Virus record (IMG/VR): IMGVR_UViG_2925908680_000001
Origin: a virus
Taxonomy: Duplodnaviria > Heunggongvirae > Uroviricota > Caudoviricetes
DNA: 64,000 bases
Reading direction: 5' to 3' (one strand)
In this document: one piece after another, positions 1 through 64,000 of the stretch
Numbering within the stretch: position 1 is the stretch's first letter
Layout: the number at the start of each line of letters is the position of its first letter
The notes under the pieces: model-generated
Database searches by the model: none
What the model saw: the letters and a program-made list of their open reading frames with translations, nothing else
Told to the model about the DNA's origin: nothing
Position numbers and translations under genes: made by a program

Positions 1-837
1 ATTGTTCTTAACTCGGAAGAATCACCGTTCGTCACACCACAATTCATCAAGCAGAAGCTTCTGGAATATGGTGGGCGCGATTCTATTGAGTATATGGTCA
101 AGGTGCTTGGTCAGTTCCCACGAGAAATTAACGGCTATTTGCTTGGTCGTGATGAATGCGATCGCGCTGCTCGCCGCAAGGTGTTGTTGGAGAAAAACTG
201 GGGATGGGTGGCAACGGCTGACGTTGGTAATGGGCGAGATAAGTCGGTCCTCAACATCTGCAAGGTATCTGGTCACAGGGATAAGCGGCGCGTTGTTAAC
301 TTTAAGGTAATGGAGATGCCTGGCACTATGGACCCATTGGCCTTTGCTGACTTTATATATAACGAATGTACGCCGGAAAAATACCCGAATATAACAATCG
401 CGGTTGATGCCGATGGTTTTGGTTCTGATACGTGTGCGCAGTTGGTGCGTCGTGGTGCGAACCCGGTACGTATTCGGTGGGGAAAACCCATGTTTGCGAA
501 CAAAGACAGGGAGCGATTTGTTAATCAGCGTGCCTACGCAAATATTATGGCGCGTGATGCCATAAAGTCAGGGCGTATGCGGATAGACAGTGACCCAAAA
601 ACGGCAGAGCAAGCGTCAAAAATCCCCTTTTTACTGAATGAGGAAGGGAAAATGGCGATGATGCGCAAAGAGCACATGCGGCAAAAGCTAAACATCAAAT
701 CGCCTGACCGATGGGATACCTACTGCTTCACTATGCTGGTGGACTATGTGCCTGCTAATGAAGATATTGGTGCCGAAATGGCAACTTTCCGAGATCAGGT
801 TCTGGCGGATATCGAAATGCCAGATCTGGATATATAA
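1..837 (+). CDS. terminase large subunit (PacB-like), C-terminal nuclease part; 5' end outside window
   Basis: Frame 1 is open from base 1 to the stop at 837; translation has an RNaseH-like acidic motif (IAVDADGFG); it sits beside the recombinase module where pacB lies in P1. Confidence 0.55.
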   Translation: MVLNSEESPFVTPQFIKQKLLEYGGRDSIEYMVKVLGQFPREINGYLLGRDECDRAARRKVLLEKNWGWVATADVGNGRDKSVLNICKVSGHRDKRRVVNFKVMEMPGTMDPLAFADFIYNECTPEKYPNITIAVDADGFGSDTCAQLVRRGANPVRIRWGKPMFANKDRERFVNQRAYANIMARDAIKSGRMRIDSDPKTAEQASKIPFLLNEEGKMAMMRKEHMRQKLNIKSPDRWDTYCFTMLVDYVPANEDIGAEMATFRDQVLADIEMPDLDI

Positions 838-838
838 A

Positions 839-855
839 GCCCCGCTATGCGGGGC
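839..855. terminator. GC-rich hairpin between convergent genes
   Basis: gccccgc-tat-gcggggc inverted repeat directly after the stop at 837; weak T-tract. Confidence 0.4.
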
Positions 856-864
856 CGGTTGTGA

Positions 865-1902
865 TTACCAGAGCTTCGCGGCGTACTGCGTTTGGGGGAA
901 TGTGTATCCGTAACGTTCTTCGATTGCTTTGCCGTATTTTTTACGAGCTTCATTCAGTTTAATGCCGGTCAGGTCGTCTCCAGAGGCCATCATTACGTCT
1001 AACAATTCCAGATCCATTTTATCTAGCCTTGCCATTGCTTCACGTGATGTACGTATCTTACGCTCAATGATATGGCGAATAGCCGGATCGGCATCCTCCA
1101 GCATCTTAGCGGATTTCTGCTTAAGGCTTTCATTGCGAATATCGATGTTCCTTAAGATGTACGACTTCGCAACGTAGCTTGGCTGGTGTTTTTCTAGGTC
1201 ACGAACACGATATAAGTTAAAATCGCCGAGAAGGCTGCAAGGTACCGATTCGACGCCAGAATAAATTGTAATGCTCCGGCGTTCACCAACATTATTGACA
1301 ACGGGGATCGTTGTCTTCGGTAGTCTTGCGAAAACCAATGCGCCATGTGCGCCAACTCTAAAGCGAGAAAGGGCATTGCTGCCTTCGATGTTTGTTGTCA
1401 GCACAACATCTGTATATGCCTCTTTACGCGCCCGGTAGATCTCGCCTTCAGGCTCAGCTTCAAAGAAGCGCTGTTCTTCTTCAAGAGCACCTACAATTTG
1501 AGAAAAAACCCTATTTTTCAGGCTTTTCTTTATGATTTTGTCGTATTTTTTGAGCAATTGTTCACGTGTAAATGTACGTGTTGTTGTAGCGCTTTGCACA
1601 ACAACATGCGTGCTTTGATTGGTGTCCTCAATGATGAATGGGATCGGAGAATATACAGACTCAACAATGTTCGACGCTTTGCCGTCGGCATCGCGGCACA
1701 TGTCAACGAAGGCTTTCCATTCAGCAAGACATTTTTCAGCTTCTTCTAATATGTTTTGGTCATGCGTTAATGCAACATGGCGGAATTCCTCGCCAGCATA
1801 ACTGGTATCATGGAAAACAGAGTTTGCGACCACCAGCTCTTTCCACCGTTCAGCGGTTTGCAGGAACCGTTTGTACTCTTTCTCGATCGACTTCTTACTC
1901 AT
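865..1902 (-). CDS. hypothetical protein, 345 aa
   Basis: Long ORF with no recognised motif; occupies the position where c1/coi lie in P1. Confidence 0.6.
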   Translation of the reverse strand: MSKKSIEKEYKRFLQTAERWKELVVANSVFHDTSYAGEEFRHVALTHDQNILEEAEKCLAEWKAFVDMCRDADGKASNIVESVYSPIPFIIEDTNQSTHVVVQSATTTRTFTREQLLKKYDKIIKKSLKNRVFSQIVGALEEEQRFFEAEPEGEIYRARKEAYTDVVLTTNIEGSNALSRFRVGAHGALVFARLPKTTIPVVNNVGERRSITIYSGVESVPCSLLGDFNLYRVRDLEKHQPSYVAKSYILRNIDIRNESLKQKSAKMLEDADPAIRHIIERKIRTSREAMARLDKMDLELLDVMMASGDDLTGIKLNEARKKYGKAIEERYGYTFPQTQYAAKLW

Positions 1903-2112
1903 TATTCCTACTCGATTTAGTTTTCTAACATAAAATTACTATGACAAATTTATGTCGAATAACAGAGTGAGTAAAGGATCGAACTGTGATTTTTTGTCAT
2001 CAATTTTAGAAAACCAACTGTATAAACCACACTTCGCAAATTAAAGACCATGAAGGCAACGTGTTACTGGTCAAAATCAATCTATGATGGATTAAAAAAA
2101 ATCGCCATTTTG

Positions 2113-2144
2113 TAACTTTAAATAATTGGCATTATTTAAAGTTA
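2113..2144. other. rox-like recombination target site (14-bp perfect inverted repeats, 4-bp spacer)
   Basis: TAACTTTAAATAAT-TGGC-ATTATTTAAAGTTA; its reverse complement matches the rox site of Dre as I recall it; about 150 bp upstream of the recombinase gene. Confidence 0.8.
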
Positions 2145-2296
2145 GGCTATAATCATGTGTAGATGAACAGTGTTGACATCACTGAAAATACGTGCCTCGA
2201 ATCAAAGGTTTGTATTTTGAAAATTAACTTATAGCTACCCTGTCATTTTTATATTTTTCGCGTAGCGACATCTGTATATAGAGGTGAAATAGTTTC

Positions 2297-3325
2297 ATGA
2301 GTGAATTAATTATCTCTGGCAGTTCCGGTGGTTTTCTGCGCAACATTGGCAAAGAGTACCAGGAAGCCGCAGAAAACTTTATTCGGTTCATGAATGACCA
2401 GGGGGCTTATGCGCCGAATACACTGCGCGACCTCCGGTTAGTGTTTCATTCCTGGGCGCGCTGGTGTCACGCTCGCCAGCTTGCCTGGTTTCCGATCTCA
2501 CCAGAAATGGCCCGCGAGTATTTTCTTCAGCTGCATGATGCCGATCTGGCTTCGACCACCATTGATAAGCACTACGCCATGCTGAACATGCTGCTTTCGC
2601 ATTGTGGCCTTCCGCCACTTTCGGATGATAAAAGTGTTTCTCTGGCTATGCGGCGCATCCGGCGCGAAGCGGCAACTGAAAAAGGCGAACGAACAGGCCA
2701 GGCTATTCCTTTGCGGTGGGATGATCTGAAACTGATCGACGTCCTGTTGTCCAGGTCAGAACGGCTGGTGGACCTGCGCAACCGGGCTTTTCTCTTTGTT
2801 GCATACAATACGCTGATGCGTATGTCGGAAATCTCGCGTATTCGCATAAGAGATCTGGACCAAACAGGTGACACTGTCACGTTGCATATTTCACACACGA
2901 AGACAATAACGACCGCAGCCGGGCTTGATAAGGTGCTTTCCCGTCGCACTACTGCTGTGCTGAATGACTGGCTGGAGGCTTCCGGGCTTCGTGAACATCC
3001 TGACGCGGTGCTGTTCCCGCCGGTACACCGTAGCAATAAGGCCAGGATTACGGCAACGCCCCTTACTGCGCCTGCAATGGAGAAAATATTCAGCGACGCC
3101 TGGGTGTTGCTGAATAAAGGAGATGCTACGCCAAACAAAGGAAGATACCGGACGTGGACCGGGCATAGTGCACGCGTCGGGGCCGCTATCGATATGGCTG
3201 AAAAGCAGGTATCTATGGTGGAGATTATGCAGGAAGGAACCTGGAAGAAACCGGAAACACTTATGCGGTATCTGCGCCGTGGCGGCGTGTCTGTGGGGGC
3301 TAATAGCCGCCTGATGGATTTGTGA
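2297..3325 (+). CDS. dre: Cre-family tyrosine recombinase, Dre-like
   Basis: 342-aa translation aligns along its length with P1 Cre from memory (WFPxxPExxRxYLL, LAFLxxAYNTLxRxxEIxRIR, HSARVGAA, EIMQxGxW) and matches my recollection of Dre. Confidence 0.9.
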   Translation: MSELIISGSSGGFLRNIGKEYQEAAENFIRFMNDQGAYAPNTLRDLRLVFHSWARWCHARQLAWFPISPEMAREYFLQLHDADLASTTIDKHYAMLNMLLSHCGLPPLSDDKSVSLAMRRIRREAATEKGERTGQAIPLRWDDLKLIDVLLSRSERLVDLRNRAFLFVAYNTLMRMSEISRIRIRDLDQTGDTVTLHISHTKTITTAAGLDKVLSRRTTAVLNDWLEASGLREHPDAVLFPPVHRSNKARITATPLTAPAMEKIFSDAWVLLNKGDATPNKGRYRTWTGHSARVGAAIDMAEKQVSMVEIMQEGTWKKPETLMRYLRRGGVSVGANSRLMDL

Positions 3326-3398
3326 ATTAAATTTCTAACACATCTTTTTAGATTAACATCTTTGCTGTAAAGTACCCTCGCCTATTTAGGAGGGTGCT

Positions 3399-3743
3399 TT
3401 GCAGAGTCAAATCACGGAATCAAGACGCTTCAAGGTGGATGGTTACACCGTAACCTTCGCCGCTGGTGTTAAGAACAGTCATGCTGTCGTTGTGTTCGGC
3501 ATCATGACCGGGCTTGAGGCCGTCCCTGTGTTTACCCTCGAAAAAAACTGGCGAAATCTGGAGGAAGCAGAAAGCTACGTCCGGAAAGTAACCATCATTG
3601 CCGCCGAAAAACTCCTGGCCCACTATCAGGAAAATTATCGCACTATGGTCGAGAAGATTAATCTCGCTTTCACTCGCCCCACTACCGGCTTTATCGCACC
3701 AGATACTAATGCAGGTCGATATCCTGCAAGGGGGCGTCGGTGA
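3399..3743 (+). CDS. hypothetical protein, 114 aa
   Basis: ORF with an RBS-like AGGAGG upstream; no recognised motif. Confidence 0.4.
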   Translation: MQSQITESRRFKVDGYTVTFAAGVKNSHAVVVFGIMTGLEAVPVFTLEKNWRNLEEAESYVRKVTIIAAEKLLAHYQENYRTMVEKINLAFTRPTTGFIAPDTNAGRYPARGRR

Positions 3744-4216
3744 AAACTTATTACCCATCTCTGAATTGTTACCCGTCTTCCTATCCAGAATTGTCCGGGA
3801 AGCTGTTAGCTCTATTAGCTAAAGCACCTACGGAATGGTTTAAGCCAGTCGTTATTAATCCGCACTTCCAGGATTACGGATCTGTTCGTACTCGTAACGA
3901 ACTCAAAAACCTACTGGCGCATGGATTCATTCGACACCGTGCCGGGAAAGGCTATCAGTTAGCGATTGCGCCAGAAGAGGCCGTGCGGCTATTCGCATAT
4001 CGTGACAGCCAGACAAAAGCTCGGGTAATAGCTCAAATACTTCATAACGGCAGCACCTATGCCCGCCAGTTTGGCGGCGACACGTCGCAGTTCTTGCGGG
4101 CGGTGCGATCGCTGGAGGAGCAAGGAGTTATTGAAAGTTCCTGTCTTCCTGTTCCTACCGTTCCACATATCAAACGTCGGGTTTACACCTTCACGCAGAG
4201 AGCTAAAAAACTATGA
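3740..4216 (+). CDS. hypothetical protein, 158 aa
   Basis: ORF overlapping its neighbours by 4 bp, consistent with an operon; no recognised motif. Confidence 0.5.
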   Translation: MKTYYPSLNCYPSSYPELSGKLLALLAKAPTEWFKPVVINPHFQDYGSVRTRNELKNLLAHGFIRHRAGKGYQLAIAPEEAVRLFAYRDSQTKARVIAQILHNGSTYARQFGGDTSQFLRAVRSLEEQGVIESSCLPVPTVPHIKRRVYTFTQRAKKL

Positions 4217-4707
4217 TTTACGTAAAAGTGAAACGCCTACATCCGGCAGCAAAACTTCCAGCTTATGCCACCTCCGGATCGGCGGCGATGGATTTTGAGG
4301 CTGTTGAAATAACACCATGCGTCGATAGCAATGGTGAAATTTCCTCAAGCTGGTGGGTGCATACCGGACTGGCTATGGAGATCCCGCCCGGCTGGTGTCT
4401 GAAACTCTATCCGCGCTCCGGGTTGGGTTGCAAAAAACATACCCGCCTGGCTAACTGCGTAGGAATTATCGACTCCGATTATCGCGGTGAAATCATGGCA
4501 AAACTGATTGCTGATCCCGGCGGGGAAGGCGTTTGCCTCAAGCCTGGAATGGCTGTTATGCAAGGCATTTTTGAGCGTGTTGAACAAGTCTCACTAGTCG
4601 AGGTTGAGGAACTCAACGAAACGGAACGTGGTGCTGGTGGCTTTGGTAGCACATCGGAAGGCCACTTTGAAATTAAGCGTTCACCGCTTCAGTACGAAAA
4701 GTTATAA
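4213..4707 (+). CDS. dut: dUTP diphosphatase
   Basis: dUTPase motifs in translation (AGxDL-like SAAMDF, PRSG, GIIDSDYRGE). Confidence 0.85.
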   Translation: MIYVKVKRLHPAAKLPAYATSGSAAMDFEAVEITPCVDSNGEISSSWWVHTGLAMEIPPGWCLKLYPRSGLGCKKHTRLANCVGIIDSDYRGEIMAKLIADPGGEGVCLKPGMAVMQGIFERVEQVSLVEVEELNETERGAGGFGSTSEGHFEIKRSPLQYEKL

Positions 4708-4721
4708 GCAGAGAAAAGACT

Positions 4722-5372
4722 ATGAATAACATGGCAACGAAAGAGCTTTTTAAGGTCCTTCCCAAATACAAAGCTCACAAAAACGTTAGTGCATCGAAAA
4801 TCAAAAATGTTGTTATTTTCGGAGTAACTGATGACCCACTTTGGGGCTGCATCGAACTCGTTGAACCCAAAGGGGCAACAGTTTGTGTTGACGCAATTTT
4901 TTTACAAAAACACCGACCAAAAACTGGCGGGTATCTGATCGTTTATGAAAACGGTTATCTGTTCTATGCCCCGGAGAAACCATTTGAGCAATGCTATGGC
5001 CTGGTTAACGACGCCTCCGAAAATGGGGTATCGCTCAGCATTGAAGGTCACAATGGGGTGACATTCATTACAGCCAGGGACGTAACTATTGCTGTCGGTG
5101 GCATCATTACCACACAAGAAGAAATCGACCTTGAAGCAGCCGACTTTTCTGACGCGCTAATGTGGCTGAAAGAAGGAAAAAATGTAGCTCGACGCGAGTG
5201 GAAAGGCGAAAAGCAATTCTGCTGGTTAGTTCTCGCTGGGAGCGTCAATTTACATGACATTCAGGTTCCTTATGGTGACCATTTTGTGTTGAAAGATGCA
5301 CAAAATATAAACAGCGTTTGGTTGCCGTCTGTTGATGATTTACTGGCTTGTGACTGGTTTGTAGTGGAGTGA
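4722..5372 (+). CDS. hypothetical protein, 216 aa
   Basis: ORF in operon after dut; C-terminal region W/K-rich; unassigned. Confidence 0.55.
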   Translation: MNNMATKELFKVLPKYKAHKNVSASKIKNVVIFGVTDDPLWGCIELVEPKGATVCVDAIFLQKHRPKTGGYLIVYENGYLFYAPEKPFEQCYGLVNDASENGVSLSIEGHNGVTFITARDVTIAVGGIITTQEEIDLEAADFSDALMWLKEGKNVARREWKGEKQFCWLVLAGSVNLHDIQVPYGDHFVLKDAQNINSVWLPSVDDLLACDWFVVE

Positions 5373-5378
5373 TTTGAC

Positions 5379-6155
5379 ATGGAAAGCACCAAAACAATTC
5401 AATACCGCTTGCGTAATGGCCTGCTGGTGGCTGTTAACGCCGACATGTCACTGCCGTTTGACACGATTGAACGCACTATCATGACGTATCTCGGCTTTAA
5501 TGAAGAGCTGAATGAAGAGCATGGCGTAGCTATATGGAGTGATGCAGACAGCGGCGTTCGTCGTTACATCACCGCCAGGGGCAAAGACTACTCTCTGGAA
5601 GAACTGTTTGCCCTTGCGCAGTCTTTCGAATGTGTAGCATTAGACCTGTTTAATGATCCTGCTATAGCGCAACGACTTATACGCGAGCTTGGGCTATCCG
5701 TTACACCAATTATCTTTAAAAATGGCAGCCTAACTGGCACATGGCGCGTAGAACGCATCTCAAACTACCTTCCATATAACCGACAGTTAAATGGAGTAAT
5801 CTCCGGCGTTAATCAGCCCGTAGCGTGTGAAAATGTAAACCTGGTTGTCGCTGTTTTGGCAACCGCATGTCGTGTTATCGGTTTGGCTAAACAGGCATTT
5901 ATTCATTTCCCAAATGGTGCAGAAGGTAGCGCAGAGATTATCGCGTGTGATTTCGAATTTACCTGGATGCTACGCGAATATCTGGACCAAACAGTATTCC
6001 GTGCCGAAGAACTGGATATGTATATCACGTCAACGATTCCAGACGATGTGCGAGCTGAAGCAATCGCTACAGCCAGGGCGAAATGCCGTGCGGCGATTGC
6101 AGAACGGGCCAAAGAAGAACAGTCCAATGATACAGCGGCAGAAGAGGTGAAATAA
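5379..6155 (+). CDS. hypothetical protein, 258 aa
   Basis: ORF followed by a clear terminator. Confidence 0.55.
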   Translation: MESTKTIQYRLRNGLLVAVNADMSLPFDTIERTIMTYLGFNEELNEEHGVAIWSDADSGVRRYITARGKDYSLEELFALAQSFECVALDLFNDPAIAQRLIRELGLSVTPIIFKNGSLTGTWRVERISNYLPYNRQLNGVISGVNQPVACENVNLVVAVLATACRVIGLAKQAFIHFPNGAEGSAEIIACDFEFTWMLREYLDQTVFRAEELDMYITSTIPDDVRAEAIATARAKCRAAIAERAKEEQSNDTAAEEVK

Positions 6156-6161
6156 CAAAAA

Positions 6162-6189
6162 GCCCGCTTGGTATGGCGGGCTTCTTTTC
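6162..6189 (+). terminator. rho-independent terminator
   Basis: gcccgc-ttggtatg-gcgggc hairpin followed by ttcttttc. Confidence 0.6.
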
Positions 6190-6406
6190 AAATACTGGAA
6201 GCACTTTGTCTGCTACCAAGCATTCTCTGTTTAAGCACAACCATTTCCTGACGGCATAACACAGCAATAGCGGTCCTGGCACCAATTTGCTTACCAATCA
6301 GGTATTGCTTTACCTCGCGGCGACTCACGCCATCAAGAAGCATCTTTAACGCTTCACGGGACAATTTGTTGTATTTGCGTGCCATTAATCTACTCCGCAG
6401 AACCAT
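6188..6406 (-). CDS. hypothetical small protein
   Basis: Short ORF on the same strand as doc; start uncertain. Confidence 0.3.
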   Translation of the reverse strand: MVLRSRLMARKYNKLSREALKMLLDGVSRREVKQYLIGKQIGARTAIAVLCRQEMVVLKQRMLGSRQSASSI

Positions 6407-6665
6407 ACAATCTACGTAGCGTGGTAGCAGTAGATGCAGATATCGCCCTTAAAACCTCCTCCTTACTTACATCACTGCGGGAGAGGATTTCAGAAGGCGA
6501 TATTTCCTTTAACGACTTTTGCTTCTCTTTGCAGTTCTCGACCAGTTCCGCAGGAATAACAAACCTGCTATCAATCGGCACAAGTTCATCAAGCGTTTGT
6601 TTGGGTACGTTAAACGTAGGATTCTTGAACACCGCAGATTCGGTTCTTAAGTTAATTTTCGACAT
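6390..6665 (-). CDS. hypothetical small protein, 91 aa
   Basis: Short ORF; unassigned. Confidence 0.35.
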   Translation of the reverse strand: MSKINLRTESAVFKNPTFNVPKQTLDELVPIDSRFVIPAELVENCKEKQKSLKEISPSEILSRSDVSKEEVLRAISASTATTLRRLYGSAE

Positions 6666-6684
6666 TGTTTCGTAACTCCACTAC

Positions 6685-7065
6685 TCAAGTCTTGGAACCA
6701 TATAGTTCACGTAGCTTTTCTGCGACTGAAGATACGGCGATTTCACCAGTCGCAGCCCCTACAGTAAGGTCTGCCAGTTCAGGTGAATCAAATACCTGCA
6801 CCCCGTTACGGCGTAGAAATAGCAGCGCACTGTTTAGCGCGGTACGCTTATTGGCATCATTGAATATATGCCCTCTCGCTGTAGCCACCAGGTAGGTGGC
6901 GGAGACTTCGAAAAGGTCGGTGATCTCTTCGTAGGCAACTCTGGCCTGAACTCTCCCGATAATGGCCTCTGCCCTGCCCGGATCTGACATGCCAGGCAGG
7001 CCGCCGTAGCGGCTTATATTCGCATCATGAAGCGCAATAAGTTCTTCCGGTGATATATGCCTCAT
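6685..7065 (-). CDS. doc: Doc toxin (Fic-family kinase)
   Basis: 126-aa translation almost identical to P1 Doc as I recall it ([25 protein letters not shown]...). Confidence 0.95.
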
Positions 7066-7286
7066 TATCGGTTAACCAGTTCCTTGTTGGTGGAGTCCAG
7101 GGTGTCAAACAGGGATGCAAATTCAGCATCCAGCGCCGCTTTTTTGTAGGCTTCGAAAGTAGACTTGCTGACAATTACTGCTGGCTCACGGCCTCTGCGG
7201 GTGATTTCAACCTCTTCCCCGGCTTCAACATTGTTGAGCACTTCAGAAAGGTTGCCGCGCGCGGTACGGAAGTTAATGGATTGCAT
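7065..7286 (-). CDS. phd: Phd antitoxin
   Basis: Translation from the internal Met ([39 protein letters not shown]...) matches P1 Phd; stop overlaps the doc start. Confidence 0.95.
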
Positions 7287-7358
7287 AAACACCTCGTGTA
7301 CTCGTTATGTGTACACAATTATAAACCTCACAGGCATAAAGCACCAGCCCTTTGCAGC

Positions 7359-7748
7359 TTAAATAACCGGACAATCATCAAACTCCCCAATTCGGGCATC
7401 ATTGATGACATGAGTGATCACACCAAAAACAGCATTACTGCCCGTGCATCCATCGTCATCTACTGGTAACGCCTCTTTCTTCCCGGTGCTTAAATCCTCC
7501 AGGTGCTGGCGCGGATACTTCCTGTATCTCTTTATGCGATATTCACCCTCCATAGCGCAGACAAGTAGCGAACCATCAACCGGAGTAAGTGAGGAATCGA
7601 CCACCAGCAAAGCACCCTGCAATATTCCCTCACGGTGATGGCTATCAGCTGCCCGCATGAAGTAGGTTGCTGATGGATGCCTGATTAGTTGCTGATCAAG
7701 AGAAATTCGGCTTTCAACATAATCCGCCGCAGGAGAAGGGAAGCCCAT
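7359..7748 (-). CDS. humD: UmuD-like S24 peptidase (HumD-like)
   Basis: UmuD/LexA C-terminal domain features; adjacent to phd-doc as in P1. Confidence 0.8.
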   Translation of the reverse strand: MGFPSPAADYVESRISLDQQLIRHPSATYFMRAADSHHREGILQGALLVVDSSLTPVDGSLLVCAMEGEYRIKRYRKYPRQHLEDLSTGKKEALPVDDDGCTGSNAVFGVITHVINDARIGEFDDCPVI

Positions 7749-7767
7749 AGCGTTTTCACCTCAACAA

Positions 7768-7787
7768 TACTGTTCATTTATACAGTA
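7768..7787. promoter_or_regulatory. LexA (SOS) box
   Basis: tACTGTtcatttatACAGta, i.e. CTGT-N8-ACAG, about 20 bp upstream of the humD start. Confidence 0.65.
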
Positions 7788-7922
7788 TACATTAAAGGGA
7801 CACCTTTGGTGCAAACGCGTTACGTACATCAACCACCGCTGATGATTTTGTGCTCTTTGCTACTATTCATCACCAACGGATCAGCGTAACCTCGTTGCCA
7901 ATCAGTTAATAAGGAATTAGCT

Positions 7923-8504
7923 ATGCCTAATCGCATTCCTCTCGATCCTGTATTGCCCAAGAATTTTGACTGCACTCCTAACGAGAAACGCTCTAAAGCT
8001 CAGCTGGACGCCTGGTGGGACCATCCCTATGGGGTTACAGAACATGACGGGAAAATTGTTGTTTATTGTCTGAATGGTGGCGCGTGGGACCGTCCATCCG
8101 TGCTTGGTTTGGCAAATAACTATGATGAAGCCTGTGAACTTGCCGAAAGACAGCAGGCTAGATGGGTGAATACACGGTCTGAACCGACATTCATGTTTTC
8201 AAAAGAACCGCCATTTATACTGGCGAGGATGCCGCAGCGACCGGATCATCAACAAGAAATTGTTGCTGAATTTTCCTCAAGGGATGAGATGAATCTCTTC
8301 TCATTAAAGCAGGAAGAAAGGGATCGCGTCGAAGTGTCTCCAACTCTCGACCACAACCAGATGAACCTGGCCCAACTCGCCTGGTACAGCAAAGAATTAG
8401 AGATGTCTATTGCCCGACTTGAAAACGAAAAAGCCGCTATCCAAGCCCAGCATGAAGTAGTTCTGAACCGGATTAGAGAAATGCAAAACGATAATAGAGG
8501 CTAA
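7923..8504 (+). CDS. hypothetical protein, 193 aa
   Basis: ORF divergent from humD; coiled-coil C-terminus. Confidence 0.5.
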   Translation: MPNRIPLDPVLPKNFDCTPNEKRSKAQLDAWWDHPYGVTEHDGKIVVYCLNGGAWDRPSVLGLANNYDEACELAERQQARWVNTRSEPTFMFSKEPPFILARMPQRPDHQQEIVAEFSSRDEMNLFSLKQEERDRVEVSPTLDHNQMNLAQLAWYSKELEMSIARLENEKAAIQAQHEVVLNRIREMQNDNRG

Positions 8505-8564
8505 ATCGAGGTAGAAAACACATTGTTTAAGGCCACTAATTGTGGCCTCAAAGGGGAGAGATGC

Positions 8565-9116
8565 TTATTGGCTATGGCTAAAAATCAAATGAGACACTTC
8601 ATGTGGTTGTAGCTCGTCAAGATCCGGGGCCACAAAACCTTTTCCGAAAAACTTCACAAGTAATTCACCAGCCGAATCATTGTCACCTATTACACGAAAG
8701 TCATACGGCAGCATCGCAAGTTGACGGCGTAATCCTGCGGAGAAAGTCGAACCTAACAGCGCCCACGAATTGCCGCCCGCGTTGTGTACAGCTGCGCTCT
8801 TAAAAATAGACTCAGTTATCCATATTGGGCCATCTTTTAAAGGAAGATAGGTTCCCCAAAGTAACTGTCTGCCATGTGATCGCGTGAAATACCGGGCCAT
8901 CTTCGGATTGCTATGCTGCTTAGGAGCACCTGGTCTATATGTCTGATACCCAGCCAACATCCCATCAAACCTGTATAGAGGGAATGTAACTACTCCTTCA
9001 CTTTCATCGATCCACTGTCTATATGGGTGTATATCATGGCGGTAGTTACGAGTTAGCAAATGAGCTTCCAGCTTTCCAAATTTTGTCATATTCCGTTCTT
9101 CCTGCATACTGGGCAT
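8565..9116 (-). CDS. Toprim-like domain protein, 183 aa
   Basis: Translation has a conserved Glu (ITESIF) followed by VIGDNDSAGE, a DxD motif in Toprim-like spacing. Confidence 0.5.
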   Translation of the reverse strand: MPSMQEERNMTKFGKLEAHLLTRNYRHDIHPYRQWIDESEGVVTFPLYRFDGMLAGYQTYRPGAPKQHSNPKMARYFTRSHGRQLLWGTYLPLKDGPIWITESIFKSAAVHNAGGNSWALLGSTFSAGLRRQLAMLPYDFRVIGDNDSAGELLVKFFGKGFVAPDLDELQPHEVSHLIFSHSQ

Positions 9117-9391
9117 GTGTTCTCTGTGAAATATGGGAAACTATTATCCAGCTCATCTACCCACTGTTTATGGTCGAAGCAGAAAAATATCTCCCACGGC
9201 ATTCCATATTCTTCCATCCATAGGCGGATCTGCATTTCTATTGGAATCGGCGGTATTGCAGACACCATATCAACAGGATAACAGTTCAGACGACGTTCCA
9301 GTTTTTCTACTCTCTTCTGGAGATGAAATATCCGATCCAGATGCACACGCCGCTCCCGTGCCATTTTAAAATAAAGCTCGCCGGTCATCAT
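9086..9391 (-). CDS. coiled-coil / zinc-ribbon small protein (paralog 1)
   Basis: C-terminal FPYFTENTCPVCR; paralogous to the adjacent gene. Confidence 0.5.
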   Translation of the reverse strand: MMTGELYFKMARERRVHLDRIFHLQKRVEKLERRLNCYPVDMVSAIPPIPIEMQIRLWMEEYGMPWEIFFCFDHKQWVDELDNSFPYFTENTCPVCRKNGI

Positions 9392-9756
9392 TAACTCCTA
9401 CATTCAGGGCAAGAGTTCCCTTCCGCAAAATAGGGGAAACTGCTATCAAGCTCATCACACCATCTGCGATGGTCGTAGCACCAAAACGCCTCCCACGGTG
9501 CACGGAAATACTTCATCCACCAGGACACTCGATCAGGTATATCTGCTGGTGGCAGCTCTTCTGGCAATAATTTGCCTGATAATTCCCTTTCCGCCCGCGC
9601 CAGCATTCCTTTTAGACTCGCATTCTCTTTTTCAAGAATATCTATGCGCGCCTGTAACTCAGCTTTCGTTGGCATGGTCCGCCTCATGCTTTTCAGCCAC
9701 CAGCGGCAATAAAGCCCTGGCCATCTTATGAACCAACAGAGCATCGATAATGCCAA
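9391..9756 (-). CDS. coiled-coil / zinc-ribbon small protein (paralog 2)
   Basis: C-terminal FPYFAEGNSCPECR plus shared WE(A/I)FxCxDH(K/R)xWxDELD motif. Confidence 0.5.
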   Translation of the reverse strand: MALSMLCWFIRWPGLYCRWWLKSMRRTMPTKAELQARIDILEKENASLKGMLARAERELSGKLLPEELPPADIPDRVSWWMKYFRAPWEAFWCYDHRRWCDELDSSFPYFAEGNSCPECRS

Positions 9757-10339
9757 GCGTATGCCCCGGCTTAATGTTTAATGCCGCCTCAAGGTGACAC
9801 CTTTCCAGGTCACTTTTCTCGGCTTGTTTATGATGATCTGGCGTAATAACGTCGCCCAAAACACGGCTAATTCTTTCTCGTAATTGCTGGGTGCCTGCAC
9901 ACTTGATCGCTGTATCGTGGAGACGGTTAACCAGTTCGCGATAAACATGCGGCTTAATGCGGATACGTTCACCGGTGACGCCCTTTCCTGGCGCTGGCAC
10001 CGAACTATCCGGAATATCCGGATAGTTGCCAGCCTCGTAAGCTACCCGCAGCCAGTGCATGAATGTTTCAGTGGACACACAACCACAGTCCACATCGATT
10101 TTTCCGCGTTGCTGTTCCAGCCACTGCTCAAAATTCAATCTACACGTATTACTTTCATGTTGCTCTTTTTGTCTCAAGGCCAGCACCTGTTGGGCCAGTT
10201 CCAGAACGATACCGGGTGACGCTAACCTCTCAAATTCCAATAAATAGTTTGCGTCAGGATGACAAGTAGCCTCGCCTGCAAAAAATACCAATTGCTGTAA
10301 GTATGCTGTCGTTAGAGTAGTCATTTCTTTTTGCGCCAT
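9659..10339 (-). CDS. mosaic protein sharing a C-terminal domain with the 18831-19481 product
   Basis: RLHDTAIKCAGTQQLRERISRVL here versus ALRDVAIECHGTDQLRARLSNTL in the other protein. Confidence 0.55.
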   Translation of the reverse strand: MAQKEMTTLTTAYLQQLVFFAGEATCHPDANYLLEFERLASPGIVLELAQQVLALRQKEQHESNTCRLNFEQWLEQQRGKIDVDCGCVSTETFMHWLRVAYEAGNYPDIPDSSVPAPGKGVTGERIRIKPHVYRELVNRLHDTAIKCAGTQQLRERISRVLGDVITPDHHKQAEKSDLERCHLEAALNIKPGHTLGIIDALLVHKMARALLPLVAEKHEADHANES

Positions 10340-10695
10340 TTCTTTTCACATTCCTTAGTCCATTTTTCAATGTTCATTTTGGCAATATCAGTCATTCCAT
10401 CACCTAAGAAATACTTTTTCCGGTACGTCTTGCACTTAAACCACACTACAACAGCCACCAGCCAGAAAATAAAAGGCCATACGGCAATACCAACTCCAGC
10501 CGCGATAAAGCCCAATATCCATAAATGAAGCTCTCCAACTTCTGTTTCCGGCAATATTCTTAAAGAATTAAACAGCAGGCTGAACGAATGGTCGTATGCA
10601 TTGGCAGTATAAGACATGCAATCCATATAATTAAAGTCATAGCCTGCGGCTGCCGCCCATAATGGGCGGTCAAGAAAATGTTTTAGTGTCATCAT
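10321..10695 (-). CDS. small membrane protein, 124 aa
   Basis: Two hydrophobic helices (LWILGFIAAGVGIAVWPFIFWLVAVVVWF) and a Lys-rich tail. Confidence 0.5.
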   Translation of the reverse strand: MMTLKHFLDRPLWAAAAGYDFNYMDCMSYTANAYDHSFSLLFNSLRILPETEVGELHLWILGFIAAGVGIAVWPFIFWLVAVVVWFKCKTYRKKYFLGDGMTDIAKMNIEKWTKECEKKWRKKK

Positions 10696-10701
10696 ATTAA
10701 T

Positions 10702-10995
10702 TTAAGGTTCAGACCAGTTATCTTCAATAGCAATGCTTAATCTTTGTAGCCATTCTGCTAATTTCAGCATTGCTTCTCTTTCGCTTAAACCACACGGAAA
10801 ATCATCAAGCGATATTGTTGGCTTGAAGTTTCCCAAATTATCCATTTCAACGGTCAGATTTTGCTCCAGAACGGTATTTCTTACGCGGCTATTGTGCCGA
10901 AGCAAATATACTGAACGTGATTTATTGGTTTTGTGGTCGAACGTATATTCGGTAAGTATCATCTGACTTCCGCCATGATTATTACCGCGCCACAT
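10702..10995 (-). CDS. hypothetical protein, 97 aa
   Basis: ORF only. Confidence 0.4.
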   Translation of the reverse strand: MWRGNNHGGSQMILTEYTFDHKTNKSRSVYLLRHNSRVRNTVLEQNLTVEMDNLGNFKPTISLDDFPCGLSEREAMLKLAEWLQRLSIAIEDNWSEP

Positions 10996-11018
10996 AATTA
11001 CTCCGTGTTAATTGAAAT

Positions 11019-11381
11019 TTAGCTATTAATCTTCACTTTTATCGCGAACACCTTTACCGGTTTATCACCGAAGTGTGGATGTGTGATTGTTTTTATTTCA
11101 TATCCGTTATACGGGACGTCTATTCTGCGACTGGAATCGTCGCGCTTCGGATATCCCTTTGTGATAATCAGGCGGTCATATTCCCGGAACATGATTCGCT
11201 TATTCCAGTAGTCATTACACAAGCGATACTCTTCCGTTTTCTCTCCAGACTTCATCTGGTCGAAATATTCACCGTTAACTGCCAGTTGAAGGTTAGCCAC
11301 GGTTAACCTCCTGCGGTGGTTCCGGTAGCGGCATCCAGTGAGTTGCCTGCTCAATACCATTACCCGGTTTAATCGTTGCAT
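11019..11381 (-). CDS. hypothetical protein, 120 aa (possibly ASCH-like)
   Basis: ORF; weak resemblance to ASCH-type small domains. Confidence 0.35.
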   Translation of the reverse strand: MQRLNRVMVLSRQLTGCRYRNHRRRLTVANLQLAVNGEYFDQMKSGEKTEEYRLCNDYWNKRIMFREYDRLIITKGYPKRDDSSRRIDVPYNGYEIKTITHPHFGDKPVKVFAIKVKINS

Positions 11382-12537
11382 CTCCGCGCCGAAAGGTGCT
11401 TCCGGTATAGCGTGCGGAGCATATTAGCGGTTCAACCAGAGAGCTATCGAAATTCACCGAAATAAGCACGTTCTGGCCCTTTTCAGGCATTCGCTCACTA
11501 CAGCTTATCCAACTATCCGAAATTACCGGAGAGTTTACGGCTAACGAGCGACCCAACTCAGCGCGGGCTTGCCAGGCTAACCAGGCAGCGTTTTTTGCGC
11601 CAACACCAGCTATGGGGAGGTTCTCGTCGTTATTCCAGGCATTGAAAGCTGCACGTTCATCAAGCCCAACAGGTACTACTGCCAACTGACTGGCATATTT
11701 GTTAATGGTAACGATAAGCTCTTGCTCAGCCTCATCCAGACAATCACCGATACCTCGCCTGTCACCGTCAAAATCATCGAAATCGGCACGAATCTTGGCA
11801 ACCTTCAGGATTGCGGACAACACCTCACTAAGAATTACCGGATAGTTGGTTGACGTTTCCGCGATTTCCCGAAAATTATTGGTTGATGTTTCCGCGATTT
11901 CCCGAAAGTTTCCGGCATGAAGCATAGCCGCGCGGCAGGCGTTCCAGCCACCACGAAACCCATTAGCCCATGCATCACTTTTCGGTAATTTCTCCATTAA
12001 ATCATCAGCAATTTCCCCAGGTACTACCGGCACTGGCTTGGCGGTATAAAGCGGTGTTATATCTGCCCGAAAATTACATGCTTTATGCAGCCGCACCCAC
12101 CGTTCGACTTCTGCTTTGTCAAAATACATACCAGTGAACGTGTTATATTCACGGTCAATTTGCGTGAATGTTACCTTCCACGCCACCGGCTCTGCTTCCA
12201 GCGATGCCAGCGCAATTCGTGCCAGTTCTTCCGCTTCTTCTGCTGGCAGTACAACGTTGCTACCCGGTCCGTATGTTTCGCGCCACTGCTTGATTGTCAG
12301 CAGTCGCTCTTTGGTTATAGTGGTCATGGGTTTTCCATCCGCCATCTCTTCATCGGTTTCCCATAAAACTCGCGCCTGCCCCTCACAGACTTGAATGACT
12401 CCGCCACGACCGCAGGAGTTGCACTTAACGGCATCGTCATCCCACAAGGCGGTTTCATTTCCGCGAGCTGTTTTGACCGTGTGTGATTTATTCCCGCAGC
12501 GGCATTTGTTGAGCCAGTCAATAGTGAAAGTTTTCAT
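11293..12537 (-). CDS. hypothetical protein, 414 aa, DUF551-like C-terminus
   Basis: C-terminal HWMPLPEPP motif; internal duplicated 11-residue unit (NFREIAETSTN x2) from a 33-bp tandem DNA repeat. Confidence 0.55.
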   Translation of the reverse strand: MKTFTIDWLNKCRCGNKSHTVKTARGNETALWDDDAVKCNSCGRGGVIQVCEGQARVLWETDEEMADGKPMTTITKERLLTIKQWRETYGPGSNVVLPAEEAEELARIALASLEAEPVAWKVTFTQIDREYNTFTGMYFDKAEVERWVRLHKACNFRADITPLYTAKPVPVVPGEIADDLMEKLPKSDAWANGFRGGWNACRAAMLHAGNFREIAETSTNNFREIAETSTNYPVILSEVLSAILKVAKIRADFDDFDGDRRGIGDCLDEAEQELIVTINKYASQLAVVPVGLDERAAFNAWNNDENLPIAGVGAKNAAWLAWQARAELGRSLAVNSPVISDSWISCSERMPEKGQNVLISVNFDSSLVEPLICSARYTGSTFRRGDATIKPGNGIEQATHWMPLPEPPQEVNRG

Positions 12538-12803
12538 GATGCCTCTCCTTTACCCGCTGCTTTCGCCTGCTCTTTAGCAAGTCGCTCCGCTTCTCTGAAA
12601 TCCCAATCCACTCGATGTGCTATATCAATTGCAGAGCGCACGGTTCGCTCAATTAGCGTATCCAGATTGTCAATTGTCATTGCCATATCTGGATTGCGAG
12701 ATAAAATCTCCGCCCTCTGAATCTGCCAGTTGTTGCAGGTTTCAAGTAATGAGTTAGCCATATCACTCTCCTTTGATGCGAATGCCAGCGGTGCGGGAAT
12801 CAT
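12534..12803 (-). CDS. hypothetical protein, 89 aa
   Basis: ORF only. Confidence 0.4.
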   Translation of the reverse strand: MIPAPLAFASKESDMANSLLETCNNWQIQRAEILSRNPDMAMTIDNLDTLIERTVRSAIDIAHRVDWDFREAERLAKEQAKAAGKGEAS

Positions 12804-13515
12804 TCCATCGCTTTACTTCTTCACGAATTACGTCAATGCATTCTTTCGAATCCATTAGGTAATCTTCATCAAAAAGACGTTCCTGTTCGTTTTCTATCGC
12901 AACAATGATTGCTTCAACTAACTTTTGTGCCTGAGAATCACTTTCTAACTCTGCTATGCGCTTCTCTGCGGCTTCCAGCTTCTCGCGCATATCGTCAACG
13001 TACTCGACCAGAGATCCGCCAGCAGGAATTTCGCACTCCTCGACCAGTTGGAAGTAGATATCAGCTGCGGCCCGTGTGTTGCTATGCCTTGCGTCGCCCA
13101 TCTCACCTTCACGAAGAGCATCGCGTTCGGCGGTAAGATTGGCTATTTTGCTGTCTTTGCCTTCCAGCTCAACGCGCAGCCTCCCAACCGTTAGCGCAAT
13201 TTCCTCGTTCTCCTGGTCGCGGCGTTTGATGTATTGCTGTTTTCTTTCCAGCTCATCCAGCAGCGCCAAGACGGTAGCCGGATTGGCTGCGGCGATGAAT
13301 TCAGCATTGGCCTGCTGTTCCATTTGGAAATCTTCATCGAAACCGCTTTCTGGATGCGCTCCTTCAATTCTGCAAATTGGAAGATATCCAACAACCTCAC
13401 GATGAATTAGCGCATCATCACCATCAAATCGGCCATTTCCATATTCGAGCGACCACACACCACACGTTGCTTTCTCTGCCTTTTCACGCAGTGCCTGATA
13501 GTCAATCTTGTTCAC
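12763..13515 (-). CDS. Ead/Ea22-like protein
   Basis: N-terminal IDYQALREKAEKAT motif typical of Ead/Ea22-like prophage proteins; coiled-coil centre. Confidence 0.6.
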   Translation of the reverse strand: MNKIDYQALREKAEKATCGVWSLEYGNGRFDGDDALIHREVVGYLPICRIEGAHPESGFDEDFQMEQQANAEFIAAANPATVLALLDELERKQQYIKRRDQENEEIALTVGRLRVELEGKDSKIANLTAERDALREGEMGDARHSNTRAAADIYFQLVEECEIPAGGSLVEYVDDMREKLEAAEKRIAELESDSQAQKLVEAIIVAIENEQERLFDEDYLMDSKECIDVIREEVKRWNDSRTAGIRIKGE

Positions 13516-14105
13516 TGGTTGCCTCCTTTGCGAAGCTGGGCGGCGAACTCGTTAAGTGATATGTAGCAATCTCCAAATGTTAACGAACCGCTCGACCGCA
13601 TATGCTCCATAGCCATCTCCACGCCCTGCGCCCGTACTTCAGCCAGGAAAGCGTCGGTAGCTGGCGTTTCGCTGTGGTGCAGGGCATCATTAATAATCAT
13701 CGCAGCAACTCCGGCCTGCCCTGCATCCGTGACCGACACATGCTCAAGAGTTACGGCCATTGCGTGTTTCAGCCCAGCGTTCTCTGCCACCAGCGCAGCG
13801 AGATTAGTCTCAAGCTCTGAAATTCGGCACGTGGCATCAATATTTGTGTCCTCCAAGCACTTAATTTCACCAAGCAGCTCCAGTGCAACCTTTGGGTTGA
13901 ACGCGGCAACATGACGAGCGTTGTTCTCTGCATTTTTCTGTCCATCAAAGCCGGTCCATTTGATAACGTCTTCACATCGTTCATCACCGGGCGTGCGCAC
14001 CGCATAAGTACCAGTATCCGTCGAAATAAATGCGACCCATTCGTCTGGTGTTGCCTTTTCTGCCGCCTCACGCAGTACCTGATAGTCAATTGTCATTCTC
14101 GCCAT
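13512..14105 (-). CDS. Ead/Ea22-like protein
   Basis: N-terminal IDYQVLREAAEKATPDEW; C-terminal [15 protein letters not shown] shared with the 17557-18219 product. Confidence 0.6.
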   Translation of the reverse strand: MARMTIDYQVLREAAEKATPDEWVAFISTDTGTYAVRTPGDERCEDVIKWTGFDGQKNAENNARHVAAFNPKVALELLGEIKCLEDTNIDATCRISELETNLAALVAENAGLKHAMAVTLEHVSVTDAGQAGVAAMIINDALHHSETPATDAFLAEVRAQGVEMAMEHMRSSGSLTFGDCYISLNEFAAQLRKGGNQ

Positions 14106-14737
14106 CCTTCACAGTTGTAATCACTACAGCCTTCAAAATCATATGGGCTGTACTGCCAGGTGATTTTTCCGCAATGCGGACAATTCCAGCGCACCTTCCC
14201 GCTTCGTGACTTCTTTCTTCTGTTTTGCTTTTTCAACCAGTCAGGCATGATCAAACCTGCGCCCTGAACCATTGTTCTGCGGTTAAAATTATTGATATTG
14301 AACGTCCGCCGCTTTGCTGCATCGGCAATGGAAAATGGCAACCAAACTATTCCTGGTTCGTTTTTGTTGGCGACGCTAAAGATGGTTGCTTTACTGAAGT
14401 CATCGGTTGGCAATCCACCGTGTTGAAGCCAGTAAACATCGTTGCCATTCCAGCAACCTTTTTTGTAGGCCACATACGCAGTGCAATCTGACTCAATCAG
14501 GCTTTCTGTAGGGATGTACTGGCAATCAACGTGCCACACTGCCATTGCATCCACGCTATCAGCGCAAACAGGCTGATCGATATCTCGACCACAATTCCAG
14601 GCTTTTTGGGCTTCTTCCAGCGTGTAAACATGAGCGCGATCGATATCAGAGCTGTAACCATTGCCGTTATGGCAATGGAATGAGGCGTTATTACCCACAG
14701 TTTCACGCAAGCACATCATGTAAAAGCGGTTATTCAC
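14093..14737 (-). CDS. Cys-rich hypothetical protein, 214 aa
   Basis: C-terminal CPHCG...C...C zinc-ribbon-like arrangement. Confidence 0.5.
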   Translation of the reverse strand: MNNRFYMMCLRETVGNNASFHCHNGNGYSSDIDRAHVYTLEEAQKAWNCGRDIDQPVCADSVDAMAVWHVDCQYIPTESLIESDCTAYVAYKKGCWNGNDVYWLQHGGLPTDDFSKATIFSVANKNEPGIVWLPFSIADAAKRRTFNINNFNRRTMVQGAGLIMPDWLKKQNRRKKSRSGKVRWNCPHCGKITWQYSPYDFEGCSDYNCEGWRE

Positions 14738-15023
14738 TGGTTGCCTCCGCTTCCCACGTTTTCAGACTTTCACCACAGAACGGGCAAAATGAAACTCGAA
14801 TCGGCGATTTAGAAAATTCACCAGACCGCAGCATGATCAGGTCCTGTGAATGAATTAATTCATGGTTATAGATTTTGTATTTCAGCAGACCTTTCCGCGT
14901 CGTGTATTCAGCATCCTGCTCCAGGGATTGTGCCAACGCCGCGCACGGTTCTATTTTTTTGTCATTAATCAAACAAGTGGAGATTCTGCACTTTGCAGCT
15001 CCGTCACCATTACCTTGACTCAT
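14730..15023 (-). CDS. hypothetical small protein with CPFCG motif
   Basis: ORF only. Confidence 0.4.
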   Translation of the reverse strand: MSQGNGDGAAKCRISTCLINDKKIEPCAALAQSLEQDAEYTTRKGLLKYKIYNHELIHSQDLIMLRSGEFSKSPIRVSFCPFCGESLKTWEAEATSE

Positions 15024-15036
15024 TGCATTGTTCCCA

Positions 15037-16032
15037 TCAGTTATTGAACGTGATCACTCCGCGCTCGATGGCGAAGTCGAAAAGCTGGTTGGCGGCTACG
15101 TAAAGGCGTATGCCATGTGCTTTTTCCCATGCCCGGACATCGTTTTCTGCGCTTCTGGCGCATTCATCGCAAAGAGGAACGGCCCAGCGATCGTGTTCGT
15201 TTAACGAGCGGGCGCGGTACATGAACGGGTGGTTAACTTTGCCACCGCATCCGATGCACGGACGAGAAACCACAAACCGGAGATAAGCCGGGCTTTTACC
15301 GAGGACCGCTTTTGGTCGGCGCATATACAGCAGGCCAGAATCCTCATCTACAGACAGGTTGACGATCTGCTCTGCGGTTATGTCCACCAGCTCGCGCGTA
15401 CTGCGCTCCCAGGTGATATCTGATTCTTTCAGCGTACCGGTAGGGATGTCAGTTTTTGGCTGACAAAATGCAATGCGACCAGCTTCATCAGGCAGTTCGT
15501 CTTTAAGATTCCGGCGAATGGCCCAAAAGGTGAGTTCAACCATGCTCAGATCGCGATCTGGCGGAAGTTTTAACTCGCTGGCAGCCCAGTTCATAATCCA
15601 GTTGGCGCGATTCAGTGACAGTTGGTCTTCCAGCTTGCCGTATCCCTTCATCATGTATTCCGCATCATGCTTCCAGCACAGGCGAACGGCAGAACCGTTA
15701 TAGAAGTGAGTGGTTAGCTGGTGGCTACAATCGCGCTTATCATGCGCCTGGCAATCGTGAATGTTGGTGCTAACCCAGTGAACGATAGAATCCTCGCCAC
15801 CTAACGCATTAAATACGCGCTCACTTTGAAAAAAGGGTGTCAGTGACTGGTTGGCAACCAGGGAATAATTCAGGTCCACGACGCCATCAGGGGTGTTTTC
15901 AGCCTGTTCGCGCGGCAATGGGGAGATAAGAAAACGGCGACCGGCGCCGATGTAATTGCTGGTGGGCTTATCTACAGGAAAGACAGCCACACCAGTTTCA
16001 TTTACGACATATGGGGTGATTATTGCACTCAT
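15037..16032 (-). CDS. hypothetical protein, 331 aa, with C-terminal Cys cluster
   Basis: CIGCGG...CDEC zinc-binding-like C-terminus. Confidence 0.55.
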   Translation of the reverse strand: MSAIITPYVVNETGVAVFPVDKPTSNYIGAGRRFLISPLPREQAENTPDGVVDLNYSLVANQSLTPFFQSERVFNALGGEDSIVHWVSTNIHDCQAHDKRDCSHQLTTHFYNGSAVRLCWKHDAEYMMKGYGKLEDQLSLNRANWIMNWAASELKLPPDRDLSMVELTFWAIRRNLKDELPDEAGRIAFCQPKTDIPTGTLKESDITWERSTRELVDITAEQIVNLSVDEDSGLLYMRRPKAVLGKSPAYLRFVVSRPCIGCGGKVNHPFMYRARSLNEHDRWAVPLCDECARSAENDVRAWEKAHGIRLYVAANQLFDFAIERGVITFNN

Positions 16033-16136
16033 AATGCATACCGACTCTGTTTTGTTCCGAGCGGTAAAATAATATGTTAGAAAATTAAAATCAACAATCT
16101 AACACGATTTTGAGCGCGTAAACGATGTAACCCGGC

Positions 16137-16820
16137 TTACGGTTGCCCTCCCTTCACCTGCATTAGCGTCAGGTTTCCGCAAAATACAGCACCAGTATCG
16201 ATATAATGCTGGTTCCAGAATGCTTTTGGGCTTTTAGCCGGGGTGTGTCCGAAGATAAAGCGATCTGCACCTGTAATTTCTTCACCGATGCCATCTATCG
16301 AATCACTAACACGGTCGCGCGACCAGATGACATTGAAAAGCGGCACAGCCTTACCGAACTGATACTCTCTATCCGGATAGTCAGCATGAGCAATGACAAT
16401 AGTCTCCTGCCCGGTGTTCAGCTCAATGATATGAGGCAATTGCCTTACCAGCTCCACCAGCGCCCTGGCTAAAACTTCCTTATCACTATCCAGCATAAAG
16501 AACCACTGGCCGCCATTCATTAGCCAGTTATTCACGTTTCCAGCTGGGCTTAACGCATCGATCATCAACCGCTCATGGTTACCCATGACAGCCCGGAACC
16601 AGGGCATCTGCAATAACTCCAGGCATTCGACATTTTCAGTACCGCGATCGATAAGGTCGCCGACTGATATCAGTAAATCCTGCGCCGGGTCAAAATCCAC
16701 ACGATGGAGTTCATTCATAAGCAGGGTGTAGCAACCGTGCAAATCACCAACAACCCATATGTTTCTGTATCCTGAACCATCAATACGGCTATATAACGCC
16801 TGGTCGTTAACGGTGATCAT
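16137..16820 (-). CDS. Ser/Thr protein phosphatase (lambda PPase / calcineurin-like)
   Basis: GDLHG, GDLIDRG, GNHE metallophosphatase motifs. Confidence 0.85.
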
Positions 16821-17044
16821 TCTGCAACATCCTCCAAATCAGCAACCGCGTCCATCACATCAGAACCTCGAATAACTTCAAAAGCGCGGCAGGCCATTTG
16901 AAATACCTGTTGTTCTTGCGGGTGCGGAGACTCCCAATATTTGAAGCCTGGGCGATGCGTGTACCCCATCATGGAATAAAAATCGCCAGCAAGTTCAATC
17001 GCGGCATCAACAAGTTCGCGATTAGTCATTCGCTTTGCTGCCAT
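16817..17044 (-). CDS. hypothetical small protein
   Basis: ORF only. Confidence 0.4.
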
Positions 17045-17315
17045 TTGCTTTCTCCTGTCGGAACATCACGATCATCAGGTCACCTTTTGTCGCTATCCTG
17101 GCTGTTGTGCCAGGCTCAATGCGGCTAAGTTCAAATGCGTCATAGAACGCCTCTAACGCTTTCTGGCGTATCTCCTGTTTGCGGCGCTTTCCCCACTGCT
17201 TTAGAAAAACAGAGGCCGCCCACTTCCCCGCACTGAACATGATGTAAAACCAACCGAGCAGGGCCAAACCTGTGTTGAGGGCCGTATCGATCGTTATCGT
17301 GGTGTCGATATTCAC
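17022..17315 (-). CDS. hypothetical small membrane protein
   Basis: Hydrophobic N-terminal segment. Confidence 0.4.
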   Translation of the reverse strand: MNIDTTITIDTALNTGLALLGWFYIMFSAGKWAASVFLKQWGKRRKQEIRQKALEAFYDAFELSRIEPGTTARIATKGDLMIVMFRQEKANGSKAND

Positions 17316-17560
17316 TGTGGTGGCTCCTGCTTTTCTGCCTTCAATACCATGCGCGAACCATCATCCAGCTCCCAATTAATTTCACCGCCTTCTTCCATGA
17401 CCAGATGCCAGACGAGTTGAGCGGCCTCGTTGGTTACATCACGACCGCGATCATTGCCAACACGACGTTTTGTTCCATCCCCTAAGTCACGCATTTTTGC
17501 CAACACGATGGTTTTTGATAGCGGTGAAAAACCAAGCTGTAGTCGTGCTGAATTGCTCAC
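17312..17560 (-). CDS. hypothetical small protein
   Basis: ORF only. Confidence 0.4.
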   Translation of the reverse strand: MSNSARLQLGFSPLSKTIVLAKMRDLGDGTKRRVGNDRGRDVTNEAAQLVWHLVMEEGGEINWELDDGSRMVLKAEKQEPPQ

Positions 17561-18219
17561 TGTTTCCCTCCCTTGCGAAGCTCTGCGGCAAAGTCAGTGG
17601 CATGTTCACCGAGTAGCTTCCAGTTATCGCGTATATCAGATGCAAATGACTGTTCAGATTTTGAGTTACATTTCTGTGCAAACATCTCCAATCCCTGCGC
17701 CCGGACTTCAGCCAGGAAAGCGTCGGTGGTTGGAGTCCCTTCAACCTTCAGCCCTATAGGGGCCAGGTAATACTTCAGCCCCGCATTCTCCGCCGCCAGC
17801 GACGCGCAATTACCCTCCAGCTCTGCAATGCGCTGTTTTGCAGCATCAAGTTCAATCGATAATTTTTCCAACTGCTCTTTATGCTTCTTGTATTCCTGAT
17901 ATGCGTGCCAGGACTGACCTTTGCGCACACTATCAGTAATATCAGTAATCTGTTCTGGTGTTAGCGTGGTTAGTGGCTGTGCTGGGAAAATCAGCACTTT
18001 CCCGGAATCCCAATCAAAACCAGCGTGAATTGACTGAACCTCAACTGAGGGTGTTGAACCAATGCTGCCAGGCGAATGAACAACGATCGTTACATCCATA
18101 TCGCGACGATGGCTGTGGTTGTTGGACAAAATACGATTCACCAACTCAGAAAATTTGGAAAATTTCATGCTGATTCCCTTTGCTCTTCCTGGATAATATT
18201 GTTGCAATCTTTCACGCAC
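17557..18219 (-). CDS. mosaic Ead/Ea22-family protein, 220 aa
   Basis: C-terminal [15 protein letters not shown]...[10 protein letters not shown] shared with the 13512-14105 product. Confidence 0.55.
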
Positions 18220-18527
18220 TCGTTGCAGATGAAAACGTTGTCCCCGGCAATTAACTTTTTAACGGTGTGCTGGGATTTGTTGCAGAAGCTGCAATAAAGC
18301 GTTGGACTGGCTGATACGGATTGTGCGCCAGATGTCAGCCGCGCGATGTCGTTCTTGCGACGCAATATCACACGGCTGCACTCGACCAGCATCTCCGGGG
18401 ATATCTTCTCCTCCGTAGCGAGCGTTTCTAATCGTTCGAGTATGTGGAAGGCTTTTTCCTGGGTAATCCTGGGTAATTCAGCGTTACGCTCTGCCAGTTG
18501 TGCGGGCGTTAAACCTTCAGACTTCAT
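18165..18527 (-). CDS. small protein with ClpX-type C4 zinc-binding domain at its C-terminus
   Basis: [39 protein letters not shown] closely parallels the N-terminal zinc-binding domain of E. coli ClpX ([39 protein letters not shown]). Confidence 0.6.
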
Positions 18528-18834
18528 ACACTCTCCTTTCGAAATAAACGTACTGATTAATCATGCCCAGGGGCATTTCGAGTTTTTCCGCGATCTCACG
18601 GCGGGGAACACCACACTGATGAAGCTGCCGTGCCAGTTCTATATCGCTCTGCCGGTATTTGGCTGACGGATGAAAGTCTCCTTTCAGAATCATGCTGATC
18701 CCCAGCTCCCGCGCTTTAGTCCTGACGGCATCACCGGTACGACCGATCAGCTTCCCAATACTCTCTACCGTCATAGTTCCGGCGCACTGGCGGAGTATCA
18801 TGATTTCTGCCCTTCCCCATCCCCGCCAGCTCAC
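18517..18834 (-). CDS. putative helix-turn-helix DNA-binding protein, 105 aa
   Basis: HTH-like segments. Confidence 0.45.
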
Positions 18835-19481
18835 GCCGACATCCTCTGAGACATAAACTCCACAAAACGAACTGCATCTTCAGAAACAACGCCGCATGAC
18901 TTCAGATAATTCATTGCGTCATCAGGTAGCGGATTAGTTGGTTCGGCATTTGCCAGGGATTGAGATAAACGCGTGATTAATTTGACCATTCTCCGCTGCC
19001 GGAGGTTGTATCCTTCAGCTAAAGACAGGTAACTGGAAAGGGTATTGCTTAAGCGGGCGCGAAGCTGATCCGTGCCGTGACATTCAATAGCAACATCACG
19101 TAACGCATCGACCAGTTCACGGTAAAGATGCGCTGCCATTCTGCAATCTGTGTCAGATGGTGCTTCATAAATTACCGTCAACCCCAGTTTTTCAGCCAGA
19201 GCGTGTTCTGCACGTGCTCCTGCGGACACATCCCATCCCTTAAGCAGATAGATCGCATCAGCAGAACGCACCATTGCCAGGCAAATATCCATGTATTCAC
19301 TCTGACAAAGGCCACCAGGTAACACAGCTGGATTCAGAACGATATGCCCTTCAGCCATCAGCTCGCTCGCTTTCGCATTAAACGCCGCACGGTTGTAATC
19401 TGGATAACCAGTCATCGGCCCCGCGATGTAAATTTTCAAAACACGTTTCACCATCAAAATTTCCCCAAAATCGTGACGCAA
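18831..19481 (-). CDS. nucleoside 2-deoxyribosyltransferase-like (DUF4406-like) protein fused to a shared C-terminal domain
   Basis: N-terminal KIYIAGPMTG motif; C-terminus shared with the 9659-10339 product. Confidence 0.55.
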   Translation of the reverse strand: MRHDFGEILMVKRVLKIYIAGPMTGYPDYNRAAFNAKASELMAEGHIVLNPAVLPGGLCQSEYMDICLAMVRSADAIYLLKGWDVSAGARAEHALAEKLGLTVIYEAPSDTDCRMAAHLYRELVDALRDVAIECHGTDQLRARLSNTLSSYLSLAEGYNLRQRRMVKLITRLSQSLANAEPTNPLPDDAMNYLKSCGVVSEDAVRFVEFMSQRMSA

Positions 19482-19726
19482 AACATAAGCACTGCGAAAA
19501 GCTCAATACCAAGCTCAAGTAGCGCCAACGCCCCGAAAAACAACACATAGAACAGGCCAATCTCATTCACAGATGGCTGGTGGATCGCACTTAAAGCTAT
19601 AAGCATCATGTCCTCCAAACAGTTATCAGGAATGATATTAATGTTTTGTGTTAGAAAATCAATTTTGAATATCTAATCATTTTGATCAATCATAGAAAAA
19701 TCGCTGAAAAGTAAGAGGCAGCCATC

Positions 19727-20305
19727 ATGCAGAAACAGAGCTATTGGGAGAAACAGAGACAAAAAGCCATGCAAAAATTGGCTGACCCAGCCTGGCGAGA
19801 GGAACAAAGGGCAAAGCGCCTTCAACAAGCTCAACGCCAGCAGCAGCGAGCGAGAGAAAAAGCCGCATCGCCTGAATATCGGCAAAAGAAAATTGAAAAA
19901 GCAAAGCAATATGAACAGCGGAGAAAAGATAAAGCTGTATCCGCTCCGTCCAAAAAAACACGCACGTCACGCGGCCTGAAAGGCAGATCACTCACAGCCG
20001 ATGAACGCCGGATACAGACCGCTATCGGTGCTCTCCCCTGCATTGCCTGCCATATTCACGGGCAACATAGCCCAGTGGTATCCCTGCACCATATCTTCGG
20101 GAGAACGGCAGAGAACGCACATAGATATGTCCTCCCTTTGTGTAAATGGCACCACCAGTACGCAGCGCCAGCCGAGGTCCGAGAACAATATCCCTGGCTG
20201 GTCCCTGTTCATGCTGACGGAAAAATAGGCGGAAAAGCAGATTTCATGCGGCACAATGCCGATGAAATGACGTTGTATCAGATGGCGATTGAATTGATAA
20301 ATTAG
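19727..20305 (+). CDS. Ref-like HNH endonuclease
   Basis: Basic N-terminus and HNH-like C-terminus (CIACHIHG...HHIFG...CKWHH), as in P1 Ref. Confidence 0.55.
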   Translation: MQKQSYWEKQRQKAMQKLADPAWREEQRAKRLQQAQRQQQRAREKAASPEYRQKKIEKAKQYEQRRKDKAVSAPSKKTRTSRGLKGRSLTADERRIQTAIGALPCIACHIHGQHSPVVSLHHIFGRTAENAHRYVLPLCKWHHQYAAPAEVREQYPWLVPVHADGKIGGKADFMRHNADEMTLYQMAIELIN

Positions 20306-20909
20306 TTTTCTAACATTTTAAGTTGAATTGTAAATTTCTCCGATGTACATTCACTACCGATTGGCACACCGGTCAACTTTTTGAGACAAACTGTTTAGTT
20401 TTTCGTATTATTGCCGCCGCTATACCTATGGCGGTGCAATATAGGTGGCTGAAAAGCCCCCGTTGACTCACGGTGTTCCAGCCTTTATTGCGCCGCCACC
20501 AGACCGTGGAACAGTCGATGGCGGCTCCGAAAGCAAGGAGTCACCACACTATGAACAGCTACTGTCTTTTCCCATCACTCGTTGTCCGCCACTCACGCGA
20601 TAATCTGCATTCTTTACTCGCGCTGGGGGTGTCAAAATGACCGTTCGCTACCTCAACTTTCAAATCCAGAACATCACTGGCGGTTGCTATGACTGGTTTG
20701 TCACTCTCGGAAAAGAAGTGATCACCGGGAAGCTGGATGAAGTGAAAGCTAAAGCAATGGCCTACGCCTGCAAGCAAGCCCGGAAGAAATCCGCCAAAGC
20801 ATAAAATACTGACTGTTGCGCCCTGGCATTATCGTGGGGTATATTTCTACGGCACCTTAGAAAAACGGGTGCCGGGATTGGAACCCCGGATAATGCAAAA
20901 GGCGACACA

Positions 20910-20931
20910 GACGCCGAAAGCGTCTTTTTTT
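20910..20931 (+). terminator. rho-independent terminator
   Basis: gacgc-cgaaa-gcgtc hairpin followed by a run of seven T. Confidence 0.55.
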
Positions 20932-21116
20932 GTGTCATGCCATCGCACAGCCATACGTAGCGTTTAGCTCAGAGATCAATGGTAGTGCTGGCTGGGCTGC
21001 CGAAAGGCAGGCCGGTTCCCTTTTGCGCCGGTAGTTCCAACCCAGTCAGTGCTACCGCCATTGAGATTGGAACCTCACGCGGTAGCTCCTTAAATTAGCA
21101 AAAGGAGGCTGCCAAT

Positions 21117-21332
21117 ATGGCTACTATCCCTACCCCAACTCATTCTGAATTTATCTGGCGTTTCTATTCCTGCCAAAAACACCTGTATATCTGCGTCATG
21201 GCTGCTACCGAAGCAGAAGCTCGTTCATACCTTCCTGAAGAACCCTGCATTTTTGCCGCACGCTTCACTCTTGATGCGATGGAGATCCTAAATTACTGGA
21301 ATCTGCCAATGAACTGCGTGGAGGTGCACTGA
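21117..21332 (+). CDS. Icd-like small protein (immI-like module 1)
   Basis: 71-aa ORF whose TGA stop overlaps the ATG of the downstream antirepressor (TGATG), the arrangement of P1 icd-ant. Confidence 0.5.
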   Translation: MATIPTPTHSEFIWRFYSCQKHLYICVMAATEAEARSYLPEEPCIFAARFTLDAMEILNYWNLPMNCVEVH

Positions 21333-22273
21333 TGAATCTGTCCATCTCTCAAAAAGCGACAATGACCAGTATTGAGATCGCGGAACTGGTAGGTAAGCGT
21401 CATGATAATGTGAAGCGTACCATTGAAGTATTAACTAAAGGTGGTGTCATTCAATTTCCTCAAATTGAGGAAATTGAAAATAAACAATCAGTTGGCCCTC
21501 GTCGATTTTCCAAGGCTTACATATTTGAAGGCGAACAAGGAAAACGAGACAGCATCATTGTCGTCGCGCAGCTCTCTCCGGAATTCACCGCCCGGCTGGT
21601 GGACCGCTGGCGCGAACTGGAGAATGCCCGGGTACAGTTAAAATCAAAAGCCGAAATTCTGGCTGAAATGGCGCAAATGCATCTTGAGCATGAACGCCGG
21701 ATCAACGCCGTAAATGCCCAGGTAGCCGAGGTATCAGCACAAGTATCGATGGTCGCTGAAACACTCGAGCAAATCAAGAAAGGCAATATTCCGGAAGGCT
21801 ACATTGGCTACCGCCAGCTGGCGGCGAAATGTGGCCTGACTGAAGCCAAATGTCGCAACCTGGTTAACGCTTTCCGGATTCCCACCGATACGCATGAGTT
21901 TTTAACTCCAGATGGTTTGCTTGCGCGACGCTCCATTGTGGCCCTGGTCCCCTTCCGGAAAGCCTTTAAGCAGGTGATGTCGGAGGCAGAACCACGCAAT
22001 AAACGCTGGTATCATCCAAAGATGGGGATGTTTCAGGCAATCCACCATCCTGTGCCTGAAAGCCCAAAGGATAATCTGTCACTACATACCGTCAGAGAGA
22101 AGATCAGGACTGGATACGCAACAGTGTGTCGTCGTTCTTCCTGGCCTGAAGGTATATGGGTGTGGCCCGAAGGTGGATCACGAAAGCACTGGCGCACCAT
22201 CCGTGACGGGAAAATCCATGCTATTGATTTAGCTCCAGAGGATGTTATTGCTATGGACTGGATTGTTAGTTAA
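21332..22273 (+). CDS. ant: antirepressor Ant (copy 1)
   Basis: N-terminal phage regulatory (pRha-type) domain; P1 Ant-like context. Confidence 0.75.
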   Translation: MNLSISQKATMTSIEIAELVGKRHDNVKRTIEVLTKGGVIQFPQIEEIENKQSVGPRRFSKAYIFEGEQGKRDSIIVVAQLSPEFTARLVDRWRELENARVQLKSKAEILAEMAQMHLEHERRINAVNAQVAEVSAQVSMVAETLEQIKKGNIPEGYIGYRQLAAKCGLTEAKCRNLVNAFRIPTDTHEFLTPDGLLARRSIVALVPFRKAFKQVMSEAEPRNKRWYHPKMGMFQAIHHPVPESPKDNLSLHTVREKIRTGYATVCRRSSWPEGIWVWPEGGSRKHWRTIRDGKIHAIDLAPEDVIAMDWIVS

Positions 22274-22282
22274 ATGCTGCAT

Positions 22283-22304
22283 CCCCGGCGACGCCGGGGA
22301 TTTA
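22283..22304 (+). terminator. hairpin after ant copy 1
   Basis: ccccggcg-a-cgccgggg palindrome after the stop; weak T-tract. Confidence 0.45.
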
Positions 22305-22332
22305 ACTGCCAAATAATCGGATTATCCGCACG

Positions 22333-22644
22333 ATGAAAAAAATAGATTTCACTTATTCTGCCGCCACACTTGAGCGGCGCTTCACCCTCATTAGAGAGTT
22401 GGAACTGTCAAAAGTCTGGTATCAAATCCTACTGGATGAAGAGTTTTCACTGATGGTTATAGCAGAAAAATTGGCTATGCCTAATGATCGGCACAAGGTC
22501 ATAGCCAGCCTCGATCTGGTGACAAACAGATACTGGGAAACAGAGGAACTACATGAGGCGGGAGTAATTCGTGACCTGATGGAGAATTCCGTTCCCCGCC
22601 GCTATCGTGCAGGGAACGGCATCTCCGTGGTTAAAGGTGTTTAA
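22333..22644 (+). CDS. hypothetical protein, 103 aa
   Basis: ORF only. Confidence 0.4.
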   Translation: MKKIDFTYSAATLERRFTLIRELELSKVWYQILLDEEFSLMVIAEKLAMPNDRHKVIASLDLVTNRYWETEELHEAGVIRDLMENSVPRRYRAGNGISVVKGV

Positions 22645-23033
22645 AGCTCACCTGCGCGCTGTTTTTCAAGCACAGATTTAACATTTGGCGCTTTCCCTTT
22701 AAAAGAATGGAAAGTGCCACATTTTTCTGTTTTAACCTCGCGCAGAGCTTCGCCATCGGCGTTCTGCCATTGATGGGATAATGTCATATCACCGCGAGAA
22801 GGAACATCCAGCGAGTACAGCGTGTAAGTTCCCCCCATCTCCGCATACTCCTGGAACACATAGCTCATTACGTCAGATTCAGTTTTTCGGTGTGCGTTAT
22901 CAACCTTATTCCCATTCAGAAATATGGCATCTGGATAGATTTTTATATCAAACCTACCGCACTTAACTTGTAAATTTCCGGCGCTCGCGATCAAAGGGAA
23001 AGACGCCAGTAAAGCAATAGCCAATCTTTTCAA
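22641..23033 (-). CDS. secreted hypothetical protein, 130 aa
   Basis: N-terminal signal peptide (MKRLAIALLASFPLIASA). Confidence 0.5.
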   Translation of the reverse strand: MKRLAIALLASFPLIASAGNLQVKCGRFDIKIYPDAIFLNGNKVDNAHRKTESDVMSYVFQEYAEMGGTYTLYSLDVPSRGDMTLSHQWQNADGEALREVKTEKCGTFHSFKGKAPNVKSVLEKQRAGEL

Positions 23034-23053
23034 TTCTGCCTCCGCTGCGTAAC

Positions 23054-23677
23054 TTATTGCCCGTATTTTTTACACCATTGCTCTGCCATTTGTTTGGCTA
23101 AAGGCCCGGCTACTGCACTGTATTCTGCTGTTTTACTTTGCACACATGAAGCAGATGGTTTTTTATTTCGCTGCTCGGTTAGTTTGCGCTCATAAGCCAT
23201 CATGCTATCGAACCCGGCAATATCACTTTGGCGAAGCATTCCCTTTTTAACCAAAAATTGCTGCCCCTCGGGCACCAGCGCAAGCATAAAAAGTGGTTGT
23301 AATAACTCACCTAATCCTTGCTGGCGATACACTTCGAATTGCTGCCATCCCTGACTTAATCTGGAAAGAGTATCTTTGGTTGAATAACCTGTTTTTGTTA
23401 TAGCTTTGTCCGTCAGATATGCTGTATATGCAAAAACGCAAAAGTCAGTTTTACCAATAAACTGAGTTCCAACAGGCCGTAATGGAATGCCCTCTCTCTT
23501 GCAAAAGTCCATAATTGCCGCTTGTGAATGATCCCCACCAGCGTTATTCATAACCTGCTGCCCTGCCCTGTATTGTGCAGGTAACGCAGTTGCATTGGCT
23601 GTATTAACAGATACGCATCCCAACATAGCCGCGAGCGCGGTCCCTAAAACCCTTAACTTCACTACACCGTCCTTCAT
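23054..23677 (-). CDS. secreted hypothetical protein, 207 aa
   Basis: Signal-peptide-like N-terminus (LRVLGTALAAMLGCVSVNTANA). Confidence 0.5.
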   Translation of the reverse strand: MKDGVVKLRVLGTALAAMLGCVSVNTANATALPAQYRAGQQVMNNAGGDHSQAAIMDFCKREGIPLRPVGTQFIGKTDFCVFAYTAYLTDKAITKTGYSTKDTLSRLSQGWQQFEVYRQQGLGELLQPLFMLALVPEGQQFLVKKGMLRQSDIAGFDSMMAYERKLTEQRNKKPSASCVQSKTAEYSAVAGPLAKQMAEQWCKKYGQ

Positions 23678-23945
23678 GTAAACAAAATGAAGTTTTATGT
23701 TACAAAAACAATCAACTACATCAACATGATTTAGGCCAAATTTCGGTCAAAAAATAAAATCCACAAAAAGTGGTTGACACTATTTTGGAAATCACAAACT
23801 GCACATAATCCATCGCGCTAACGGCTCCCGTTGAAGGTTCTTTTGACGATTAACTTTCAGCCGAAGCGCGGTAGGGAGTCATAACGCCAAAGCAGGCCGC
23901 CATGTGCGGCCTTTTTTTGTATCCGTCATCCGTGGAGGAAGGACA

Positions 23946-24599
23946 ATGGAAAAGATCGCAATATTCAGCCTGACCACCAGCAAGCCTCAAATGCTCACTG
24001 CAATACTGAAAGACGGTGCTCTCATTATTAACGAAGTAAAACCCCTTCCCGCGTCAGCATTGGAGCAAAAGCAAAAAATTCCTCCAGCCATAGCAGCCCT
24101 GCGGAAAAGCAAATTTAAGGTACTGGTAGACGAAATTACGCCAACGATCTCCGCTGGCACCGGAGCAAGCCAGGTGACTCTCAAGACCCGTCATGCCGAT
24201 GGCAGAGCAGCAATCATCGTCGGGATGGAAAGATACAGAGAGTTAAAACTCCAGAAGCTATTATCCCTGCCGCAAAATAACAAAGGTGCTTTCGAAATCC
24301 CCGACTCTATCGTTGATACCGAATACAACGGTAACGGAGAAGAAGTCTACAGGGTGAACTGGCAGGATATCAGGCCGGAGCATATTCTGATGATCCTGTG
24401 TTGCTACGCGACCGTATACCACAACGTTGCCAGTGCGGATTACGTAGAGCAGATGACCGGTACAGTCGAGAAAGAGCAAAAAACAGGCATACTCGCTTCG
24501 TTCCTTTCCATTATTGGGCATGAAAAAGTTAAAGCAGGCACCTCCCAGCCAAAGTCACTGGCTGGGAAAGAAGTTGATGAAGATACCGTGATACTTTGA
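23946..24599 (+). CDS. hypothetical protein
   Basis: ORF; start taken at the internal Met (MEKIAIF). Confidence 0.5.
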   Translation: MEKIAIFSLTTSKPQMLTAILKDGALIINEVKPLPASALEQKQKIPPAIAALRKSKFKVLVDEITPTISAGTGASQVTLKTRHADGRAAIIVGMERYRELKLQKLLSLPQNNKGAFEIPDSIVDTEYNGNGEEVYRVNWQDIRPEHILMILCCYATVYHNVASADYVEQMTGTVEKEQKTGILASFLSIIGHEKVKAGTSQPKSLAGKEVDEDTVIL

Positions 24600-24907
24600 T
24601 CACATTAGTAGCTTTGTTAACTCCCTCAACACCAGGTAGAAGAGTAACAAAAATATTGACGCGAGTATTTGAGTGGTCAATGAGGCGTTCATAAACAGAT
24701 CAATTAGCTTTAATATTTCGAAGATAACATCCATGTCATTCACTCCGTTTAATTTTTAATCTAATGCCAGCAAATGAAGCTGGCCCCCGCATAAAGATTA
24801 ATGAAAGTCACTTGTCACCAGTGAGGGGATTTATGGTGGCCTGTCTGTTTCTCGCATTTCACACCCTGCATACAGTTTCCCCCAGGTTATGACTGAGAGG
24901 CTTTGTT

Positions 24908-25237
24908 ATGGGCTATAGCAGACTCGACGATAGGTACATTGAAGACGATATTTTTCGTGCGCTGTTTCACCAGGAAATGATTAAGCGGGTATCGGAGTAT
25001 CACTCTGATAATTTCCAGTACACGATAAAGATTGATGAAGTATATCGTTCAGACCTTGCAGCCTACCGGGCGTATGGCAATGCAGATTTGCGCTGGGTAT
25101 TCCGGGTGCTGGTGGGCCATGAGTCAGAAATGGAAGAAATGCCCGCCGGGACCACGTTAACTCTTCCTGATGTGGCATGGCTGAGGAATAAGATCCGTGA
25201 TTACGCGAGCGCGGAACCGGAGATAGAAAATGCCTGA
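24908..25237 (+). CDS. hypothetical protein, 109 aa
   Basis: ORF overlapping the next gene by 8 bp, consistent with an operon. Confidence 0.4.
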   Translation: MGYSRLDDRYIEDDIFRALFHQEMIKRVSEYHSDNFQYTIKIDEVYRSDLAAYRAYGNADLRWVFRVLVGHESEMEEMPAGTTLTLPDVAWLRNKIRDYASAEPEIENA

Positions 25238-26426
25238 TTTCCTGAAAAACCAGGACGGGCGCTATATCACTGACGGCCTGTCCTCTAAGGACTTCACGCG
25301 TTTATTCGACCTTATCAGGAAAGAACAAACCCGTAAGCGCCGGCAAGCTCACCGGACGCTGACGCCAGGTAGACTGAGGAACAAATCCGCCGAAGATATT
25401 CTCAAGTTAGGGAAGAAAAAAGGCGGCACGTTCTTCACGCGAGACGACCTGAAAGGTTTCGAAAAGCTACGGAGTAAAACGCGCGAAAAATATGACAGCA
25501 AGACGGCTGGCATCACATACGCCCAGCTGGTGGCATCCAGCCAGGCAATCGATATTAAGCGTGCAAATAACGCCGTGGATGACGGATCCGGTATCAAAAG
25601 AGCTACCCCCGTATCTCTTCGCCACAATGTGATTAATATCCGCGTAGAAGCATCGGATATATCCGTCCACCAGCACCATATCGTCCGGATACGCTTTGAA
25701 GAATGGGATCAGATGGTTGATGACATCGCAGAAGACGATAAATCAGCTCTCAAAATCACTAAATCACTGTGCGCCGGGCGAGTGTCTTTCGATTGTGACT
25801 GTGGTCGTCATCAATACTGGTATCGTTACATCGCCACTGCGGGTAACTTTGCCCTGGCACCGCCAAAAGAATACGCCTATCCAAAAGTTCGCAACCCGAA
25901 GCTGCAAGGCGTCGCCTGTAAACACGTGATCCACTCAATGACGCGGTTACAGTCCGCCAGTTGGCAAATGAGTATTGCTCGTGCGCTACAAAAGGCTGCA
26001 ACGCAAATTGCATTTGGTGACGATCGCCGCCGTACAACTAAACACTTCTCAAAAGAAGACGAGAAGGAGTTTAATCGCAATCGTAGCAGTAAAACGAACG
26101 TTGAAGCCGCCAAACGCGAATGGAGGCTCTATCAGAAGCGCCAGGCAGCTTTAAGTACAAAACTGGCAAAGGACAACGGCAAGATCGACAAGCTACGTGA
26201 CCAATTGACCAGGGCCAGAAAGTTGTCAGACGCACAGAAAAAACGGGCGGCTGCAAAAGAAGCGGCCTTGCAACGTGAGAAACAGAAAAATAAGGAACTT
26301 CAGCAACGCCTTGCCGATCAGTTCGCACTGAAGAAGCAGGCGTTCATTGATGCACTGGTCATGGCAGGAACGTCACCTGAGCAAGCTGAAAAAATGTTTA
26401 TGGAGTACGTGAAGAAAGGTTCTTGA
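25230..26426 (+). CDS. hypothetical protein, 398 aa, SWIM-type zinc-finger-like motif and Lys-rich coiled-coil tail
   Basis: CDCGRHQ...CKH motif; K/R/E-rich C-terminus. Confidence 0.5.
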   Translation: MPDFLKNQDGRYITDGLSSKDFTRLFDLIRKEQTRKRRQAHRTLTPGRLRNKSAEDILKLGKKKGGTFFTRDDLKGFEKLRSKTREKYDSKTAGITYAQLVASSQAIDIKRANNAVDDGSGIKRATPVSLRHNVINIRVEASDISVHQHHIVRIRFEEWDQMVDDIAEDDKSALKITKSLCAGRVSFDCDCGRHQYWYRYIATAGNFALAPPKEYAYPKVRNPKLQGVACKHVIHSMTRLQSASWQMSIARALQKAATQIAFGDDRRRTTKHFSKEDEKEFNRNRSSKTNVEAAKREWRLYQKRQAALSTKLAKDNGKIDKLRDQLTRARKLSDAQKKRAAAKEAALQREKQKNKELQQRLADQFALKKQAFIDALVMAGTSPEQAEKMFMEYVKKGS

Positions 26427-26460
26427 TTGACAACAAAGGCGGTCATACAGACCGCCAAAC

Positions 26461-26820
26461 TCATACACCAACCAGGCTTTCAAGAGGAATGCCAAACTGG
26501 GAATGTAAACGACGAATCATAGGTAACGTTAAATTTCGTGTCCCATTTAGCACTTCGTAAACACGATTTGACTTACCAATCGCCGGTTCCAGATCCTTCA
26601 CGGTCAGCCCTTGCTGTTCCATACGGAATTTAATGGCCTCAATAGGTGATGGTGGCTCAATTGGGTAATGTTTTTTCTCGTACTCCTCAATGAGAAGACA
26701 CATAACCTCAAAGAAATCGCCTTCCGGTGTGTTCATTTCCGGTTCATTATCGAACATCGGTTCGACCGCACGCAGTGCGGCCTCATAATCTTGTTCTGTA
26801 CGGATAGGTTTAATGTTCAT
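26461..26820 (-). CDS. higA: HigA-type antitoxin (HTH)
   Basis: HTH-containing 119-aa ORF immediately downstream of a HigB-like toxin. Confidence 0.75.
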   Translation of the reverse strand: MNIKPIRTEQDYEAALRAVEPMFDNEPEMNTPEGDFFEVMCLLIEEYEKKHYPIEPPSPIEAIKFRMEQQGLTVKDLEPAIGKSNRVYEVLNGTRNLTLPMIRRLHSQFGIPLESLVGV

Positions 26821-26823
26821 GAT

Positions 26824-27126
26824 TTACTCCAGTTCTATTGTATCCGCTTCAATGGCATCGTATTCCTTATGTGTTCCAATAAACTTAACGAACATCCATC
26901 CTCGCTGATAAGCAATTGCGACAATTAACCTGTAATCATTTCCCTTAATATTGAACACCACGCGCCTGTTTTTAAGGATGCTGGCTGTCCGGTACTGTTC
27001 TTTGATCTCAGCCGGATTTTTCCAGTCAGCCTTTGTTGCTTCATCAACCCATGCCTTTAATGGCTGTTCTGCATCGGGATTCTTCGCCCAGAAATCCCTT
27101 AGTGTTTTTACCGAAATTATTTTCAT
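26824..27126 (-). CDS. higB: HigB-type toxin (RelE superfamily)
   Basis: Resembles E. coli K-12 HigB including the C-terminal THKEYD; toxin-first order typical of higBA. Confidence 0.75.
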   Translation of the reverse strand: MKIISVKTLRDFWAKNPDAEQPLKAWVDEATKADWKNPAEIKEQYRTASILKNRRVVFNIKGNDYRLIVAIAYQRGWMFVKFIGTHKEYDAIEADTIELE

Positions 27127-27229
27127 CACAGATTCCTTCTCTCTGAAAGTATAGTAGTCCCAATATGGGACAATGTAAAGCACTTTAGTCCCATGCTGGG
27201 ATATGAATTGAAATCACAATCTCCAGACA

Positions 27230-28063
27230 ATGCACCCTCGATACCTGATAAATCGACCTTTGAGGATGCTTATGGGCCGTTTTGACGAATGGTTTTCTGA
27301 CGATGCAAACCTGGCAAGTAAGGAGTCAGAACATGACAGCACGCAGAGAGAAACGCCAGCGCCGATTGAAGCGAATGCAGGAGGCGCGCCGGAACATGGC
27401 AATACCAGTTCGGATTCATTCAGCATTCTGGAAGAGCAACCCGCCGCCAAAGCTGATAGCCATGATAATTTTGCTGATAGCAACGGTGGCCTTACTCCAG
27501 ATGCTGGCGAATCAGATATAGCCATACTTCCACCTTCCCTGGCTGGCAGAGAACCAACTCCACAGCTAAAAGCACGCTATAACGGGCATAAAGCCTTTAA
27601 CGACCAAATCCGCACAGACTGGATGCTGATTATTGAATCCAGCCCAGACGCGTTTCAGGCTCTCTTATATCGACCAGATGTTGGCACATATGGGGTAGTC
27701 AGCGACGAAACAGGAGAAGAGTCATTCACTGAACTGGATAACAACCAACGCGAACTGACTTACCAGGAACCTGAAATCGTTTATGTGCTGGATAACCCGG
27801 ACGGGCGTGACTCTTTCCATGCGATTGACGCAGACGGTGAGCAGGATGGCTTAACCGATGATGTTCTGATTCTGCGTATTGCAGCAAATAACGTCCCCGT
27901 CGGCTCAATTCTTGAATGGAATGAAGAGATGGTAAACGGCGTAGCCCGCCGCTGGTGGTACGTGCACCGTATTTTTAGCTACGGCACACAGCATGTTGGT
28001 TCGCTTTACTACTGCATACCAGCCAGGAATTTTGATACGACTCAAAACGGAGTGATCGAATGA
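27230..28063 (+). CDS. acidic hypothetical protein, 277 aa
   Basis: ORF; strongly D/E-rich. Confidence 0.45.
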   Translation: MHPRYLINRPLRMLMGRFDEWFSDDANLASKESEHDSTQRETPAPIEANAGGAPEHGNTSSDSFSILEEQPAAKADSHDNFADSNGGLTPDAGESDIAILPPSLAGREPTPQLKARYNGHKAFNDQIRTDWMLIIESSPDAFQALLYRPDVGTYGVVSDETGEESFTELDNNQRELTYQEPEIVYVLDNPDGRDSFHAIDADGEQDGLTDDVLILRIAANNVPVGSILEWNEEMVNGVARRWWYVHRIFSYGTQHVGSLYYCIPARNFDTTQNGVIE

Positions 28064-28827
28064 CTTCAAATAAAACCCTCCTGGCGCGAACAGGTGAATG
28101 GCAAACCTCACGCACAGGAAAATTCCAGACCACGGGCTTTGAAAACGTGGATAACGCGTTTGCGACGCTAATCAGCAACATTTTTTCTGATATCTTACTG
28201 GTGGCCCCCGCGCCGGAAGAAAAACGCTTTGCGTCATTCTTGAATCGTCCACCAGCAGAGCGTGTCTATGTGGCCCGTTTCGACAATGCGATCGAGTTTC
28301 TTAAAGCAGTTCGTCGCGCAAATGCCGGGCAAGGGAGAAAACCTGAAAACCAGAACATTAACCGGGATGCTCTCCCCCTGGTCAATATCTCACGCACTAT
28401 GGATATCAATTATATCAACGATGATCAGCAGATTGACCGCAAAAAAGTAGCCAGTTTTTGCGAACCGGATACCGGAATGCCTTTAGCAGAACTGGAATAC
28501 ACCCAGGCCATTCTGACGTATGACGTTACGTTAATGGCAACTGATAAAGCGACCATGAGTCTGATGTGTAATTCGCTGGGCGCACGGCTTCGCCTGATGA
28601 CAGGTACACAATTTGAAGCAACCACTCACCTTGTTCGTGTTCCGGTCCCGCTGATTTGCTCGATACAGGATGCCAAAGAAGTCGGCTTTACGGATGTTTC
28701 AGCACCAATTGGAGAAGAGCGTATTTATGCCACACAAGCGCCGATAAGTGTGATTGCAGACGTGATCACAGCATGGGAGTTGGACGCAAAACGTATTATT
28801 ACCGAAACCTCGATATCTATGGGGTGA
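28060..28827 (+). CDS. hypothetical (possibly virion-associated) protein
   Basis: ORF in operon with a baseplate-like gene. Confidence 0.45.
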   Translation: MTSNKTLLARTGEWQTSRTGKFQTTGFENVDNAFATLISNIFSDILLVAPAPEEKRFASFLNRPPAERVYVARFDNAIEFLKAVRRANAGQGRKPENQNINRDALPLVNISRTMDINYINDDQQIDRKKVASFCEPDTGMPLAELEYTQAILTYDVTLMATDKATMSLMCNSLGARLRLMTGTQFEATTHLVRVPVPLICSIQDAKEVGFTDVSAPIGEERIYATQAPISVIADVITAWELDAKRIITETSISMG

Positions 28828-28830
28828 TAA

Positions 28831-29811
28831 GTGGCCCAGGAGTTACAACAATATTTTCTACAGTCAGTGCTCATTAACGATAACAAAGTGCCACGAGACT
28901 GGATTTTTACCGCAGTATATGTAGAAAAAACCAGCCTCAAAGCCCCTTTGCTAAAACTGGAAATTCATGACGCTACCGGCACCGTAATTGATGACTGGAA
29001 AGCCAAATACGGTGCATCGCTGGTGGCTGAAATGGGCGAACCAAACGGTAATGCAGGCACTTTTAAAACAGATTTCTTTGTTACGTCTGCAATGCTGGCT
29101 GGTGATGTTGTTACCGTTATTGCTGTCAGTGAAGACGTGCGCAGGTTTAAGATCCCCTCCCCGCGCACAAATTTACATACCAACAAAACACCAGACGCTA
29201 TATTCAAGGCATATTCCGGCAAGCTTAAAATTACCAGCAGCGTGCTAAAACGCGCAGTTACATATCATCTGAATGCCGGTGACAAACCGTCAAAAATGCT
29301 TTCGGAGATAGCGCGAGACAAAGGTGCATTATGTTGGGTATGCCGGGGGGAATTTAACTTTTACACCCTGGCTGATCTGATGAAGCAAACGCCATCATTT
29401 ACCTACGAGGGGAATAACCCTAAAGCAGAATACACTTTGTCCAAAATGCGCCTACTCCAACAGGAACATGCGACAACAGCAAAGAATCAATATCGTTTTG
29501 TTGGGTATTCCATGACCGATGGCTACGTCGAATATGGCGATAGCTCACTCCCAGTGCGTTATATATCCGACTCTGATATGGAAACTCTTCGCAATATGCA
29601 GCTGTCTCTCGTCCCCAAAATGGATATAGAAGTCGCAGGCAATCCTGATATAAAACCGGGGATGGTGATAGAGATTATCGTATACCGCTATGACCAGGAA
29701 AACCGCATTGATGAATCAATGCCCCGTAAGCTGATAGTAAAAAATGTTGCGCACTTTGAAGACCGCGTAGGCTACACAACACGAATGATATTGGGAGTGC
29801 CGAACAAATGA
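28831..29811 (+). CDS. hypothetical (possibly virion-associated) protein
   Basis: ORF in operon. Confidence 0.45.
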   Translation: MAQELQQYFLQSVLINDNKVPRDWIFTAVYVEKTSLKAPLLKLEIHDATGTVIDDWKAKYGASLVAEMGEPNGNAGTFKTDFFVTSAMLAGDVVTVIAVSEDVRRFKIPSPRTNLHTNKTPDAIFKAYSGKLKITSSVLKRAVTYHLNAGDKPSKMLSEIARDKGALCWVCRGEFNFYTLADLMKQTPSFTYEGNNPKAEYTLSKMRLLQQEHATTAKNQYRFVGYSMTDGYVEYGDSSLPVRYISDSDMETLRNMQLSLVPKMDIEVAGNPDIKPGMVIEIIVYRYDQENRIDESMPRKLIVKNVAHFEDRVGYTTRMILGVPNK

Positions 29812-30461
29812 AGCGTAGAGCGCAAATTGTTGGAACTGTGCACCCGGCAGGGCTTATGCGTGCTCAAGTCCGTGTTTTACCTGACTGGAATGGCGTTCCT
29901 GATGACGATCTACCCTGGGCGGAATACCTGTTACCCATCGGAAACGCTTTTGTACCCACAGTCAAAGGTGACCTGGTCTGGGTAGAGTTTCCTTATTTAG
30001 ATGTTAACGGTCGAATAGACACCAGACGCCCAATGATAGTTGGTGCCGCTCAGGATGCACCGGGTGGAATTCCAAACGTTGCACCAGAAGCATCTGGCAA
30101 AGGCAACGGCTGGACGCCGCCGGAAGTAGATGGAGCACCTCCCCGCCCCCAAATCTCAGCAACGAAAGACTTCGTTATTCACCGCAACAATATTCTTGAA
30201 GTACGAACTGCTGGTGGCGGCTATGAAATTGCCAATACGGCAGCAGGCTCAAGGATTGGCATGAATGAGTCCGGGCAGATATATATCATTGGTCCGGCTG
30301 ATGTAATCGTGAATGCAGGAGGGAGTGTTAACGTCAAATCAGCCAACAACATCAATGTTAATGGGGAAAATATAGCTGTCACCGCTAACGGAGACATAGC
30401 TTTCAAGGCAGGAGGAACCTTTCAGGCCACTGCTGGCAACTTCGATTTCAAGAAAGGATAG
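29808..30461 (+). CDS. baseplate spike/hub-like protein
   Basis: N-terminal region resembles the OB-fold of phage baseplate V/gp5-type proteins; C-terminal G/N-rich repeats suggest a beta-helix. Confidence 0.45.
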   Translation: MKRRAQIVGTVHPAGLMRAQVRVLPDWNGVPDDDLPWAEYLLPIGNAFVPTVKGDLVWVEFPYLDVNGRIDTRRPMIVGAAQDAPGGIPNVAPEASGKGNGWTPPEVDGAPPRPQISATKDFVIHRNNILEVRTAGGGYEIANTAAGSRIGMNESGQIYIIGPADVIVNAGGSVNVKSANNINVNGENIAVTANGDIAFKAGGTFQATAGNFDFKKG

Positions 30462-30520
30462 AAAATGCACCCATTTGTGTTAGATAATTAACATGTATTT
30501 TCTAACACAAATGGTGAGAC

Positions 30521-31426
30521 ATGAGATCAGTCGCTTTCAAAAATATCTTCATCTATCGTCTTTCACGCGAAGTTAGCTGGGATACTGCAGCGGTAAACGC
30601 TGCTCTTGGCAAATTTGTGTTTACCCCATGCGGTTCTCAGGACATGGTTAAAGCTGGTTGGACGCCTGTTCTTGGCAACAACCTCACACATGAATACCAG
30701 GGTTTTCTTCTGATACAGCATAAACGAGAGGAAAAAATCCTACCTTCTCAAGTGCTCAAAGAAGAGTTACAGAAAAAAATCCTGACACTTGAAGAAGAGC
30801 AAGACAGAAAGCTGAAGAAGACCGAAAAAGATTCGCTGAAGGATGAAGTGCTTCACTCTCTTCTTCCTCGTGCTTTCACGAGAAAATCACTCGCCAAAAT
30901 CCTGATCGACCGCAGCAACCATCTGGTATTCGTTGAGGCAAGCAGCGCCAAAAAGGCAGAGGACCAGCTGGCTTTATTGCGAAAATCGCTCGGCAGCCTG
31001 CCTGTCATTCCATTCACACCACGCGAACCGCTGGAAATTACAATGACCGAGTGGTTTAAAAACGGCTTCCCTGCCGGATTTACAGCAGGTGAAGACGCCA
31101 CATTAAAGGGTCTGCTCGATAATGGTGGTGCCGTTCGCTGCAACAAAGTTGATCTACAGTCCGACGAGATTATGTCTCACATTGAGGCGGGGAAAGTAGC
31201 TACGACCGTTGCAATTAACTGGATGGAACGCGCGTCGTTCAGAGTCAACGATGATATGAGTATCAAAGCCCTGACATTCTGTGATGATCTCTATGACCAG
31301 AACGACGATATCGACCGGGAGGATGTAGCACAACGATTTGATGCTGATTTCGTGCTCTTTACGGGCGAATTATCTGCACTGTTTAACGCGCTGGTGGAGG
31401 CCATTGGCGGTGAAGCAGAACGATAA
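30521..31426 (+). CDS. rdgC: recombination-associated protein RdgC homolog
   Basis: Collinear with E. coli RdgC (FKNxxxYRLSRE, FTPCGSQDM, KEEKILPSxV, KKTEKDSLKDEVLHSLLPRAF, LALLRKSLGSLPV). Confidence 0.85.
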   Translation: MRSVAFKNIFIYRLSREVSWDTAAVNAALGKFVFTPCGSQDMVKAGWTPVLGNNLTHEYQGFLLIQHKREEKILPSQVLKEELQKKILTLEEEQDRKLKKTEKDSLKDEVLHSLLPRAFTRKSLAKILIDRSNHLVFVEASSAKKAEDQLALLRKSLGSLPVIPFTPREPLEITMTEWFKNGFPAGFTAGEDATLKGLLDNGGAVRCNKVDLQSDEIMSHIEAGKVATTVAINWMERASFRVNDDMSIKALTFCDDLYDQNDDIDREDVAQRFDADFVLFTGELSALFNALVEAIGGEAER

Positions 31427-32090
31427 TAACCGACAGCTTGTTGTGAGTCTTTGTGATTTTACGGGGGCAATGGTTGCCCCCTGGCTGGAATACGGTGTCG
31501 ATGCCGCTATCGTCGATCCACAGCACTTATCGACCAGTGACGAGCGGATGCAATCAGGTGCCGTTCTGACGCGTATTAGTGCGATCATCGATAGCGATGA
31601 AGTATACGCTTTTCTCCGTAAGAATTTGCAGCGCATCGTGTTTCTGGCCGGGTTCCCACCGTGTACTGACCTGGCTGTTTCCGGCGCGCGCTGGTTTTCG
31701 GACAAGGCTAATAAAGATCCGGTTTTCCAGTTCAAAGCAATGCAGGTTGTCTGGCAGTGTTATGACATTGCAAAGATGATCGGTTGTCCGTACATGATTG
31801 AAAATCCGGTCAGCAAAATATCGACATTCTGGCGTAAGCCAGATCACATCTTTCACCCTTACTTCTTCACTGCATATTGTCAGGAAGATAACTACACCAA
31901 AAAAACATGCCTCTGGAGCGGCCAGGGCTTTGTCATGCCTGATGCCCTAATGGACGAATCATTAGGCAAGCCAGATAACAGAATCCATGCCGCGCCACCA
32001 GGGCCTGACAGGGCTAATTTTCGAAGTGCTACTCCACATGGATTCGCAAAGGCAGTTTTCGAAGCGAATAAGGGGGTGCTCTATGAGTAA
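31410..32090 (+). CDS. short C5-cytosine methyltransferase-like protein
   Basis: PPC-containing motif (FLAGFPPCTDLAVSG) and ENV motif (YMIENPV); start uncertain (GTG at 31410 or a downstream start). Confidence 0.5.
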   Translation: MKQNDNNRQLVVSLCDFTGAMVAPWLEYGVDAAIVDPQHLSTSDERMQSGAVLTRISAIIDSDEVYAFLRKNLQRIVFLAGFPPCTDLAVSGARWFSDKANKDPVFQFKAMQVVWQCYDIAKMIGCPYMIENPVSKISTFWRKPDHIFHPYFFTAYCQEDNYTKKTCLWSGQGFVMPDALMDESLGKPDNRIHAAPPGPDRANFRSATPHGFAKAVFEANKGVLYE

Positions 32091-32988
32091 ATCTATAGCA
32101 AGCATAGCCATAGAAAAACAGGATACGATGGCTGAAATTAGCTATATGCGCACCATTCGGACTCAGGATGAATATGAGCGTCCGATATTCAAATGGGTAG
32201 GTGGTAAATTCTCAGAATTGCCTACAGTGCTTGAGCATCTACCACACGGTAAGCGGTTAATAGAACCATTCGTTGGTGGCGGTTCCGTATTTACGAATGC
32301 AGGATTTCGCCACAACCTGCTTAATGATATTAACGGTGACCTGATTAACTTCTATCAGACATTGCAGCGAGAAGGACATTCGCTTGTCACGCTGTCATAT
32401 AGTTTTTTCCAAAATTACAACAACGCTGACGCTTACCTCGAAGTGCGTGAGGCATTTAACAGAGGAAAGTATGACCAGCTACATCATGCTGCCGCCTTTT
32501 TGTACCTTAATCGGCACTGTTTTAATGGCGTAACGCGGTACAACCAAAATGGCGAGTTCAACGTGGGGTATGGCAAATACAAAGCGCCCTACTTCCCACA
32601 TGCAGAGATGGAGGCATTTTTGGCTGATGACGTACTCAAAAACACGTCCTTTGTATCAGGTGACTTTGCTGGCGTCATCGAGGCGGCTGGTGAAGGCGAT
32701 GTGATTTTTTGCGATCCGCCGTATGAACCGCTGCCGGATACAGAAGGGTTTACCAGTTATTCAGGAAATAGCTTCCGTTTCGACGAACAGAAACGGCTGG
32801 TATCTCTATTGGTGGAAGCCCACCAGCGCGGCGCTAAGGTAGTGATAACAAATAGTGGTGCGCCAAACATCCGTGAACTATATGAAGGAAACGGGTTTAA
32901 AGTACATCATATGGCAGCCAGACGGTCGGTGTCCTGCAAGGCGTCAACACGTGTAGTTGCTAACGATATAATTGCAATAATGAAGTAA
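32083..32988 (+). CDS. dam: DNA adenine methyltransferase (Dam family)
   Basis: KWVGGK, FVGGGSV and DPPY motifs; start ATG overlaps the upstream stop. Confidence 0.85.
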   Translation: MSKSIASIAIEKQDTMAEISYMRTIRTQDEYERPIFKWVGGKFSELPTVLEHLPHGKRLIEPFVGGGSVFTNAGFRHNLLNDINGDLINFYQTLQREGHSLVTLSYSFFQNYNNADAYLEVREAFNRGKYDQLHHAAAFLYLNRHCFNGVTRYNQNGEFNVGYGKYKAPYFPHAEMEAFLADDVLKNTSFVSGDFAGVIEAAGEGDVIFCDPPYEPLPDTEGFTSYSGNSFRFDEQKRLVSLLVEAHQRGAKVVITNSGAPNIRELYEGNGFKVHHMAARRSVSCKASTRVVANDIIAIMK

Positions 32989-33020
32989 AAAACGCCGCAG
33001 TAGCGGCGTTTACTTTTTTA
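32989..33020. terminator. bidirectional rho-independent terminator
   Basis: aacgccgc-agta-gcggcgtt hairpin with T/A runs on both sides, between convergent dam and glnS. Confidence 0.55.
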
Positions 33021-33036
33021 TGTGGCGAAATACCTA

Positions 33037-34698
33037 TTAACCTAACTTCGCCCAGGTATCACGCAGCCCAACGGTGCGGTTAAATACCGGTTTTTCCGCC
33101 GTAGAATGGCGGCTGTCGAGGCAGAAATAACCTTCACGCTCAAACTGGAATGCTTTACCCGCTACCGCTTCTTTCAGCGACGGTTCAGCAAAACCCTGTT
33201 TGATCACCAGCGATTCCGGGTTAATCACCGACAGGAAATCATCCGCAGCACCTGGGTTCGGCACGCTGAACAGACGATCGTACAGGCGGATTTCAACCGG
33301 CAGCGCATGTGCCGCGCTCACCCAGTGAATAACGCCTTTCACTTTACGACCATCTGCCGGATCTTTGCTTAAGGTGTCGGCGTCATAAGTACAGAAGATG
33401 GTGGTGATATTGCCTTCGGCATCTTTCTCCACGCGTTCAGCCTTAATGACGTAAGCATTACGCAGACGCACTTCTTTACCCAGCACCAGACGTTTGTACT
33501 GCTTGTTAGCTTCTTCTCGGAAATCGGCGCGGTCGATCCAAATCTCACCGCTAAACGGCACCTGACGGTTACCCATTTCCGGTTTGTTTGGATGGTTCGG
33601 CATGGTGACCATTTCGCCTTCGCCCTGATAGTTTTCGATGACCAGTTTCACCGGATCGATAACCGCCATTGCGCGCGGCGCATTTTCGTTGAGATCTTCA
33701 CGGATGCAGGATTCCAGCGACGCCATCTCAATGGTGTTGTCCTGCTTGGTCACGCCGATGCGTTTGCAGAACTCACGAATAGAAGCCGCAGTGTAACCAC
33801 GACGACGCAGACCGGAAATGGTCGGCATACGCGGGTCATCCCAGCCTTCAACGTGCTTGTCGGTCACCAGCAGGTTCAGCTTACGCTTGGACATCACAGT
33901 GTATTCCAGATTCAGGCGCGAGAATTCGTACTGGCGCGGGTGAACAGGAATGGTGATGTTGTCCAGCACCCAGTCGTAAAGGCGACGGTTGTCCTGGAAC
34001 TCAAGCGTACACAGAGAGTGCGTAATACCTTCCAGCGCATCGCTGATGCAGTGGGTGAAGTCGTACATCGGGTAGATGCACCACTTGTTGCCAGTCTGGT
34101 GGTGTTCAGCAAACTTAATGCGATACAGCACCGGATCGCGCATCACGATAAACGGCGAAGCCATGTCGATTTTCGCACGCAGGCAGGCTTTACCTTCTTC
34201 AAAACCACCGGCACGCATTTTTTCGAACAGCGCCAGGTTCTCTTCAACGCTGCGATCGCGGTACGGGCTGTTTTTACCCGGCTGCGTCAGGGTGCCGCGG
34301 TATTCGCGGATCTGTTCCGGCGTCAGTTCGTCAACATACGCCAGGCCTTTGTTGATCAGTTCAACAGCATAGGCGTGGAGCTGATCAAAATAATCGGAGG
34401 AGTAACGGATGTTGCCAGACCAGTGAAAACCTAACCATTCAACGTCGTTTTTAATCGACTCGACGTACTCGATATCTTCTTTTACCGGGTTAGTGTCGTC
34501 GAAACGCAGGTTGCACTGGCCTTTATAGTCCTGGGCGATCCCGAAGTTCAGGCAGATAGATTTCGCATGACCAATATGCAGATAGCCATTCGGTTCCGGC
34601 GGGAAACGGGTATGTACTGTGGTGTGCTTACCACTGGCCAGATCTTCATCGATGATCTGACGAATAAAGTTAGTCGGGCGGGCTTCTGCCTCACTCAT
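33037..34698 (-). CDS. glnS: glutaminyl-tRNA synthetase
   Basis: 553-aa translation matches E. coli GlnS from memory with only a handful of substitutions (HIGH and VMSKR motifs present). Confidence 0.95.
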
Positions 34699-34966
34699 TG
34701 TGGATTCCTCAAAGCGTAAACAACGTATAACAGCGTATGATCTTATAAGCCGAATAGGCTGACAACCACTAGTTGATTAGAAATTGCTTTCTATCGTTAT
34801 TTCAATAATGAGCTTTTTCATTAAGCCCACTTTTGCGCATAAGTAAATTAATGACAAATGGTACACAATTGGAACCAAAAAGGATGTAAAGGTGCACCAA
34901 ATTAGTGGTGTATTGGTGCACCTTTGGTTCAAGACTTTTTAAGTTCTAAAACCAACCTGAAAGACT

Positions 34967-35254
34967 TTATTTTGCTTCCTCAGACTCCGCTAACATGAGG
35001 ATAGCATGGCGGATCATATTCAATTTGCTACGATTATGCTTTTTACTTAACGCATCAAGTACCTGGTACTCGTATTCATTGAAACCAACACGAATAGATT
35101 TAAAATCACGTGGAGCGTCCTTATCGAGCACTTTGTTGTCTTCTGGTTGCTCACCCGGCACCAAATCAGCCTTACTTGCAAAATCCTCAATTCGGCGTTC
35201 AAGATCGGGGTCTTTTACTTCGGGGGCTTTTACCGATTTACGAGGCTTAATCAC
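34967..35254 (-). CDS. small partition DNA-binding protein (ParG/ParB-like)
   Basis: 95-aa ORF immediately downstream of, and overlapping, a ParA-type ATPase gene. Confidence 0.5.
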   Translation of the reverse strand: MIKPRKSVKAPEVKDPDLERRIEDFASKADLVPGEQPEDNKVLDKDAPRDFKSIRVGFNEYEYQVLDALSKKHNRSKLNMIRHAILMLAESEEAK

Positions 35255-35888
35255 TTAATAACTCCTTAACCAACATCTGGATTTCACCTTTAGCTTTCCC
35301 GTTGTCCATCTCAACAACGCCCTTCCCTTCAGCCATGCAATCGCGGTAAACCTTACGATCACGAATGATGGTTTTCAGCAACTTCAGTTGCGGATATTCA
35401 GCCAGGTACTCTTTGGCCTCATTGGTTTCATTCACAACCGGATTGGATGGGGCCATTGTTAAGACTGCGAACGCCTTAATGCTAGGATTAGGCATCAGGT
35501 CCAAAGCCTCTTCAAACACTTCAACAAAGTGTGCCAGCGTGTCTAAATCTGGTTGAGATGGTCTGAATGGGACCAACACAATATCTGCAGCGGTTATGCC
35601 TGTACGCATCTCTTTGCTATCGCGCCCGGCTGTATCAACAACTACAAATTCATAACGCTTATCCAGATCGAGAAGTGTTTCTCGAATATTACCAAACTTC
35701 TGGACACAATGAATTACAGGAGAAACCTCTGCCGTGTTACGGTCAGCGGCCCAGCGGGCAGCTGTTCCTTGCTTGTCTGCATCTAGTAACACTACATCCT
35801 TATTTTCGCGGGCAAGCTCCGCACAGATGTTTACGCTTGTGGTTGATTTTCCACAGCCACCTTTTTGGCTGACTACCAATATAATCAT
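35247..35888 (-). CDS. parA: ParA/ParF-type partition ATPase
   Basis: Deviant Walker A (KGGCGKST) and ParA family layout. Confidence 0.85.
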   Translation of the reverse strand: MIILVVSQKGGCGKSTTSVNICAELARENKDVVLLDADKQGTAARWAADRNTAEVSPVIHCVQKFGNIRETLLDLDKRYEFVVVDTAGRDSKEMRTGITAADIVLVPFRPSQPDLDTLAHFVEVFEEALDLMPNPSIKAFAVLTMAPSNPVVNETNEAKEYLAEYPQLKLLKTIIRDRKVYRDCMAEGKGVVEMDNGKAKGEIQMLVKELLSD

Positions 35889-35889
35889 A

Positions 35890-36170
35890 TCCGTTCCTCG
35901 GTGTTATTTTGGTATCAAACTGGTTCCAAACAGAAGCCTTATTGATGCGGTTTTGGCTCTATAGTGGAGTCATTATGCTTTGCAAAAGTATAACACTAAT
36001 CATTCTAAATTTGCCCTCTGTTGCATCCTGTTTAACACGAAATCAGCACTAAATTGGAACCAGATACAAAGCAGCACCATAACAACACCGTTTTGGTACT
36101 AAAAGAGCACCAAACTAGAATCATAACGGTATAAAAAAGGCTGCAAATTGCAGCCTTTGAAGATGTAGAT
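35890..36170. repeat. centromere-like repeat region (TTGGTAC / TGGTTCCAAA / GGTGCACC motifs)
   Basis: Multiple direct and inverted short repeats upstream of parA; related motifs also at about 34860-34930. Confidence 0.35.
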
Positions 36171-36173
36171 TGG

Positions 36174-36545
36174 TTAATCAGGGAGTGAGTTTGCCAAATT
36201 CTGAGCAGAGCGGCTTTTCGGAACGCCTGGTTTTTTTACATCCTCTGAGACAGAGGTTTTTCCTTCAGTAGGTTCCCGAACTTCATGCGAAATTTCAAGA
36301 AACGAAACCAGCATTTTTCTGATCACTTCAGAGCTATTATCACCGGATAAAAGCGATGCCAACATGGGAGGTAATCTGCTATCAACCTCGCCAAGAGCGA
36401 TACCTGCAAGCATCGCAGTGCGCACCATATCATTGCGATCACTTAATGGATGGGCCTCAATTTTTGCCACAGCATATTGCTCACTGGCGTAAGCGTTAAG
36501 ATCTGAACGAAGATAAAACATTATTTTTCGACGTTCTTTAGACAT
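36174..36545 (-). CDS. ParR/StbB-like partition adaptor
   Basis: Small ORF immediately downstream of the actin-like ATPase gene. Confidence 0.5.
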   Translation of the reverse strand: MSKERRKIMFYLRSDLNAYASEQYAVAKIEAHPLSDRNDMVRTAMLAGIALGEVDSRLPPMLASLLSGDNSSEVIRKMLVSFLEISHEVREPTEGKTSVSEDVKKPGVPKSRSAQNLANSLPD

Positions 36546-36555
36546 GGCAACCTCA

Positions 36556-37515
36556 TCAACCGATAGATTTTAGACCATATACAAGAGCAAGTTGTGGATC
36601 ATCAGCAACGAAAAACCTATCGTCACGAATGTTTACCTGCTCACGGATAGCATCAGCAACAAGCGGCGCGCCGCCACCAATTACCATAACATGTGTGTAT
36701 CCTTTGAAATCACTGATCACATCCAGTACGCGTGTACGGAGTCGCTCTATGCTTGACGAAATGGCTTTCTTAACATCATCAATAGCAGACGGATCGTTAA
36801 TATTGTCGGTCAGATAATCCTCATCATCTCGATTAATGATTAATTGATCGACGTTATAATTAGAGGTTTCGGTATTAGCTTTTGCAAGTGCCTGTCTGAC
36901 CTCTTTAGTTACCAGCGAAACGCCGAGATTAGAATCGCCAAATACGCGAGAAACGGCGGTCATTTGCCCGGCAACCATCGACACATCCAGAGTAGTCCCG
37001 CCAAGATCAACAATAAGCACAGAATGCGCTGGCACAAGGCTGTCGCACAGACCGATCCCTGCGGGTATTGACTCCGGGCGCACAGTCACTTTTTTGATAG
37101 TAAAAACCTGACCTTTGTTAAGGGTGACTGGTCGCATCAGGCTGGCCTTTTTCCGCTCAATATTTTTCATGTTGTATTGTGCGTCGTCGTCATAAAACTC
37201 TGCCAGTGGCAACGTGACTACTATTTCCACTTCTTGAGGCTCAATGCCACTTGTAAGCAGGGCATGATGAACAGCAAGCACATTAAGCGGGCTGTATTGC
37301 CATTCAACGTTATTCGTTGGCAGAACATCCGGCGAGATCAAGTCATATGAATATTTTTCGTCATCAATGATGTAGTTAAACGTTTTTCCTGCGCCAAATG
37401 TGGCGGACCATCCACGTTTAAAACTGTTCGGGCAGATATGGGTTCGAGTTTCCCCGTCTTGTTCCCACAGCATTTTGATATTGGTAGAACCATCGTCGAT
37501 AAAAATGCGCATCAT
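36556..37515 (-). CDS. parM: ParM/StbA actin-like segregation ATPase
   Basis: Actin-fold motifs (IFIDDGSTNIK, VLIVDLGGTTLD, VMVIGGGA); start taken at the internal MMRIF. Confidence 0.85.
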   Translation of the reverse strand: MMRIFIDDGSTNIKMLWEQDGETRTHICPNSFKRGWSATFGAGKTFNYIIDDEKYSYDLISPDVLPTNNVEWQYSPLNVLAVHHALLTSGIEPQEVEIVVTLPLAEFYDDDAQYNMKNIERKKASLMRPVTLNKGQVFTIKKVTVRPESIPAGIGLCDSLVPAHSVLIVDLGGTTLDVSMVAGQMTAVSRVFGDSNLGVSLVTKEVRQALAKANTETSNYNVDQLIINRDDEDYLTDNINDPSAIDDVKKAISSSIERLRTRVLDVISDFKGYTHVMVIGGGAPLVADAIREQVNIRDDRFFVADDPQLALVYGLKSIG

Positions 37516-37610
37516 ATTGCTCCACTTCTGAGACACATTTGAGAAAGAATTGAATCTTATATGAGAAAACAAAATAAAACCAGAAGTTGAGAGAGCAAAA
37601 AGCACCAGAT

Positions 37611-37666
37611 TTGAGACAAACCAGAGACAAACTAGAGACACACTAGAGACAAGTATGAGAAACAAG
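37611..37666. repeat. parC-like iterated repeats
   Basis: Four to five tandem copies of about 11 bp (ccagagacaaa, ctagagacaca, ctagagacaag) upstream of parM. Confidence 0.5.
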
Positions 37667-37723
37667 AAATCTTAAGAGTGAAAATCACAAAGTGGAGAAG
37701 ATTTAAGAAAAAGGAGGTGTTAG

Positions 37724-38008
37724 ATGAGTGCAATAGCGACCTGTGACACAGTTTGTTCCGGTCATGGAGGATTCCCTCCGCGACCTGTAGCAGAAACAGT
37801 TTCCTGGTTTACCGTAAATGGAAAGCCAGTTGTTGTAGATGGTGCCATGTTTCCCAGTCACACTGACGGTAACAGTGCACATCCAGGGGCAGCTGTATCG
37901 ACGCGAGTATGGTTTTCGATAGGTGGAAAGGGAGTTGTCTGTGTAGGCGATCCGCTTTCTTGTGGTTCTGTTATCGCCAACGGCGAGGATATTTTTCAGG
38001 TTGCATAA
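37724..38008 (+). CDS. PAAR-like domain protein, 94 aa
   Basis: Gly/Cys-rich small protein with PAAR-like spacing (CSGHGG, GDPLSCGSV). Confidence 0.45.
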   Translation: MSAIATCDTVCSGHGGFPPRPVAETVSWFTVNGKPVVVDGAMFPSHTDGNSAHPGAAVSTRVWFSIGGKGVVCVGDPLSCGSVIANGEDIFQVA

Positions 38009-38814
38009 TGCTTGATTCAATAGGTGAAGTTAAAGCCTTCAAAATTCTGTCAGATGCCGGTATCTCTACACCAGAATCTATAACCATAAGCCGGGCAGCT
38101 TCTGTAAAAGCCTCATCGCTCGCCAGCGCCATACAGGGAATAGTTCACGCCGATAAAACCTATCCTGATTCTGTTTCGGCCTGGACTACTCAATTGCTTG
38201 GCTTTTCTGAACAGCTCAATGAGGCCAGCAAAGCGTCTTCATCACTGGCTGATTCTCTTTCCCCATACACCAAGCCATCAGAGCTGTTACAGATGAAGAT
38301 TGGCTGGGAATGCTACGCAAAAGGTAACGAGCTGACCCCCATACCTGCTTTCGCCCTTGTTGAGGGAATGGGGAATGTTTCCATTCCGCAATCTCTAACG
38401 GACGCATTGACGGCGCTAAAACTTGATGCTCTGAAAACCGCCATGAACGCCATTAACGCAAAAATTGAAGCTGCCGGAAGTGCTGGTGGTGGTGAAAGCA
38501 ATGGTGGACAGGGTGGTGCTGGGGGCGCTCAGGCTCCAGTCATTACTCAGGATGAAATTGATGCTTTACGGGAAGCAGTGACAGCCGCCGAAGTTTTACT
38601 CTCCGAAATTAACTCAGCAAGTGAGGGTGTCGTAGCCCTTACAGGTCGCATTAAAACGTCAACCACTCAGGCAACCAAAGGTTTAGAGAACGCTGTCGCC
38701 ATCACGTTAACTGGTTCTCTACTGGATGATGCAGTAATGAGTCCGGCAATCAGTTTAATCATGCCACAAGGCGTTATCGATGCGCTCCAAAAGAACACCA
38801 AAAAGGAACCATAG
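38008..38814 (+). CDS. hypothetical Ala/Ser/Gly-rich protein
   Basis: ORF from the ATG at 38008 (MLDSIGEV); low-complexity G/S linker. Confidence 0.45.
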   Translation: MLDSIGEVKAFKILSDAGISTPESITISRAASVKASSLASAIQGIVHADKTYPDSVSAWTTQLLGFSEQLNEASKASSSLADSLSPYTKPSELLQMKIGWECYAKGNELTPIPAFALVEGMGNVSIPQSLTDALTALKLDALKTAMNAINAKIEAAGSAGGGESNGGQGGAGGAQAPVITQDEIDALREAVTAAEVLLSEINSASEGVVALTGRIKTSTTQATKGLENAVAITLTGSLLDDAVMSPAISLIMPQGVIDALQKNTKKEP

Positions 38815-38869
38815 AAACACCACTTAGGCACACAAAAGGATGTAAATTGGTACATGTTTAACACCAAAA

Positions 38870-39343
38870 ATGAACCTGGAGAGGATGGTTTTGAAAAAGA
38901 TAATTTTGATTGTAAATGCGCTTTTAGCCATTTCTGGAATTTACCGAACAACGACGGCAGTTATCGAACACATCAGGTATGTCCGATCGCTTGAAGACTC
39001 AAAATCACAACTGGAAAGCACGAACAACACGCTTTCTACCGCATTACAGTTAAGTGAGAACGCTCGCTCAGCCATGCTGACCGAAAACGAAAGAATTAAA
39101 GCACTGGAAAAGGAGTACCAGCGCAAAACAGCAGAACTGAATGCCAACCTAATCAAACAACGAGAGGAAAGCCAGAATGAAATCACTCGCCTTGAAAATA
39201 CGTTGCGCCGTGCTGGGATTAACGATGTGCGTGTACCTGATGACGTTATCAGGATGCAGCGGGAACGGGCAAAAGCCATCAACCAGCGTGCCAGTGAAAA
39301 TTACCGTAGAAGCCACCAGCAAGCCGCAGGCAAATCTGATTGA
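38870..39343 (+). CDS. i-spanin (Rz-like)
   Basis: N-terminal transmembrane segment then coiled-coil periplasmic domain. Confidence 0.6.
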   Translation: MNLERMVLKKIILIVNALLAISGIYRTTTAVIEHIRYVRSLEDSKSQLESTNNTLSTALQLSENARSAMLTENERIKALEKEYQRKTAELNANLIKQREESQNEITRLENTLRRAGINDVRVPDDVIRMQRERAKAINQRASENYRRSHQQAAGKSD

Positions 39344-39503
39344 TTACTCCCCTTGTTTAGTGCCAGAGGACACGCCAGTGCTGTTAAACAAGTATCCGAC
39401 ATACGCTGAACAGTTATTCAGCACGATCGACGAATGCAACCAACGAAACGCACTGAATAACCAAAGAAACAGGGAGATTTGGGAAGGGGACAGGCGGCAG
39501 TGA
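39177..39503 (+). CDS. o-spanin lipoprotein (Rz1-like), overlapping the Rz frame
   Basis: Lipobox LSGC after a signal peptide; +1-frame gene overlapping the 3' end of Rz. Confidence 0.55.
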   Translation: MKSLALKIRCAVLGLTMCVYLMTLSGCSGNGQKPSTSVPVKITVEATSKPQANLIDYSPCLVPEDTPVLLNKYPTYAEQLFSTIDECNQRNALNNQRNREIWEGDRRQ

Positions 39504-39869
39504 GCTTCACAAAAGCTACATAATTATTTTGCGTTAGAAAAATAATTTGAATTTTCGAACATAAATAATAAAATAAATCATCAAAAATTTGATGTTGATC
39601 TTCCATGTTTTCAGGCTTATATTCACGCCGTCGTAGCAAATTCTGCGACCGGGTTTAGCAGCCTGAATGATTGTGCGGACAACCGCAGATTTCCGATATT
39701 GCGGTATTTTTGTGTCCGTAAACCGCGTTACGCCCGAATTATGGTGGGGCGTGATGGGGAGGCTTCGGCCTGCTGGTTTCACAATCGCCAGTCTGCTAAC
39801 CCCGTCACGTCCTGCCACCCGTTTAGCAGCGGGTAGCAGGTTGTTAAACCTGATTGTGAGGCCGTAACT

Positions 39870-40085
39870 ATGGTTAATGCCAATCCTTGCCCTCGCCCGG
39901 AATTTATCTGGCGCTTTTATTCCTGCACAAAACACACCTACATCAGCGTAATGGCAGCTACTGAGGCTGAAGCGCGTTCATTTCTTCCTACAGATCCGTG
40001 CATTTTTGCCGCTCGCTTTAAACCCGATGCTCTGGACGTTTTGACCTACTGGAACCGCCCAATGAACTGCGTGGAGGTGCACTGA
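39870..40085 (+). CDS. Icd-like small protein (immI-like module 2)
   Basis: Paralog of the 21117-21332 product; stop overlaps the ant start. Confidence 0.5.
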   Translation: MVNANPCPRPEFIWRFYSCTKHTYISVMAATEAEARSFLPTDPCIFAARFKPDALDVLTYWNRPMNCVEVH

Positions 40086-41011
40086 TGAATCTGTCCATCT
40101 CTCAAAAAGTGACAATGACAAGTATTGAGATCGCGGAGCTGGTGGGAAGTCGTCATGACAAGGTGAAACAATCTATTGAACGACTGGCGGGACGAGGTGT
40201 AATAGCTTTTCCCCCAATGGGGGAGAAGCCCACCGCAGGCCGCCCGGCGAGCTATTACGTCTTTGAAGGCGAGCAAGGCAAGCGCGACAGCATTGTTGTC
40301 GTCGCACAGCTTTCTCCCGAATTTACCGCCCGACTGGTGGACCGCTGGCGCGAACTGGAGAGTGCCAAAGTACAGTTAAAATCAAAGGCCGAAATCCTGG
40401 CCGAAATGGCGCAAATGCATCTTGAGCATGAACGCCGGATCAACGCCGTAAATGCCCAGGTAGCCGAGGTATCAGCACAAGTGTCCAGGGTCACTGAAAC
40501 ACTTGAGCAGATCAAGAAAGGCAATATTCCGGAAGGCTACATTGGCTACCGCCAGCTGGCGGCGAAATGTGGCCTGACTGAAGCCAAATGTCGCAACCTG
40601 GTTAACGCTTTCCGGATTCCCACCGATACGCATGAGTTTTTAACTCCAGATGGTTTGCTTGCGCGACGCTCCATTGTGGCCCTGGCCCCCTTCCGGAAAG
40701 CCTTTAAGCAGGTGATGTCGGAGGCAGAACCACGCAATAAACGCTGGTATCATCCAAAGATGGGGATGTTTCAGGCAATCCACCATCCTGTGCCTGAAAG
40801 CCCAAAGGATAATCTGTCACTACATACCGTCAGAGAGAAGATCAGGACTGGATACGCAACAGTGTGTCGTCGTTCTTCCTGGCCTGAAGGTATATGGGTG
40901 TGGCCCGAAGGTGGATCACGAAAGCACTGGCGCACTATCCGAGATGGGAAAATCCATGCTATTGATTTAGCTCCAGAGGATATTGTTGCTACGGACTGGA
41001 TTGTTAGTTAA
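40085..41011 (+). CDS. ant: antirepressor Ant (copy 2)
   Basis: C-terminal roughly 250 aa nearly identical to copy 1; N-terminal roughly 60 aa divergent. Confidence 0.75.
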   Translation: MNLSISQKVTMTSIEIAELVGSRHDKVKQSIERLAGRGVIAFPPMGEKPTAGRPASYYVFEGEQGKRDSIVVVAQLSPEFTARLVDRWRELESAKVQLKSKAEILAEMAQMHLEHERRINAVNAQVAEVSAQVSRVTETLEQIKKGNIPEGYIGYRQLAAKCGLTEAKCRNLVNAFRIPTDTHEFLTPDGLLARRSIVALAPFRKAFKQVMSEAEPRNKRWYHPKMGMFQAIHHPVPESPKDNLSLHTVREKIRTGYATVCRRSSWPEGIWVWPEGGSRKHWRTIRDGKIHAIDLAPEDIVATDWIVS

Positions 41012-41019
41012 TTACTGTT

Positions 41020-41043
41020 GCCCCGGCCAGGCCGGGGCTTTCG
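41020..41043 (+). terminator. hairpin terminator after ant copy 2
   Basis: gccccggcc-ag-gccggggc followed by tttcg. Confidence 0.5.
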
Positions 41044-41046
41044 TGA

Positions 41047-41451
41047 CTAAAAATCTGTTCGCTGTCGCCATGCGTTTTTTAACTCAGGAATATCCGCCAT
41101 TTCAATTAACTTGCGAAGTCCAGCACTGACTTTCCCATTGCCAACCATAGCAAGCCAATCTCTTACTGCTTTCGGCATGTAGAGCGTTGCAGTTACCGGC
41201 TCTTCAACCCTGGCAGGACATCCGCATACAGGCCATTTAATTGATTCCATAACTTCGGATGCCGGGGTGAGGGCGGGGACATTGAGTATATCTCTACCAG
41301 AAAACTGGATAACGATCCGTTCAGCGAGCGAGAGTATCTCACTTTCGGCAAGAATTGATGCCAACTGCGCCTCAACAAGAAAGCGACTTGTTGTGTTCAG
41401 AGAGTGGCTCTTAGCGCCATTTTTATACGAAACAAAGATTCGATACGCCAT
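41047..41451 (-). CDS. hypothetical protein, 134 aa
   Basis: ORF only. Confidence 0.5.
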   Translation of the reverse strand: MAYRIFVSYKNGAKSHSLNTTSRFLVEAQLASILAESEILSLAERIVIQFSGRDILNVPALTPASEVMESIKWPVCGCPARVEEPVTATLYMPKAVRDWLAMVGNGKVSAGLRKLIEMADIPELKNAWRQRTDF

Positions 41452-41609
41452 AACTCTAATGATTTGTGTTAGAAAACTAAAATTAAATCACATAACAACA
41501 TGCGTGTTAATATATTTTATTTTACTAAACCTATTGACTAAATCACAAAGTAGGTATTGTTAGCCCGTCAAAAGAACCTTCACGCCGCGCCCGAATTTAG
41601 GGCTTAACC

Positions 41610-43307
41610 GTGAATAAAAACATTCAGCCAGCTCGTGATCGCGAGCGCGAGATTATGAATCGGGCGGCAAGCGTCATGGCTATGACCGTCGATCCGACCA
41701 CCGATGCAGCAGGCAACATGATTGCTGACCAGGCAGTAATGATGGAAAACCTGGATAAAGCAATCCAGAAAGTGCCTATGTTTGAAGGCGTAAATCCAGA
41801 GGTTGCACGTCAGATCGCTGGTGGGTGGGCTATGTCTCTGCATGAGTACAAGCGCCAGCATGGTCACTACCCGGCAAGCGATATCCTGGCAAACGCACAC
41901 ATGGCACTTGAACGCCTGATGACTGAATGTGCCAGCGATACACACGTAGGCACTGGCAAGGCAATGTTTGAGTCTGTCGCGCAATCAATGCGTAGCTCTG
42001 ACGGCGTAATGAAAGTTGCTCAATATGCTGCACTAATTCTGCCTGCCTCTCTGGGTGCTGCTACCAGTGATGCCTGTACTTTTGTTCCTTGTGATCGTGA
42101 TGAGTCAAATATTTATGAACTGGTCAACGTAGCAGGCACAAAATTCGGCACCTTCGAGCAAGGTGACGAACTGAATATGCAATCCGCTGGTGTTTATTCT
42201 CAAATGAAGCGCCTGTATACCCTTTCCACGAAAGGGGACGGCAGCACCAAAACTTTCCAGTTCGACATCCAAAATTTTGAGGGGCAGTCCTGCCCGCTGC
42301 GTGCTGGTTATAACAAGCTGCTTATCAACCGCAAACCGTCCAAGGTTGACGACGGCGATGGCAACCTTTATTTCAATGATAAAGACTGCAAAGGCAATGC
42401 ATTCTCAGCTACCGCAAAAGTCGCTTATGACACTGGTGTCATCGACATTACCTTCACTCAAGCGCCAGCAGAAGGGACTGAAATTGCGGTTCAGGTCGAA
42501 ATTAACATCGAGCGCAATCCAAGCCTGATTCCGGTAATCAACCAGGCTATGCGTAAGTATGAAGTTCGACCGTCTCAGTACGTAATTGCTTCCGAACACA
42601 CCGTAATGTCCGCTTCCGATTTAAGCCGTGAACACGGCCTTGAATTGGCGGCACTTCAGTTCTCCGCAATGCGGAACTGGATCTCCCATGAAACCGACAT
42701 CATGCGTCTGCGCACCCTGGTATTCCATACCGTTTATGGTCGTGAATTTGATGTGGCTCTGCCTGAAGCTCAAAACTATGAGTCCTGGGTCGGCCTCCTG
42801 CGCCACGCAGTAAACGCCCTGTCTCAGGAAATGGCAAACCGCACCCTGACCACAGGTATTCGCGGTGGCTTCGCAGGTGGTGACGCAGCTAACTTCCTGC
42901 GTTCTCTGCCTCCACAGCACTTCCAAATCGCGCCGGGCTACGTTCAGTCACCGTATGTGCAGTACATCGGCACCCTGTTTGGCACGATTCGTATTTACGA
43001 AGTGCCGCAGCCTGTGTGTGAGCAATTCAAGGCTCAGGGATATGACTTAGGTCTGGATGACATTTATTTCTATGGTCGCGGTGAAGGCATCGGTAAAGCC
43101 GGGCTGATCGCTGGTGATGCGGTCCCAGCAATCCCGTATGTGCACGAAACCAATCCATCTCTCGTTAACCGCACCACTCTCTGGGGTAGTGCTATCAACG
43201 AAGTCCACCCGCGCAACGGTGAGAATTATTTCGCCCGCCTGCGTCTGACTCGTGCCAAAGAAGGTGCTATCGACATGCTGACAGGCAAGGTTAACGAAAA
43301 AAAGTGA
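41610..43307 (+). CDS. putative major head protein (P1 gp23-like); identity uncertain
   Basis: 565-aa (about 62 kDa) protein upstream of an Ig-like protein and the sheath gene; assignment by size and context only. Confidence 0.4.
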   Translation: MNKNIQPARDREREIMNRAASVMAMTVDPTTDAAGNMIADQAVMMENLDKAIQKVPMFEGVNPEVARQIAGGWAMSLHEYKRQHGHYPASDILANAHMALERLMTECASDTHVGTGKAMFESVAQSMRSSDGVMKVAQYAALILPASLGAATSDACTFVPCDRDESNIYELVNVAGTKFGTFEQGDELNMQSAGVYSQMKRLYTLSTKGDGSTKTFQFDIQNFEGQSCPLRAGYNKLLINRKPSKVDDGDGNLYFNDKDCKGNAFSATAKVAYDTGVIDITFTQAPAEGTEIAVQVEINIERNPSLIPVINQAMRKYEVRPSQYVIASEHTVMSASDLSREHGLELAALQFSAMRNWISHETDIMRLRTLVFHTVYGREFDVALPEAQNYESWVGLLRHAVNALSQEMANRTLTTGIRGGFAGGDAANFLRSLPPQHFQIAPGYVQSPYVQYIGTLFGTIRIYEVPQPVCEQFKAQGYDLGLDDIYFYGRGEGIGKAGLIAGDAVPAIPYVHETNPSLVNRTTLWGSAINEVHPRNGENYFARLRLTRAKEGAIDMLTGKVNEKK

Positions 43308-43453
43308 TGGTGGCGAACGTGTCGGTATCACCAACGTCACTTGACGTAGATGAAGGTGAAACTATCGCCGCGAACACTTCAAAGGCACAGAAAAAAACAA
43401 AGCAGAAGTAAGGCAAAAACACGCCCCTGATTAAGGGGCGTTCAGGAGAAAAA

Positions 43454-43732
43454 ATGGCAAACATTCAAGTAACTATCACGCCATCTGACGCAACAGACAA
43501 ATCTTTCACTGTTGAGTCAGATCACCCTGAAATTGTCCGGGTTGATGGCACTACATGTACCGCTCTTAAGGCCGAGCAGGCAGTGCTGACAATCAAAACA
43601 AATGACGGCAATAAAACCGCACAGTGCACAGTCACTGTTAGGGAGGCACCTAAAAGCGTAAGCGCCGTCAGTGTTGAACCAACTACGAAAGAAGTAACCG
43701 TAGGCGACAACTTCACGGTAAGCGAATCCTGA
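43454..43732 (+). CDS. Ig-like (Big_2-type) domain protein
   Basis: Ig-like beta-sandwich pattern (VTITPSDATD...VLTIKTNDGNKTAQCTVTV). Confidence 0.5.
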   Translation: MANIQVTITPSDATDKSFTVESDHPEIVRVDGTTCTALKAEQAVLTIKTNDGNKTAQCTVTVREAPKSVSAVSVEPTTKEVTVGDNFTVSES

Positions 43733-43799
43733 TCAGAGACTGCCCATTAACCGTGGGTAGCCTTGCCTCGTTCTCTCGCTTTAGAGGATAAGAACCAGC

Positions 43800-45458
43800 A
43801 TGAATAAGATTAGTTTTTCGGTAGGGCAGGCAGCTGGCGTTGCTGTAATGTCAGTAAATGCTGACGCTACCCTCACCAATACCAGCGGTGGCGCATCCGT
43901 CTTTGCTGGGCTTGTAATATCGCGTCGTGGCGCACCGGGTAAGGTACTGAAAGTTGACGATACGACTTATCAAAGCGTATTAGGTTCACCGATTCACCCT
44001 CGCCAGGGCGCGGCATTTGAACCATATCGCCACGTGGAGCGTGCAGTAAAAGGCGGCTCTGGATATGTCGTTCGAGTTTGCGCTAAAGACATGAAGGTGC
44101 CGGGTATTTCTGTTTCCGTTGTGGGCAGAGCAAAAGCGGCAAAGGCGAGTAAAGAACTTTCCGTTGAACCAACTGAAACCACAGTAAATCCAGGTGACAC
44201 ATTAAGCGTTGGTGTTGCTTCAACTGCAACGACTCAATCAGTGTCCTTCACACCCAAAGAGACGCCCCAGATTAAAGGTGAAGAGAAGGCATTATTCTTC
44301 ATCAAAGATGGTGATGCATCTCAAAATCGCACGTTATCACTAACTCGCGATGATGAAGAAAGCGAACTCTTTACGCTGACGCTGAAAGAAAAACAAACCG
44401 ATGGGTCCATTGAGGTGCTGGAAAGCCACCAGGTGTCTTTCAATCCAGAAGGCACTAACGACATGGGCCAACCAGCATGGATTCCGACACTGCTTGAAAG
44501 CCAGTCCACTCGAATTGGTGCCGTACTGGCAGATAATGCAGAAGCATCCGCTGCTCAACTCATTTTTGAGGATGTAGCTTTTGAAGGTGGTACTGATGGA
44601 GATCTGTCCGAAATTGACACTGAAGACTATCTGGAAGCATTAAAGGTTCTCGAAGCTTCAGAGGTTAATTACACCGCATTGCTGTCACTGGGTTGTTATG
44701 ACGCATCCGCCTTAGCCGCAATCAAAAAGCTGGCTGAAGATGTTCGCGTAGACATGTTCTATGACCTGAAGGGCAACCAGACACCTGAAAACGCTATTTC
44801 AGAAGCGAAAAGCCATAGTTTTGGCGGCTCACATCAACCAAGCCGTTACTACTTCCCGCTCTCCTGCCGAGATACTTTCACTGGAATGAATGTCGTCTAT
44901 GGCATTAGCTGCGACGCATTCGTAGCGAAAGCAAAAGGAGTGGCGCTGGTACCGGATGTTGGTGGTTGGCATTACGCACCGGCAGGTATATCACGCGCGA
45001 TTATTGATCGACAGAACATTGCCCGAATTCCAAATATCGGTGCAGTTGATCGTGAAGCGTTCGTTCTTGCGCGCATTAATCCAGTTTCAGTTGCTGCTGA
45101 CGGGTCCGTTTACATTGACGACTCTTTAACAACTTACAGCAAAAACAACTATCTGCGATTCCAGCATGTGTCTTCCTTGATGAACGCCATCGCCAGAGAT
45201 TTCTATGAAGTAGCTCAGGCGATTAAGCACGAACCGGATGGCATTACCAAAGAAACGCTAATGAAAGCAATGACTGAATTGCTTGACCGTTACGTTGCAG
45301 CCGGTGCGCTGGTTACTCCACGTGACAAGTCCCAGGGCGAAGATCCATATGTTGTTCAGGTTGTCCAAAAGGACATCGATCTGTGGGAAGTGTCCTGGTC
45401 TGTTTGTCCGACCGGTACAGCTCGCCGAATCGTCGGTAAGCCAATTCTGATGCGCTGA
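43800..45458 (+). CDS. contractile tail sheath protein
   Basis: 552-aa protein whose C-terminal region resembles the sheath domain; followed by tube-sized ORFs. Confidence 0.6.
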   Translation: MNKISFSVGQAAGVAVMSVNADATLTNTSGGASVFAGLVISRRGAPGKVLKVDDTTYQSVLGSPIHPRQGAAFEPYRHVERAVKGGSGYVVRVCAKDMKVPGISVSVVGRAKAAKASKELSVEPTETTVNPGDTLSVGVASTATTQSVSFTPKETPQIKGEEKALFFIKDGDASQNRTLSLTRDDEESELFTLTLKEKQTDGSIEVLESHQVSFNPEGTNDMGQPAWIPTLLESQSTRIGAVLADNAEASAAQLIFEDVAFEGGTDGDLSEIDTEDYLEALKVLEASEVNYTALLSLGCYDASALAAIKKLAEDVRVDMFYDLKGNQTPENAISEAKSHSFGGSHQPSRYYFPLSCRDTFTGMNVVYGISCDAFVAKAKGVALVPDVGGWHYAPAGISRAIIDRQNIARIPNIGAVDREAFVLARINPVSVAADGSVYIDDSLTTYSKNNYLRFQHVSSLMNAIARDFYEVAQAIKHEPDGITKETLMKAMTELLDRYVAAGALVTPRDKSQGEDPYVVQVVQKDIDLWEVSWSVCPTGTARRIVGKPILMR

Positions 45459-45496
45459 TTTATAACCCCCCGCTAAATGATGCGGGGGAGAGAGGT

Positions 45497-46237
45497 TTGA
45501 ATATGAAAAATTATACTGCTGATCCTTTTATGCGTGCGATTTTCGGTTCTGGCTGCTTTGAAAGCGGTGATAAATCCACGCAGGACAATAATGATAACGC
45601 CATGCTGGAAAGCGCAGGACAGAAAGGAAAGGACACTCAACCAAAGCCCAAAGACGACATTGAAACCGCGATGATGGAAGCGGTTGAATCCCGTGCACAA
45701 GGTGATATGCGCAGCCTGGCAGCTTCCATGCTTGCTGGTTGGGTTGAAGATGGTGATCCGGAGGCTGACTCATTTGATGCATTAGCAATCACTATGGCTG
45801 GCCTGGCTGATATCGATGAAGACACCGATTTCACCGATGAGCAAATCGATGCTTATAACGATGCTCTCGCAGCTCTTGCTGATGCAGCTGTTGCGCTTGG
45901 CGCTGATCAGGACGATGTAACCGAAATGATCGACGATGAAGATGACTCAGCTGCCGAACGTGTTTATGACGCTCTTTCCGAAAGCGACACCGACATGATG
46001 GAAACAGCTATTGCCATTTACACCGTTGCTGGTGGTGATAGCGCAATGCTGGAAGCGGTACGTAAAAAAGTGGTTCGTGATGGCAAGGTTACCATCATCC
46101 GTAAACGCCCGCGTCCTCGCCGCATGACGTCATTGCAAAAACAGGCGCTGAAAAAAGCACGCCGCAAAGCACATACATCCGTAGCGAATATCAACCGCAA
46201 AAAATCAATGCGCATTCGCAAAAAACGCGGTTTGTAA
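45497..46237 (+). CDS. acidic protein with basic C-terminal tail
   Basis: D/E-rich body and KR-rich C-terminus. Confidence 0.45.
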   Translation: MNMKNYTADPFMRAIFGSGCFESGDKSTQDNNDNAMLESAGQKGKDTQPKPKDDIETAMMEAVESRAQGDMRSLAASMLAGWVEDGDPEADSFDALAITMAGLADIDEDTDFTDEQIDAYNDALAALADAAVALGADQDDVTEMIDDEDDSAAERVYDALSESDTDMMETAIAIYTVAGGDSAMLEAVRKKVVRDGKVTIIRKRPRPRRMTSLQKQALKKARRKAHTSVANINRKKSMRIRKKRGL

Positions 46238-46286
46238 GTGACATAGGCCGCCTGCAAAGGTGGCCTCTACCTGGGAGAAATAGCGT

Positions 46287-46877
46287 TTGATTTGCGGCGC
46301 GATAATGCCTGACGGAATAAGTCCGTTAATGAAGGTTTATATCCTCTCTTCAGAGGATATGGTCGTCGGTTATATCGGTGAAGGATCTACCGCAGAACTG
46401 TCATCAATGTGGCAATCACCATTTGAAAACCAGTCAGTAGGAGGTTTGCTTGGCGGTATTAGCGCTGCGGCTGGCTCTCTTGCAGATACGCTTCAGACCG
46501 CAACCGGCGTAACAACAAAAACCCTCTTCAACTCAATGCTTGTTTGGGAAGGTCAGCAACCGCCTGAATTTAATCTGGTAATTGATTTCATGGCGACAAC
46601 GAACGCGCAACTTGAAGTGAACGCAGCCATTACAGCATTGCTGAAGATGGAATCGCCGGAACTGAACAATGTAGCGCCATTCGGTCGTCGCCCGGAGACA
46701 GTAACGTTAAACATAGGTAGGAACATAGCCCTTACCGACGTTGTTATCAAAAGCGTGAGTTACCAACTGGACGCCCCGCGCACACCGGAAGGCTATTTCA
46801 CTCATAACACGGTAACCCTGCAATGCAGCGGTAACACATCGATCAACCGTAGCAATATCTCATCTGTTTTTGTGTAG
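46287..46877 (+). CDS. tail structural protein (possible tube)
   Basis: Size and position after the sheath. Confidence 0.45.
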   Translation: MICGAIMPDGISPLMKVYILSSEDMVVGYIGEGSTAELSSMWQSPFENQSVGGLLGGISAAAGSLADTLQTATGVTTKTLFNSMLVWEGQQPPEFNLVIDFMATTNAQLEVNAAITALLKMESPELNNVAPFGRRPETVTLNIGRNIALTDVVIKSVSYQLDAPRTPEGYFTHNTVTLQCSGNTSINRSNISSVFV

Positions 46878-46885
46878 GAGTATTT

Positions 46886-47377
46886 ATGTCCGGTTTTGCA
46901 AATACAAAAGCCGATATGGCCTTTCTAAAATCCCGGTTTAATAAAAACCTGGCTGCAGGCGAAAAACTTATTGGTTCTGAATATTGGATGACCATTAAGG
47001 GTTACGAACATCTGTCTGTACTAGTTCGTACAGCTCAGTTACCAGAAATGACACGTGAAGATGTGGAGGATTACGCCCCTGGTGGCATGAAATTCAACCA
47101 GCACGGACCATTACGCAACTCTGGTGAATTTCAGGTCACATGCGCGGAAACTATCGAAGGCGCAGTTCTCGCCGCTGTAAAACAGATGGTATACGGAAAA
47201 GAATATCTGGAAATTACCTTACAGGCGGCGGCTGAATCGAATAGCGGTAACCATAAAGGTCTGATCCGCACATATTCTCATTGCAAAGTGTATTCCGACG
47301 CCGTGGACTTCTCATCCGAAGACGTAACGGCGGTCGTTAAACCTTCCCTGCGCATTGTTTACAACTGGGCGGAATAA
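46886..47377 (+). CDS. tail tube-like protein, 163 aa
   Basis: Size and position typical of a myovirus tube protein. Confidence 0.45.
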   Translation: MSGFANTKADMAFLKSRFNKNLAAGEKLIGSEYWMTIKGYEHLSVLVRTAQLPEMTREDVEDYAPGGMKFNQHGPLRNSGEFQVTCAETIEGAVLAAVKQMVYGKEYLEITLQAAAESNSGNHKGLIRTYSHCKVYSDAVDFSSEDVTAVVKPSLRIVYNWAE

Positions 47378-47431
47378 TCCCTATCCCGCCCTTGTGGCGG
47401 GAACATCCTTGTTATTGAGTTGTAGGCAACA

Positions 47432-47983
47432 ATGACACCAATTGAATTATTAGAAAGCGTTAAAGAGCGATTTAATCCGCTGCTTGTGCGTGAAGAAGAA
47501 ACGTTGAAAGCATTCCTGATCAAAGCTCTGACCACGTATCAGGACAGGGCAGGGGTAGTGAAAACGTTAAAACTTGAAAAAGCTGGTGGTACTGCAATCC
47601 CGTTGCCAGAAGATTATCTCTCTCTGGTTCATGTTACCGACAACAACGGCTTATTGGTCTATTCGGATGAATTATCCGGATTTATTGAATTAGAGCTAAC
47701 AGGTTCAGAACGCTGGCCTTTTCGAATGCTGTATCTGGTTAATCTACGCGACAGAGAGCTGGATGAATGGCAAGTGCCTCCTGCAATCATTGGAATGCTG
47801 GAGGAATATCTGGAGGCGCTTATCAATGTAAGAAATGTCGCCCGGCAGCGTAGAGCGTCCATCGACGGGAAATTTGACTACTCAGATCTGCCCGATGAAG
47901 CCACGCTATATGCCCGCGTGCAGGAGATTGAGGAAAAAATGTCCTCAAACCGGGCCATTATTCCGGGGGCTACCATTTTTTAA
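47432..47983 (+). CDS. tail-associated hypothetical protein
   Basis: ORF in the tail operon. Confidence 0.45.
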   Translation: MTPIELLESVKERFNPLLVREEETLKAFLIKALTTYQDRAGVVKTLKLEKAGGTAIPLPEDYLSLVHVTDNNGLLVYSDELSGFIELELTGSERWPFRMLYLVNLRDRELDEWQVPPAIIGMLEEYLEALINVRNVARQRRASIDGKFDYSDLPDEATLYARVQEIEEKMSSNRAIIPGATIF

Positions 47984-47998
47984 CGCTGGAGGCGCAGA

Positions 47999-48706
47999 GT
48001 GAGTATTTTCAGCAGCGTTGGTAGAACGTTGACCACCGCATTGTCATTTAACACGAAATCATTCACCAGCAACCTCATTAGCGACATTCTTGATAAAGCC
48101 ATATCAGGCGGCGGGGTAAGCGGGAATTACAGTAGCGATATTGCCTACGGGAAAAATATTGTTGCTGCCGCTATGCGTATCCGTTACGCCCAGGGGTGGC
48201 AGTGGACCGTTGAAGTGGATGGCCTGAACGGCTTCGATATGTTCGTGAAGGATATCACCTACAGCAGTGGAAACATTGAGACAGAAAGCAAGGTGATCGG
48301 CAGCGTAGAATTCAGCAAGCCAACCTATGTTAGCGCCGGACCGGTCACTATGACCGTGAGGGATACCGAAGATGGCAAGATCATGGACTGGTTCAAAGAG
48401 CGTCGTTCTCGTGTAACAAATCCTGATGGAACAATAAACCTTCCTCCTGAATATCTGATGAAAATCCGTGTCTACCGGGTGACTCAGGACGGCGGAAAAG
48501 AACTGGAAGAAGAAATGCGCGTATTTCCTACGCAACTTGGGGAAATCACACGCTCACGTGATCAGGTGTCAGAGTTCTTGTCATACCCAATCACTTTCCA
48601 GAAATACACATCCGCAGGCTCAGGTGTTTCTGCTTTGGTCAACGGTGCCGCTGGCATGGCTACAAGTGCGTTAAAGGGGGCTGTGAGTGGAGTGATCAAA
48701 TTCTGA
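47999..48706 (+). CDS. tail-associated hypothetical protein
   Basis: ORF in the tail operon. Confidence 0.45.
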   Translation: MSIFSSVGRTLTTALSFNTKSFTSNLISDILDKAISGGGVSGNYSSDIAYGKNIVAAAMRIRYAQGWQWTVEVDGLNGFDMFVKDITYSSGNIETESKVIGSVEFSKPTYVSAGPVTMTVRDTEDGKIMDWFKERRSRVTNPDGTINLPPEYLMKIRVYRVTQDGGKELEEEMRVFPTQLGEITRSRDQVSEFLSYPITFQKYTSAGSGVSALVNGAAGMATSALKGAVSGVIKF

Positions 48707-48794
48707 ATAGCTTTAATTATGTGTGCTGGAGGGTTGCTCATTTCCCGTCAGCACCCACGCCCTCAACGATAGCGGGTAGGGAAGGTAGCGCAAT

Positions 48795-49087
48795 TTTGAG
48801 GGCATTTTTTACATCATCAATTCATCTGTAATGAAGGCATTCTTTACACATTTCATATCAATCAGTTAACACAGTGAATGATAATAAAAAAGCGCAATAA
48901 GAATGCACGATACGCACGATATTGGTTGAGGGCGATTTTTACATAGTCCTTACATATCAATACGTTATATAAAAACACAACTTGCTAATAACAAGATACA
49001 TGCAATTAAGATGTAAAAATTGCCCTCAATTGCCGATCGTTAAGGGCAAATTCTACACCTTGAGAGGGGTGTAAAAATTGCCCTTAA
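48795..49087. repeat. iteron array downstream of repA (incA-like)
   Basis: Five copies of an about 20-bp unit TTGAGGGCAnnTnTTACA(C/T)C in both orientations (48795, 48926, 49020, 49040, 49068). Confidence 0.7.
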
Positions 49088-49872
49088 GACTGCTGATAGG
49101 TAAATTTTATCCTGGTAACTTTGCCGCCTTCCGTCACCTCTGAGAAGACTATTTTCATTTTTGTATTTTTTTCAATCTCTGCTACAGCCTTCGTTAAAAA
49201 ACTTCTCTTAAATTCGGCATACCGCTGATAGCTTTTTGGTAACCCATAACGCTCCCGCATCCATTCGACGCCAAGTATGGCAAAGCCGCTTCCATCATCC
49301 TTCCTGTACTGGCATAAGGACTCATAAAGCCGCATAGAATAAGGATTTGTAAGGCGAGATACTTCGGTAAAATTCAGCCTTGTGAATCTCTTATCAAGCA
49401 GAGTAAAAAACGGCATGAGATATGGATTAAGATGAATAATGTAAGTCCCGCGCCGTGGTGAATAGGCATCCTTAATCATCCAAGGATAAGACTCATAACT
49501 GTCTTCTGATTCGGTCGATTCATCAGGGTTATATATCGTAACTTTCTTCTCGCTAAGCCCTGAAATGGCCTTACGAATATCCTTGCTGGCTTCAGCAGAG
49601 GGCAAATTATACATCTCTGCATATTCGTTGACCGTCAACTCACAGGCACCTGAACCAAGAACGCCATCCTTAGAAGCATAGCGAAGTCTTCCCACCACAA
49701 TAAACAACAGTCGCTTTTGGTCGCGAGTCAGGTGATAAGCAGCCTCCGTGATCTCATTGGCTTGTGCCAAACTACGACTAATAGGTGTCGCTGACTCAAT
49801 CAGGCTGACGGCTTTTGCTGTTAATTCCGCTCTGTTCATAACCCTGTGTGATCCTTCAAATGGTGAGGGCAA
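49084..49872 (-). CDS. repA: plasmid replication initiator RepA (iteron-binding)
   Basis: ORF flanked on both sides by iterons of one family; start codon uncertain (possibly the internal MNRAEL). Confidence 0.75.
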   Translation of the reverse strand: MPSPFEGSHRVMNRAELTAKAVSLIESATPISRSLAQANEITEAAYHLTRDQKRLLFIVVGRLRYASKDGVLGSGACELTVNEYAEMYNLPSAEASKDIRKAISGLSEKKVTIYNPDESTESEDSYESYPWMIKDAYSPRRGTYIIHLNPYLMPFFTLLDKRFTRLNFTEVSRLTNPYSMRLYESLCQYRKDDGSGFAILGVEWMRERYGLPKSYQRYAEFKRSFLTKAVAEIEKNTKMKIVFSEVTEGGKVTRIKFTYQQS

Positions 49873-50123
49873 TTTTTACATCACTTTGAGGGCAATTACT
49901 ACACCTTTTAAGGGCAAATCTTACACCTTTTGAGGGCAAATCTTACACCGATCGTATTTAATTGAGGGCAAATCTTACACCAGCCTCCTCTACAGCCCGC
50001 GCCACTACTGGCTCCAGCGACGCCTAAAAAGGATCTAAAAAGAATTAAAAATGGAAAAAGGTTTATAAAAATACTCTGTGGATATGTGAGTAGCGTCACT
50101 TAAGGTGTAAAAATCACCCTCAA
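49864..50123. other. plasmid origin region (oriR-like): five direct iterons, one inverted iterons, DnaA box, AT-rich stretch, GATC sites
   Basis: Iterons at 49864, 49886, 49908, 49930, 49963 and inverted at 50104; DnaA-box-like TGTGGATAT at 50078-50086; GATC at about 49951 and 50032. Confidence 0.7.
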
Positions 50124-50227
50124 TAATCGCTTCTCGACCGGCAAAGATCTTCATTCAATCCCCATCGCAAATCACACACTCCCTATCCTCTGGAAAATGA
50201 ACAGATACCTGCTTTTCGGAGGAATAA

Positions 50228-51049
50228 TTGAACATTCCAAAATTCCCATTGCCTTCCCGTCCTGAGACAGAAATTCAGTTCCACGCCCCTACCGTGAAGG
50301 ATGCGCTGAAATATTCTGACCTGAACCCGGCAGAAGATGAGGCAACTACTACAGAGTACCTTAACTCTATGCAGGATGGTGAAATTAACGACAGTGCTAA
50401 CTGGACAGTTCAGGATCGCAGAACTGCTCTTTGGTGGATATTTGTTAATTCGCGCCCCGATGCAGTAATGACCTACTCCTATGAGTGCAGTCACTGCGGT
50501 AATACGCATCATGCAGATATTAACCTGAGCGACCTGGCCCAAACAGTAGAAATACTCACTGTACCTCCTTACGTGAAAACCAACGTACCAGTAAATGGAG
50601 TACCAACTGACTGGATACTTAAACCATTAACCGGGAAAGGCGCGGAACTCCTTGAACGAATGCGAGCGTCACTTCCTGATATGAAAAGCCCCGAATACAG
50701 TGCTGGCGTGGCACGGATGCGAATTGCTGAACTCGCTTTATGCACGGCGCTTGAAGACGATCCGGAGGACTTCACGCAGGCCGCTAACCGACGCTTTGAC
50801 ATCATTGAAAGCATGGCGCTTGAAACCGAATTTACTCCGCTTGTGGCTCGCATACAGCTTATGCAAAAAGACCTACGCCACGGCCTGAAAATGTCTATTG
50901 AGAGAGGCTCAAGCCGACTGATCCTGCCTCCGCAACATTGCAAAAACGCTAAGGAGGGTGCAGATGTGACAACCACACTGTACGTCCCCTTTCTCAATAG
51001 AGAGTTTATCCCATCAATTAGATCTGAATGGATGGCTAACCATTATTAA
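50228..51049 (+). CDS. hypothetical protein, 273 aa (possible tail assembly chaperone by position)
   Basis: ORF immediately upstream of the tape-measure-like gene. Confidence 0.45.
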   Translation: MNIPKFPLPSRPETEIQFHAPTVKDALKYSDLNPAEDEATTTEYLNSMQDGEINDSANWTVQDRRTALWWIFVNSRPDAVMTYSYECSHCGNTHHADINLSDLAQTVEILTVPPYVKTNVPVNGVPTDWILKPLTGKGAELLERMRASLPDMKSPEYSAGVARMRIAELALCTALEDDPEDFTQAANRRFDIIESMALETEFTPLVARIQLMQKDLRHGLKMSIERGSSRLILPPQHCKNAKEGADVTTTLYVPFLNREFIPSIRSEWMANHY

Positions 51050-51063
51050 CAACCTGACTCTAT

Positions 51064-54000
51064 ATGGATATCAGCCCGTTAGCGACGTTGAACAATTACC
51101 GCAATGGCGAGCACTCCATATGTCAAAAGCCCTGGAAGAAAAATACAAAGCTCAAGCCGGGAAACGTTGATCGCGCTGGTAAAAGAGAGGTTATTTTGAA
51201 AGAGAATAAAGACCGTATCGCAATAATTGACGCTATTCAGGAAGCGAGCACAAACGAACTTAAAGCTCTTGCTGAGGTAAAAGACGCCATTCTTTCTGGG
51301 GCAAGCACCATAACTCAACAGGACGAAAGGCAAGGCAGAGTTAGCAACAGACTATCACGCAGGCATAAAGAGTACGAGCAAAGTACATCTGATAGCGTTA
51401 GAGATGTCCAAACTAACCCATATAAAAAACGTCTCCCTGCTAAAAAGGAAAGGGCACCGATAAACCAAACCGTGGACCGCGCTATCGTTGCAACGAACAC
51501 ACCAGAAAGTGTTCGCTCCGTGCAATCACGTCAGACCATCCGAAAATCGGAAGGTTTTATACCGGTAGCTGCTAATTCAGCCCCTCTTGAACCACAACCC
51601 CCCCAAAGTCTAAAAGGCCCGCTGCGGGATAGTAATGGACGTTTTGTATCCCAGAAAAGTAATGAGGATGTAGCCAGAAAAAAAGAATTGCAGAACGCAC
51701 GTAAAGCCGACGCAAAATTACAAGCTGGCTTTCTCAGAAAGCTAGGTTCCATTATGGGGGTAGATGGCAATCAGTCTTCCAGTGAAGAGTCTTTAACAAA
51801 TGCAGCTGGTGTCGGTGCTGGTGGGCCGTTATGGATGGCGGCTCGTGGCATGTACGACATAACTAAAGAGATCACAGGTAAAGCAGAATCTCTTAAAGAA
51901 TTGGTAGAAAAGGGGAAAAAAGAAACATCAACCTCGAAAGCGATATCACCAGTAATTACTTATCCGGCGGCGGTGAATTCTCAAAAAGCAACATCTGCAA
52001 AAGCGTTCAATAACGCTGTTGAGACAAAATCCGCACAAGCAGTAGAAGAGCAAACCAAAATCCTTCAGACCAATGACAACAAAATAATTGATGGTCTGGA
52101 AAATGTTTCTGACGAGATAGTTAAGCTTCGGAAATCAGTGTCTTCTGGAAATAAGTTCGGCTTAAGTGATCTCTGGAAAAATCGAGCAAGCAGAAGAAAT
52201 AAAATCAATATTGGTGATCAGACGGGAAAAAATAAACGGAACAAATCGAAAAGGAAAGGACGCAATCTTGGGAAAAAAGCACTCTCCGCTGGCGAAAAAG
52301 TTGCTGCCGGTAGCGCTGCGGCTGGCACTGGTGTCGGAGCAGCAAAAGTAGTTAAAAATAAGATCAGCAAACCCAAAGATGTAAGCACTATCAGCGATAC
52401 ATCAAAGGGGATTGCAAAGGAAACAAAAAATACTGCTAAGGCCGTGAAGTCAGCTGGTGTTGTGGCTGAAGATGCCACCATTAAAACCGGCGAAGCCATT
52501 GCAAAGAAAAAAACTGAATCTGTAGCCCTCAAAAGTGCTGCAAAAATAGGTGTTAAATCAGCAGCATCCACAGCGGCAAGAGCGGTCCCTATCATCGGTT
52601 CGCTGGCAATGGCTGGATATGACGCCATAGATGGTTACACAGATACAGAGGCGCAAAAGGCAGCCTTTGGTTTAAGTGACGATGATGCTGTATCCGAACA
52701 GCAAAAAACGGCTTACGCAACAGCTAATGTGCTCGATATGGGGGGCTTGGTGTCGGGCGCAACGAACTTGATAGGGAAAGGAATTTCTGCGCTAGGATTT
52801 GAAAGAGCAGGTGAAAAACTTCAGAATTTTGATACCGGAGATATTGCTCGTGGTGTTAACGGCGCGGTAGATATCACCAAATCTGTTTTTGGTAGCCTTA
52901 AGGATACATTTTTATCCACTGACGAAAACACGAAACAAGTAAAAAAAGCTGTTGAAGACGGCACCAAAAAAACTGTCGATGCGATTCATTCTCTAGGTGA
53001 ACAATTACAAGGTGGGCGTAATGGCGAGGATGGAGTTGGTGAGCACGGGTATACTTCTCCAACTGAATTTAGTGCACCTGCCAACAACACCATTGCAGCG
53101 GATCTGAATATTGGCGGCAGCAACGCTAAAAACCGCAATTACCGAAATAATAATCTCGGTAATCTTGTTTTTGCCAACCAGGAAGGGGCGACGCTGGAAT
53201 CGCCAAATGCAAAGGGTGAACAACGTTTTGCGCGATTTAACACACCTGAAGAAGGGATCAGGGCACTGGCAAACCAGGTTTCCAGCTATTACAACGGCAC
53301 CAGTGCTGCAGCGGGATATCAGAAGTTACAGACGGTATCCAGCATCATTTCAAAATGGGCACCGCCAAATGAGAACAATACTAACCAATATATTGATAAC
53401 GTCAGTAAATATCTTGGTGTATCGCCTAATGAAAAAATAGATGTCAGCAACCCAGAGGTTATGACGCAATTAGTTCGTGCAATTGCGACGAAAGAAGGCG
53501 GAAATCCGGCAGTTAATAATGAGTTCATTAAGAATGCACTTGGAGCATTTAACACTAACACTGGTCGATGGGAGGGACAATTCTCTGACGAAACATTGGC
53601 GCGGATTAATAAAATTCAGAAAGAAAATGGTGGTCAGCTAATTGCCCGCGATTCGCAATATAGTGTTGGTCGCAAGGTAAAATATGCTAATGGAAAATCT
53701 CCAGCTCAACCAGTTTTGAATGCCGTTCCGACAGCAACACAACAGCCAATTGAGGTTGCACAACATGCCCAGGCAGTCAAAAAGCCACAAAAAACAGGCA
53801 ATCAATCGCAACCGATTAATCCAGAGATTGTTGATGTTAATACTGGCTCGCCATCAAGTCTGCTTGAGAGATTAATCGCTATAAATGACAGCGGGGTAGG
53901 TAATTTATTTGGAGGTGCGGCTACCAGCCTTGCTGGTACAAGCCTTGGCCTGATTAAGGATTTTGCGTCGGCGACTTCGTTTGGTTCTATATCTTCGCTT

Positions 54001-54999
54001 TCCGAAAAAGCGAAAGGAATGGATCAGGCTCTTACTGAAAAGATATCCGGCTTAACCGGTAAATCTTTTGGATTTAAAAAAGCTTCTCAAGTGGCTGATA
54101 TCGCAACAGCCATACAACAAAAACGCACTGTTAATCACGATACAGAAATCATTGATCTACTTCCGGGAGATCAAGTATCCCCTTCTACTCCGAAAACTCC
54201 ACAGCAGGAGCAGGCTCTAGCAATCAGCCAGGCTATGGAGGGCTTTTCGTCTGCAGCGCCAGCACCGAAAACTCCACAGCAGGAGCAGGCTCTAGCAATC
54301 AACCAGGCTATGGCGGGAGCTGCGCCAGTAGTTACCTCTGGAAAACGAACTATCACGGCACCAAGTGATGTGCAGATTTATGACAACGGCTACAAGGTGG
54401 TTACAGGTGAGGATAAGAGCTTCTTTGGTTCGCTATTTGATTCCACGGTGTCAGGGCTTAAACAGACAGGAACCGCAGTAATTCCTGCCGTTGGCGATAA
54501 CCTTTCACGACTTGTTGGGGGGATTGATAGTACAGGGATATTGAACGATCTTGTAATGCAGTCTACTGGACAGAATAGTGCGATTGCGCGAGCTATTAGC
54601 CCATTAACAAGAAATGTTGGAGACTGGCTGAATGGGGGGATTCAACAAACCGCTAATAGCATTAGGGGAATAGCAACTGGTGCCAATAACGCCATATTTG
54701 GCTCTGCTTCAGCTGTGCAAGAACCTTTTCTTGCTATGCCACCACAGCTTCCTACTGTAACAGATCTCGCACGAAGCGGAATAAGACAACCATTAACTAC
54801 TGACACTATAAATAACGATCCTGCTATGTTGAAGGCGCTGGATAACATCTGCTCTATCCTGAACGATCTTCTGAATGTGAACAAGAACAATACAAAAGGC
54901 GATCCGGATAAGGTTGTCAAAACATCGCAGCCGCAACCGCGACCACGTGCTAGCACAACTATTAATGACCCGTCGCTGGATGCTCTGCTTGAGGATTAA
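51064..54999 (+). CDS. tail tape-measure / Sit-like protein
   Basis: 1311-aa A/K/S-rich protein in the tail cluster with an internal 60-bp tandem repeat; precise start uncertain. Confidence 0.6.
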   Translation: MDISPLATLNNYRNGEHSICQKPWKKNTKLKPGNVDRAGKREVILKENKDRIAIIDAIQEASTNELKALAEVKDAILSGASTITQQDERQGRVSNRLSRRHKEYEQSTSDSVRDVQTNPYKKRLPAKKERAPINQTVDRAIVATNTPESVRSVQSRQTIRKSEGFIPVAANSAPLEPQPPQSLKGPLRDSNGRFVSQKSNEDVARKKELQNARKADAKLQAGFLRKLGSIMGVDGNQSSSEESLTNAAGVGAGGPLWMAARGMYDITKEITGKAESLKELVEKGKKETSTSKAISPVITYPAAVNSQKATSAKAFNNAVETKSAQAVEEQTKILQTNDNKIIDGLENVSDEIVKLRKSVSSGNKFGLSDLWKNRASRRNKINIGDQTGKNKRNKSKRKGRNLGKKALSAGEKVAAGSAAAGTGVGAAKVVKNKISKPKDVSTISDTSKGIAKETKNTAKAVKSAGVVAEDATIKTGEAIAKKKTESVALKSAAKIGVKSAASTAARAVPIIGSLAMAGYDAIDGYTDTEAQKAAFGLSDDDAVSEQQKTAYATANVLDMGGLVSGATNLIGKGISALGFERAGEKLQNFDTGDIARGVNGAVDITKSVFGSLKDTFLSTDENTKQVKKAVEDGTKKTVDAIHSLGEQLQGGRNGEDGVGEHGYTSPTEFSAPANNTIAADLNIGGSNAKNRNYRNNNLGNLVFANQEGATLESPNAKGEQRFARFNTPEEGIRALANQVSSYYNGTSAAAGYQKLQTVSSIISKWAPPNENNTNQYIDNVSKYLGVSPNEKIDVSNPEVMTQLVRAIATKEGGNPAVNNEFIKNALGAFNTNTGRWEGQFSDETLARINKIQKENGGQLIARDSQYSVGRKVKYANGKSPAQPVLNAVPTATQQPIEVAQHAQAVKKPQKTGNQSQPINPEIVDVNTGSPSSLLERLIAINDSGVGNLFGGAATSLAGTSLGLIKDFASATSFGSISSLSEKAKGMDQALTEKISGLTGKSFGFKKASQVADIATAIQQKRTVNHDTEIIDLLPGDQVSPSTPKTPQQEQALAISQAMEGFSSAAPAPKTPQQEQALAINQAMAGAAPVVTSGKRTITAPSDVQIYDNGYKVVTGEDKSFFGSLFDSTVSGLKQTGTAVIPAVGDNLSRLVGGIDSTGILNDLVMQSTGQNSAIARAISPLTRNVGDWLNGGIQQTANSIRGIATGANNAIFGSASAVQEPFLAMPPQLPTVTDLARSGIRQPLTTDTINNDPAMLKALDNICSILNDLLNVNKNNTKGDPDKVVKTSQPQPRPRASTTINDPSLDALLED

Positions 55000-55004
55000 T
55001 ACAG

Positions 55005-55379
55005 ATGCTTTATGAAATAGACGCAAGACTTCAAACGAATGAGAGCGGTGTCATTATTGCAGAAGGAAGTACCGCAGCATGGATGGCCCGACTTGACGAG
55101 TGGTTACGAACCCCTGAAGGGAGTGTTTATGGTTTACCCTCTTGGGGGAATCCAATGGAAGAATTTAAGCATGAACCATTCGGCTCTGAAACTTCGCACA
55201 TAGTTGAAGTGGCTATTGAAGGGAGAATGATGAAAAAACTACGGCAAGACTTGCCAGGTTTGGATGTGCAGGGGATTCGTTGCACATCAATTTCTGAAGA
55301 TTCTTTATTAATTAGTTTTTATGCGAAAGGTGGGAGCATGGATATTGTTATGCAGAAATCAAGTGGGGTGGGCGCGTGA
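55005..55379 (+). CDS. baseplate protein (gp25/GpW-like)
   Basis: 124-aa ORF preceding a J-like baseplate gene. Confidence 0.45.
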   Translation: MLYEIDARLQTNESGVIIAEGSTAAWMARLDEWLRTPEGSVYGLPSWGNPMEEFKHEPFGSETSHIVEVAIEGRMMKKLRQDLPGLDVQGIRCTSISEDSLLISFYAKGGSMDIVMQKSSGVGA

Positions 55380-56806
55380 CGATTACAGAATTACTGGACA
55401 AATTTAACGCTAAGTTAAATGAAAACACATGGTGGTCACGATTTGTAAATAGTCAGTTTGTGCAGATGCACGCTATATTCGGATCACAGCTTATTTATAT
55501 TGCCCGTACATTTGCAAGCCGCGGCCTCACTGAGGGACTTATTTCAACGGCTACGCGCCGCTCAAGTATTTTAGCGGTTGCTGAAGATCGTAGCTACGTA
55601 GGGCGATTTGTTAGTGCTTCATACGGAACAACGTCTATAACCAATAAAACTGATCGGGATATTACATTACCAGCCGGGGCTGAATTGCTTGCCAATGACC
55701 AAACACCTTTGGCAATTATTAACAGTGTTGTAATTCCTGCTGGAGGAACTGTTTCTGGCGTAGAAACTAAACAGCATGAAGCTGTTAGCGTTACATTTGA
55801 TATTGAGAAGGAAACTTTATTTCTGACATTGTTGCTTTCCAGAGAGTTAACAAAAGAAGTCTCTAGCCTGGATGTTTATGTTATTACAGATGGCGTAGAA
55901 GAAAAATGGACATATAACCCATTATTTAGAATGTCCAGAGACAAGAGTAAGCACTATTCATTGGCATATAAACCTACAGAACAACTTGGAGTCAAGTTTG
56001 GTGATGGTTCTATGGGTATGATGCCTCCAGCAGGCTGTCAGGTTCGAATCGATGTTATGGCTAGCCTTGGCGACTATACTTTGGCTGAAGGACAAAAGTT
56101 AGAACCGGCTGGAAATATCGCTCAATATGTGGAGTCACTTGAGTTTAAAACTGATTCGATCATTACCGGTGGTAGTGGTATGGAAACTACAGAAGAAACT
56201 CGAAATCGTGCTCAGTATTATGTTGCATACGATGAACAAGTGGTATGGGGCGGTGATTATCGCCAATTCATTCAGAATGTTGTTCATGGAACTTCATGGT
56301 TGAACGTTTGGGGCGAAGCGTTACAAGAGAAAATAACTGGGTTTGACGTTCGAAACATCAACAAAATTTTCTTTTGCGGACATAAGCCGGGTGTAAGCCA
56401 GGCTCAGCTAAAATCAGAAATACTGAAAGCTCTAGAGAATGTTCCAAATGAGTTGAACAAGCGGTTCGAGTATGTAGATACAAATGAACAGCCATTTACT
56501 ATAAATTTTATAGGTATTGCACGTAAAAATGTTCTGATAGACGATGCTCAAAATGCTATTAAAGCAGCGTTGGAAGATAATTTTGGCCGTGATTCGTCAT
56601 CATTCAGTTTATTACTACAGAGTGATGATGATTCCCAGCAATGTTATGCACAGGTAAAAGTTAAAGATATTTGGCGAGTAATAGAGTCTCTGGATATGTT
56701 TCTGTCTTACGACATAACAATACAAAATATGAAAGATGCTGTTTACTTTAATGACTTCATTTATCTTGACGTGAAATCTTCAACGTTCAGCATTTCTTAC
56801 CCGTAA
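55376..56806 (+). CDS. baseplate J-like protein
   Basis: 476-aa ORF in baseplate position. Confidence 0.5.
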   Translation: MTITELLDKFNAKLNENTWWSRFVNSQFVQMHAIFGSQLIYIARTFASRGLTEGLISTATRRSSILAVAEDRSYVGRFVSASYGTTSITNKTDRDITLPAGAELLANDQTPLAIINSVVIPAGGTVSGVETKQHEAVSVTFDIEKETLFLTLLLSRELTKEVSSLDVYVITDGVEEKWTYNPLFRMSRDKSKHYSLAYKPTEQLGVKFGDGSMGMMPPAGCQVRIDVMASLGDYTLAEGQKLEPAGNIAQYVESLEFKTDSIITGGSGMETTEETRNRAQYYVAYDEQVVWGGDYRQFIQNVVHGTSWLNVWGEALQEKITGFDVRNINKIFFCGHKPGVSQAQLKSEILKALENVPNELNKRFEYVDTNEQPFTINFIGIARKNVLIDDAQNAIKAALEDNFGRDSSSFSLLLQSDDDSQQCYAQVKVKDIWRVIESLDMFLSYDITIQNMKDAVYFNDFIYLDVKSSTFSISYP

Positions 56807-56816
56807 TGAGGTTAGC

Positions 56817-57662
56817 ATGAAAGATAATTGGCTTAAGGAACGATTAACTAAAGTAAAACAGGATTCCCATCTCTGGAGTGCCTTTATAGACGCTTTGCAA
56901 GATGTCTGGAATGAGGCAGTAGAACCAATATTAACAAGAATAAGTAACAGAAAATCCTTCTTCACTATGGACAGTGAGGATATGGATGCCCGCATTGCTG
57001 AATACGGGCGTTTTTTCGTTATCACTGAAAAAGATAAGACCCGTAGGCCAATGCTGCTGGCGCAACGATTAGATGAAGTGCACTTTAAAGGCACTATCTT
57101 GCCTATTGAGCAGACATTCTGGCGTGAATTCGGTTGTATTCCTGTTAGTTGGGAACCGCTATATGCACCTGTAAATATAGAAAAACACCCCTATGGTTCA
57201 TATTTTGCGACAGAAATAGAAATACCTACGGCACAGGCTCAATTCGGTGAGTTCTTCCTGACATCAAGGGGGCTGGTCGTTGTTGATCAGAACAAGCTAT
57301 ATCGCTCATATGGAGAGCAGGATAAAGAAGCCGCTGTGCAGAAATTGTTATCTGACTTCGAAACAGTAATAGCCCCTTTGTTGCCATTGCATATTGTTTT
57401 TGATGGCGTCTCGTTTCGGCTTAGTGCTGTATTCCCTGAAGTGGCAGAAATACTAAATTGCCTGTCTACGGATGTTTCGGTAATTGAAGGTGTTTATGTT
57501 ACTGAGAGTATGGCTGATATGCTATCCCGTAGTGATACCTCCTGCCAGGTAAACAATATTTCTCTTAACGCCATACCGAACAGAACGGCAGAAAAGCAAT
57601 TACATCTTGATGTAACCCCACTCGATGCGTGGCCTTTGGATTACCACCTTCAACCTGTTTAA
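56817..57662 (+). CDS. baseplate / tail-fibre-attachment protein
   Basis: ORF in operon upstream of the tail fibre. Confidence 0.45.
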   Translation: MKDNWLKERLTKVKQDSHLWSAFIDALQDVWNEAVEPILTRISNRKSFFTMDSEDMDARIAEYGRFFVITEKDKTRRPMLLAQRLDEVHFKGTILPIEQTFWREFGCIPVSWEPLYAPVNIEKHPYGSYFATEIEIPTAQAQFGEFFLTSRGLVVVDQNKLYRSYGEQDKEAAVQKLLSDFETVIAPLLPLHIVFDGVSFRLSAVFPEVAEILNCLSTDVSVIEGVYVTESMADMLSRSDTSCQVNNISLNAIPNRTAEKQLHLDVTPLDAWPLDYHLQPV

Positions 57663-57756
57663 TAATTCTTCCCCCAAATGCGGGGGAAGAACAACGGAAA
57701 TCACAAACTGAGCATACTCTCCTTTGGTTCATTGCTTATGAAGGGGCTATGTTCGT

Positions 57757-58203
57757 ATGGCTGAAAATTTAAAGGCAAGAGATGGTAACCGCCTGTATAA
57801 GGCGCAATTGCTTTCCTACTATTATTCACGCCGCGCTGAGTCGGCGATCGGCAAAGGTGCGCGTTTTGTTATCTCTAAGGCGTATTGGTGCAAATCTAGT
57901 CTGGTAACTGCTAATGGTGCAGGAGGCTGGAATATAGCGGACATTCCACTCGATTTTAAATTGAGTAACGCTCAACAGTTTGCTGTGTCCGATCTGATAT
58001 TGTCCAGTGTGGATGGGATTATCACTATCAATGCAGCCTTCCCTCAAGAAAGAATGCCGGATAACACGCCTTACGACTTTAACACGCTTGTGCTTGTTGA
58101 TGCTGAGGAACAGGCTTTTGCTGTGCTTTGCACCCAGCAAGACACCCTCTATAAAGGTAAACGTTACAGTATTCTCATGACAATCGAGCAAGTTGAGGGA
58201 TGA
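57757..58203 (+). CDS. tail protein (P1 R-like position)
   Basis: ORF immediately upstream of the tail fibre gene. Confidence 0.45.
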   Translation: MAENLKARDGNRLYKAQLLSYYYSRRAESAIGKGARFVISKAYWCKSSLVTANGAGGWNIADIPLDFKLSNAQQFAVSDLILSSVDGIITINAAFPQERMPDNTPYDFNTLVLVDAEEQAFAVLCTQQDTLYKGKRYSILMTIEQVEG

Positions 58204-61200
58204 TTATGGGTGCTGATAAAACGAACAACATAATGACACTATCCTCTGGTGTCTCACAGCCGTTGCTTGCTGATGTTCAATATTTCGAACTCTATAGTAG
58301 TTCGGCTCTTAACAGAAAACTTAAAAATATTGTTTTGCCGGGCTTTTACTGTGGATTTGAACCAGTTCCCGGCACAGGGTTGAGCGTCCGTATAACTTCT
58401 GAAAACTCAGAAGGTAAAGGGGCTGCTTCAGTAGATGTAAATAATGTTCAGATATCCGTTCAGCAAATAGAAGATGTGACTGTCTCGGTAAAGGCTGGGG
58501 CTACCAACATTATTGTGCTAGAAGCCAATTTTGAACATGGTGTAAAAACGACACAGGTAGAGAGCGCATCTTCTGTCAGTGCTGCAAGAATTTACGCGCG
58601 TACGGACAATACTATTGGGCAGAATCAAATTGAATTATGTCGAGTTATCGTGCCTAACGGCGCAACGGCTGTGACGAAAGAAATGATTGTGCTTAAATAC
58701 CGGGTTAACCGTGCTGTTGGTGTCGAATTCTCTAATGAAATAAGCAGTACAGAAGAAAGAAAAGCGGCTACACCTCTGGCTGTCAAAACTCTCCATGATT
58801 TGGTTGATACAAAAGCTCCGCTCGATAGTCCACATCTGTCAGGTACGCCGACTTCGCCGACACCTGAACCCGGTACAAACAACACACAGATCGCAAATGC
58901 GGCCTTTGTCTATGCTGCTATAAATGCGCTTATCAATGGTGCTCCGGGAACGATGGACACGCTGAAAGAAATAGCGGCTGCGATCAATAACGACCCGAAT
59001 TTCAGCACAACTATCAACAATGCCCTGGCTCTTAAAGCTCCTTTGGCAAGCCCGGCGTTCACAGGTACGCCGACAGCACCTACGGCCTCACAAGGCACAA
59101 ATAGCACGCAGATTGCAAATACAGCCTTTGTTAAGGCAGCTATAACGGCACTTATCAACGGTGCACCTGGCACATTGGATACGCTGAAAGAAATAGCGGC
59201 TGCGATCAATAATGACCCGAATTTCAGCACAACTATCAACAATGCCCTGGCTCTTAAAGCTCCTTTGGCAAGCCCGGCGTTCACAGGTACGCCGACAGCA
59301 CCTACGGCCTCACAAGGCACAAATAGCACGCAGATTGCAAATACAGCCTTTGTTAAGGCAGCTATAACGGCACTTATCAACGGTGCACCTGGCACATTGG
59401 ATACGCTGAAAGAAATAGCGGCTGCGATCAATAATGACCCGAATTTCAGCACAACTATCAACAATGCCCTGGCTCTTAAAGCTCCTTTGGCAAGCCCGGC
59501 GTTCACAGGTACGCCGACAGCACCTACGGCCTCACAAGGCACAAATAGCACGCAGATTGCAAATACAGCCTTTGTTAAGGCAGCTATAACGGCACTTATC
59601 AACGGTGCACCTGGCACATTGGATACGCTGAAAGAAATAGCGGCTGCGATCAATAATGACCCGAATTTCAGCACAACTATCAACAATGCCTTGGCTCTCA
59701 AAGCGCCTTTGGCAAGCCCTGCATTAACGGGTGTCCCTACTGCGCCGACCGCCGCACAGGGCACAAATAATACGCAGATAGCTACGACCGCTTATGTAAG
59801 AGCTGCCATATCCGCATTGGTTGGTTCATCACCAGAAGCTCTTGATACCCTGAATGAGCTTGCCGCAGCACTTGGCAATGACCCGAACTTTGCGACAACA
59901 ATGACAAATGCGCTGGCAGGCAAACAGCCTCTGGATGCAACTTTAACCGCGTTTGCTGCCCTTGCGACTGGTGCAAACAAACTGCCTTATTTCACCGGTA
60001 AGGATACGGTAGCGCAGACTGATTTAACGTCAGTCGGTCGCGATATTCTGGCTAAAACAAGCACACTGGCCGTTATCCAATACCTTGGTTTAAGAGAACT
60101 CGGAACAAGCGGTGAAAAGATCCCCCTGTTGAGCACGGCTAACACATGGAGTGCACGCCAGACTTTCAACGGCGGGATCACCGGGGCGCTGACAGGGAAT
60201 GCCGACACCGCGACGAAATTGAAAACAGCCATAAACATTAATGGCGTCAGGTTCGATGGTTCTACGAACATTTCGATACCAACAATTACGTCTAGAGGAC
60301 GCGTTACTGCGCTTACCGGTACAACGCAAGGTGCTGCTACTGGATTGCAGATGTATGAGGCATACAACAATGGCTACCCTTCCCCCTATGGCAATGTGCT
60401 TCACCTTAAAGGTGCCACCGCTGCTGGCGAAGGTGAGTTATTCATTGGCTGGAGTGGCACGAGCGGTGCCCATGCGCCCGTACATATCCGTTCGCGGCGG
60501 GATACTGATTCTGCCAACTGGTCTGAATGGGCGCAGGTCTATACGTCAAAAGATTCAGTTCCCGGCGTCAATGCCAAAGGGGATCAGGATACCTCCGGCA
60601 ATGCTGCTACGGCGACCAGATTGCAGACGGCGCGCACTATTAACGGTGTCTCGTTTGATGGTTCTAAAAACATTGAGCTAACGGCGGAAGATTTAAATCT
60701 TGAGCAAACCGTAGAATTAGCCGCTGGATCATTGCAGAAAAACCAGAACGGCGCAGATATTCCAAACAAAGATAAATTTACGCAAACAATAGGTGCTTGC
60801 CGCTCTTTTCATGGTGCTATTAGCACAGGTGCAGGAAACTGGACGACGGCACAATTGATTGAATGGCTGGATTCTCAAGGGGCATTCAATCACCCATACT
60901 GGATGTGCAAATGTTCATGGTCATACGGCAATAATAAAATTATTACCGATACTGGCTGTGGAACTATTCATCTTGCAGGTTGCGTTATTGAGGTTATGGG
61001 TAATAAAGGTGCCATGACCATCCGTGTAACCACCCCGAGCACTTCCAGCGGTGGCGGAACTACTAATGCACAATTTACTTATATAAACCATGGCGCAGAT
61101 TACGCACCAGGCTGGCGGCGTGACTACAGTACCAAAAATCAGCAGCCTGCATTTGCTTTAGGGCAGACAGGAAGCACAGTTGGAAATGACAAAGCTGTTG

Positions 61201-61646
61201 GATGGAACTCGATTAGCGGGGTTTATAACGCTAATATTGGTGGAGCATCTACGTTGATTCTCCATTTTTATATGGGAGCTGGTAGTTGTCCGGCTGTTCA
61301 GTTCCGCGTGAATTATAAGAACGGCGGTATTTATTATCGTTCTGCGCGTGACGGTTATGGTTTTGAAGCCGACTGGTCGGAATTTTATACTACAACACGT
61401 AAACCATCTGCGGGAGATGTTGGGGCATATACCAAAGCAGAATGTAATTCACGATTTATTACAGGTATTCGATTAGGTACAAAATCGTCTGTGCAAACAT
61501 GGAATGGTCCTGGATGGAACGATAAATCTGGTTATGTTGTTACTGCCTCAATCAACTCAAATAAGGACGAACTTATTGATACAACTCAGGCAAGGCCGGT
61601 GCAGTATTGTATCAATGGTACATGGTATAACGCGGGAAGTATTTAA
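58200..61646 (+). CDS. tail fibre protein (S-like), constant N-terminal part plus variable C-terminal part
   Basis: 1148-aa protein with five 74-residue tandem repeats; C-terminus similar to the inverted alternative gene. Confidence 0.8.
58812..59920. repeat. tandem 222-bp repeats (five copies) inside the tail fibre gene
   Basis: Units begin near 58812, 59034, 59256, 59478 and 59700; the central three are near-identical. Confidence 0.8.
60689..60765. repeat. left inverted repeat of the invertible tail-fibre segment
   Basis: About 77 bp matching the reverse complement of 63924-64000 (two mismatches, one 2-bp indel). Confidence 0.6.
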
Positions 61647-61648
61647 TT

Positions 61649-62182
61649 ATGCAGCATTTAAAAAACATCAGATCAGGTAATCCAAAAACTGTTGAACAAT
61701 ATGAATTGACGCGACAATTTGGTGTTGTCTGGTTGTATTCTGAAGACGGTAAAAACTGGTATGAGGAACAAAAGAACTTCCAGGATGACACTATAAAAAT
61801 TGCTTACACATCAGATGGAATTATTGTGGCTATAAATAAAGACGTATCTACAATAAATCCAGAAGGTTTAAGTGTGGTTGAGGTTGCTGACATTACTGCA
61901 AATCGCCGTGCTGACATTTCTGGTAAATGGATGTTCAAAGATGGCGTAGTGATAAAGCGAACTTATACCGAGGAAGAACAGAGGCAACAAGCTGAAAATG
62001 AAAAGCAAAGCCTATTGCAACTTGTCAGGGATAAAACCCAACTATGGGACTCACAGCTACGGCTGGGCATCATTTCCGATGAGAATAAACAGAAATTAAC
62101 CGCGTGGATGCTATATGCGCAGAAAGTAGAATCTACAGATACCTCCATCCTGCCAGTAACGTTTCCCGAACAACCAGAATGA
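61649..62182 (+). CDS. tail fibre assembly protein (U-like)
   Basis: Tfa-family features; paralogous to the oppositely oriented ORF at 62211-62618. Confidence 0.75.
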
Positions 62183-62186
62183 GAAA

Positions 62187-62212
62187 AGGCCCGTTATCGG
62201 GCCTTATTTTTT
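62187..62212. terminator. bidirectional rho-independent terminator
   Basis: aggcccg-ttat-cgggcct followed by tatttttt, between convergent U and U'. Confidence 0.65.
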
Positions 62213-62618
62213 ACTCAGGTTTTTGTGGCCATTCTGGCTTTGCCGTATCCACGCGGCTTACAAGAACGCTGTAGCGTTCCCATGCTTCCAGTCGGCTACG
62301 CTCCTCATCTGTTGCCATGTTCAGCCTGACAGCGCGTTCCAGTGGCTGAATAATGCTTTCTGCTTCGGAAAGTAACGCGGCCTTTTGTGATTCGGCCTGT
62401 TGTTGCTGTTCGTCTGCCGTATAAATCCGTTTAACCACAGCTCCGTCCTTAAACATCCACTTACCGGAATCATCGGCCCGACGATTGGCCGTTATATCGG
62501 GAACCTCAACGACGCTAAAACCTTCAGGGTTAAGCGTGGATGCATCTTTGGTGATGGCGACAATAATATTATTTTCATCGTAAACAATCTTTATTGTGTC
62601 TGGCTGAAAGTTTTTCAC
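62211..62618 (-). CDS. alternative tail fibre assembly protein (U'-like)
   Basis: Tfa-family paralog in opposite orientation. Confidence 0.7.
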
Positions 62619-62740
62619 TTCCTCATACCAGTTTTTTTTCGTCCTCAGAGTAAAGCCAGATGACTCCGTGCTTCTTTGTTAACTCATACTGCTCCACTGT
62701 TTTAGCATTACCAGCTTTTATGTTCTTTAAGTGCATCATA

Positions 62741-63955
62741 TTAAACGCTCGCTACATTATACCAGGTGCCATTTATATACTTTTGAACGGGTCTGTAATA
62801 AACACCAGCAATATTATCGGCGGAGTTGGAACCTGTATCCTGAACATTTATACCAGACAATACATGACCTGAAGGACACTGGAAATTCCATGTTTGCCAG
62901 TTGTTTACACCATAATATTGCTGTGAGCCAAGCCGAACATCCTTTACATATCGGGAATCAATGTTACCCCAGTTGCTTGGTTGTATCTGACCGTTTACAG
63001 CAAATGTCACCGAGTTATCTGTATTTCGCTGACTATAGAAATGCCAGCCTGAATCATCACCAAGCTCTGCAACAGTTGGTCTTGACGAATTTCCCCACAA
63101 GTTAAATGATGCATTACGGGCAGCTGTATTTGAGCTTGAAAGTGTGAATAACTTACTTTCCCCAGTCTGAATACCCTTTAATGATATTGCTGAACCATTT
63201 CTAAAGCGGAATACATGCACACCATTAGCATAAGCATCCAGCACCCCATCACCATTTTGTTTAAACCCGGTATCGTTATCTCCTAAAACTATTGAATTGC
63301 CACCCAGGGCATTAGCCGTTCCAATCCCCAGATTTCCGCTAAAAATGGCATTAATACCGAATATTGAGTGAGAACAATAAAACCCTCGCCCATTGTTAAA
63401 ATCAAGAATAGCTTGTGCGTTCGTGCTTTCTGTCGCGGGATTAGTTGCTCCCCACTTATATGTTGTTTGACCGACGGTATAATCCTGAGTTGGAACAATA
63501 ACCGTTAGCCCTTCTTCAGCAGAAACCCGCACAGGAAAAGCCCTGCCTTCAACGTAAAAAACGCTGCATACATCATCTTCTTTAAGGCTTGTTACAATGG
63601 AATGGATTGCGCGCTCATTAGTCTGATACGTCGAAAAATAACCTGCCGCATATGAACCACGATCAGTCCAGCCACCAGGCATTACCATTCCATTGAATTC
63701 GCAGTTATTCATTTCGTAATTACCACCGGCAGATGTGGTCGTTATAATCACTCTGGAAGCCAGCTCGCCAGTGCTGCCTGTGGAACGCCGGAAAATAACT
63801 GGATACCACTTTCCACCAACTGCATTAGACGGCGCATTAAATGCGTACTGCCGCATTCCTTTTTTCTTATCCACTTCGCCTTTGCTGTAAACATTAATGT
63901 TACTCAGGAAGCGATCTTTATCAGGAATATCCGCGCCGTTCTGGTTTTTTTGCAA
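62741..63955 (-). CDS. alternative tail fibre variable segment (S'v-like)
   Basis: N-terminus ([10 protein letters not shown]) identical to the junction residues in S; C-terminus similar to the S C-terminus. Confidence 0.75.
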
Positions 63956-64000
63956 TGATCCAGCGGCTAATTCCTTACGGTTTGCTCAAGATTTAAATCT
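63924..64000. repeat. right inverted repeat of the invertible tail-fibre segment (cut by window end)
   Basis: Reverse complement matches 60689-60765. Confidence 0.6.

Follow-up and report, generated by a model that had tools for sequence, protein, structure and literature searches.

Directly upstream of a Dam-type gene, the 64,000-nucleotide stretch of DNA analysed here (hereafter, the window) carries an ORF that resembles a cytosine C5-methyltransferase gene and is unusually short for one. This arrangement raises the question of whether the two genes encode two complete enzymes, a split version of the bifunctional Dmt protein of phage P1, or a complete Dam accompanied by a C5-like partner that is truncated, inactive, or of altered function, as the initial annotation had considered.

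Locus and operon structure

The window represents a phage D6-type plasmid prophage; it is 99.2% identical to D6 over positions 30500–33000 and 100% identical to the E. coli plasmid pSOI121-1. The methylase region was found in 101 of 5,426 E. coli genomes, on plasmids only. Positions 30521–32988 are best explained as the rdgC-orf64-dam operon of this element, with the following features in and around it:

30471..30514, no strand: perfect 14-bp inverted repeat (arms 30471-30484 and 30501-30514) within the 59-bp gap upstream of rdgC
30521..31426, + strand: rdgC/hrdC homologue, first gene of the operon (Pfam RdgC, E = 4.5e-102); its D6 counterpart, orf65, carries the annotation "similar to P1 hrdC"
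31410..32090, + strand: compact C5-cytosine-methyltransferase-like gene, homologue of D6 orf64, 226 aa, without a conventional target-recognition domain
32083..32090, + strand: 8-bp overlap of orf64 stop and Dam start, ATGAGTAA, read from the ORFs
32083..32988, + strand: complete gene for a Dam-family N6-adenine DNA methyltransferase, 301 aa (PF02086, E = 1.9e-56; TIGR00571)
32713..32724, + strand: DPPY catalytic motif of Dam, residues 211-214, identified by sequence reading and alignment with P1 Dmt
32990..33011, no strand: bidirectional intrinsic terminator (9-bp stem, 6 GC pairs, T-runs on both strands) that serves the methylase operon and, from the other side, convergent glnS

Both methylase-like genes are intact; orf64 is a single frame on the + strand from GTG 31410 to TAA 32088–32090, while dam runs in a different frame from ATG 32083 to TAA 32986–32988, bearing out the separate, overlapping Dcm-like and Dam-like genes of the initial annotation. 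Phage D6 (GenBank MF356679; Gilcrease & Casjens 2018) encodes proteins with 99.1% (orf64) and 99.7% (Dam, orf63) identity to those of the window and has the same gene order, start codons, and overlaps; with no material difference between the two, the window is a sister element. The methylase assignment of both genes is already known, as it stands in the published D6 genome annotation (GenBank MF356679), where orf64 is labelled "putative DNA-cytosine methylase" and orf63 [quoted passage not shown].

The GTG start of orf64, which is also used in the D6 GenBank record, is preceded by GGAGG nine nt upstream. PGAP places the start of this gene at ATG 31470 on the identical plasmid; this start is probably wrong, because it would remove the motif I strand that is conserved in all homologues. 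The 8-bp overlap depends on the Dam start at ATG 32083, which is preceded by AAGGGGG; diverged relatives keep a Dam start with a strong Shine-Dalgarno sequence that overlaps the upstream stop, and the start is a GTG following AAGGAGG at locus L019 while the two genes overlap by 19 bp at locus L022. Judging by the sequence, the overlap at 32083–32090 suggests translational coupling of orf64 and Dam. Since the 5′ end of orf64 also overlaps the end of rdgC (by 17 bp) and the genes share one terminator, one mRNA probably serves all three, with their translation coupled. We also considered a programmed +1 frameshift from orf64 into the Dam frame, which would yield a fusion resembling Dmt; no stop codon interrupts the Dam frame from 31987 onward, and an AGGGGG stands ahead of the junction, as it does in prfB. 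This reading was rejected: no slippery site of the CUU-UGA type was found, the AGGGGG is well positioned to act as Shine-Dalgarno sequence for the Dam start (ATG 32083), and an open stretch of 32 codons is unremarkable.

Each arm of the inverted repeat upstream of rdgC carries a recurrent motif, ATTTGTGTTAGAWAAT, for which eight sites were found in the window (1.6 expected), all of them intergenic and one located before the capsid gene. As RNA, the repeat would form a hairpin of -22.7 kcal/mol (z = -4.7). This repeat is a candidate control element, either promoter or operator, for the rdgC-orf64-dam operon. The promoter ahead of dmt in P1 is controlled by C1; a search for the P1 C1 operator gave no match in the window, and the -22 box of P1 late promoters matched at chance level only, with no match upstream of the operon.

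The Dam protein matches TIGR00571 with 249.4 bits (cut-off 114.85) over profile positions 2–265 of 267 and PF02086 with 192 bits (against 22), and it shows CDPPYEP at residues 210–216 and a SAM-binding EPFVGGGSV near residue 60. Its score against the E. coli Dam equivalog model (240.6) is below the cut-off of 441, indicating a Dam-family member rather than an orthologue of the host enzyme. It is 69% identical to residues 478–753 of P1 Dmt, the Dam half of which is annotated in the P1 record as methylating GATC, suggesting the same specificity for the window protein. PGAP flags the neighbouring Dam as a pseudogene; this call is wrong for an intact gene, and it was probably caused by matching the protein against fused Dmt proteins.

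Motifs, fold and family of the orf64 protein

Four segments of the orf64 protein are central to its assignment:

31449..31466, + strand: variant motif I, LCDFTG, residues 14-19, presumed SAM-binding loop; conserved in close relatives and aligned to M.HhaI F18-G23
31653..31664, + strand: motif IV, FPPC, residues 82-85, with Cys85 as the presumed catalytic nucleophile; aligned to M.HhaI Cys81
31800..31808, + strand: motif VI, ENP, residues 131-133, with Glu131 as the presumed N3-protonating residue; aligned to M.HhaI E119-N120-V121
31893..31916, + strand: Y-T-K-K-T-C-L-W, residues 162-169, standing where canonical enzymes have motif VIII; K175/K176 of K42 Dcm are the equivalent lysines

The initial annotation had noted PPC and ENV motifs and an atypical motif I. 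PPC and the atypical motif I were recovered, while motif VI reads ENP rather than ENV, the valine of M.HhaI being replaced by proline. LCDFTG aligns with M.HhaI DLFAGLGG, D36 falls beside the E40 position, and D61 is matched with D60; the residues of motifs I, II, and III are conserved across the family, motif I in its variant form. Canonical C5 enzymes (M.HhaI, M.HaeIII, and DNMT3A/B) have FxGxGG and ENV where orf64 has LCDxTG and ENP, and they carry a motif VIII of the form QxRxR, a motif IX, and a target-recognition domain, none of which is recognisable in orf64. QxRxR is replaced by Y-T-K-K-T-C-L-W in the equivalent place, in a stretch where the alignment is unreliable; motif IX was not found, and no part of orf64 aligns to the target-recognition region of M.HhaI. 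Only 57 residues follow W169, whereas M.HhaI has about 160 residues beyond its motif VIII, and about 35 residues separate the motif VIII-like and motif X-like segments. With 226 aa, orf64 is about 100 residues shorter than M.HhaI, in agreement with the earlier remark on its length, and it represents the smallest C5-methylase-like architecture among those compared.

A motif-by-motif comparison with a C5 profile had been proposed as a check on the assignment. In an hhalign comparison, the orf64 family matched a canonical C5 alignment with E = 2.4e-4, with motifs I, II, III, IV, and VI in register and the context of the catalytic Cys present; the canonical profile was composed of individually chosen phage C5 methylases and M.HhaI, whose sequence was verified, and a homologue search with the N-terminal half of P1 Dmt had returned close Dmt relatives only. 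The predicted fold of orf64 is that of a C5 catalytic domain, and it places motifs I–IV and VI at the equivalent positions of M.HhaI and DNMT3. Among 98 diverse relatives (32–50% identity), C85, E131, P133, K164, T166, and W169 are invariant, and the family-invariant C, E-N-P, K-x-T-x-x-W, and R-S-x-T-P-x-G-F are all present in the window protein. In one relative, an intein interrupts the protein precisely between PP and C, just before the catalytic Cys, an insertion that marks the site as critical for function.

The orf64 protein belongs to PHROG 757 (E = 3.9e-78), residues 2–224 matching profile positions 8–222 of 247. At least 7,926 relatives of about 210–250 aa were found; the family (lengths of 200–280 aa) forms 2,624 clusters at 50% identity, and 1,580 phage records contain compact relatives. 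With dN/dS values of 0.07–0.12, orf64 is under strong purifying selection. This compact family escapes the methylase models of Pfam, NCBIfam, and PADLOC; orf64 showed no Pfam match (PF00145 was absent even at E ≤ 1) and no match to NCBIfam or PADLOC methylase models, while searches against PDB sequences (phmmer and two profile searches) gave chance matches only. PF00145 was found below threshold in eight of the 98 relatives (best E = 0.0039) and was the only recurrent family; PGAP labels orf64 a hypothetical protein, and its start on the identical plasmid loses motif I. Because the family is very common and is not seen by these models, the m5C capacity of phages is probably under-counted in surveys.

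Comparison with P1 Dmt and K42 Dcm

P1 Dmt is, as the initial annotation stated, one protein with two methyltransferase domains, a polypeptide of 754 aa with PF00145 in the N-terminal half and PF02086 in the C-terminal half. Both P1 and D6-type elements pair a C5-type with a Dam-type enzyme, and P1 dmt and the window genes occupy the same place, directly 3′ of hrdC/rdgC; in contrast to the P1 fusion, the D6-type enzymes are encoded by separate, overlapping genes. The Dam of the window corresponds to the C-terminal half of P1 Dmt, and the similarity takes in a portion of the inter-domain linker. The N-terminal half of P1 Dmt, at about 470 aa, is a canonical C5 methylase whose target-recognition region is complete, and orf64 showed no detectable similarity to it (no BLASTP match to P1 Dmt better than E = 2.9); an alignment of the orf64 profile with the P1 Dmt sequence alone brought the motifs into register without reaching significance. 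The proposal that two activities joined in P1 are split in the window is thus upheld as regards the separate genes but not as regards a split of P1 Dmt itself. On these sequence comparisons, orf64 is a non-orthologous substitute for the C5 half of P1 Dmt at the same place, in the order hrdC/rdgC, C5 methylase, Dam.

A relative is found in the Drexlerviridae, where gp63 of phage tunus is 37% identical to orf64 over 94% of its length (E = 5e-33); this homologue has 236 aa (gene of 711 bp) and includes C82, E128, and K175/K176. It is probably the protein described as "Dcm" of phage K42, given the matching gene length and residue numbers in a Warwickvirus orthologue. Another Drexlerviridae relative, from phage FritzSarasin, is labelled "Dcm-like C5 cytosine methyltransferase". 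In a preprint (bioRxiv 10.1101/2023.08.16.553469), expression of K42 Dcm is reported to increase 5mC in msDNA and to trigger the retron Ec86, while a C82A/E128A/K175A/K176A variant causes neither the 5mC rise nor the trigger; these assays used over-expression in MG1655, and CCWGG specificity is assumed there rather than mapped. A text search of the preprint found no control for the host's own Dcm. The K42/KarlJaspers-type Dcm (236 aa) and orf64 (226 aa) both keep FPPC, ENP, and K-K-T-C-L-W; however, the two share no sequence relationship in the segment from motif VIII to the C-terminal helix. Since this variable segment differs completely, specificity cannot be transferred from the K42-type protein to orf64, which may have another target site. 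Unlike orf64, the gene of the Drexlerviridae does not overlap a D12 Dam gene. A literature search found no methylome data for D6-like elements.

Proposed roles and alternative readings

Taken with the reported 5mC formation by the 37%-identical relative, orf64 is most likely an active orphan C5 methylase that is translationally coupled to Dam. We consider it probable that orf64 and dam represent a complete compact C5 methylase and a complete Dam of a D6-type operon with the roles proposed here. The orf64 protein would be a stand-alone compact C5-cytosine DNA methyltransferase with a Rossmann-type SAM-binding core carrying motifs I–IV and VI, in which Cys85 would attack C6 of the flipped-out cytosine and Glu131 would protonate N3, and in which a segment of about 35 residues would replace the usual target-recognition domain of about 100 residues; the dam product would be a complete GATC adenine methylase of the Dam family. 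We infer that orf64 is enzymatically active and that both enzymes mark phage DNA during lytic growth, with Dam presumably serving GATC-dependent functions (e.g., pac cutting in P1) and the C5 enzyme possibly shielding progeny DNA from host restriction.

The possibility raised initially that orf64 is a truncated or inactive remnant, either of a C5 methylase or of a larger, frameshifted gene, appears highly improbable. Its shortfall of about 100 residues relative to M.HhaI, its invisibility to curated methylase models, and the PGAP labels (hypothetical protein for orf64 and pseudogene for Dam) would fit such a reading, but the protein matches a profile of its own size from end to end and has thousands of relatives of the same length, the low dN/dS and the invariant catalytic Cys and Glu (aligned to Cys81 and Glu119 of M.HhaI) argue for a maintained enzyme, and the flanking DNA encodes rdgC and Dam rather than missing methylase parts, the Dam domain itself being complete despite the PGAP flag. 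We also think it unlikely that orf64 works only together with Dam, in a non-covalent complex in which Dam binds or scans the DNA and which would be the split equivalent of a bifunctional Dmt-like enzyme. Such dependence would be consistent with the gene overlap and coupled start conserved in diverged relatives, with the fusion of a C5 domain to the same Dam in P1, with the alignment of the N-terminal extension of D6 Dam to the P1 Dmt linker, and with the metagenomic protein P0121 (563 aa), in which a compact-family member is fused directly to a D12 Dam domain; the latter fusion, however, rests on a single 2-kb contig assembled from SRR32529081. Moreover, adjacency to Dam is limited to the D6-like lineage, with a D12 Dam adjoining in 18 of 80 viral loci and no match to the two query Dam types within 4 kb in the other 62, and the K42-type relative is reported to be active when expressed alone. 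Some D6-like elements have a Dam that is 99–100% identical to that of the window but an orf64 that is only 90–92% identical, indicating that the two genes recombine independently. A conserved partner or specificity subunit was also sought, and no recurrent neighbour was found outside the D6-like lineage in a survey covering about 47 of the 80 loci, the family gene itself having been missed by gene picking in 33 of the 80.

Another reading, to which we assign little probability, makes orf64 a functional transferase whose chemistry or substrate has changed (e.g., nearly sequence-independent cytosine methylation, action on ssDNA or RNA, or transfer of a non-methyl group). The lack of a conventional target-recognition domain, with so short a segment between the motif VIII-like and motif X-like parts, is in line with this, as are the only substrate reported for a relative, a stem-loop in single-stranded msDNA, and the description of that protein (K42 Dcm) as probably toxic when over-expressed. 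The LC-MS signal reported for it is, however, that of 5-methylcytosine; the match of orf64 to 8yf3 (15% identity) reflects a shared fold, and no finding points to RNA; and the variation of the segment between motifs VIII and X among relatives is as expected for proteins with differing sequence specificities. A wider idea, which we hold to be rather doubtful, is that the compact family represents a minimal C5 methyltransferase without a dedicated target-recognition domain, either of very low specificity (a broad anti-restriction enzyme, as the cytosine counterpart of non-specific adenine methylases like M.EcoGII) or, in the D6 lineage, with targeting borrowed from the coupled Dam; if so, the P1 Dmt and P0121 fusions would reflect a real partnership of m5C and m6A writers in phage-plasmids.

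How so small a protein picks its target cytosine is a testable biochemical question. The family is also of interest beyond this locus, as one compact member has been reported to trigger a retron defence system (Ec86/Eco1).

Organization and Annotation of the rdgC-orf64-dam Operon

The rdgC, orf64, and Dam (D12-class adenine methylase) genes were shown to form an intact operon in which both methylase genes are complete, the starts are coupled, and one terminator serves the unit.

30521–31426, + strand: rdgC (Pfam RdgC, E = 4.5e-102)
31410 (GTG) to 32090 (TAA), + strand: orf64 (named for its counterpart in D6), 226 aa
32083 (ATG) to 32988 (TAA), + strand: Dam gene, 301 aa
32990–33011: bidirectional intrinsic terminator, between the rdgC-orf64-dam unit and the convergent glnS
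33037–34698, − strand: glnS, full-length glutaminyl-tRNA synthetase, convergent

The genes overlap head to tail by 17 bp and then 8 bp (ATGAGTAA), the latter matching the overlap of orf64 with the Dam start reported in the initial annotation when the ORFs were read in the window; a GGAGG sequence is located nine nt 5′ of the orf64 GTG. The PPC-type motif and the atypical motif I previously described for orf64 were found as FPPC (residues 82–85) and LCDFTG (residues 14–19); the proposed ENV-type motif is present as a glutamate motif at residues 131–133, but reads E-N-P rather than ENV. The glnS DNA is ~96% identical to chromosomal E. coli glnS, indicating that this phage-plasmid gene was recently captured from the host; its presence on D6-like elements had already been noted (PMC6799933).

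Region 30500–33000 matches Escherichia phage D6 at 99.2% identity and E. coli plasmid pSOI121-1 at 100%, and is present in 101 of 5,426 complete E. coli genomes, plasmid-borne in every one. The D6 record annotates the three genes at matching coordinates, with orf64 as a “putative DNA-cytosine methylase”; therefore, both the initial observation and the gist of its interpretation are already public. In the identical plasmid (NZ_AP035758), PGAP places the orf64 start at ATG 31470 and names the product a hypothetical protein; this start disregards the GGAGG and would cost orf64 its first strand and motif I, which are conserved in all homologues. PGAP also flags Dam as a pseudogene (“incomplete, missing N-terminus”; entries at window positions 31470 and 32170). 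The Dam domain in the window is complete (TIGR00571 positions 2–265 of 267), and the flag probably arises from the fused Dmt proteins that are the nearest reference proteins.

A perfect 14-bp inverted repeat (30471–30514), with arms carrying ATTTGTGTTAGAWAAT, is located in the 59-bp gap before rdgC. This motif has eight sites in the window (≤3 mismatches), versus 1.6 expected, and none of 100 shuffles reached eight. All sites are intergenic (30471–30514, 1920, 3330, 19644, 39527/39551, and 41462); two pairs, including the repeat just before rdgC, are arranged in an identical 24-bp inverted configuration, and a lone site lies in front of the major capsid gene (41610–43307). Identification of ATTTGTGTTAGAWAAT as the P1 C1 operator or as the −22 box of P1 late promoters was rejected. 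The motif may act as a late promoter of the D6 type or as an operator, and the methylases would then be linked to lytic growth.

orf64 in a Compact C5-Methylase-Like Family

While orf64 had no match in Pfam, NCBIfam, PADLOC, or three PDB-sequence searches, it resembles C5-methylases, as conservation, profile alignment, and a weak Pfam signal agree. Only C85, E131, P133, K164, T166, and W169 are invariant in 98 relatives (32–50% identity), with C85 presumed to be the nucleophile and E131 the proton donor; in these members of the compact family (i.e., small phage C5-methylase-like proteins, PHROG 757), one invariant residue is basic and occupies the motif VIII position. Alignment of this family by hhalign to a small canonical C5 alignment, consisting of M.HhaI (sequence verified as identical to PDB 10mh), the N half of P1 Dmt, and phage enzymes, gave E = 2.4e-4 and a probability of 43% over 164 columns. 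Motifs I, II, III, IV, and VI were in register, with C85 on M.HhaI C81 and E131 on E119; the catalytic Cys context is thus present in orf64. PF00145 was the sole recurrent Pfam family, with sub-threshold matches in 8 of the 98 relatives. In orf64, W169 is followed by only 57 residues, whereas M.HhaI has about 160 beyond motif VIII; QxRxR, motif IX, the target-recognition domain, and the small domain are absent.

The suggestion that this short protein is a truncated or inactive C5 partner was not borne out, given its end-to-end family match, same-size relatives, and low dN/dS. Residues 2–224 match PHROG 757 (“DNA methyltransferase”, profile length 247; E = 3.9e-78). A word-indexed search yielded at least 7,926 relatives, nearly all of 210–250 aa and none with a Pfam domain, and an exhaustive profile search with the compact family yielded 2,624 clusters at 50% identity, mostly of 200–280 aa. 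By tblastn, orf64 matches were present in 1,580 phage records, among them Drexlerviridae, Dhillonvirus, Kagunavirus, Webervirus, and Vequintavirus-like phages. Among D6-like variants, orf64 presented pS of 0.26–0.66 but dN/dS of only 0.07–0.12, the latter similar to that of rdgC. Its origin as a piece of a frameshifted gene also fails, since the flanks encode rdgC and Dam and contain no missing methylase pieces. orf64 is not a fragment.

Inteins are usually located at catalytically critical sites. A 548-aa relative (P0214) carries a Hint and LAGLIDADG intein exactly between the PP and C of FPPC, where the catalytic cysteine would double as the +1 splicing nucleophile. Two very large phage proteins in BFVD, of 1,126 and 1,397 aa (A0A6J5NPY6 and A0A6J5SE15), also contain a structural relative of this methylase domain; one is annotated with a helicase/UvrB N-terminal domain, suggesting further fusion contexts for this module.

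K42 Dcm and Retron Ec86

In phage K42, a KarlJaspers-like member of the Drexlerviridae, mutations that escape retron Ec86 are reported in a preprint to fall in a 711-bp “dcm”; expression of K42 Dcm reportedly increased 5mC in msDNA (LC-MS) and triggered the retron, while a C82A/E128A/K175A/K176A variant did neither (bioRxiv 10.1101/2023.08.16.553469, cited by later papers). The orf64 homologue in Warwickvirus tunus (37% identity, covering 94% of orf64; E = 5e-33) is exactly 711 bp long and encodes 236 aa with Cys82, Glu128, and Lys175/176, and BASEL phages carry near-identical copies with the annotation “Dcm-like C5 cytosine methyltransferase”. Judged by this shared gene length and residue numbering, K42 Dcm probably belongs to the compact family, giving it a reported active member. 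The K42 experiments relied on over-expression in MG1655, a text search of the preprint found no control for endogenous host Dcm, and CCWGG was taken as the target by analogy with E. coli Dcm rather than mapped (bioRxiv 10.1101/2023.08.16.553469). D6 orf64 and the K42-type protein are unrelated in the segment from motif VIII to the last helix; therefore, the K42-type target is not transferable to orf64. The remaining interest lies in the compact family itself, which is abundant, minimal in architecture, and missed by standard methylase models, and in how its members select their targets.

Relation of orf64 to P1 Dmt and Dam

In P1, hrdC is followed by dmt, which encodes a single 754-aa protein (PF00145 at residues ~8–470; PF02086 at 493–725). 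The initial annotation was right that the two activities fused in P1 are split here, as orf64 and Dam are separate overlapping genes. The D6-type Dam is 69% identical to P1 Dmt residues 478–753, and the extension at its N terminus can be aligned to the linker of Dmt (RTIRTQDEYERPIFKW versus RKVKPAAEFERSIFKW). The arrangement is not simply a split Dmt, as orf64 and the N half of Dmt share no similarity (BLAST E = 2.9 at best); by sequence, a different compact C5-type gene fills the syntenic slot of P1 dmt in the D6-type element.

The overlapping Dam start with its Shine-Dalgarno sequence is kept in loci with relatives at 83%/79% identity (L019) and at 64%/45% identity (L022; 19-bp overlap). Against an obligate partnership between orf64 and Dam, a D12 Dam was found nearby in 18 of 80 viral family loci, only the D6-like ones, and the other 62 had no match within 4 kb to either of the two Dam query types. 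The neighbour survey likewise detected no conserved neighbour of the compact-family gene in roughly 47 scorable loci, which also argues against such a partnership. Most likely, orf64 is an orphan C5 methylase with SAM-dependent activity; it would shield phage DNA from restriction, and Dam would provide GATC methylation; P1 requires GATC methylation at pac (review PMC12707154).

Compared with window 30521–32988, three D6-like loci (L014, L017, and L018) presented 99–100% identity for the Dam protein, versus 90–92% for orf64 and 88% for rdgC, implying a mosaic operon that recombined close to where orf64 meets dam. One 563-aa protein (P0121; locus L087, 218–1909) combines a compact-family C5-like domain (2–252) with a D12 Dam domain (303–546), paralleling P1 Dmt but with a small C5 module; this fusion is known from a single 2-kb contig and may reflect an assembly indel. 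The homologues of the N half of P1 Dmt (P0271 and P0366) include an intein-interrupted Dmt-type C5 methylase and, in P1-like elements, a canonical Dmt C5 half of 473 aa that stands alone (123 member sequences); the P1 lineage thus also holds both split and fused forms.

Follow-up and report, generated by a model that had tools for sequence, protein, structure and literature searches.

The window, which is the whole stretch of 64,000 nucleotides analysed, contains a glnS coding sequence (33037..34698, minus strand) identified from the open reading frame list, BLASTP and profile searches. It starts with ATG and encodes a glutamine--tRNA ligase of 553 aa. BLASTP alignment with E. coli K-12 GlnS gave 548/553 identical residues with 0 gaps; the differences are V97I, I112V, S377N, D510E and V552L, along with the loss of the terminal E554. 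The C-terminus reads AKLG* in the window and AKVGE* on the chromosome, the last codons being rebuilt at the 3' junction. The NCBIfam profile TIGR00440 (glnS equivalog) scored 1067.5 bits (cutoff 425.8) over profile positions 1-524 of 524, and the Pfam domains PF00749 (28-337), PF03950 (340-439) and PF20974 (456-528) make up a catalytic domain and two anticodon-binding β-barrel domains. The enzyme aligns over its full length to PDB 1o0b and 1gts. The signature motifs HIGH (41-44) and VMSKR (268-272) are intact, and the 18 checked positions, which we take to be the known tRNA/glutamine-contact residues of GlnRS, are all the same as in K-12. All five substitutions are conservative and fall outside these motifs and the 18 residues. 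The original prediction of a full-length GlnRS differing from E. coli GlnS at a few residues is borne out by this alignment and by the profile match, and the gene is a full-length, host-derived and apparently functional glnS on a phage-plasmid backbone.

Genetic setting and structure of the glnS cassette

glnS lies between dam and the partition loci, as had been predicted. The gene for a Dam-family N6-adenine methyltransferase (D6 orf63, P1 dmt-like; 32083..32988, plus strand, start inferred from the D6 annotation) is convergent with it, while ParA (213 aa) and an overlapping 95-aa ORF (34967..35888, minus strand), which belong to the plasmid backbone beyond the empty site of related elements, are on the same strand as glnS and directly upstream. 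Judged by its sequence, the window is a phage-D6-type plasmid-prophage with an intact host-type glutaminyl-tRNA synthetase gene. The locus block matches phage D6 at 98.5% DNA identity over positions 32500-35400 (2.9 kb), and the genes around glnS keep the D6 order orf58-orf69. Positions 1-25000 of the window form what is evidently a mosaic accessory region; D6 covers 56% of it at 93.9% identity, and a further 22% is ∼95% identical to P1 and SJ46. The assignment to the P1 family holds insofar as the element carries P1-type genes and some P1-identical segments, but by these matches it is D6-like and not P1 itself. D6-like phage-plasmids (P1-related plasmid prophages) are grouped in PLSDB as rep_cluster_1704. 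Matches to the partition region in relatives are all on plasmids (102/102) with none on chromosomes, and on this count chromosomal integration via glnS homology was rejected; likewise, the 5,426 E. coli chromosomes searched yielded no integrated D6-type element.

Comparison with the chromosome shows that the insert (∼33000-34810) corresponds to one complete chromosomal glnS transcription unit, with promoter, leader, coding sequence and terminator. The leader and promoter (34699..34810, minus strand) are assigned by homology to the E. coli chromosome, which is clear to ∼34786 and fades by ∼34810. They include a putative sigma-70 promoter with a -35 element TTGTCA (34765-34760, minus strand), a 17-nt spacer and a -10 element GATCAT (34742-34737, minus strand) that contains a Dam GATC site, followed by the RBS GAGGA (34710-34706, minus strand) in the leader. 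Dam represses the chromosomal glnS promoter, according to a statement in PMC11741368 that cites Plumbridge & Soll 1987. The promoter GATC is kept in the D6-clade copies and in pEF-4. At the other end, a bidirectional intrinsic terminator, AAACGCCGC-agta-GCGGCGTTT (32990..33011), is homologous to the glnS terminator on Escherichia and Citrobacter chromosomes, AAACGCCGCgctcTGCGGCGTTTT, and has come to serve the convergent dam gene as well; at the corresponding place the sister clade without glnS has another terminator.

The cassette is bracketed by a 13-nt direct repeat (family D12, 12/13 identical, spacing 1828 nt), with the left copy, ATTGCAATAATGA, at the end of dam (32971..32983, plus strand) and the right copy, ATTTCAATAATGA, bordering the cassette on its upstream side (34799..34811, plus strand). 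The repeat possibly reflects microhomology or a target duplication, or it may have arisen by chance. Beyond it lies a non-chromosomal backbone spacer specific to the D6 type (34811..34966), which contains GGTGCACC/GGTACAC repeats alongside a perfect 13-nt palindrome pair (34888-34925) that may act as a centromere or operator. Matches to the 180 bp upstream (34787-34968) are confined to D6-type elements, with 0/80 enteric chromosomal loci matching. The search for residual chromosomal flank, proposed along with the original prediction, thus recovered the leader and terminator and no remnant of nagE or chiP at the cassette edges.

Distribution, divergence and allelic exchange

The same block is present in phage D6 (annotated orf62), in ∼105 PLSDB plasmids and in 70 complete E. 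coli genomes, the complete circular plasmids coming from E. coli, Salmonella, Shigella and E. fergusonii. Its junctions are common to the whole D6 clade, including the distant relative pEF-4. pSa1423-90k (90% identity) was left out because of its error-ridden sequence. Indels occur in only 2 of the ∼105 plasmid copies (NZ_CP031917.1 and NZ_CP027382.1); they are scattered 1-nt deletions, probably long-read errors, and these copies were not accepted as pseudogenes. A syntenic sister clade (L002, L116, L117) has an empty site, with only ∼135 bp separating the dam terminator region from the parA operon. The possibility, raised as a counter-argument to capture, that glnS is a conserved backbone gene of all relatives is therefore largely true of the D6 clade but fails for the sister clade. 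The sister clade does well without the gene (∼32 E. coli genomes as compared to 70 with the glnS block), which counts against the explanation favoured below. Among 50,697 phage records, a host-like GlnRS is found only in D6, in agreement with the view that this is unusual cargo for such an element.

The description of the gene as near-identical to host glnS applies to the protein (99%) and not to the DNA, for which identity to chromosomal glnS is 95.9-97.2% across 5,426 complete E. coli chromosomes, with 97.2% as the best value. The dS between the window glnS and the closest E. coli chromosomes is 0.11-0.16, while among those chromosomes it reaches 0.12; window and D6 glnS differ by a dS of 0.098 (2.3% DNA difference). 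Against pEF-4, dS is 0.23 for glnS and from 1.2 to above 4 for the backbone (parA, parM, rdgC, a baseplate gene and the methylase), a contrast exaggerated by the strong codon bias of glnS, which lowers its dS. The GC3 of glnS (0.613) is distinct from that of the backbone (0.462 ± 0.054), with no amelioration. The matches listed in a search for the donor lineage include E. albertii, a single divergent Escherichia and members of other genera, with none from E. fergusonii, E. marmotae or Salmonella. Taken with the distribution, these comparisons show that glnS was inserted once and long ago, as the defining event of the D6 clade, and is not a recent pick-up.

The inference of recent capture from near-identity, as originally made, is thereby contradicted. 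Capture by this very element from an E. coli or Salmonella chromosome would account for the 99% protein identity to K-12 GlnS and for the host-like, unameliorated composition, but it is very improbable given the 97.2% ceiling on DNA identity among the chromosomes of 5,426 genomes, the allelic diversity within the D6 clade (dS ∼0.1), and the recurrence of the same junctions in over 100 elements, among them pEF-4, whose backbone divergence is saturated. Chimeric assembly of chromosomal and plasmid reads, which had been named as one outcome that would undo the prediction, has nothing in its favour and its probability is negligible; the architecture is identical in the independently sequenced phage D6 and in ∼105 complete circular plasmids, the 3' end is plasmid-specific (AKLG*), and the nagE and chiP flanks are absent.

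Comparison of alleles shows the plasmid copies to be mosaics of Escherichia chromosomal alleles, a structure that indicates gene conversion with chromosomal glnS. In maximum chi-square tests, with parents picked after viewing the data from ∼10 chromosomal alleles, nt 1110-1572 of D6 are K-12-like at 21/22 informative sites (p=0.002) and nt 1311-1437 of the plasmid allele L094 are E. albertii-like at 11/12 informative sites (p=0.002). The clearest tract is that of pAPEC201603, which from nt -1 to ∼1460 shares 99.5% identity with a chromosomal allele and is bounded by ends that are 100% plasmid-type. Site patterns also support conversion. A patch of plasmid type occurs in two chromosomes, and the exchange may run in either direction. 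Growth on C600 was rejected as a laboratory source of the K-12-like patch of D6, since the D6 allele is found at 99.8% in the wild Salmonella plasmids pSL26_91 and pFSIS11922707-2. Salmonella-borne plasmids showed no conversion patches of Salmonella type in a comparison against chromosomal alleles of other species.

dN/dS values of 0.02-0.06, with 0.02-0.04 in pairwise comparisons, point to purifying selection on the GlnRS protein, although part of this low ratio could have entered by conversion from the chromosomal gene, which is itself under selection. Of the variants found only in the plasmid clade, 44 are synonymous and 9 nonsynonymous. The likeness of the protein to that of the host is explained by strong purifying selection together with repeated conversion with chromosomal alleles, and recurrent conversion also leaves the cassette with far less divergence than the backbone and a composition unlike it.

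Possible role of the plasmid-borne glnS

The presence of glnS on D6-like elements is a known, published hallmark of the lineage and is not new. Phage D6 orf62 (glnS) was reportedly already described by Gilcrease and Casjens in Virology in 2018. The glnS of D6-like genomes has been described as a moron (Silva et al. 2019, PMC6799933). D6 orf62 and D6-like prophages such as pYU39_89 share with the window the gene, its position (dam / glnS / hyp / parA) and its junctions; as compared to D6, the window allele lacks the K-12-like patch in its 3' third, and the partition module matches the type seen in the sister clade without glnS. The E. coli chromosomal gene (nagE-glnS-chiP; structures 1GTS, 1QTQ and 1O0B) has the promoter, leader, RBS and terminator core in common with the window copy, which differs in sitting on a low-copy phage-plasmid, in lacking the REP element before the terminator and in having its last two codons changed and one lost.

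The CysRS of pBT1 from Salmonella Typhimurium D23580 (PMC6333337, PMC6785131) is likewise an essential class I aaRS duplicated on a large low-copy plasmid, and for both systems a function in plasmid maintenance or host physiology has been proposed. However, CysRS(pBT1) is diverged, less active and replaces a down-regulated chromosomal copy, whereas the window GlnRS is 99% host-like and the chromosomal glnS is apparently retained. Complete plasmid glnS genes with their own leader and terminator also occur on Citrobacter cronae p.S175-1.4 (with cysS, on an MPF_I conjugative backbone) and in an integrase-flanked island of a 133-kb Enterobacter ludwigii plasmid. Since their backbones, donors (86-87% DNA identity) and junctions differ, they are independent captures. 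GlnRS homologues of megaphages and jumbo phages, 50-57% identical, are found on uncultured phage genomes of 630-735 kb; these aaRS are highly diverged and lie within large sets of translation genes, unlike the D6 copy, which stands alone as a host-identical cassette in a temperate phage-plasmid of 90 kb.

Taken as a whole, the observations are best explained by an old single insertion, kept host-type by selection and conversion, that serves to supply extra GlnRS dosage, a reading to which we assign a probability of about 55%. For the role itself, the leading though still tentative candidate is extra GlnRS dosage raising the charging of Gln-tRNA(Gln). The plasmid GlnRS would be biochemically interchangeable with the host enzyme, and any benefit would therefore be quantitative. 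In the lysogen the additional gene copy would give a roughly twofold dosage, and lytic replication would bring a large amplification of glnS copies. Because the promoter is presumably repressed by Dam methylation, its activity would peak on under-methylated DNA that has just entered the cell or just been replicated. The added enzyme would then increase the capacity for charging Gln-tRNA(Gln) at times when glutamine or GlnRS runs short.

At 4.06% Gln, the backbone proteome is not enriched in this residue, and no tRNA genes, including tRNA-Gln, were found within the 64-kb window. A Gln-rich phage proteome or a linked tRNA-Gln was accordingly discarded as the reason for carrying glnS, and the lack of any obvious special glutamine demand counts against a dosage role.

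Three other accounts of the retained gene are each considered improbable. In the first of these the extra GlnRS would buffer the cell or the phage, by titration or faster recharging, against an agent that acts on GlnRS or tRNA-Gln, for instance a tRNase toxin, a kinase toxin or a natural aaRS inhibitor. General precedents are the resistance to aaRS inhibitors conferred by extra aaRS copies and the action of phage tRNAs against anticodon nucleases, and the restriction of host-like GlnRS to the D6 lineage among phage records agrees with a counter-defence function. However, aaRS paralogues of resistance or self-immunity, such as mupirocin-resistant IleRS and agrocin-immune LeuRS, have an active site that has diverged and/or are linked to a locus for inhibitor biosynthesis or resistance, while the checked active-site and tRNA-contact residues of the window enzyme are unchanged from those of the host and its neighbours are dam and partition genes only, with no linked inhibitor, biosynthetic or immunity genes. 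To our knowledge, no GlnRS-specific toxin has been described. The persistence of the cassette by chance, as a neutral hitch-hiker or homology handle that brings no GlnRS benefit and is repeatedly repaired by chromosomal conversion, has an equally small likelihood. Recombination with chromosomal alleles is directly evidenced and the sister clade thrives without glnS, but deletions are beyond repair by conversion, and even so the 1.8-kb cassette has stayed in practically all D6-clade genomes, the phage being size-constrained and headful-packaging. The excess of synonymous over nonsynonymous clade-private variants and the lack of D6-type integration in any of the 5,426 chromosomes also argue against it.

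An addiction function, whereby the plasmid glnS becomes the main or only expressed GlnRS and plasmid loss is penalised, has the precedent of CysRS(pBT1) and has been proposed for D6-like elements (PMC6785131, PMC6799933). Long-term retention under purifying selection and the position of the cassette next to the partition modules are consistent with it. Nevertheless, it is just as doubtful as the preceding two accounts: the counts fit carriers that retain chromosomal glnS (matches in 5,425/5,426 genomes at 5,428 chromosomal places, pooled and not per carrier), and ongoing conversion implies that both copies coexist. The near-complete host identity of the plasmid enzyme, with conservative changes only, is also unlike the diverged and less active CysRS(pBT1), and D6-like elements already have toxin-antitoxin systems.

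Both the gene and the puzzle that it poses have been published before, so that what the present analysis adds is incremental. It removes the readings of recent pick-up and misassembly, and adds long retention under selection alongside exchange with the chromosomal gene. Some 1-2% of complete E. coli genomes contain this temperate phage-plasmid, which stably keeps an apparently working copy of an essential translation enzyme. This raises the question of what a mobile element gains from an extra host-identical aaRS, be it dosage under glutamine limitation, maintenance or counter-defence, and whether alleles of an essential core locus can be exchanged through the plasmid-borne copy. A bolder and rather less probable proposal is that the D6-clade glnS is a selected, dosage- and timing-controlled cassette whose Dam-repressed promoter fires on under-methylated DNA as it enters the cell or replicates, and which is host-matched by recurrent conversion with the resident chromosomal gene, with the phage-plasmid both dependent on glnS alleles and shuttling them between Escherichia lineages. 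If true, a mobile element and a core gene would here be undergoing concerted evolution.

Identity and setting of the plasmid-borne glnS

The CDS at 33037..34698 (minus strand) is an ATG-started ORF of 553 aa in the ORF listing, and BLASTP gave 548/553 identities and 0 gaps to K-12 GlnS, confirming the observation of a full-length GlnRS differing from the E. coli enzyme at only a few residues. The substitutions are V97I, I112V, S377N, D510E and V552L; in addition, the Glu554 that ends the chromosomal enzyme is absent. The protein scores 1067.5 bits against TIGR00440 (NCBIfam glnS equivalog; cutoff 425.8) over the entire profile. Pfam recognises all three GlnRS/GluRS domains in it, and its alignment to solved structures of E. 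coli GlnRS runs over the full length. The HIGH (41-44) and VMSKR (268-272) motifs are those of K-12, as are all 18 residues checked, which we take to be contacts to tRNA or glutamine. The GC3 of glnS is 0.613 as compared to 0.462 ± 0.054 in backbone ORFs (n=48), which marks the gene as a compositional island on the D6-like backbone.

Its location between dam and the partition loci was likewise borne out. A Dam-family methylase (plus strand) ends at 32988, tail to tail with glnS, while a type Ib-like ParA (213 aa) and an overlapping 95-aa ORF, for which no family match was found, occupy 34967-35888 (minus strand). Next on that strand, at 36174-37665, comes a module of ParM/StbA type that includes a small 'stability' protein, so that two partition modules adjoin.

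Escherichia phage D6 matches the 2.9-kb block at 32500-35400 with 98.5% identity, and its annotation lists the same gene as orf62, 'glutaminyl-tRNA synthetase, similar to E. coli GlnS'. Among 5,426 complete E. coli genomes, 70 carry the full-length dam/glnS/hyp/parA block, in every case on a plasmid of ~90 kb; it was also recorded in 98 PLSDB plasmids of E. coli, Salmonella, Shigella and E. fergusonii, and the glnS segment itself occurs in ~105 D6-type plasmids. As the same block recurs at full length in so many further genomes and plasmids, misassembly is ruled out, and the join is real rather than a misjoin to chromosomal sequence.

D6 covers just 56% of window 1-25000 (at 93.9% identity), so this part of the backbone is mosaic; a further 22% is ~95% identical to P1 and SJ46. 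An accessory region at 6204-16788, which shares ~95% identity with P1 and with Salmonella phage SJ46, carries ppp, pmgS, polynucleotide kinase/phosphatase and other genes. Judged by the D6 and P1 coverage of 1-25000, the label 'P1-family' of the original prediction holds only in the broad sense, the element strictly being D6-like. ARAGORN detected no tRNA genes in the window (1-64000), yet D6-like plasmids are reported with four (Asn, Thr, Ser, Met; PMC6799933), which presumably sit in the part of the element beyond it.

Cassette boundaries and the empty site

Matches to E. coli chromosomes span only ~33041/33047 to 34766/34786, with an identity of 95.9-97.2%. The alignments show that the chromosomal glnS promoter (−35 TTGTCA, 17-nt spacer, −10 GATCAT with an embedded GATC) and leader (RBS GAGGA), both on the minus strand upstream of the CDS, came along with the gene, the similarity fading by about −110. 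Downstream, homology stops two to three codons ahead of the stop codon, and the C-terminus reads AKLG* in the window and D6, AKVGE* in K-12 and AKVEG* in pEF-4, an E. fergusonii plasmid that is a distant relative within the D6 clade. The hairpin terminator at 32990-33011 (AAACGCCGC...GCGGCGTTTTTT) is likewise of chromosomal origin; its core directly follows glnS in Citrobacter chromosomes, and lies beyond an intervening REP-like element in those of E. coli. A check for residual flanking chromosomal sequence revealed none beyond leader and terminator, with neither nagE nor chiP sequence at the cassette flanks. For the next 180 bp upstream (34787-34968), D6-type elements alone gave matches, with 0 among 80 enteric chromosomal loci. 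With promoter, leader and terminator of chromosomal type and nagE and chiP absent, the insert is one clean transcription unit of ~1.8 kb.

A direct repeat of 13 nt, identical at 12/13 positions, lies exactly at both cassette edges (32961-32983 / 34789-34811 region), with copies in the dam 3' end on the left (ATTGCAATAATGA) and at the upstream edge (ATTTCAATAATGA), adjoined by an 11-nt inverted pair. The repeat may mark the joining event, as microhomology or target duplication, or may be due to chance. The stretch separating the glnS promoter from the parA operon end holds a perfect 13-nt inverted repeat pair at 34885-34925 (AAAGGTGCACCAA / TTGGTGCACCTTT) together with GGTGCACC/GGTACAC repeats, a candidate centromere or operator; diverged GGTACAC repeats occupy the same place in the sister clade.

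Three glnS-less syntenic plasmids (pMUB-MIN14-1, NZ_CP104667.1 and NZ_CP098883.1; 89-92 kb) display the empty site, in which the dam stop is followed by ~135 bp and then by the 95-aa ORF and parA, with a terminator different from that of the cassette. The full glnS block is present in 70 E. coli genomes, against 102 for the partition region, which leaves about one third of this wider group cassette-free. The glnS-less sister clade (L002, L116, L117) shares ~74.5% identity with the window over the left flank from tail genes to dam (28000-33000) and 92-96% over the partition flank (34969-38048), where most glnS-bearing D6-clade plasmids are less close (86-89%). Modules thus appear to have been exchanged right beside the cassette.

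Age, gene conversion and selection

The original prediction of a recent capture from an enterobacterial chromosome is contradicted. The best E. coli chromosome reaches 97.2% DNA identity, and the Nei-Gojobori dS to E. coli chromosomal alleles is 0.11-0.16, as compared to 0.12 between K-12 and a B2-type chromosome, 0.098 between window and D6, and 0.24 to the E. albertii chromosome. The upstream junction (GAAAGCAATTTCTAATCAACTAGTGG...) and terminator are common to pEF-4 and D6; the window and pEF-4 differ by a dS of 0.23 in glnS, a value lowered by codon bias, and of 1.2 to above 4 (saturated) in the flanking parA, parM, rdgC, baseplate gene and methylase. Shared junctions within saturated flanks mean that the cassette is older than the deep backbone divergence, without having diverged along with the backbone.

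Informative-site tables reveal plasmid alleles as mosaics of Escherichia chromosomal allele types. The allele of D6 and wild Salmonella plasmids is K-12-like at 21/22 informative sites in nt 1110-1572 and plasmid-like at 30/35 sites outside. Max-chi-square tests, with parents chosen post hoc out of ~10 chromosomal alleles and 500 permutations (a floor of p=0.002), gave p=0.002 for D6, for an E. albertii-like patch (nt 1311-1437, 11/12 sites) in L094 (IMG/VR) and pZ1323HEC0010-2, and for a B2-like tract in L103, and p=0.01 for that in L095. The clearest mosaic is pAPEC201603, in which nt −1 to ~1460 match a chromosomal allele at 99.5% identity, with leader and 3' end 100% plasmid-type. Only a single nucleotide site is fixed in the sampled D6 clade without also occurring in the chromosomes sampled. 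Of 5,426 E. coli chromosomes, two (2017-02-2CC and 2020CK-00188) have at nt ~300-350 the GCTGTT (I112V) patch otherwise typical of plasmids, which may be either a rare donor-type allele or the product of plasmid-to-chromosome transfer, so that the flow may have gone either way. These patterns are evidence for concerted evolution of the cassette with chromosomal glnS.

Pairwise dN/dS of plasmid glnS is 0.02-0.04, and plasmid-private variants, some possibly present in chromosomes beyond the sample, number 44 synonymous to 9 nonsynonymous (~0.06), against 26 to 1 in E. coli chromosomes; selection thus acts on the plasmid copy also. Only two copies are 'unannotated', with scattered single-base deletions of long-read-error type. 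In the almost unannotated record of the D6-like plasmid pSa1423-90k (Salmonella sp.), glnS is full of small indels; its 90% identity was rejected as biology since the record resembles an uncorrected long-read assembly.

Role of the additional copy

As the enzyme would be interchangeable with that of the host, any benefit should be quantitative. A lysogen would carry an extra glnS copy, and lytic replication would increase the copy number steeply. Dam methylation represses the promoter of chromosomal glnS, with +1.08 log2 in a dam mutant (PMC11741368, citing Plumbridge and Soll 1987 for the repression). D6-clade copies and pEF-4 retain the GATC within the −10 element, so plasmid glnS should be most active on newly entered or newly replicated, under-methylated DNA. 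The glutamine pool of enterics collapses under nitrogen limitation, and GlnRS capacity could then be a plausible bottleneck. This dosage reading is tentative, with a probability of about 0.4. The ordinary Gln content of the backbone proteome (4.06%) and the tRNA-free window count against a special glutamine demand.

Addiction of the type of CysRS(pBT1), encoded by Salmonella Typhimurium D23580 plasmid pBT1, seems improbable; in contrast to that case, the window GlnRS is 99% host-like and chromosomal copies are apparently retained. Counter-defence or inhibitor buffering is similarly doubtful, the active site being unchanged, unlike in resistance-type aaRS paralogues. A neutral hitch-hiker maintained by conversion would accord with the mosaic alleles, and the low dN/dS points to selection; it is likewise considered unlikely. 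Integration via glnS homology was rejected, because 0/102 backbone matches are chromosomal.

The closest known relative is orf62 of phage D6, the same gene, and glnS in the D6 clade is already known from published work; the interpretation as genuine host-derived cargo stands, its recency and novelty do not. Megaphage aaRS genes differ in their identity of merely 50-57%. Independent plasmid captures of glnS occur in Citrobacter cronae p.S175-1.4 (1918-5742; a conjugative MPF_I plasmid with cysS and glnS, near a HigB toxin) and in a 133-kb Enterobacter ludwigii plasmid (788-6002; beside two integrases and dinQ). Five IMG/VR contigs (L100, L104-L107), one of 159 kb, encode GlnRS homologues with protein identities of 85%, 75% and 48-55%. 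Plasmid glnS is shown to be an intact, self-contained host-type GlnRS gene long kept on a low-copy phage-plasmid. To what was known, the present analysis adds an argument from age that speaks against a recent capture, the delimitation of the cassette as an entire transcription unit including its terminator, the empty-site sister clade and the evidence of concerted evolution with the chromosomal gene.

Follow-up and report, generated by a model that had tools for sequence, protein, structure and literature searches.

Comparison with known partition systems

The double par locus of pB171, reportedly described by Ebersbach and Gerdes in 2001, joins a type II system (par1) to a type Ib system (par2). 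We examined this arrangement in pWS1933D_83 (L006), in which the type II system adjoins the type Ib system, the two cassettes are divergent and a central parC1 is shared, providing the basis for regulatory cross-talk. The type Ib operon is flanked on both sides by repeat arrays composed of TCACA/TCATA-type hexamers. Combinations of type Ib and type II systems are described in 971 PLSDB plasmids in a 2026 survey (PMC13245405), and pB171, pSM19035 and pESBL are documented cases of a type Ib operon flanked by dual repeat arrays (PMC7602700). Among the type Ib systems, TP228 ParF/ParG and pESBL ParAB each pair a small deviant-Walker-A ATPase with a downstream partner of ~90–100 aa, and in ParG a flexible N-terminal tail precedes a ribbon–helix–helix (RHH) domain. 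The type II representative is parMRC (stbAB) of R1/R100, with parC upstream of parM; in R1, parC comprises iterons in a 5 + 5 layout, with the promoter in a spacer of 39 bp (PMC2241845). In P1, a related phage-plasmid, the same role is played by the type Ia system ParA/ParB/parS. In phage D6 (GenBank MF356679 / NC_050154), orf58–orf62 are annotated as StbA, StbB, 'possible ParA', orf61 and GlnS.

The stretch of DNA analysed here, a 64-kb window, carries four par genes (parM, parR, parA and the gene of a 95-aa partner), all on the minus strand. Our analysis confirms that they form two intact segregation cassettes in tandem, an actin-type ParM/ParR and a Walker-type ParA with a small DNA-binding partner. 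The initial annotation had proposed two different partition systems side by side, and both the genes and the repeats are found where it placed them. HMMs and solved-structure matches support the assignment to type Ib and type II, and so do fold prediction, the order of the genes and comparative genomics. Very probably, the region is the native plasmid-maintenance locus of a D6-like phage-plasmid, in which two partition cassettes, each intact and independent of the other, follow one another head-to-tail on the minus strand.

The element itself is a phage D6-like phage-plasmid (P1g2 group), not P1. The order and orientation of the genes are those of D6 orf58–orf62; identity to the D6 counterpart is 100% for ParA and for the 95-aa protein, 99% for GlnS and 93% for ParM. 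In both D6 and the window, the locus lies between dmt-like methylase genes and a PAAR (upfC-like) gene. P1-type parAB (large HTH ParA, HTH-ParB and parS beside repA) is absent from the D6 annotation, on which the contrast for the window rests, and the D6 replication initiator stands alone, apart from the par locus. The earlier contrast with the single partition system of P1 was therefore misplaced: the tandem locus is native to D6 and is its only annotated partition equipment, not a surprising redundancy on top of P1 parABS. A search with the four par proteins revealed no paralogues in the 64-kb window, and an Rfam scan of 33000–39000 gave only a chance sub-threshold miRNA match. The searchable literature, which did not cover the original D6 genome paper, contained no experimental evidence for the locus of the window or of D6.

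The type II cassette

The parM gene (36556..37515, minus strand) encodes an actin-like segregation ATPase of 319 aa. In Pfam, it matches PF06406 (StbA_N; 5e-69) and PF21523 (ParM C-terminal domain; 9e-56), and the R1 ParM structures align with it over the full length (E = 5e-110, 54% identity). The identity to pB171-type ParM is 42%. The motifs FIDDGSTNIK, PESIPAG, DLGGTTLD and IGGGA align with R1, and the phosphate-1, phosphate-2, catalytic and adenosine motifs are conserved. A 369-aa ORF with a TTG start had been given for ParM; this is an artefact, and the homology to R1 ParM begins at the ATG at 37515/37512.

A gap of 10 nt separates the parM stop from parR (stbB; 36174..36545, minus strand), which lies directly downstream and encodes a candidate centromere-binding adaptor of 123 aa. 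ParR matches PF10784 (2.9e-13), the Pfam family of R1 ParR, to which it is ~25% identical, and its residues 3–79 match the pB171 ParR structure 2JD3 (3.9e-7); the identity to pB171-type ParR is 31%. Among D6-like elements ParR is hypervariable, with an alignment-dependent identity of 56–62% to D6 ParR and a dN/dS of 0.72 against pEC361_3, and parC is hypervariable as well. Behind parR lies an intrinsic terminator (36130..36158, minus strand), whose hairpin (36136–36158) has a 10-bp stem and a 3-nt loop (ΔG −14.5 kcal/mol, z −4.3), followed by the U-tract UUUUUUAUAC. The hairpin is kept in D6 and pEC361_3 and divides the two cassettes. In this the window differs from pB171: its cassettes run in one direction and are separated by the terminator, whereas those of pB171 diverge from a shared centre.

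Upstream of parM are two blocks of 11-bp iterons. The distal block (37608..37662, minus strand; TRF score 66) consists of five direct iterons in exact 11-bp phasing, which read on the coding strand TTTCTCATACT, TGTCTCTAGTG, TGTCTCTAGTT, TGTCTCTGGTT and TGTCTCAAATC. The proximal block (37525..37568, minus strand) has four units, TTTCTCATATA, the degenerate AGATTCAATTC, TTTCTCAAATG and TGTCTCAGAAG, followed by the Shine–Dalgarno sequence GGAG and the ATG. Between the blocks is a 39-bp spacer (37569..37607, minus strand), where the parMR promoter is presumed to lie; a consensus promoter scan of this spacer found no strong sigma-70 promoter, only weak TTGCTC-16-TATTTT matches. The AGAGACA-type repeats (TGTCTC on the coding strand) that had been reported upstream of parM are thus real, and Tandem Repeats Finder detects them independently (37613–37652, 11-bp period, 3.6 copies, 89% matches). 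The GAGAMA pattern, picked like the first TGGTNC pattern after the regions had been viewed, occurs eight times in 150 bp as against 1.2 per kb window-wide, and this is by far the densest cluster of the 64 kb. The parC-like geometry of 5 + 39 bp + 4 is that of R1 parC, with two 11-bp iteron blocks around a 39-bp spacer upstream of parM. However, R1 has 5 + 5 A/C-rich iterons of the AAACCC type, to which the 5 + 4 TGTCTC iterons of the window are unrelated in sequence.

By analogy with R1, ParR dimers would bind cooperatively to both iteron blocks, and the bound ParR would repress the promoter in the spacer. The ParR–parC complex would then cap ParM–ATP filaments, whose growth would push sister plasmids apart.

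The type Ib cassette

The second cassette begins past the intrinsic terminator. Its first gene, parA (35247..35888, minus strand), encodes a small deviant-Walker-A partition ATPase of 213 aa that has no N-terminal DNA-binding domain. Pfam gives matches to AAA_31/CbiA/MipZ, and the NCBIfam model ParA_partition (NF041546) matches over the full length (E = 7e-48) with 162.8 bits, which is under the curated 180-bit cut-off. The best PDB matches are the type Ib structures 4DZZ and 5U1G, and with the TP228 ParF/ParA structures ParA shares 29% identity (E = 1.5e-18). KGGCGKST (residues 9–16) aligns with KGGSGKTT of ParF, and DADKQG and VVVDTAG align with ParF motifs too. HMM classification separates the two ATPases of the window as an actin-like ParM and a Walker-type ParA, and the ATPase motifs are conserved in both. 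ParA is 42.6% identical to pB171-type ParA. A consensus promoter scan found no clear sigma-70 promoter for parA.

The gene of the candidate centromere-binding protein (34967..35254, minus strand; GTG start; 95 aa) corresponds to D6 orf61 and overlaps the parA stop by 8 nt. The protein has a basic N-terminal tail (MIKPRK), a helix at residues 16–29 and a predicted C-terminal RHH domain (~residues 52–91). The protein itself has no Pfam match of any kind, and a deep HMMER search retrieved 101 remote relatives; among 90 family members, Pfam identifies NikA-like RHH in 30 and RHH_1 in 21. A shallow alignment of nine sequences produced a poor AF2 model (pLDDT 57), and the HMMER depth, with an alignment of 90 sequences, resolved the RHH fold at a pLDDT of 90.6. 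The top Foldseek matches of this model are CopG, Arc and CopA (target TM 0.7–0.8, r.m.s.d. 1.2–1.8 Å). Together, the family Pfam matches, the confident model and the fold search assign a predicted RHH fold to the protein.

The protein had been called ParG-like, which holds for the architecture, a basic N-terminal tail and a C-terminal RHH domain, but not for the sequence. ParG is not among the 25 families most matched by the relatives of the 95-aa protein, and a PDB sequence search with the protein gave no match to 1P94 and nothing significant. In the fold search, ParG (1P94) is ninth, with a weak probability of 0.47 and a poor full-length superposition. No sequence similarity was detectable to ParG, pB171-type ParB or the tested pESBL-type (IncK2/Z) ParB, and none was found to any characterized type Ib centromere-binding protein. 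The pairing with ParA is recurrent: a scan based on an 11-sequence alignment of the family gave 22 loci, in other Gammaproteobacteria and in one betaproteobacterium, and at 21 of them a homologue lies directly downstream of a ParA homologue (57–70% identity, full-length matches). The N-terminus is also conserved as basic (M-[IV]-K-x-R), and R5 is invariant in alignment A3.

Candidate centromeres of the ParA operon

Motif arrays lie on both sides of the ParA operon. The upstream array (35889..36129, minus strand) is a candidate for both operator and centromere, in the manner of parC1. Its sites, read on the plus strand, are TTGGTAT at 35909, TGGTTCCA at 35921, ACACTAA at 35993, GCACTAA at 36046, TGGAACCA at 36055, GCACCAT at 36074, TTGGTAC at 36093, GTACTAA at 36096 and GCACCAA at 36107. 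The downstream array (34858..34931, no strand assigned), a candidate analogue of parC2, has ATGGTAC at 34858, TTGGAACCAA at 34869–34878, GCACCAA at 34894, TTGGTGC at 34913 and TTGGTTC at 34924. Within it, AAAGGTGCACCAA/TTGGTGCACCTTT form an inverted repeat of 13 bp without mismatch, and this repeat could double as the operon terminator. TGGTNC clusters more densely at 34859–34925 and 36057–36107, one on each side of the operon, than anywhere else in the window.

We derived the pattern G[TC]AC[CT]AA from unrelated loci alone and then applied it to the window. In the flanks of 16 homologous ParA–RHH operons from other bacteria, GTACCAA is 42-fold enriched, and most of these operons have comparable arrays upstream. 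In the window, the strict counts are small: four matches upstream (35889–36130; 0.11 expected, Poisson P = 5e-6) and two downstream (34850–34966; 0.05 expected, P = 1.5e-3). Of all 120-bp stretches in the 64 kb, the one richest in the family-derived motif also falls within the upstream array. The TTGGTAC/GGTGCACC-type motifs originally noticed around the operon are enriched on both sides with an independently derived pattern. They resemble the known systems in placement and differ in sequence. As in pB171 and pESBL, arrays stand on both sides of the operon; however, pESBL uses GATAACAA octamers and pB171 hexamers, compared with the G(T/C)ACCAA heptamers of the window, and the small centromere-binding proteins of pB171 and the window have no detectable similarity.

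The motifs may instead be transcriptional elements only, an autoregulation operator upstream and a terminator hairpin downstream, and not centromeres. We consider this unlikely. Repression is the typical role of RHH proteins, and the 13-bp inverted repeat does fold stably in the transcript (ΔG of the region −27.7 kcal/mol, z −4.7), followed by a U-rich stretch; a hairpin is found among the downstream motifs at several homologous loci as well. However, extra copies of the downstream motif lie outside the hairpin (34858, 34869–34878 and 34924), and in pEC361_3 a non-homologous downstream stretch bears the same motif type. Furthermore, the repeats of characterized type Ib systems serve as operator and centromere, with arrays on both sides (PMC7602700). 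The downstream array of the window lies outside the chromosome-captured DNA described below.

If the arrays act as centromeres, the analogy with pB171 par2, TP228 ParFG and pESBL suggests the following route. The 95-aa RHH protein would bind the heptamer arrays upstream of parA, as operator and centromere, and also the array past the end of its own gene. Through its basic N-terminal tail it would stimulate the ATPase of nucleoid-bound ParA dimers, and this stimulation would lead to the spacing of plasmid copies along the nucleoid.

Maintenance of both cassettes

The tandem locus is kept in ~100 sequenced D6-like plasmids with both cassettes intact. Purifying selection is strong on ParM, ParA and the RHH protein, whose dN/dS values are 0.01–0.02, 0.03 and 0.05–0.08, respectively. 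Both observations argue against a reading in which partition depends on one cassette alone and the other is carried along as redundant, serves as a back-up for host range or has been turned to a different task, for instance in regulation or in incompatibility towards competitors. This reading is rather improbable, although it has precedent in the dual-par plasmid SCP1, in which only parABS1 matters in the laboratory (PMC13245405). It also draws on the separate histories of the two modules, each of which is found singly elsewhere, and on the fast evolution of ParR and parC. Three PLSDB records without an annotated parA (L032, L033 and L034) appeared to be natural knock-outs. Their parA is frameshifted, but glnS is broken too, and parM as well in the worst record; we therefore judged them to be error-rich assemblies and not proof that ParA is dispensable. 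That the repeats reflect chance or low complexity and the gene pairing is coincidental is scarcely credible: the motifs are short and TGGTNC and GAGACA, the initial patterns, were post hoc choices, but the 11-bp array was detected independently, the ParA-side motif was rederived from the 16 unrelated loci before being tested on the window, and the ParA–partner pairing recurs.

glnS and allele history

Next to the par module lies glnS (33037..34698, minus strand; TIGR00440, 1067 bits), which encodes glutaminyl-tRNA synthetase and is neighbouring cargo, part of neither par system. It is 96–97% identical in nucleotide sequence to chromosomal E. coli glnS, and the chromosomal homology is confined to 33041–~34786; pEC361_3-type relatives lack the gene. 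The glnS segment was recently captured from the E. coli chromosome and sits next to the par module, not within it.

The parMRC half of the locus is a different allele from that of D6, with break points near 35900 and 37800. The segment between them (the parA upstream region, parR, parM and parC) is 50–80% identical to D6 in nucleotide sequence, with different iteron sequence and layout, and it matches pEC361_3-type plasmids, which are without glnS. None of the PLSDB records listed combines the parMRC allele of the window with glnS. With the chromosomal capture on one side and the allele swap on the other, the original description of a recombinant maintenance island is a fair one.

It is conceivable, if doubtful, that the tandem locus evolves at two speeds, with a near-invariant ParA–RHH cassette and a fast-diversifying parR–parC around a conserved parM. 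If so, the parR–parC allele would determine the partition-incompatibility group of each co-circulating D6-like phage-plasmid, and parR–parC would be exchanged as modules by recombination; the window would then be a recombinant that joins a left half of D6 type to a rare parMRC allele of pEC361_3 type. Such a reading must also explain why the identical ParA–RHH cassette shared by these elements causes no incompatibility alone.

Implications

As a discovery, the locus carries little weight, since type Ib plus type II double par loci have been known since pB171 (2001) and the D6 GenBank record names the genes. It is real but ordinary, its genes having been annotated previously in D6-like plasmid prophages. 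The contribution of our analysis is a concrete map of candidate centromeres. The G(T/C)ACCAA motif is common to a widespread, uncharacterized family of ParA–RHH operons. Because E. coli, Salmonella and Shigella commonly carry D6-like phage-plasmids, the map would be useful for stability and incompatibility experiments and for curing tools.

Organization of the par locus

The interval 34860-37700 of the window contains four genes, all on the minus strand: parM (36556-37515, 319 aa), parR/stbB (36174-36545, 123 aa), a small parA (35247-35888, 213 aa) and a gene for a 95-aa protein (34967-35254), which starts with GTG and overlaps the parA stop codon by 8 nt. The next gene is glnS (33037-34698). 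A terminator hairpin lies directly past parR at 36130-36158, with a 10-bp stem followed by a U-tract (dG -14.5 kcal/mol, z -4.3), and is also kept in phage D6 and in pEC361_3, a related plasmid without glnS. Judged from the sequence, the two par cassettes are two tandem transcription units with a predicted terminator between them. The observation in the initial annotation and its main interpretation, two different partition systems side by side, are correct. No paralogues of the four par genes were found within the window. From homology and architecture, we infer that these cassettes would provide binding, repression, filament capture, ATPase stimulation and stabilization.

A 369-aa TTG-start ORF in the mechanical ORF list was rejected as the parM start; it is an artefact, since similarity to R1 ParM sets in only at the 37515 ATG. 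Beyond parM, a divergent PAAR-domain gene resembling P1 upfC (37724-38008, plus strand) lies about 60 bp past the distal iterons; at this position pEC361_3 has no PAAR CDS listed, and identity falls to 71-81%. Upstream of glnS, two overlapping methyltransferase-like ORFs (31338-32988) are the counterparts of D6 orf64, a cytosine methylase, and of the Dam-like orf63, whose match to P1 dmt is confined to the C-terminal half of the latter.

The type II cassette

ParM matches the Pfam families StbA_N (5e-69) and ParM C-terminal domain (9e-56), and aligns end to end with the R1 ParM structure 1MWK (E 5e-110, 54% identity). The motifs FIDDGSTNIK, PESIPAG, DLGGTTLD and IGGGA are all conserved with respect to R1 ParM. 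ParR belongs to Plasmid_stab_B (2.9e-13), and its residues 3-79 match the pB171 ParR structure 2JD3 (3.9e-7), so that the proposed pairing of an actin-like ParM with a ParR-like adaptor is borne out.

The AGAGACA-type repeats noticed upstream of parM are present as 11-bp iterons, a period found independently by TRF. On the coding strand, the distal block (37662-37608) has five 11-bp iterons with the core T[GT]TCTC, and is separated by a 39-bp spacer (37607-37569) from the proximal block (37568-37525) of four 11-bp units, one of them degenerate, after which come the Shine-Dalgarno sequence and the ATG. Nowhere else in the 64 kb is this motif so densely clustered, for a pattern picked once the region had been inspected. 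R1 parC is described as having five 11-bp iterons on either side of a 39-bp region in which the promoter lies (PMC2241845). The geometry of the two regions is essentially alike; however, the R1 iterons are A/C-rich and the iteron sequence of the window is unrelated to them. In the 39-bp spacer of the window, a consensus scan detects no promoter, and thus the promoter position there is only presumed.

Comparison with D6 and recombination in the locus

The initial annotation had placed the window in a P1 frame, and this did not hold: the window matches phage D6 (89% over the locus) and D6-like plasmids, non-mobilizable elements of about 90 kb from E. coli, Salmonella and Shigella. In the D6 records, orf58 and orf59 are described as StbA type and StbB type, orf60 carries the note 'possible ParA partitioning function', orf61 is hypothetical and orf62 is GlnS; no further par genes are annotated in D6, whose replication initiator is found by itself at another place in the genome. 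The toxin-antitoxin systems phd-doc and higBA are reported for D6-like elements. For a D6-like plasmid, 'cop, parA, stbB and parM' are given as the partition system (PMC6799933), and D6 itself is listed with 'ParA-Ib-type ATPase; RHH domain-containing protein' only (PMC8026635). The D6-family double par locus is already annotated, and the locus described here adds a new, mosaic example to a well-known kind.

This mosaicism is seen in the nucleotide identities. The window is 99-100% identical to D6 over approximately 34400-35899 and 94-100% over the remaining glnS, drops to 50-80% at 35900-37800, and returns to 95-99% beyond about 37800. These breaks delimit parMRC and the region upstream of parA as an exchanged module. 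Against pEC361_3, identity is 83-100% (mostly >94%) over 35000-37800, and the sequences are unrelated left of the stop codon of the 95-aa gene. Taken together, these patterns show that the window joins a D6-type left half to a less common parMRC allele and is thus recombinant; a recombinant maintenance island had been suggested in the initial annotation. The allele occurs in only seven PLSDB records, none of which carries glnS. The break point between D6-type elements (with glnS) and pEC361_3-type elements (without it) is exactly at the end of the 95-aa gene, 34966/34967; the regions downstream are non-homologous, yet each carries motifs of the type that flanks the ParA operon.

The suggestion that glnS was captured is confirmed by its 96-97% nucleotide identity to the chromosomal E. 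coli gene. Chromosomal homology covers only 33041 to about 34786, stopping some 88 bp before the start codon, which indicates a recent and tightly bounded capture with its own promoter region. Across 5,426 complete E. coli genomes, plasmid-borne glnS is found at 81 places.

The dN/dS values are 0.01-0.02 for parM, 0.03 for parA and 0.05-0.08 for the 95-aa gene. For parR, the value is 0.72 against pEC361_3 (locus positions 7210-7575), next to 0.02 for the adjacent parM, and dN is about 0.3 against D6. The parR changes relative to pEC361_3 are concentrated in the DNA-binding N-terminus and the linker, and the iterons are rearranged as well. Between alleles, ParR and the iterons vary while ParM stays 93-99.7% identical, a pattern that fits diversification of centromere specificity. 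In three PLSDB records (NZ_CP031917.1, CP042632.1 and NZ_MK356557.1), parA is unannotated owing to frameshifts. Real pseudogenes were rejected since glnS is frameshifted too, as are parR and parM in NZ_MK356557.1; the frameshifts look like assembly errors.

Comparison with known double par loci

We compared the locus with the pB171-type double par locus of pWS1933D_83. There, parMR and parAB are divergent, whereas the cassettes of the window are in tandem. Identities are 42% for ParM, 31% for ParR and 42.6% for ParA, and the small ParB is unrelated. Since the tandem cassettes are insulated by a terminator, the cross-talk through the shared parC1 of pB171 cannot apply as such. The D6-family locus resembles pB171 in content, not in layout. 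The two modules are separated in plasmids outside the D6 group: parMR stands by itself in plasmids from Providencia, Proteus and Moellerella, and the parA module does so in plasmids from Aeromonas, Arsenophonus and Serratia. A 2026 survey counted 971 PLSDB plasmids with type-I RHH and type-II systems (PMC13245405).

The type Ib ATPase and its partner

ParA falls in the Pfam AAA_31/CbiA/MipZ group. NCBIfam ParA_partition covers its full length (7e-48) with 162.8 bits, under the curated 180-bit cut-off, and the TP228 ParF/ParA structures 4DZZ and 5U1G align at 1.5e-18 with 29% identity. KGGCGKST corresponds to KGGSGKTT of ParF, and DADKQG and VVVDTAG line up with DTDPQ and IVDGAG. With Walker A beginning at residue 9, ParA lacks the N-terminal domain of type Ia proteins, in agreement with the small Walker-type ParA originally described. 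Both ATPases of the locus are thus intact, with catalytic motifs aligned with R1 ParM and ParF.

The sequence of the 95-aa protein itself has no match in Pfam, NCBIfam or PDB sequences and no similarity to a pB171-type or a pESBL-type ParB, and a word-indexed search returned D6-like copies only. Searching 1.84 billion representatives in full with HMMER brought up 101 small relatives. Among 90 aligned members, NikA-like RHH is matched by 30 and RHH_1/CopG by 21, with further members matching RHH_7, TraY and DUF6290. The AlphaFold model from this alignment (pLDDT 90.6) has helices at 16-29, 60-73 and 77-91; the strand ahead of helix 60-73 needs a dimer partner and is therefore absent from the monomer. 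The best Foldseek PDB matches are CopA, CopG, Arc and TacA (target TM 0.7-0.8, rmsd 1.2-1.8 Å, about 40-43 columns), and ParG itself is a weak match. Family profiles, model and fold search identify the partner as a ribbon-helix-helix (RHH) protein. The earlier description as ParG-like is retained for the architecture, a basic tail with an RHH domain, and not for membership of the ParG sequence family.

When one genome per species was scanned, 22 loci of this family were recovered; their sources include Sodalis, Serratia, Rahnella, Chimaeribacter, Kangiella, Kushneria, Hahella, Methylococcales, Nitrotoga and a Marinobacter plasmid. At 21 of these loci, the gene directly upstream, in the same orientation, encodes a ParA homologue (57-70% identity in full-length matches), and no ParM, ParR or GlnS was found within 5 kb of any. 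By gene context, the 95-aa protein is predicted to be a genuine ParA partner.

Repeat arrays flanking the ParA operon

The two densest TGGTNC-type clusters of the 64-kb window are at 34859-34925 and 36057-36107. As this pattern was chosen after looking, we derived the motif independently, comparing the flanks of 16 non-D6 ParA-RHH operons with the rest of those loci. GTACCAA/TTGGTAC is 42-fold enriched in the flanks (33 in 4.9 kb versus 18 in 120 kb elsewhere), as are the variants GTACTAA and CACTAAA. In the window, G[TC]AC[CT]AA has four matches in 35889-36130 (expected 0.11, P 5e-6), a region containing the densest 120-bp stretch of the 64 kb. Two more matches fall in 34850-34966 (expected 0.05, P 1.5e-3), whereas parC has none. 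The family-derived pattern is thus enriched on both sides of the operon, where TTGGTAC-type motifs had been noted. Arrays on both sides are documented for pB171 par2, pSM19035 and pESBL (PMC7602700).

Because chromosomal homology ends at about 34786, the downstream array (34858-34931) belongs to the plasmid backbone and not to captured DNA. It contains a perfect 13-bp inverted repeat, which forms a stable hairpin in the RNA and may serve as a terminator as well. In other Gammaproteobacteria, long regular G(T/C)ACCAA-type arrays with approximately 11-bp spacing flank the ParA-RHH operons, examples being those of Hahella, Nitrotoga and Bacterioplanes, and a sigma-70-like promoter is often found among the arrays. 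At the level of sequence, the ParA-RHH operons look like a widespread uncharacterized type Ib par family with a common candidate centromere motif.

What the first reader, a model, noticed from the sequence alone, without database searches (positions are those of the whole stretch)
37724..38814. PAAR-like protein and Ala/Ser/Gly-rich partner located away from the baseplate genes, between parC and the spanins
PAAR-type proteins normally cap a spike encoded with the baseplate. Here the candidate sits between the partition locus and the lysis genes, followed by a 269-aa low-complexity protein of unknown role. It may be a displaced spike tip with a cargo or effector-like partner.
Basis: inference. 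Interest (0 to 1): 0.45.

Follow-up and report, generated by a model that had tools for sequence, protein, structure and literature searches.

The report
P1-type tail spike tip genes
These two genes are the D6/P1-family versions of phage P1 upfC and upfB, which encode the pointed tip of the tail spike and a helical protein reported to sit on that tip, so the finding is real but already described.

Summary
ORF A (37724-38008, 94 aa) is a PAAR-type spike-tip protein. It scores 28 bits against Pfam PF05488 (cut-off 27), matches phrog_281 at E 2.5e-28, and matches the solved P1 UpfC chain 9vyi_A at E 1.9e-35 (about 56% identity to P1 UpfC).

ORF B (38008-38814, 268 aa, TAATG overlap with ORF A) is the UpfB orthologue. 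It matches phrog_1559 at E 2e-110 and is 27% identical to P1 UpfB and 98.5% to D6 orf56.

The window is a D6-like phage-plasmid. A 2026 cryo-EM study of P1 (PMC12810830) places UpfC as the monomeric tip on the gp5 spike trimer. It assigns UpfB to a "tripod" of three trimers on that tip.

The apparent displacement comes from inserted genes. In Photobacterium and metagenomic relatives the order is 6-5-upfC...upfB-23-22. Here 7.3 kb of recombination, methylase, GlnS and partition genes lie between gene 5 and upfC.

ORF B is not a low-complexity protein. It is a confidently predicted all-helical fold (pLDDT 88.8) with one 25-residue Gly/Ser linker, and it has no toxin or enzyme signature.

The effector or cargo idea is unsupported. 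UpfB's virion role rests on moderate evidence. Verdict: already known, low interest.

The parts
37724..38008 (+). upfC orthologue: a 94-aa PAAR-type spike-tip protein, equivalent to T4 gp5.4
   Evidence: Pfam PF05488 28 bits (GA 27) and phrog_281 E 2.5e-28. PDB 9vyi_A UpfC E 1.9e-35, T4 gp5.4 E 6e-6, VCA0105 E 7e-4. 93.6% identical to D6 orf57 and 56% to P1 UpfC. H14, H46, H53, C11 and C80 are invariant in 8 family members.
38008..38814 (+). upfB orthologue: a 268-aa acidic all-helical protein with an internal Gly/Ser linker, reported in P1 as the 'tripod' on the spike tip
   Evidence: phrog_1559 E 2e-110. 27% identity and E 3e-23 to P1 UpfB over the full length, and 98.5% to D6 orf56. AF2 pLDDT 88.8, pTM 0.80, ten helices, disordered at 160-173. 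No Pfam or PDB sequence match.
37682..37693 (+). AAATCACAAAGT box 42 nt upstream of the upfC start: candidate late-promoter element (inferred)
   Evidence: The pattern AAATCACAMNNT occurs 7 times, all on the + strand, against 0.42 expected. Six copies lie 19-115 nt upstream of ORF starts: five late virion genes or operons (7, upfC, 23, pmgB, R) and mat. D6 keeps GAAATAACAAAGT at the same place despite diverged flanks.
37513..37681 (.). Divergent intergenic region holding parC-like iterons of the ParMR cassette (context, not part of the spike module)
   Evidence: Family D1 has four GAGACA-type copies at 37530-37660, the last three spaced 11 bp apart. ParM and ParR were identified by Pfam StbA_N/ParM_N and Plasmid_stab_B.
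38870..39343 (+). Rz-like i-spanin, immediately downstream with no terminator found between, and likely in the same transcription unit
   Evidence: phrog_214 'Rz-like spanin' E 9.5e-14. No terminator-like site lies between 38814 and 38870. The same order is seen in D6, P1 (ppfA) and loci L007-L009.
39177..39503 (+). Rz1-like o-spanin lipoprotein, overlapping the i-spanin gene in another frame
   Evidence: phrog_456 and phrog_30284 'Rz-like spanin'. The translation contains an LSGC lipobox. It corresponds in position to P1 mlp.
29808..30461 (+). Gene 5 homologue: the trimeric central spike on which the tip protein sits
   Evidence: 99.5% identical to D6 orf66 ('similar to P1 gene 5') and 46% to P1 gp5. 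P1 gp5 plus UpfC form the spike complex in PMC12810830.

Best explanation
The window is a D6-like (P1-family) phage-plasmid, and the two ORFs are its upfC and upfB genes.

UpfC is a single-domain PAAR-repeat protein. It folds into a small cone held by a three-His/one-Cys metal site and caps the blunt end of the trimeric gp5 beta-helix, forming the sharp point that sheath contraction drives through the outer membrane.

UpfB is a soluble, acidic, all-helical protein translated from a start codon that overlaps the upfC stop. In P1 it is reported to assemble as three trimers (a 'tripod') on the tip, making it the most distal part of the virion.

Both genes are most likely transcribed late, together with the downstream spanin genes, from a promoter just upstream of upfC.

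Their distance from gene 5 reflects insertion of accessory and plasmid-maintenance genes into an originally collinear late block (7-24-6-5-upfC...upfB-23-22), not relocation of the tip gene.

Shown: orthology, PAAR identity, fold class, synteny and the collinear relatives. Taken from the literature on P1: virion position. Inferred: late co-transcription, and what the tripod does during penetration. By analogy with T4 gp5.4 and the P1 knockouts, its contribution is probably conditional (fitness, or particular envelope types) rather than essential.
For: PAAR identity.

Orthology to P1 and D6.

P1 structure: PMC12810830 reports UpfC as the monomeric tip on trimeric gp5, resembling T4 gp5/gp5.4, and UpfB as three trimers anchored on the tip. 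The PDB chain 9vyi_A is named UpfC.

Family distribution: UpfB relatives give 39 clusters at 90% identity and 72 representatives at 50%, nearly all 240-265 aa. Every named or context-checked member is a P1/D6-type phage or a contig with P1-like late genes (30-95 kb).

Gene order: upfC-upfB-spanin is conserved in D6, P1 and L007-L009, and upfC lies directly after gene 5 in L010 and L011.

Fold: high-confidence helical model with a disordered linker and no transmembrane segment (maximum KD19 1.39).

Candidate promoter box.

Dispensability: upfC deletion and CRISPRi of upfB and upfC give no plaque defect in P1 (PMC9024508; PMC10695390). T4 gp5.4 is needed only for fitness and on deep-rough LPS hosts (PMC12407873).
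Against: The UpfB-tripod assignment in P1 rests on an AlphaFold3 trimer fitted into medium-resolution density, not on a built model.

UpfB is absent from the P1 virion LC-MS/MS list. However, UpfC, gp5, gp26 and PmgA, all seen by cryo-EM, were also missed.

ORF B is only 27% identical to P1 UpfB, so the quaternary structure is extrapolated.

Nothing here tests virions of this element.

The P1-type late promoter box AAGTNACTT is not found upstream of upfC, and the alternative box is only a statistical inference.
Confidence: 0.78

Rival explanations
1. UpfB is a delivered cargo or effector. It rides on the PAAR tip, as T6SS effectors ride on PAAR or VgrG, and is released into the periplasm or membrane of the infected cell. 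There it acts on the envelope, for example as a membrane-active helical bundle that helps form the DNA conduit.
Confidence: 0.1
2. UpfB is not a virion protein. It is a lysis-associated or other late accessory protein co-transcribed with the spanins, and the tripod density in P1 belongs to something else.
For: UpfB lies directly upstream of Rz/Rz1-like genes in all enterobacterial members. It was not detected in the P1 virion proteome. The tripod assignment comes from model fitting only.
Against: In L010 and L011 the UpfB-like gene lies directly upstream of the capsid gene, separated from upfC by several small ORFs that gave no BLAST match to this window's spanins. The proteome also missed four proteins that are certainly in the virion. 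The family co-occurs with upfC in all seven contexts checked: D6, P1 and loci L007-L011.
Confidence: 0.1
3. The PAAR ORF is a moron or a T6SS-related host gene carried as plasmid cargo, as the PHROG category 'moron, auxiliary metabolic gene and host takeover' and the label 'PAAR motif of membrane proteins' imply.
For: The phrog_281 category label, and its position next to plasmid partition genes.
Against: It is 56% identical to a protein solved in the P1 virion. It is conserved in every P1/D6-like element examined and follows spike gene 5 directly in the collinear relatives. No T6SS genes are nearby. It is a single 94-aa domain with no extension.
Confidence: 0.02

Closest known systems
Phage P1 UpfC (PDB 9vyi chain A) and D6 orf57
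   Same: Same length (94 aa). About 56% identical to P1 UpfC (tblastn; the 9vyi_A match spans residues 1-93) and 93.6% to D6. Same invariant His/Cys set, and the same position immediately upstream of upfB.
   Different: Six amino-acid differences from D6, clustered in the first third. A recombination junction with the neighbouring parC/parR segment lies inside the gene, near 37820.
Phage P1 UpfB, the 'tripod' of PMC12810830, and D6 orf56
   Same: Collinear over the full length, with the same two conserved helical parts and a variable linker. The gene order upfC-upfB-spanins is the same.
   Different: Only 27% identical to P1 UpfB, which makes it among the most diverged virion proteins between the two lineages (others are 22-56%). 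The linker is Gly/Ser-rich here and Pro-rich in Vibrionaceae-type members.
T4 gp5.4 and T6SS PAAR proteins (VCA0105, c1882; PF05488)
   Same: A small cone-shaped PAAR-repeat tip with a 3His+1Cys metal site that caps a trimeric beta-helical spike. It is dispensable for plaque formation under standard conditions.
   Different: About 30% identity. No additional protein is known to decorate the T4 tip. T6SS PAARs often carry or recruit toxin domains, and none is present here.
DUF7217 proteins of Ackermannviridae (for example Serratia phage 3M gene 3M_074)
   Same: Best structural match of the ORF B model in BFVD (E 1.7e-3, TM 0.5-0.6, similar length).
   Different: No sequence relationship (hhalign probability 0.3%; no Pfam hit) and no PAAR gene among the six small ORFs scanned around it. 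Treated as generic helical resemblance.

Membership tests
PAAR-repeat spike-tip proteins (PF05488; T4 gp5.4 / P1 UpfC type) | Match to the PAAR profile at or above the curated threshold | tested here: met
   PF05488 28.0 bits against GA 27, E 2.5e-6, covering only residues 64-84, so the hit is borderline. phrog_281 E 2.5e-28 over residues 1-91.
PAAR-repeat spike-tip proteins (PF05488; T4 gp5.4 / P1 UpfC type) | Full-length homology to structurally solved tip proteins | tested here: met
   9vyi_A UpfC E 1.9e-35 (residues 1-93), 9f4b_BA E 3.5e-8, T4 gp5.4 5iv5_ZA E 6e-6, VCA0105 4jiv_D E 7e-4.
PAAR-repeat spike-tip proteins (PF05488; T4 gp5.4 / P1 UpfC type) | Tetrahedral metal site made of three His and one Cys (defined for gp5.4 in PMC12407873) | tested here: met
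   H14, H46, H53, C11 and C80 are invariant across 8 UpfC-family sequences down to 45% identity. They align with the GH / HT / H.G / SCG positions of gp5.4-type chains. Metal binding itself was not tested.
PAAR-repeat spike-tip proteins (PF05488; T4 gp5.4 / P1 UpfC type) | Binds the blunt end of the trimeric spike beta-helix in the particle | not testable with these tools
   Shown for the P1 orthologue by cryo-EM (PMC12810830). A gene 5 homologue is present at 29808-30461.
UpfB family (phrog_1559; P1 'tripod') | Full-length sequence homology to P1 UpfB | tested here: met
   BLASTP 27% identity over 264 aa, E 3e-23. phrog_1559 E 2.2e-110 over 2-266 of 263 profile positions.
UpfB family (phrog_1559; P1 'tripod') | Encoded in the same late block as upfC in a P1-like element | tested here: met
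   Adjacent, with overlapping stop and start, here and in D6, L007, L008 and L009. Adjacent in P1, where upfB is annotated from an upstream start that overlaps upfC. About 1.5 kb (L011) to 5.4 kb (L010) downstream of upfC, and directly upstream of the capsid gene, in those two loci.
UpfB family (phrog_1559; P1 'tripod') | Forms trimers, three of which attach to the spike tip | not testable with these tools
   Only a monomer could be predicted. The P1 claim rests on an AF3 trimer fitted to medium-resolution density.
T6SS-style PAAR-effector/cargo module | PAAR domain fused to, or followed by, a toxin domain with a cognate immunity gene | tested here: not met
   ORF A is a bare 94-aa domain. ORF B has no Pfam family at E<=0.1, and none of the 27 family members hits a toxin family. 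The downstream genes are spanins.
T6SS-style PAAR-effector/cargo module | VgrG/Hcp/T6SS genes in the neighbourhood | tested here: not met
   All neighbours that matched in the 64-kb window map to D6/P1 phage or plasmid-maintenance genes. About 20 ORFs, mainly at 7900-14700, had no D6 or P1 match and were not examined.
DUF7217 (PF23854) | Sequence match to the family profile | tested here: not met
   No hit for ORF B or any of 27 relatives. hhalign of the UpfB alignment against a bona fide DUF7217 member gives probability 0.3%.

The most novel reading that the evidence does not exclude
UpfB is not a passive decoration. It is a PAAR-borne, phage-specific envelope-active protein: the tripod is carried on the tip, is released or remodelled at the outer membrane or in the periplasm, and helps penetration or channel formation on particular hosts. 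That would make it a virion counterpart of T6SS PAAR cargo. Its fast divergence relative to UpfC would then reflect adaptation to host envelopes.
Probability: 0.12. Interest if true: 0.55.

Novelty: already known. Interest (0 to 1): 0.15.

Why it matters
The finding matters mainly as a correction to annotation. In D6-like phage-plasmids, which are common among E. coli and Salmonella plasmids (587 plasmid records match this 5.7-kb region), the "PAAR domain-containing protein" and the "hypothetical protein" after it are the tail spike tip and its reported tripod. They are not a secretion-system effector pair or plasmid cargo.

One question remains open. No phenotype is known for the tripod protein, and its placement in the virion rests on moderate evidence. 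The collinear Vibrionaceae-type relatives found here, and the candidate late-promoter box, give simple handles for testing both points.

Tried and rejected
**DUF7217 lead.** The best BFVD fold matches of the ORF B model were DUF7217 proteins. I located a true member, Serratia phage 3M gene 3M_074. Profile comparison gave 0.3% probability, and none of the six small ORFs scanned around it is PAAR-like. I dropped it as generic helical similarity.

**PDB sequence hits for ORF B.** The fusion glycoprotein-fibritin constructs matched because of Gly/Ser linkers, so these hits are artefacts.

**P1 late-promoter box.** AAGTNACTT plus a -10 element occurs once in the window, on the wrong strand and not near upfC, and no more often than chance. 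It was rejected as the upfC promoter.

**Sigma-70 and terminator scan of 37300-39700.** Nothing exceeded the shuffled expectation.

**Locating distant UpfB-like proteins.**
- tblastn of P0085 and P0105 against phage genomes found nothing.
- Pattern scans of genome contigs and viral contigs found nothing.
- The context was finally obtained through the search for homologous proteins and the look-up of encoding contigs.

**afdb50 fold library.** It was unavailable.

Full report
**What is in the sequence**

The region holds two same-strand ORFs. ORF A runs from 37724 to 38008 and encodes 94 aa, with an AAGGAGG ribosome-binding site 8 nt upstream. ORF B starts at the ATG at 38008, inside the sequence TAATG that contains the ORF A stop.

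Upstream on the other strand lie ParM (Pfam StbA_N and ParM_N, E 7e-69), ParR (Plasmid_stab_B) and a ParA-like ATPase. The 208-bp divergent intergenic region contains GAGACA-type iterons, several of them spaced 11 bp apart, as expected for parC. Downstream lie an Rz-like i-spanin (38870-39343, phrog_214 E 9.5e-14) and an overlapping lipoprotein ORF with an LSGC lipobox (39177-39503).

**What the element is**

Megablast and tblastn show that the window is a D6-like, P1-family phage-plasmid. Most proteins are 97-100% identical to Escherichia phage D6 and 22-56% identical to P1. The same arrangement occurs in E. coli plasmids of 91-97 kb, most of them typed non-mobilizable. There the ORF is already labelled "PAAR domain-containing protein".

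**ORF A**

- Pfam PAAR_motif is met only narrowly (28.0 bits against a cut-off of 27), but phrog_281 matches at E 2.5e-28.
- Against PDB sequences the best match is 9vyi chain A, named UpfC, at E 1.9e-35 over residues 1-93. T4 gp5.4 (E 6e-6) and the T6SS PAAR protein VCA0105 (E 7e-4) follow.
- ORF A is 93.6% identical to D6 orf57 and 56% to P1 UpfC.
- Across eight family members down to 45% identity, H14, H46, H53, C11 and C80 are invariant.
- This fits the three-His/one-Cys metal site described for gp5.4 (PMC12407873).

**ORF B**

- ORF B matches phrog_1559 at E 2e-110 and has no Pfam or PDB sequence relative.
- It is 98.5% identical to D6 orf56, annotated "similar to P1 upfB", and 27% identical to P1 UpfB over the full length (E 3e-23).
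- Ala+Ser+Gly make up 34% of it, the highest value in the window. Real low complexity is restricted to about residues 153-177.
- An alignment of 27 relatives shows two conserved parts joined by a variable Gly/Ser/Ala/Pro linker. The first part (residues 1-150) contains an invariant LLQMKIGWEC.AKGN..P.P.F.LV segment. The second covers residues 178-262.
- AlphaFold2 gives a confident all-helical model (pLDDT 88.8, pTM 0.80, ten helices). Only the linker (160-173) and the last four residues fall below pLDDT 50.
- The protein is acidic (pI 4.65) and has no transmembrane-grade hydrophobic stretch.
- Fold searches returned only generic helical bundles. A DUF7217 resemblance failed both sequence and context tests.

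**What is known about the orthologues**

A 2026 cryo-EM study of P1 (PMC12810830) built UpfC as the monomeric tip on the trimeric gp5 spike and explicitly likened it to T4 gp5/gp5.4. It assigned UpfB to a "tripod" of three trimers anchored on the tip. [quoted passage not shown]

The UpfB assignment comes from fitting an AlphaFold3 trimer into medium-resolution density. That paper reports no mass spectrometry.

An earlier P1 study predicted UpfC as a gp5.4-like tip by HHpred and found that its deletion causes no plaque defect. Its virion LC-MS/MS list lacks UpfB, but it also lacks UpfC, gp5, gp26 and PmgA (PMC9024508). CRISPRi of upfB and upfC gives no plating defect (PMC10695390). T4 gp5.4 is likewise dispensable for assembly, yet it is needed for fitness and for infecting deep-rough LPS mutants (PMC12407873).

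**Why the genes look displaced**

In this window the order on the + strand is:
- genes 26-25, a short minus-strand island, then genes 7-24-6-5, ending at 30461
- hrdC and two methyltransferases
- glutaminyl-tRNA synthetase, a small ORF, ParA-like, ParR and ParM, all on the minus strand
- upfC, upfB and Rz/Rz1
- a c4-icd-ant immunity module
- gene 23 (capsid) at 41610, followed by 22, 21, pmgG, bplB, pmgC and tub

In P1 the block upfC-upfB-ppfA-mlp-upfA is followed, rather than preceded, by the plasmid replicon and parAB. Other accessory genes separate it from gene 5.

Three further relatives, with UpfB 38-49% identical, keep a 94-aa PAAR gene overlapping a roughly 255-aa UpfB gene, followed by spanin-like genes. 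Their flanking maintenance and toxin-antitoxin genes differ.

The profile search found more distant UpfB-like proteins, about 20% identical with Pro-rich linkers. For two of these the context could be read. In a 91.6-kb Photobacterium leiognathi contig and a metagenomic contig the order is 25-7-24-6-5-upfC, then a few small ORFs, then upfB-23-22-21-pmgG-bplB-pmgC-tub. The metagenomic contig has no maintenance genes in between.

The simplest reading is that upfC sits in its original place after the spike gene. The interval between gene 5 and gene 23 is a hot spot where accessory and plasmid modules have been inserted.

**Expression (inferred)**

The P1 late-promoter box is absent upstream of upfC. 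A different box, AAATCACAMNNT, occurs seven times in the window, always on the + strand, against 0.42 expected. Six copies lie 19-115 nt upstream of ORF starts: five late virion genes or operons (gene 7, upfC, gene 23, pmgB, R) and mat.

D6 retains the box with one mismatch at the same place before upfC, although the surrounding parC sequence has diverged. No terminator-like site separates upfB from the spanin genes. I therefore propose a late transcription unit upfC-upfB-Rz-Rz1. This has not been tested.

**Mechanism and confidence**

I am confident (about 0.95) that ORF A is the spike-tip protein and that ORF B is the UpfB orthologue. I rate the claim that UpfB is a structural tripod on the tip at about 0.7, because the P1 evidence is indirect. 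The overall explanation is at about 0.78.

UpfB diverges faster than UpfC (27% against 56% identity to P1) and faster than the capsid protein (44%). That is compatible with a host-facing role but does not establish one.

The effector or cargo reading has no positive support beyond position and helical character. A non-virion, lysis-linked role is weakened by the collinear relatives, where upfB lies directly upstream of the capsid gene, separated from upfC by small ORFs that do not match this window's spanins.

**Verdict**

The pair is already described in P1 and annotated by similarity in D6, so novelty is "already known" and interest is low. The remaining open question is what the tripod protein does.

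Noticed in passing
window 23789, 27211, 37682, 41540, 48543, 50169, 57698 (all + strand): The 12-nt box AAATCACAMNNT occurs 7 times against 0.42 expected. Six copies lie 19-115 nt upstream of ORF starts: mat, 7, upfC, 23, pmgB and R. It is a candidate D6-type late-promoter or Lpa box and differs from P1's AAGTNACTT box.
   Followed up: partly
window 36174-37830: There is a recombination junction inside upfC near 37820. Upstream of it, the 5' end of upfC, parC and ParR (56% aa identity) are diverged from D6, with ParM at 93%. Downstream of it the sequence is almost identical to D6. This suggests exchange of the partition specificity determinant.
   Followed up: partly
window 39617-41011 and 20852-22273: There are two immI-type modules. 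One has C4 antisense RNA at 39737-39822 with its a1b1 target at 39617-39669, followed by icd and ant (40085-41011). The other has C4 at 20975-21062 with an isrK-like RNA at 20852-20930, followed by icd and ant. The first sits between the spanins and gene 23, where D6 carries an unrelated orf53.
   Followed up: partly
window 7900-14750: A run of ORFs, mostly on the minus strand (for example 11293-12537, 414 aa), mostly lacks tblastn matches in D6 or P1 (two give weak partial D6 hits). It is a variable accessory region of unknown content.
   Followed up: no
window 33037-34698 (-): A full-length glutaminyl-tRNA synthetase gene (553 aa, 99% identical to D6 orf62) is carried inside the phage-plasmid, between the methyltransferases and the partition genes.
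   Followed up: no
L010 (Photobacterium leiognathi contig) 170-9680; L011 1-8447: Distant P1-like elements keep an uninterrupted late block 7-24-6-5-upfC...upfB-23-22. Their UpfB-like proteins are about 20% identical to this one, with Pro-rich linkers, and are detectable only by profile search.
   Followed up: yes
L002 (P1 AF234172) 9237-10082: In the 2004 P1 record upfB is annotated from a start 49 nt inside upfC. Alignment with this window and its relatives suggests that the real start is the ATG at the upfC stop (about 9285), as in the later record OP279344.
   Followed up: partly
window 36556-37665 (-): The mechanical ParM ORF (369 aa, TTG start) is probably about 50 codons too long. The Pfam StbA_N match begins at residue 52 and the D6 gene is 318 aa, which puts the likely start near 37512-37515.
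   Followed up: partly
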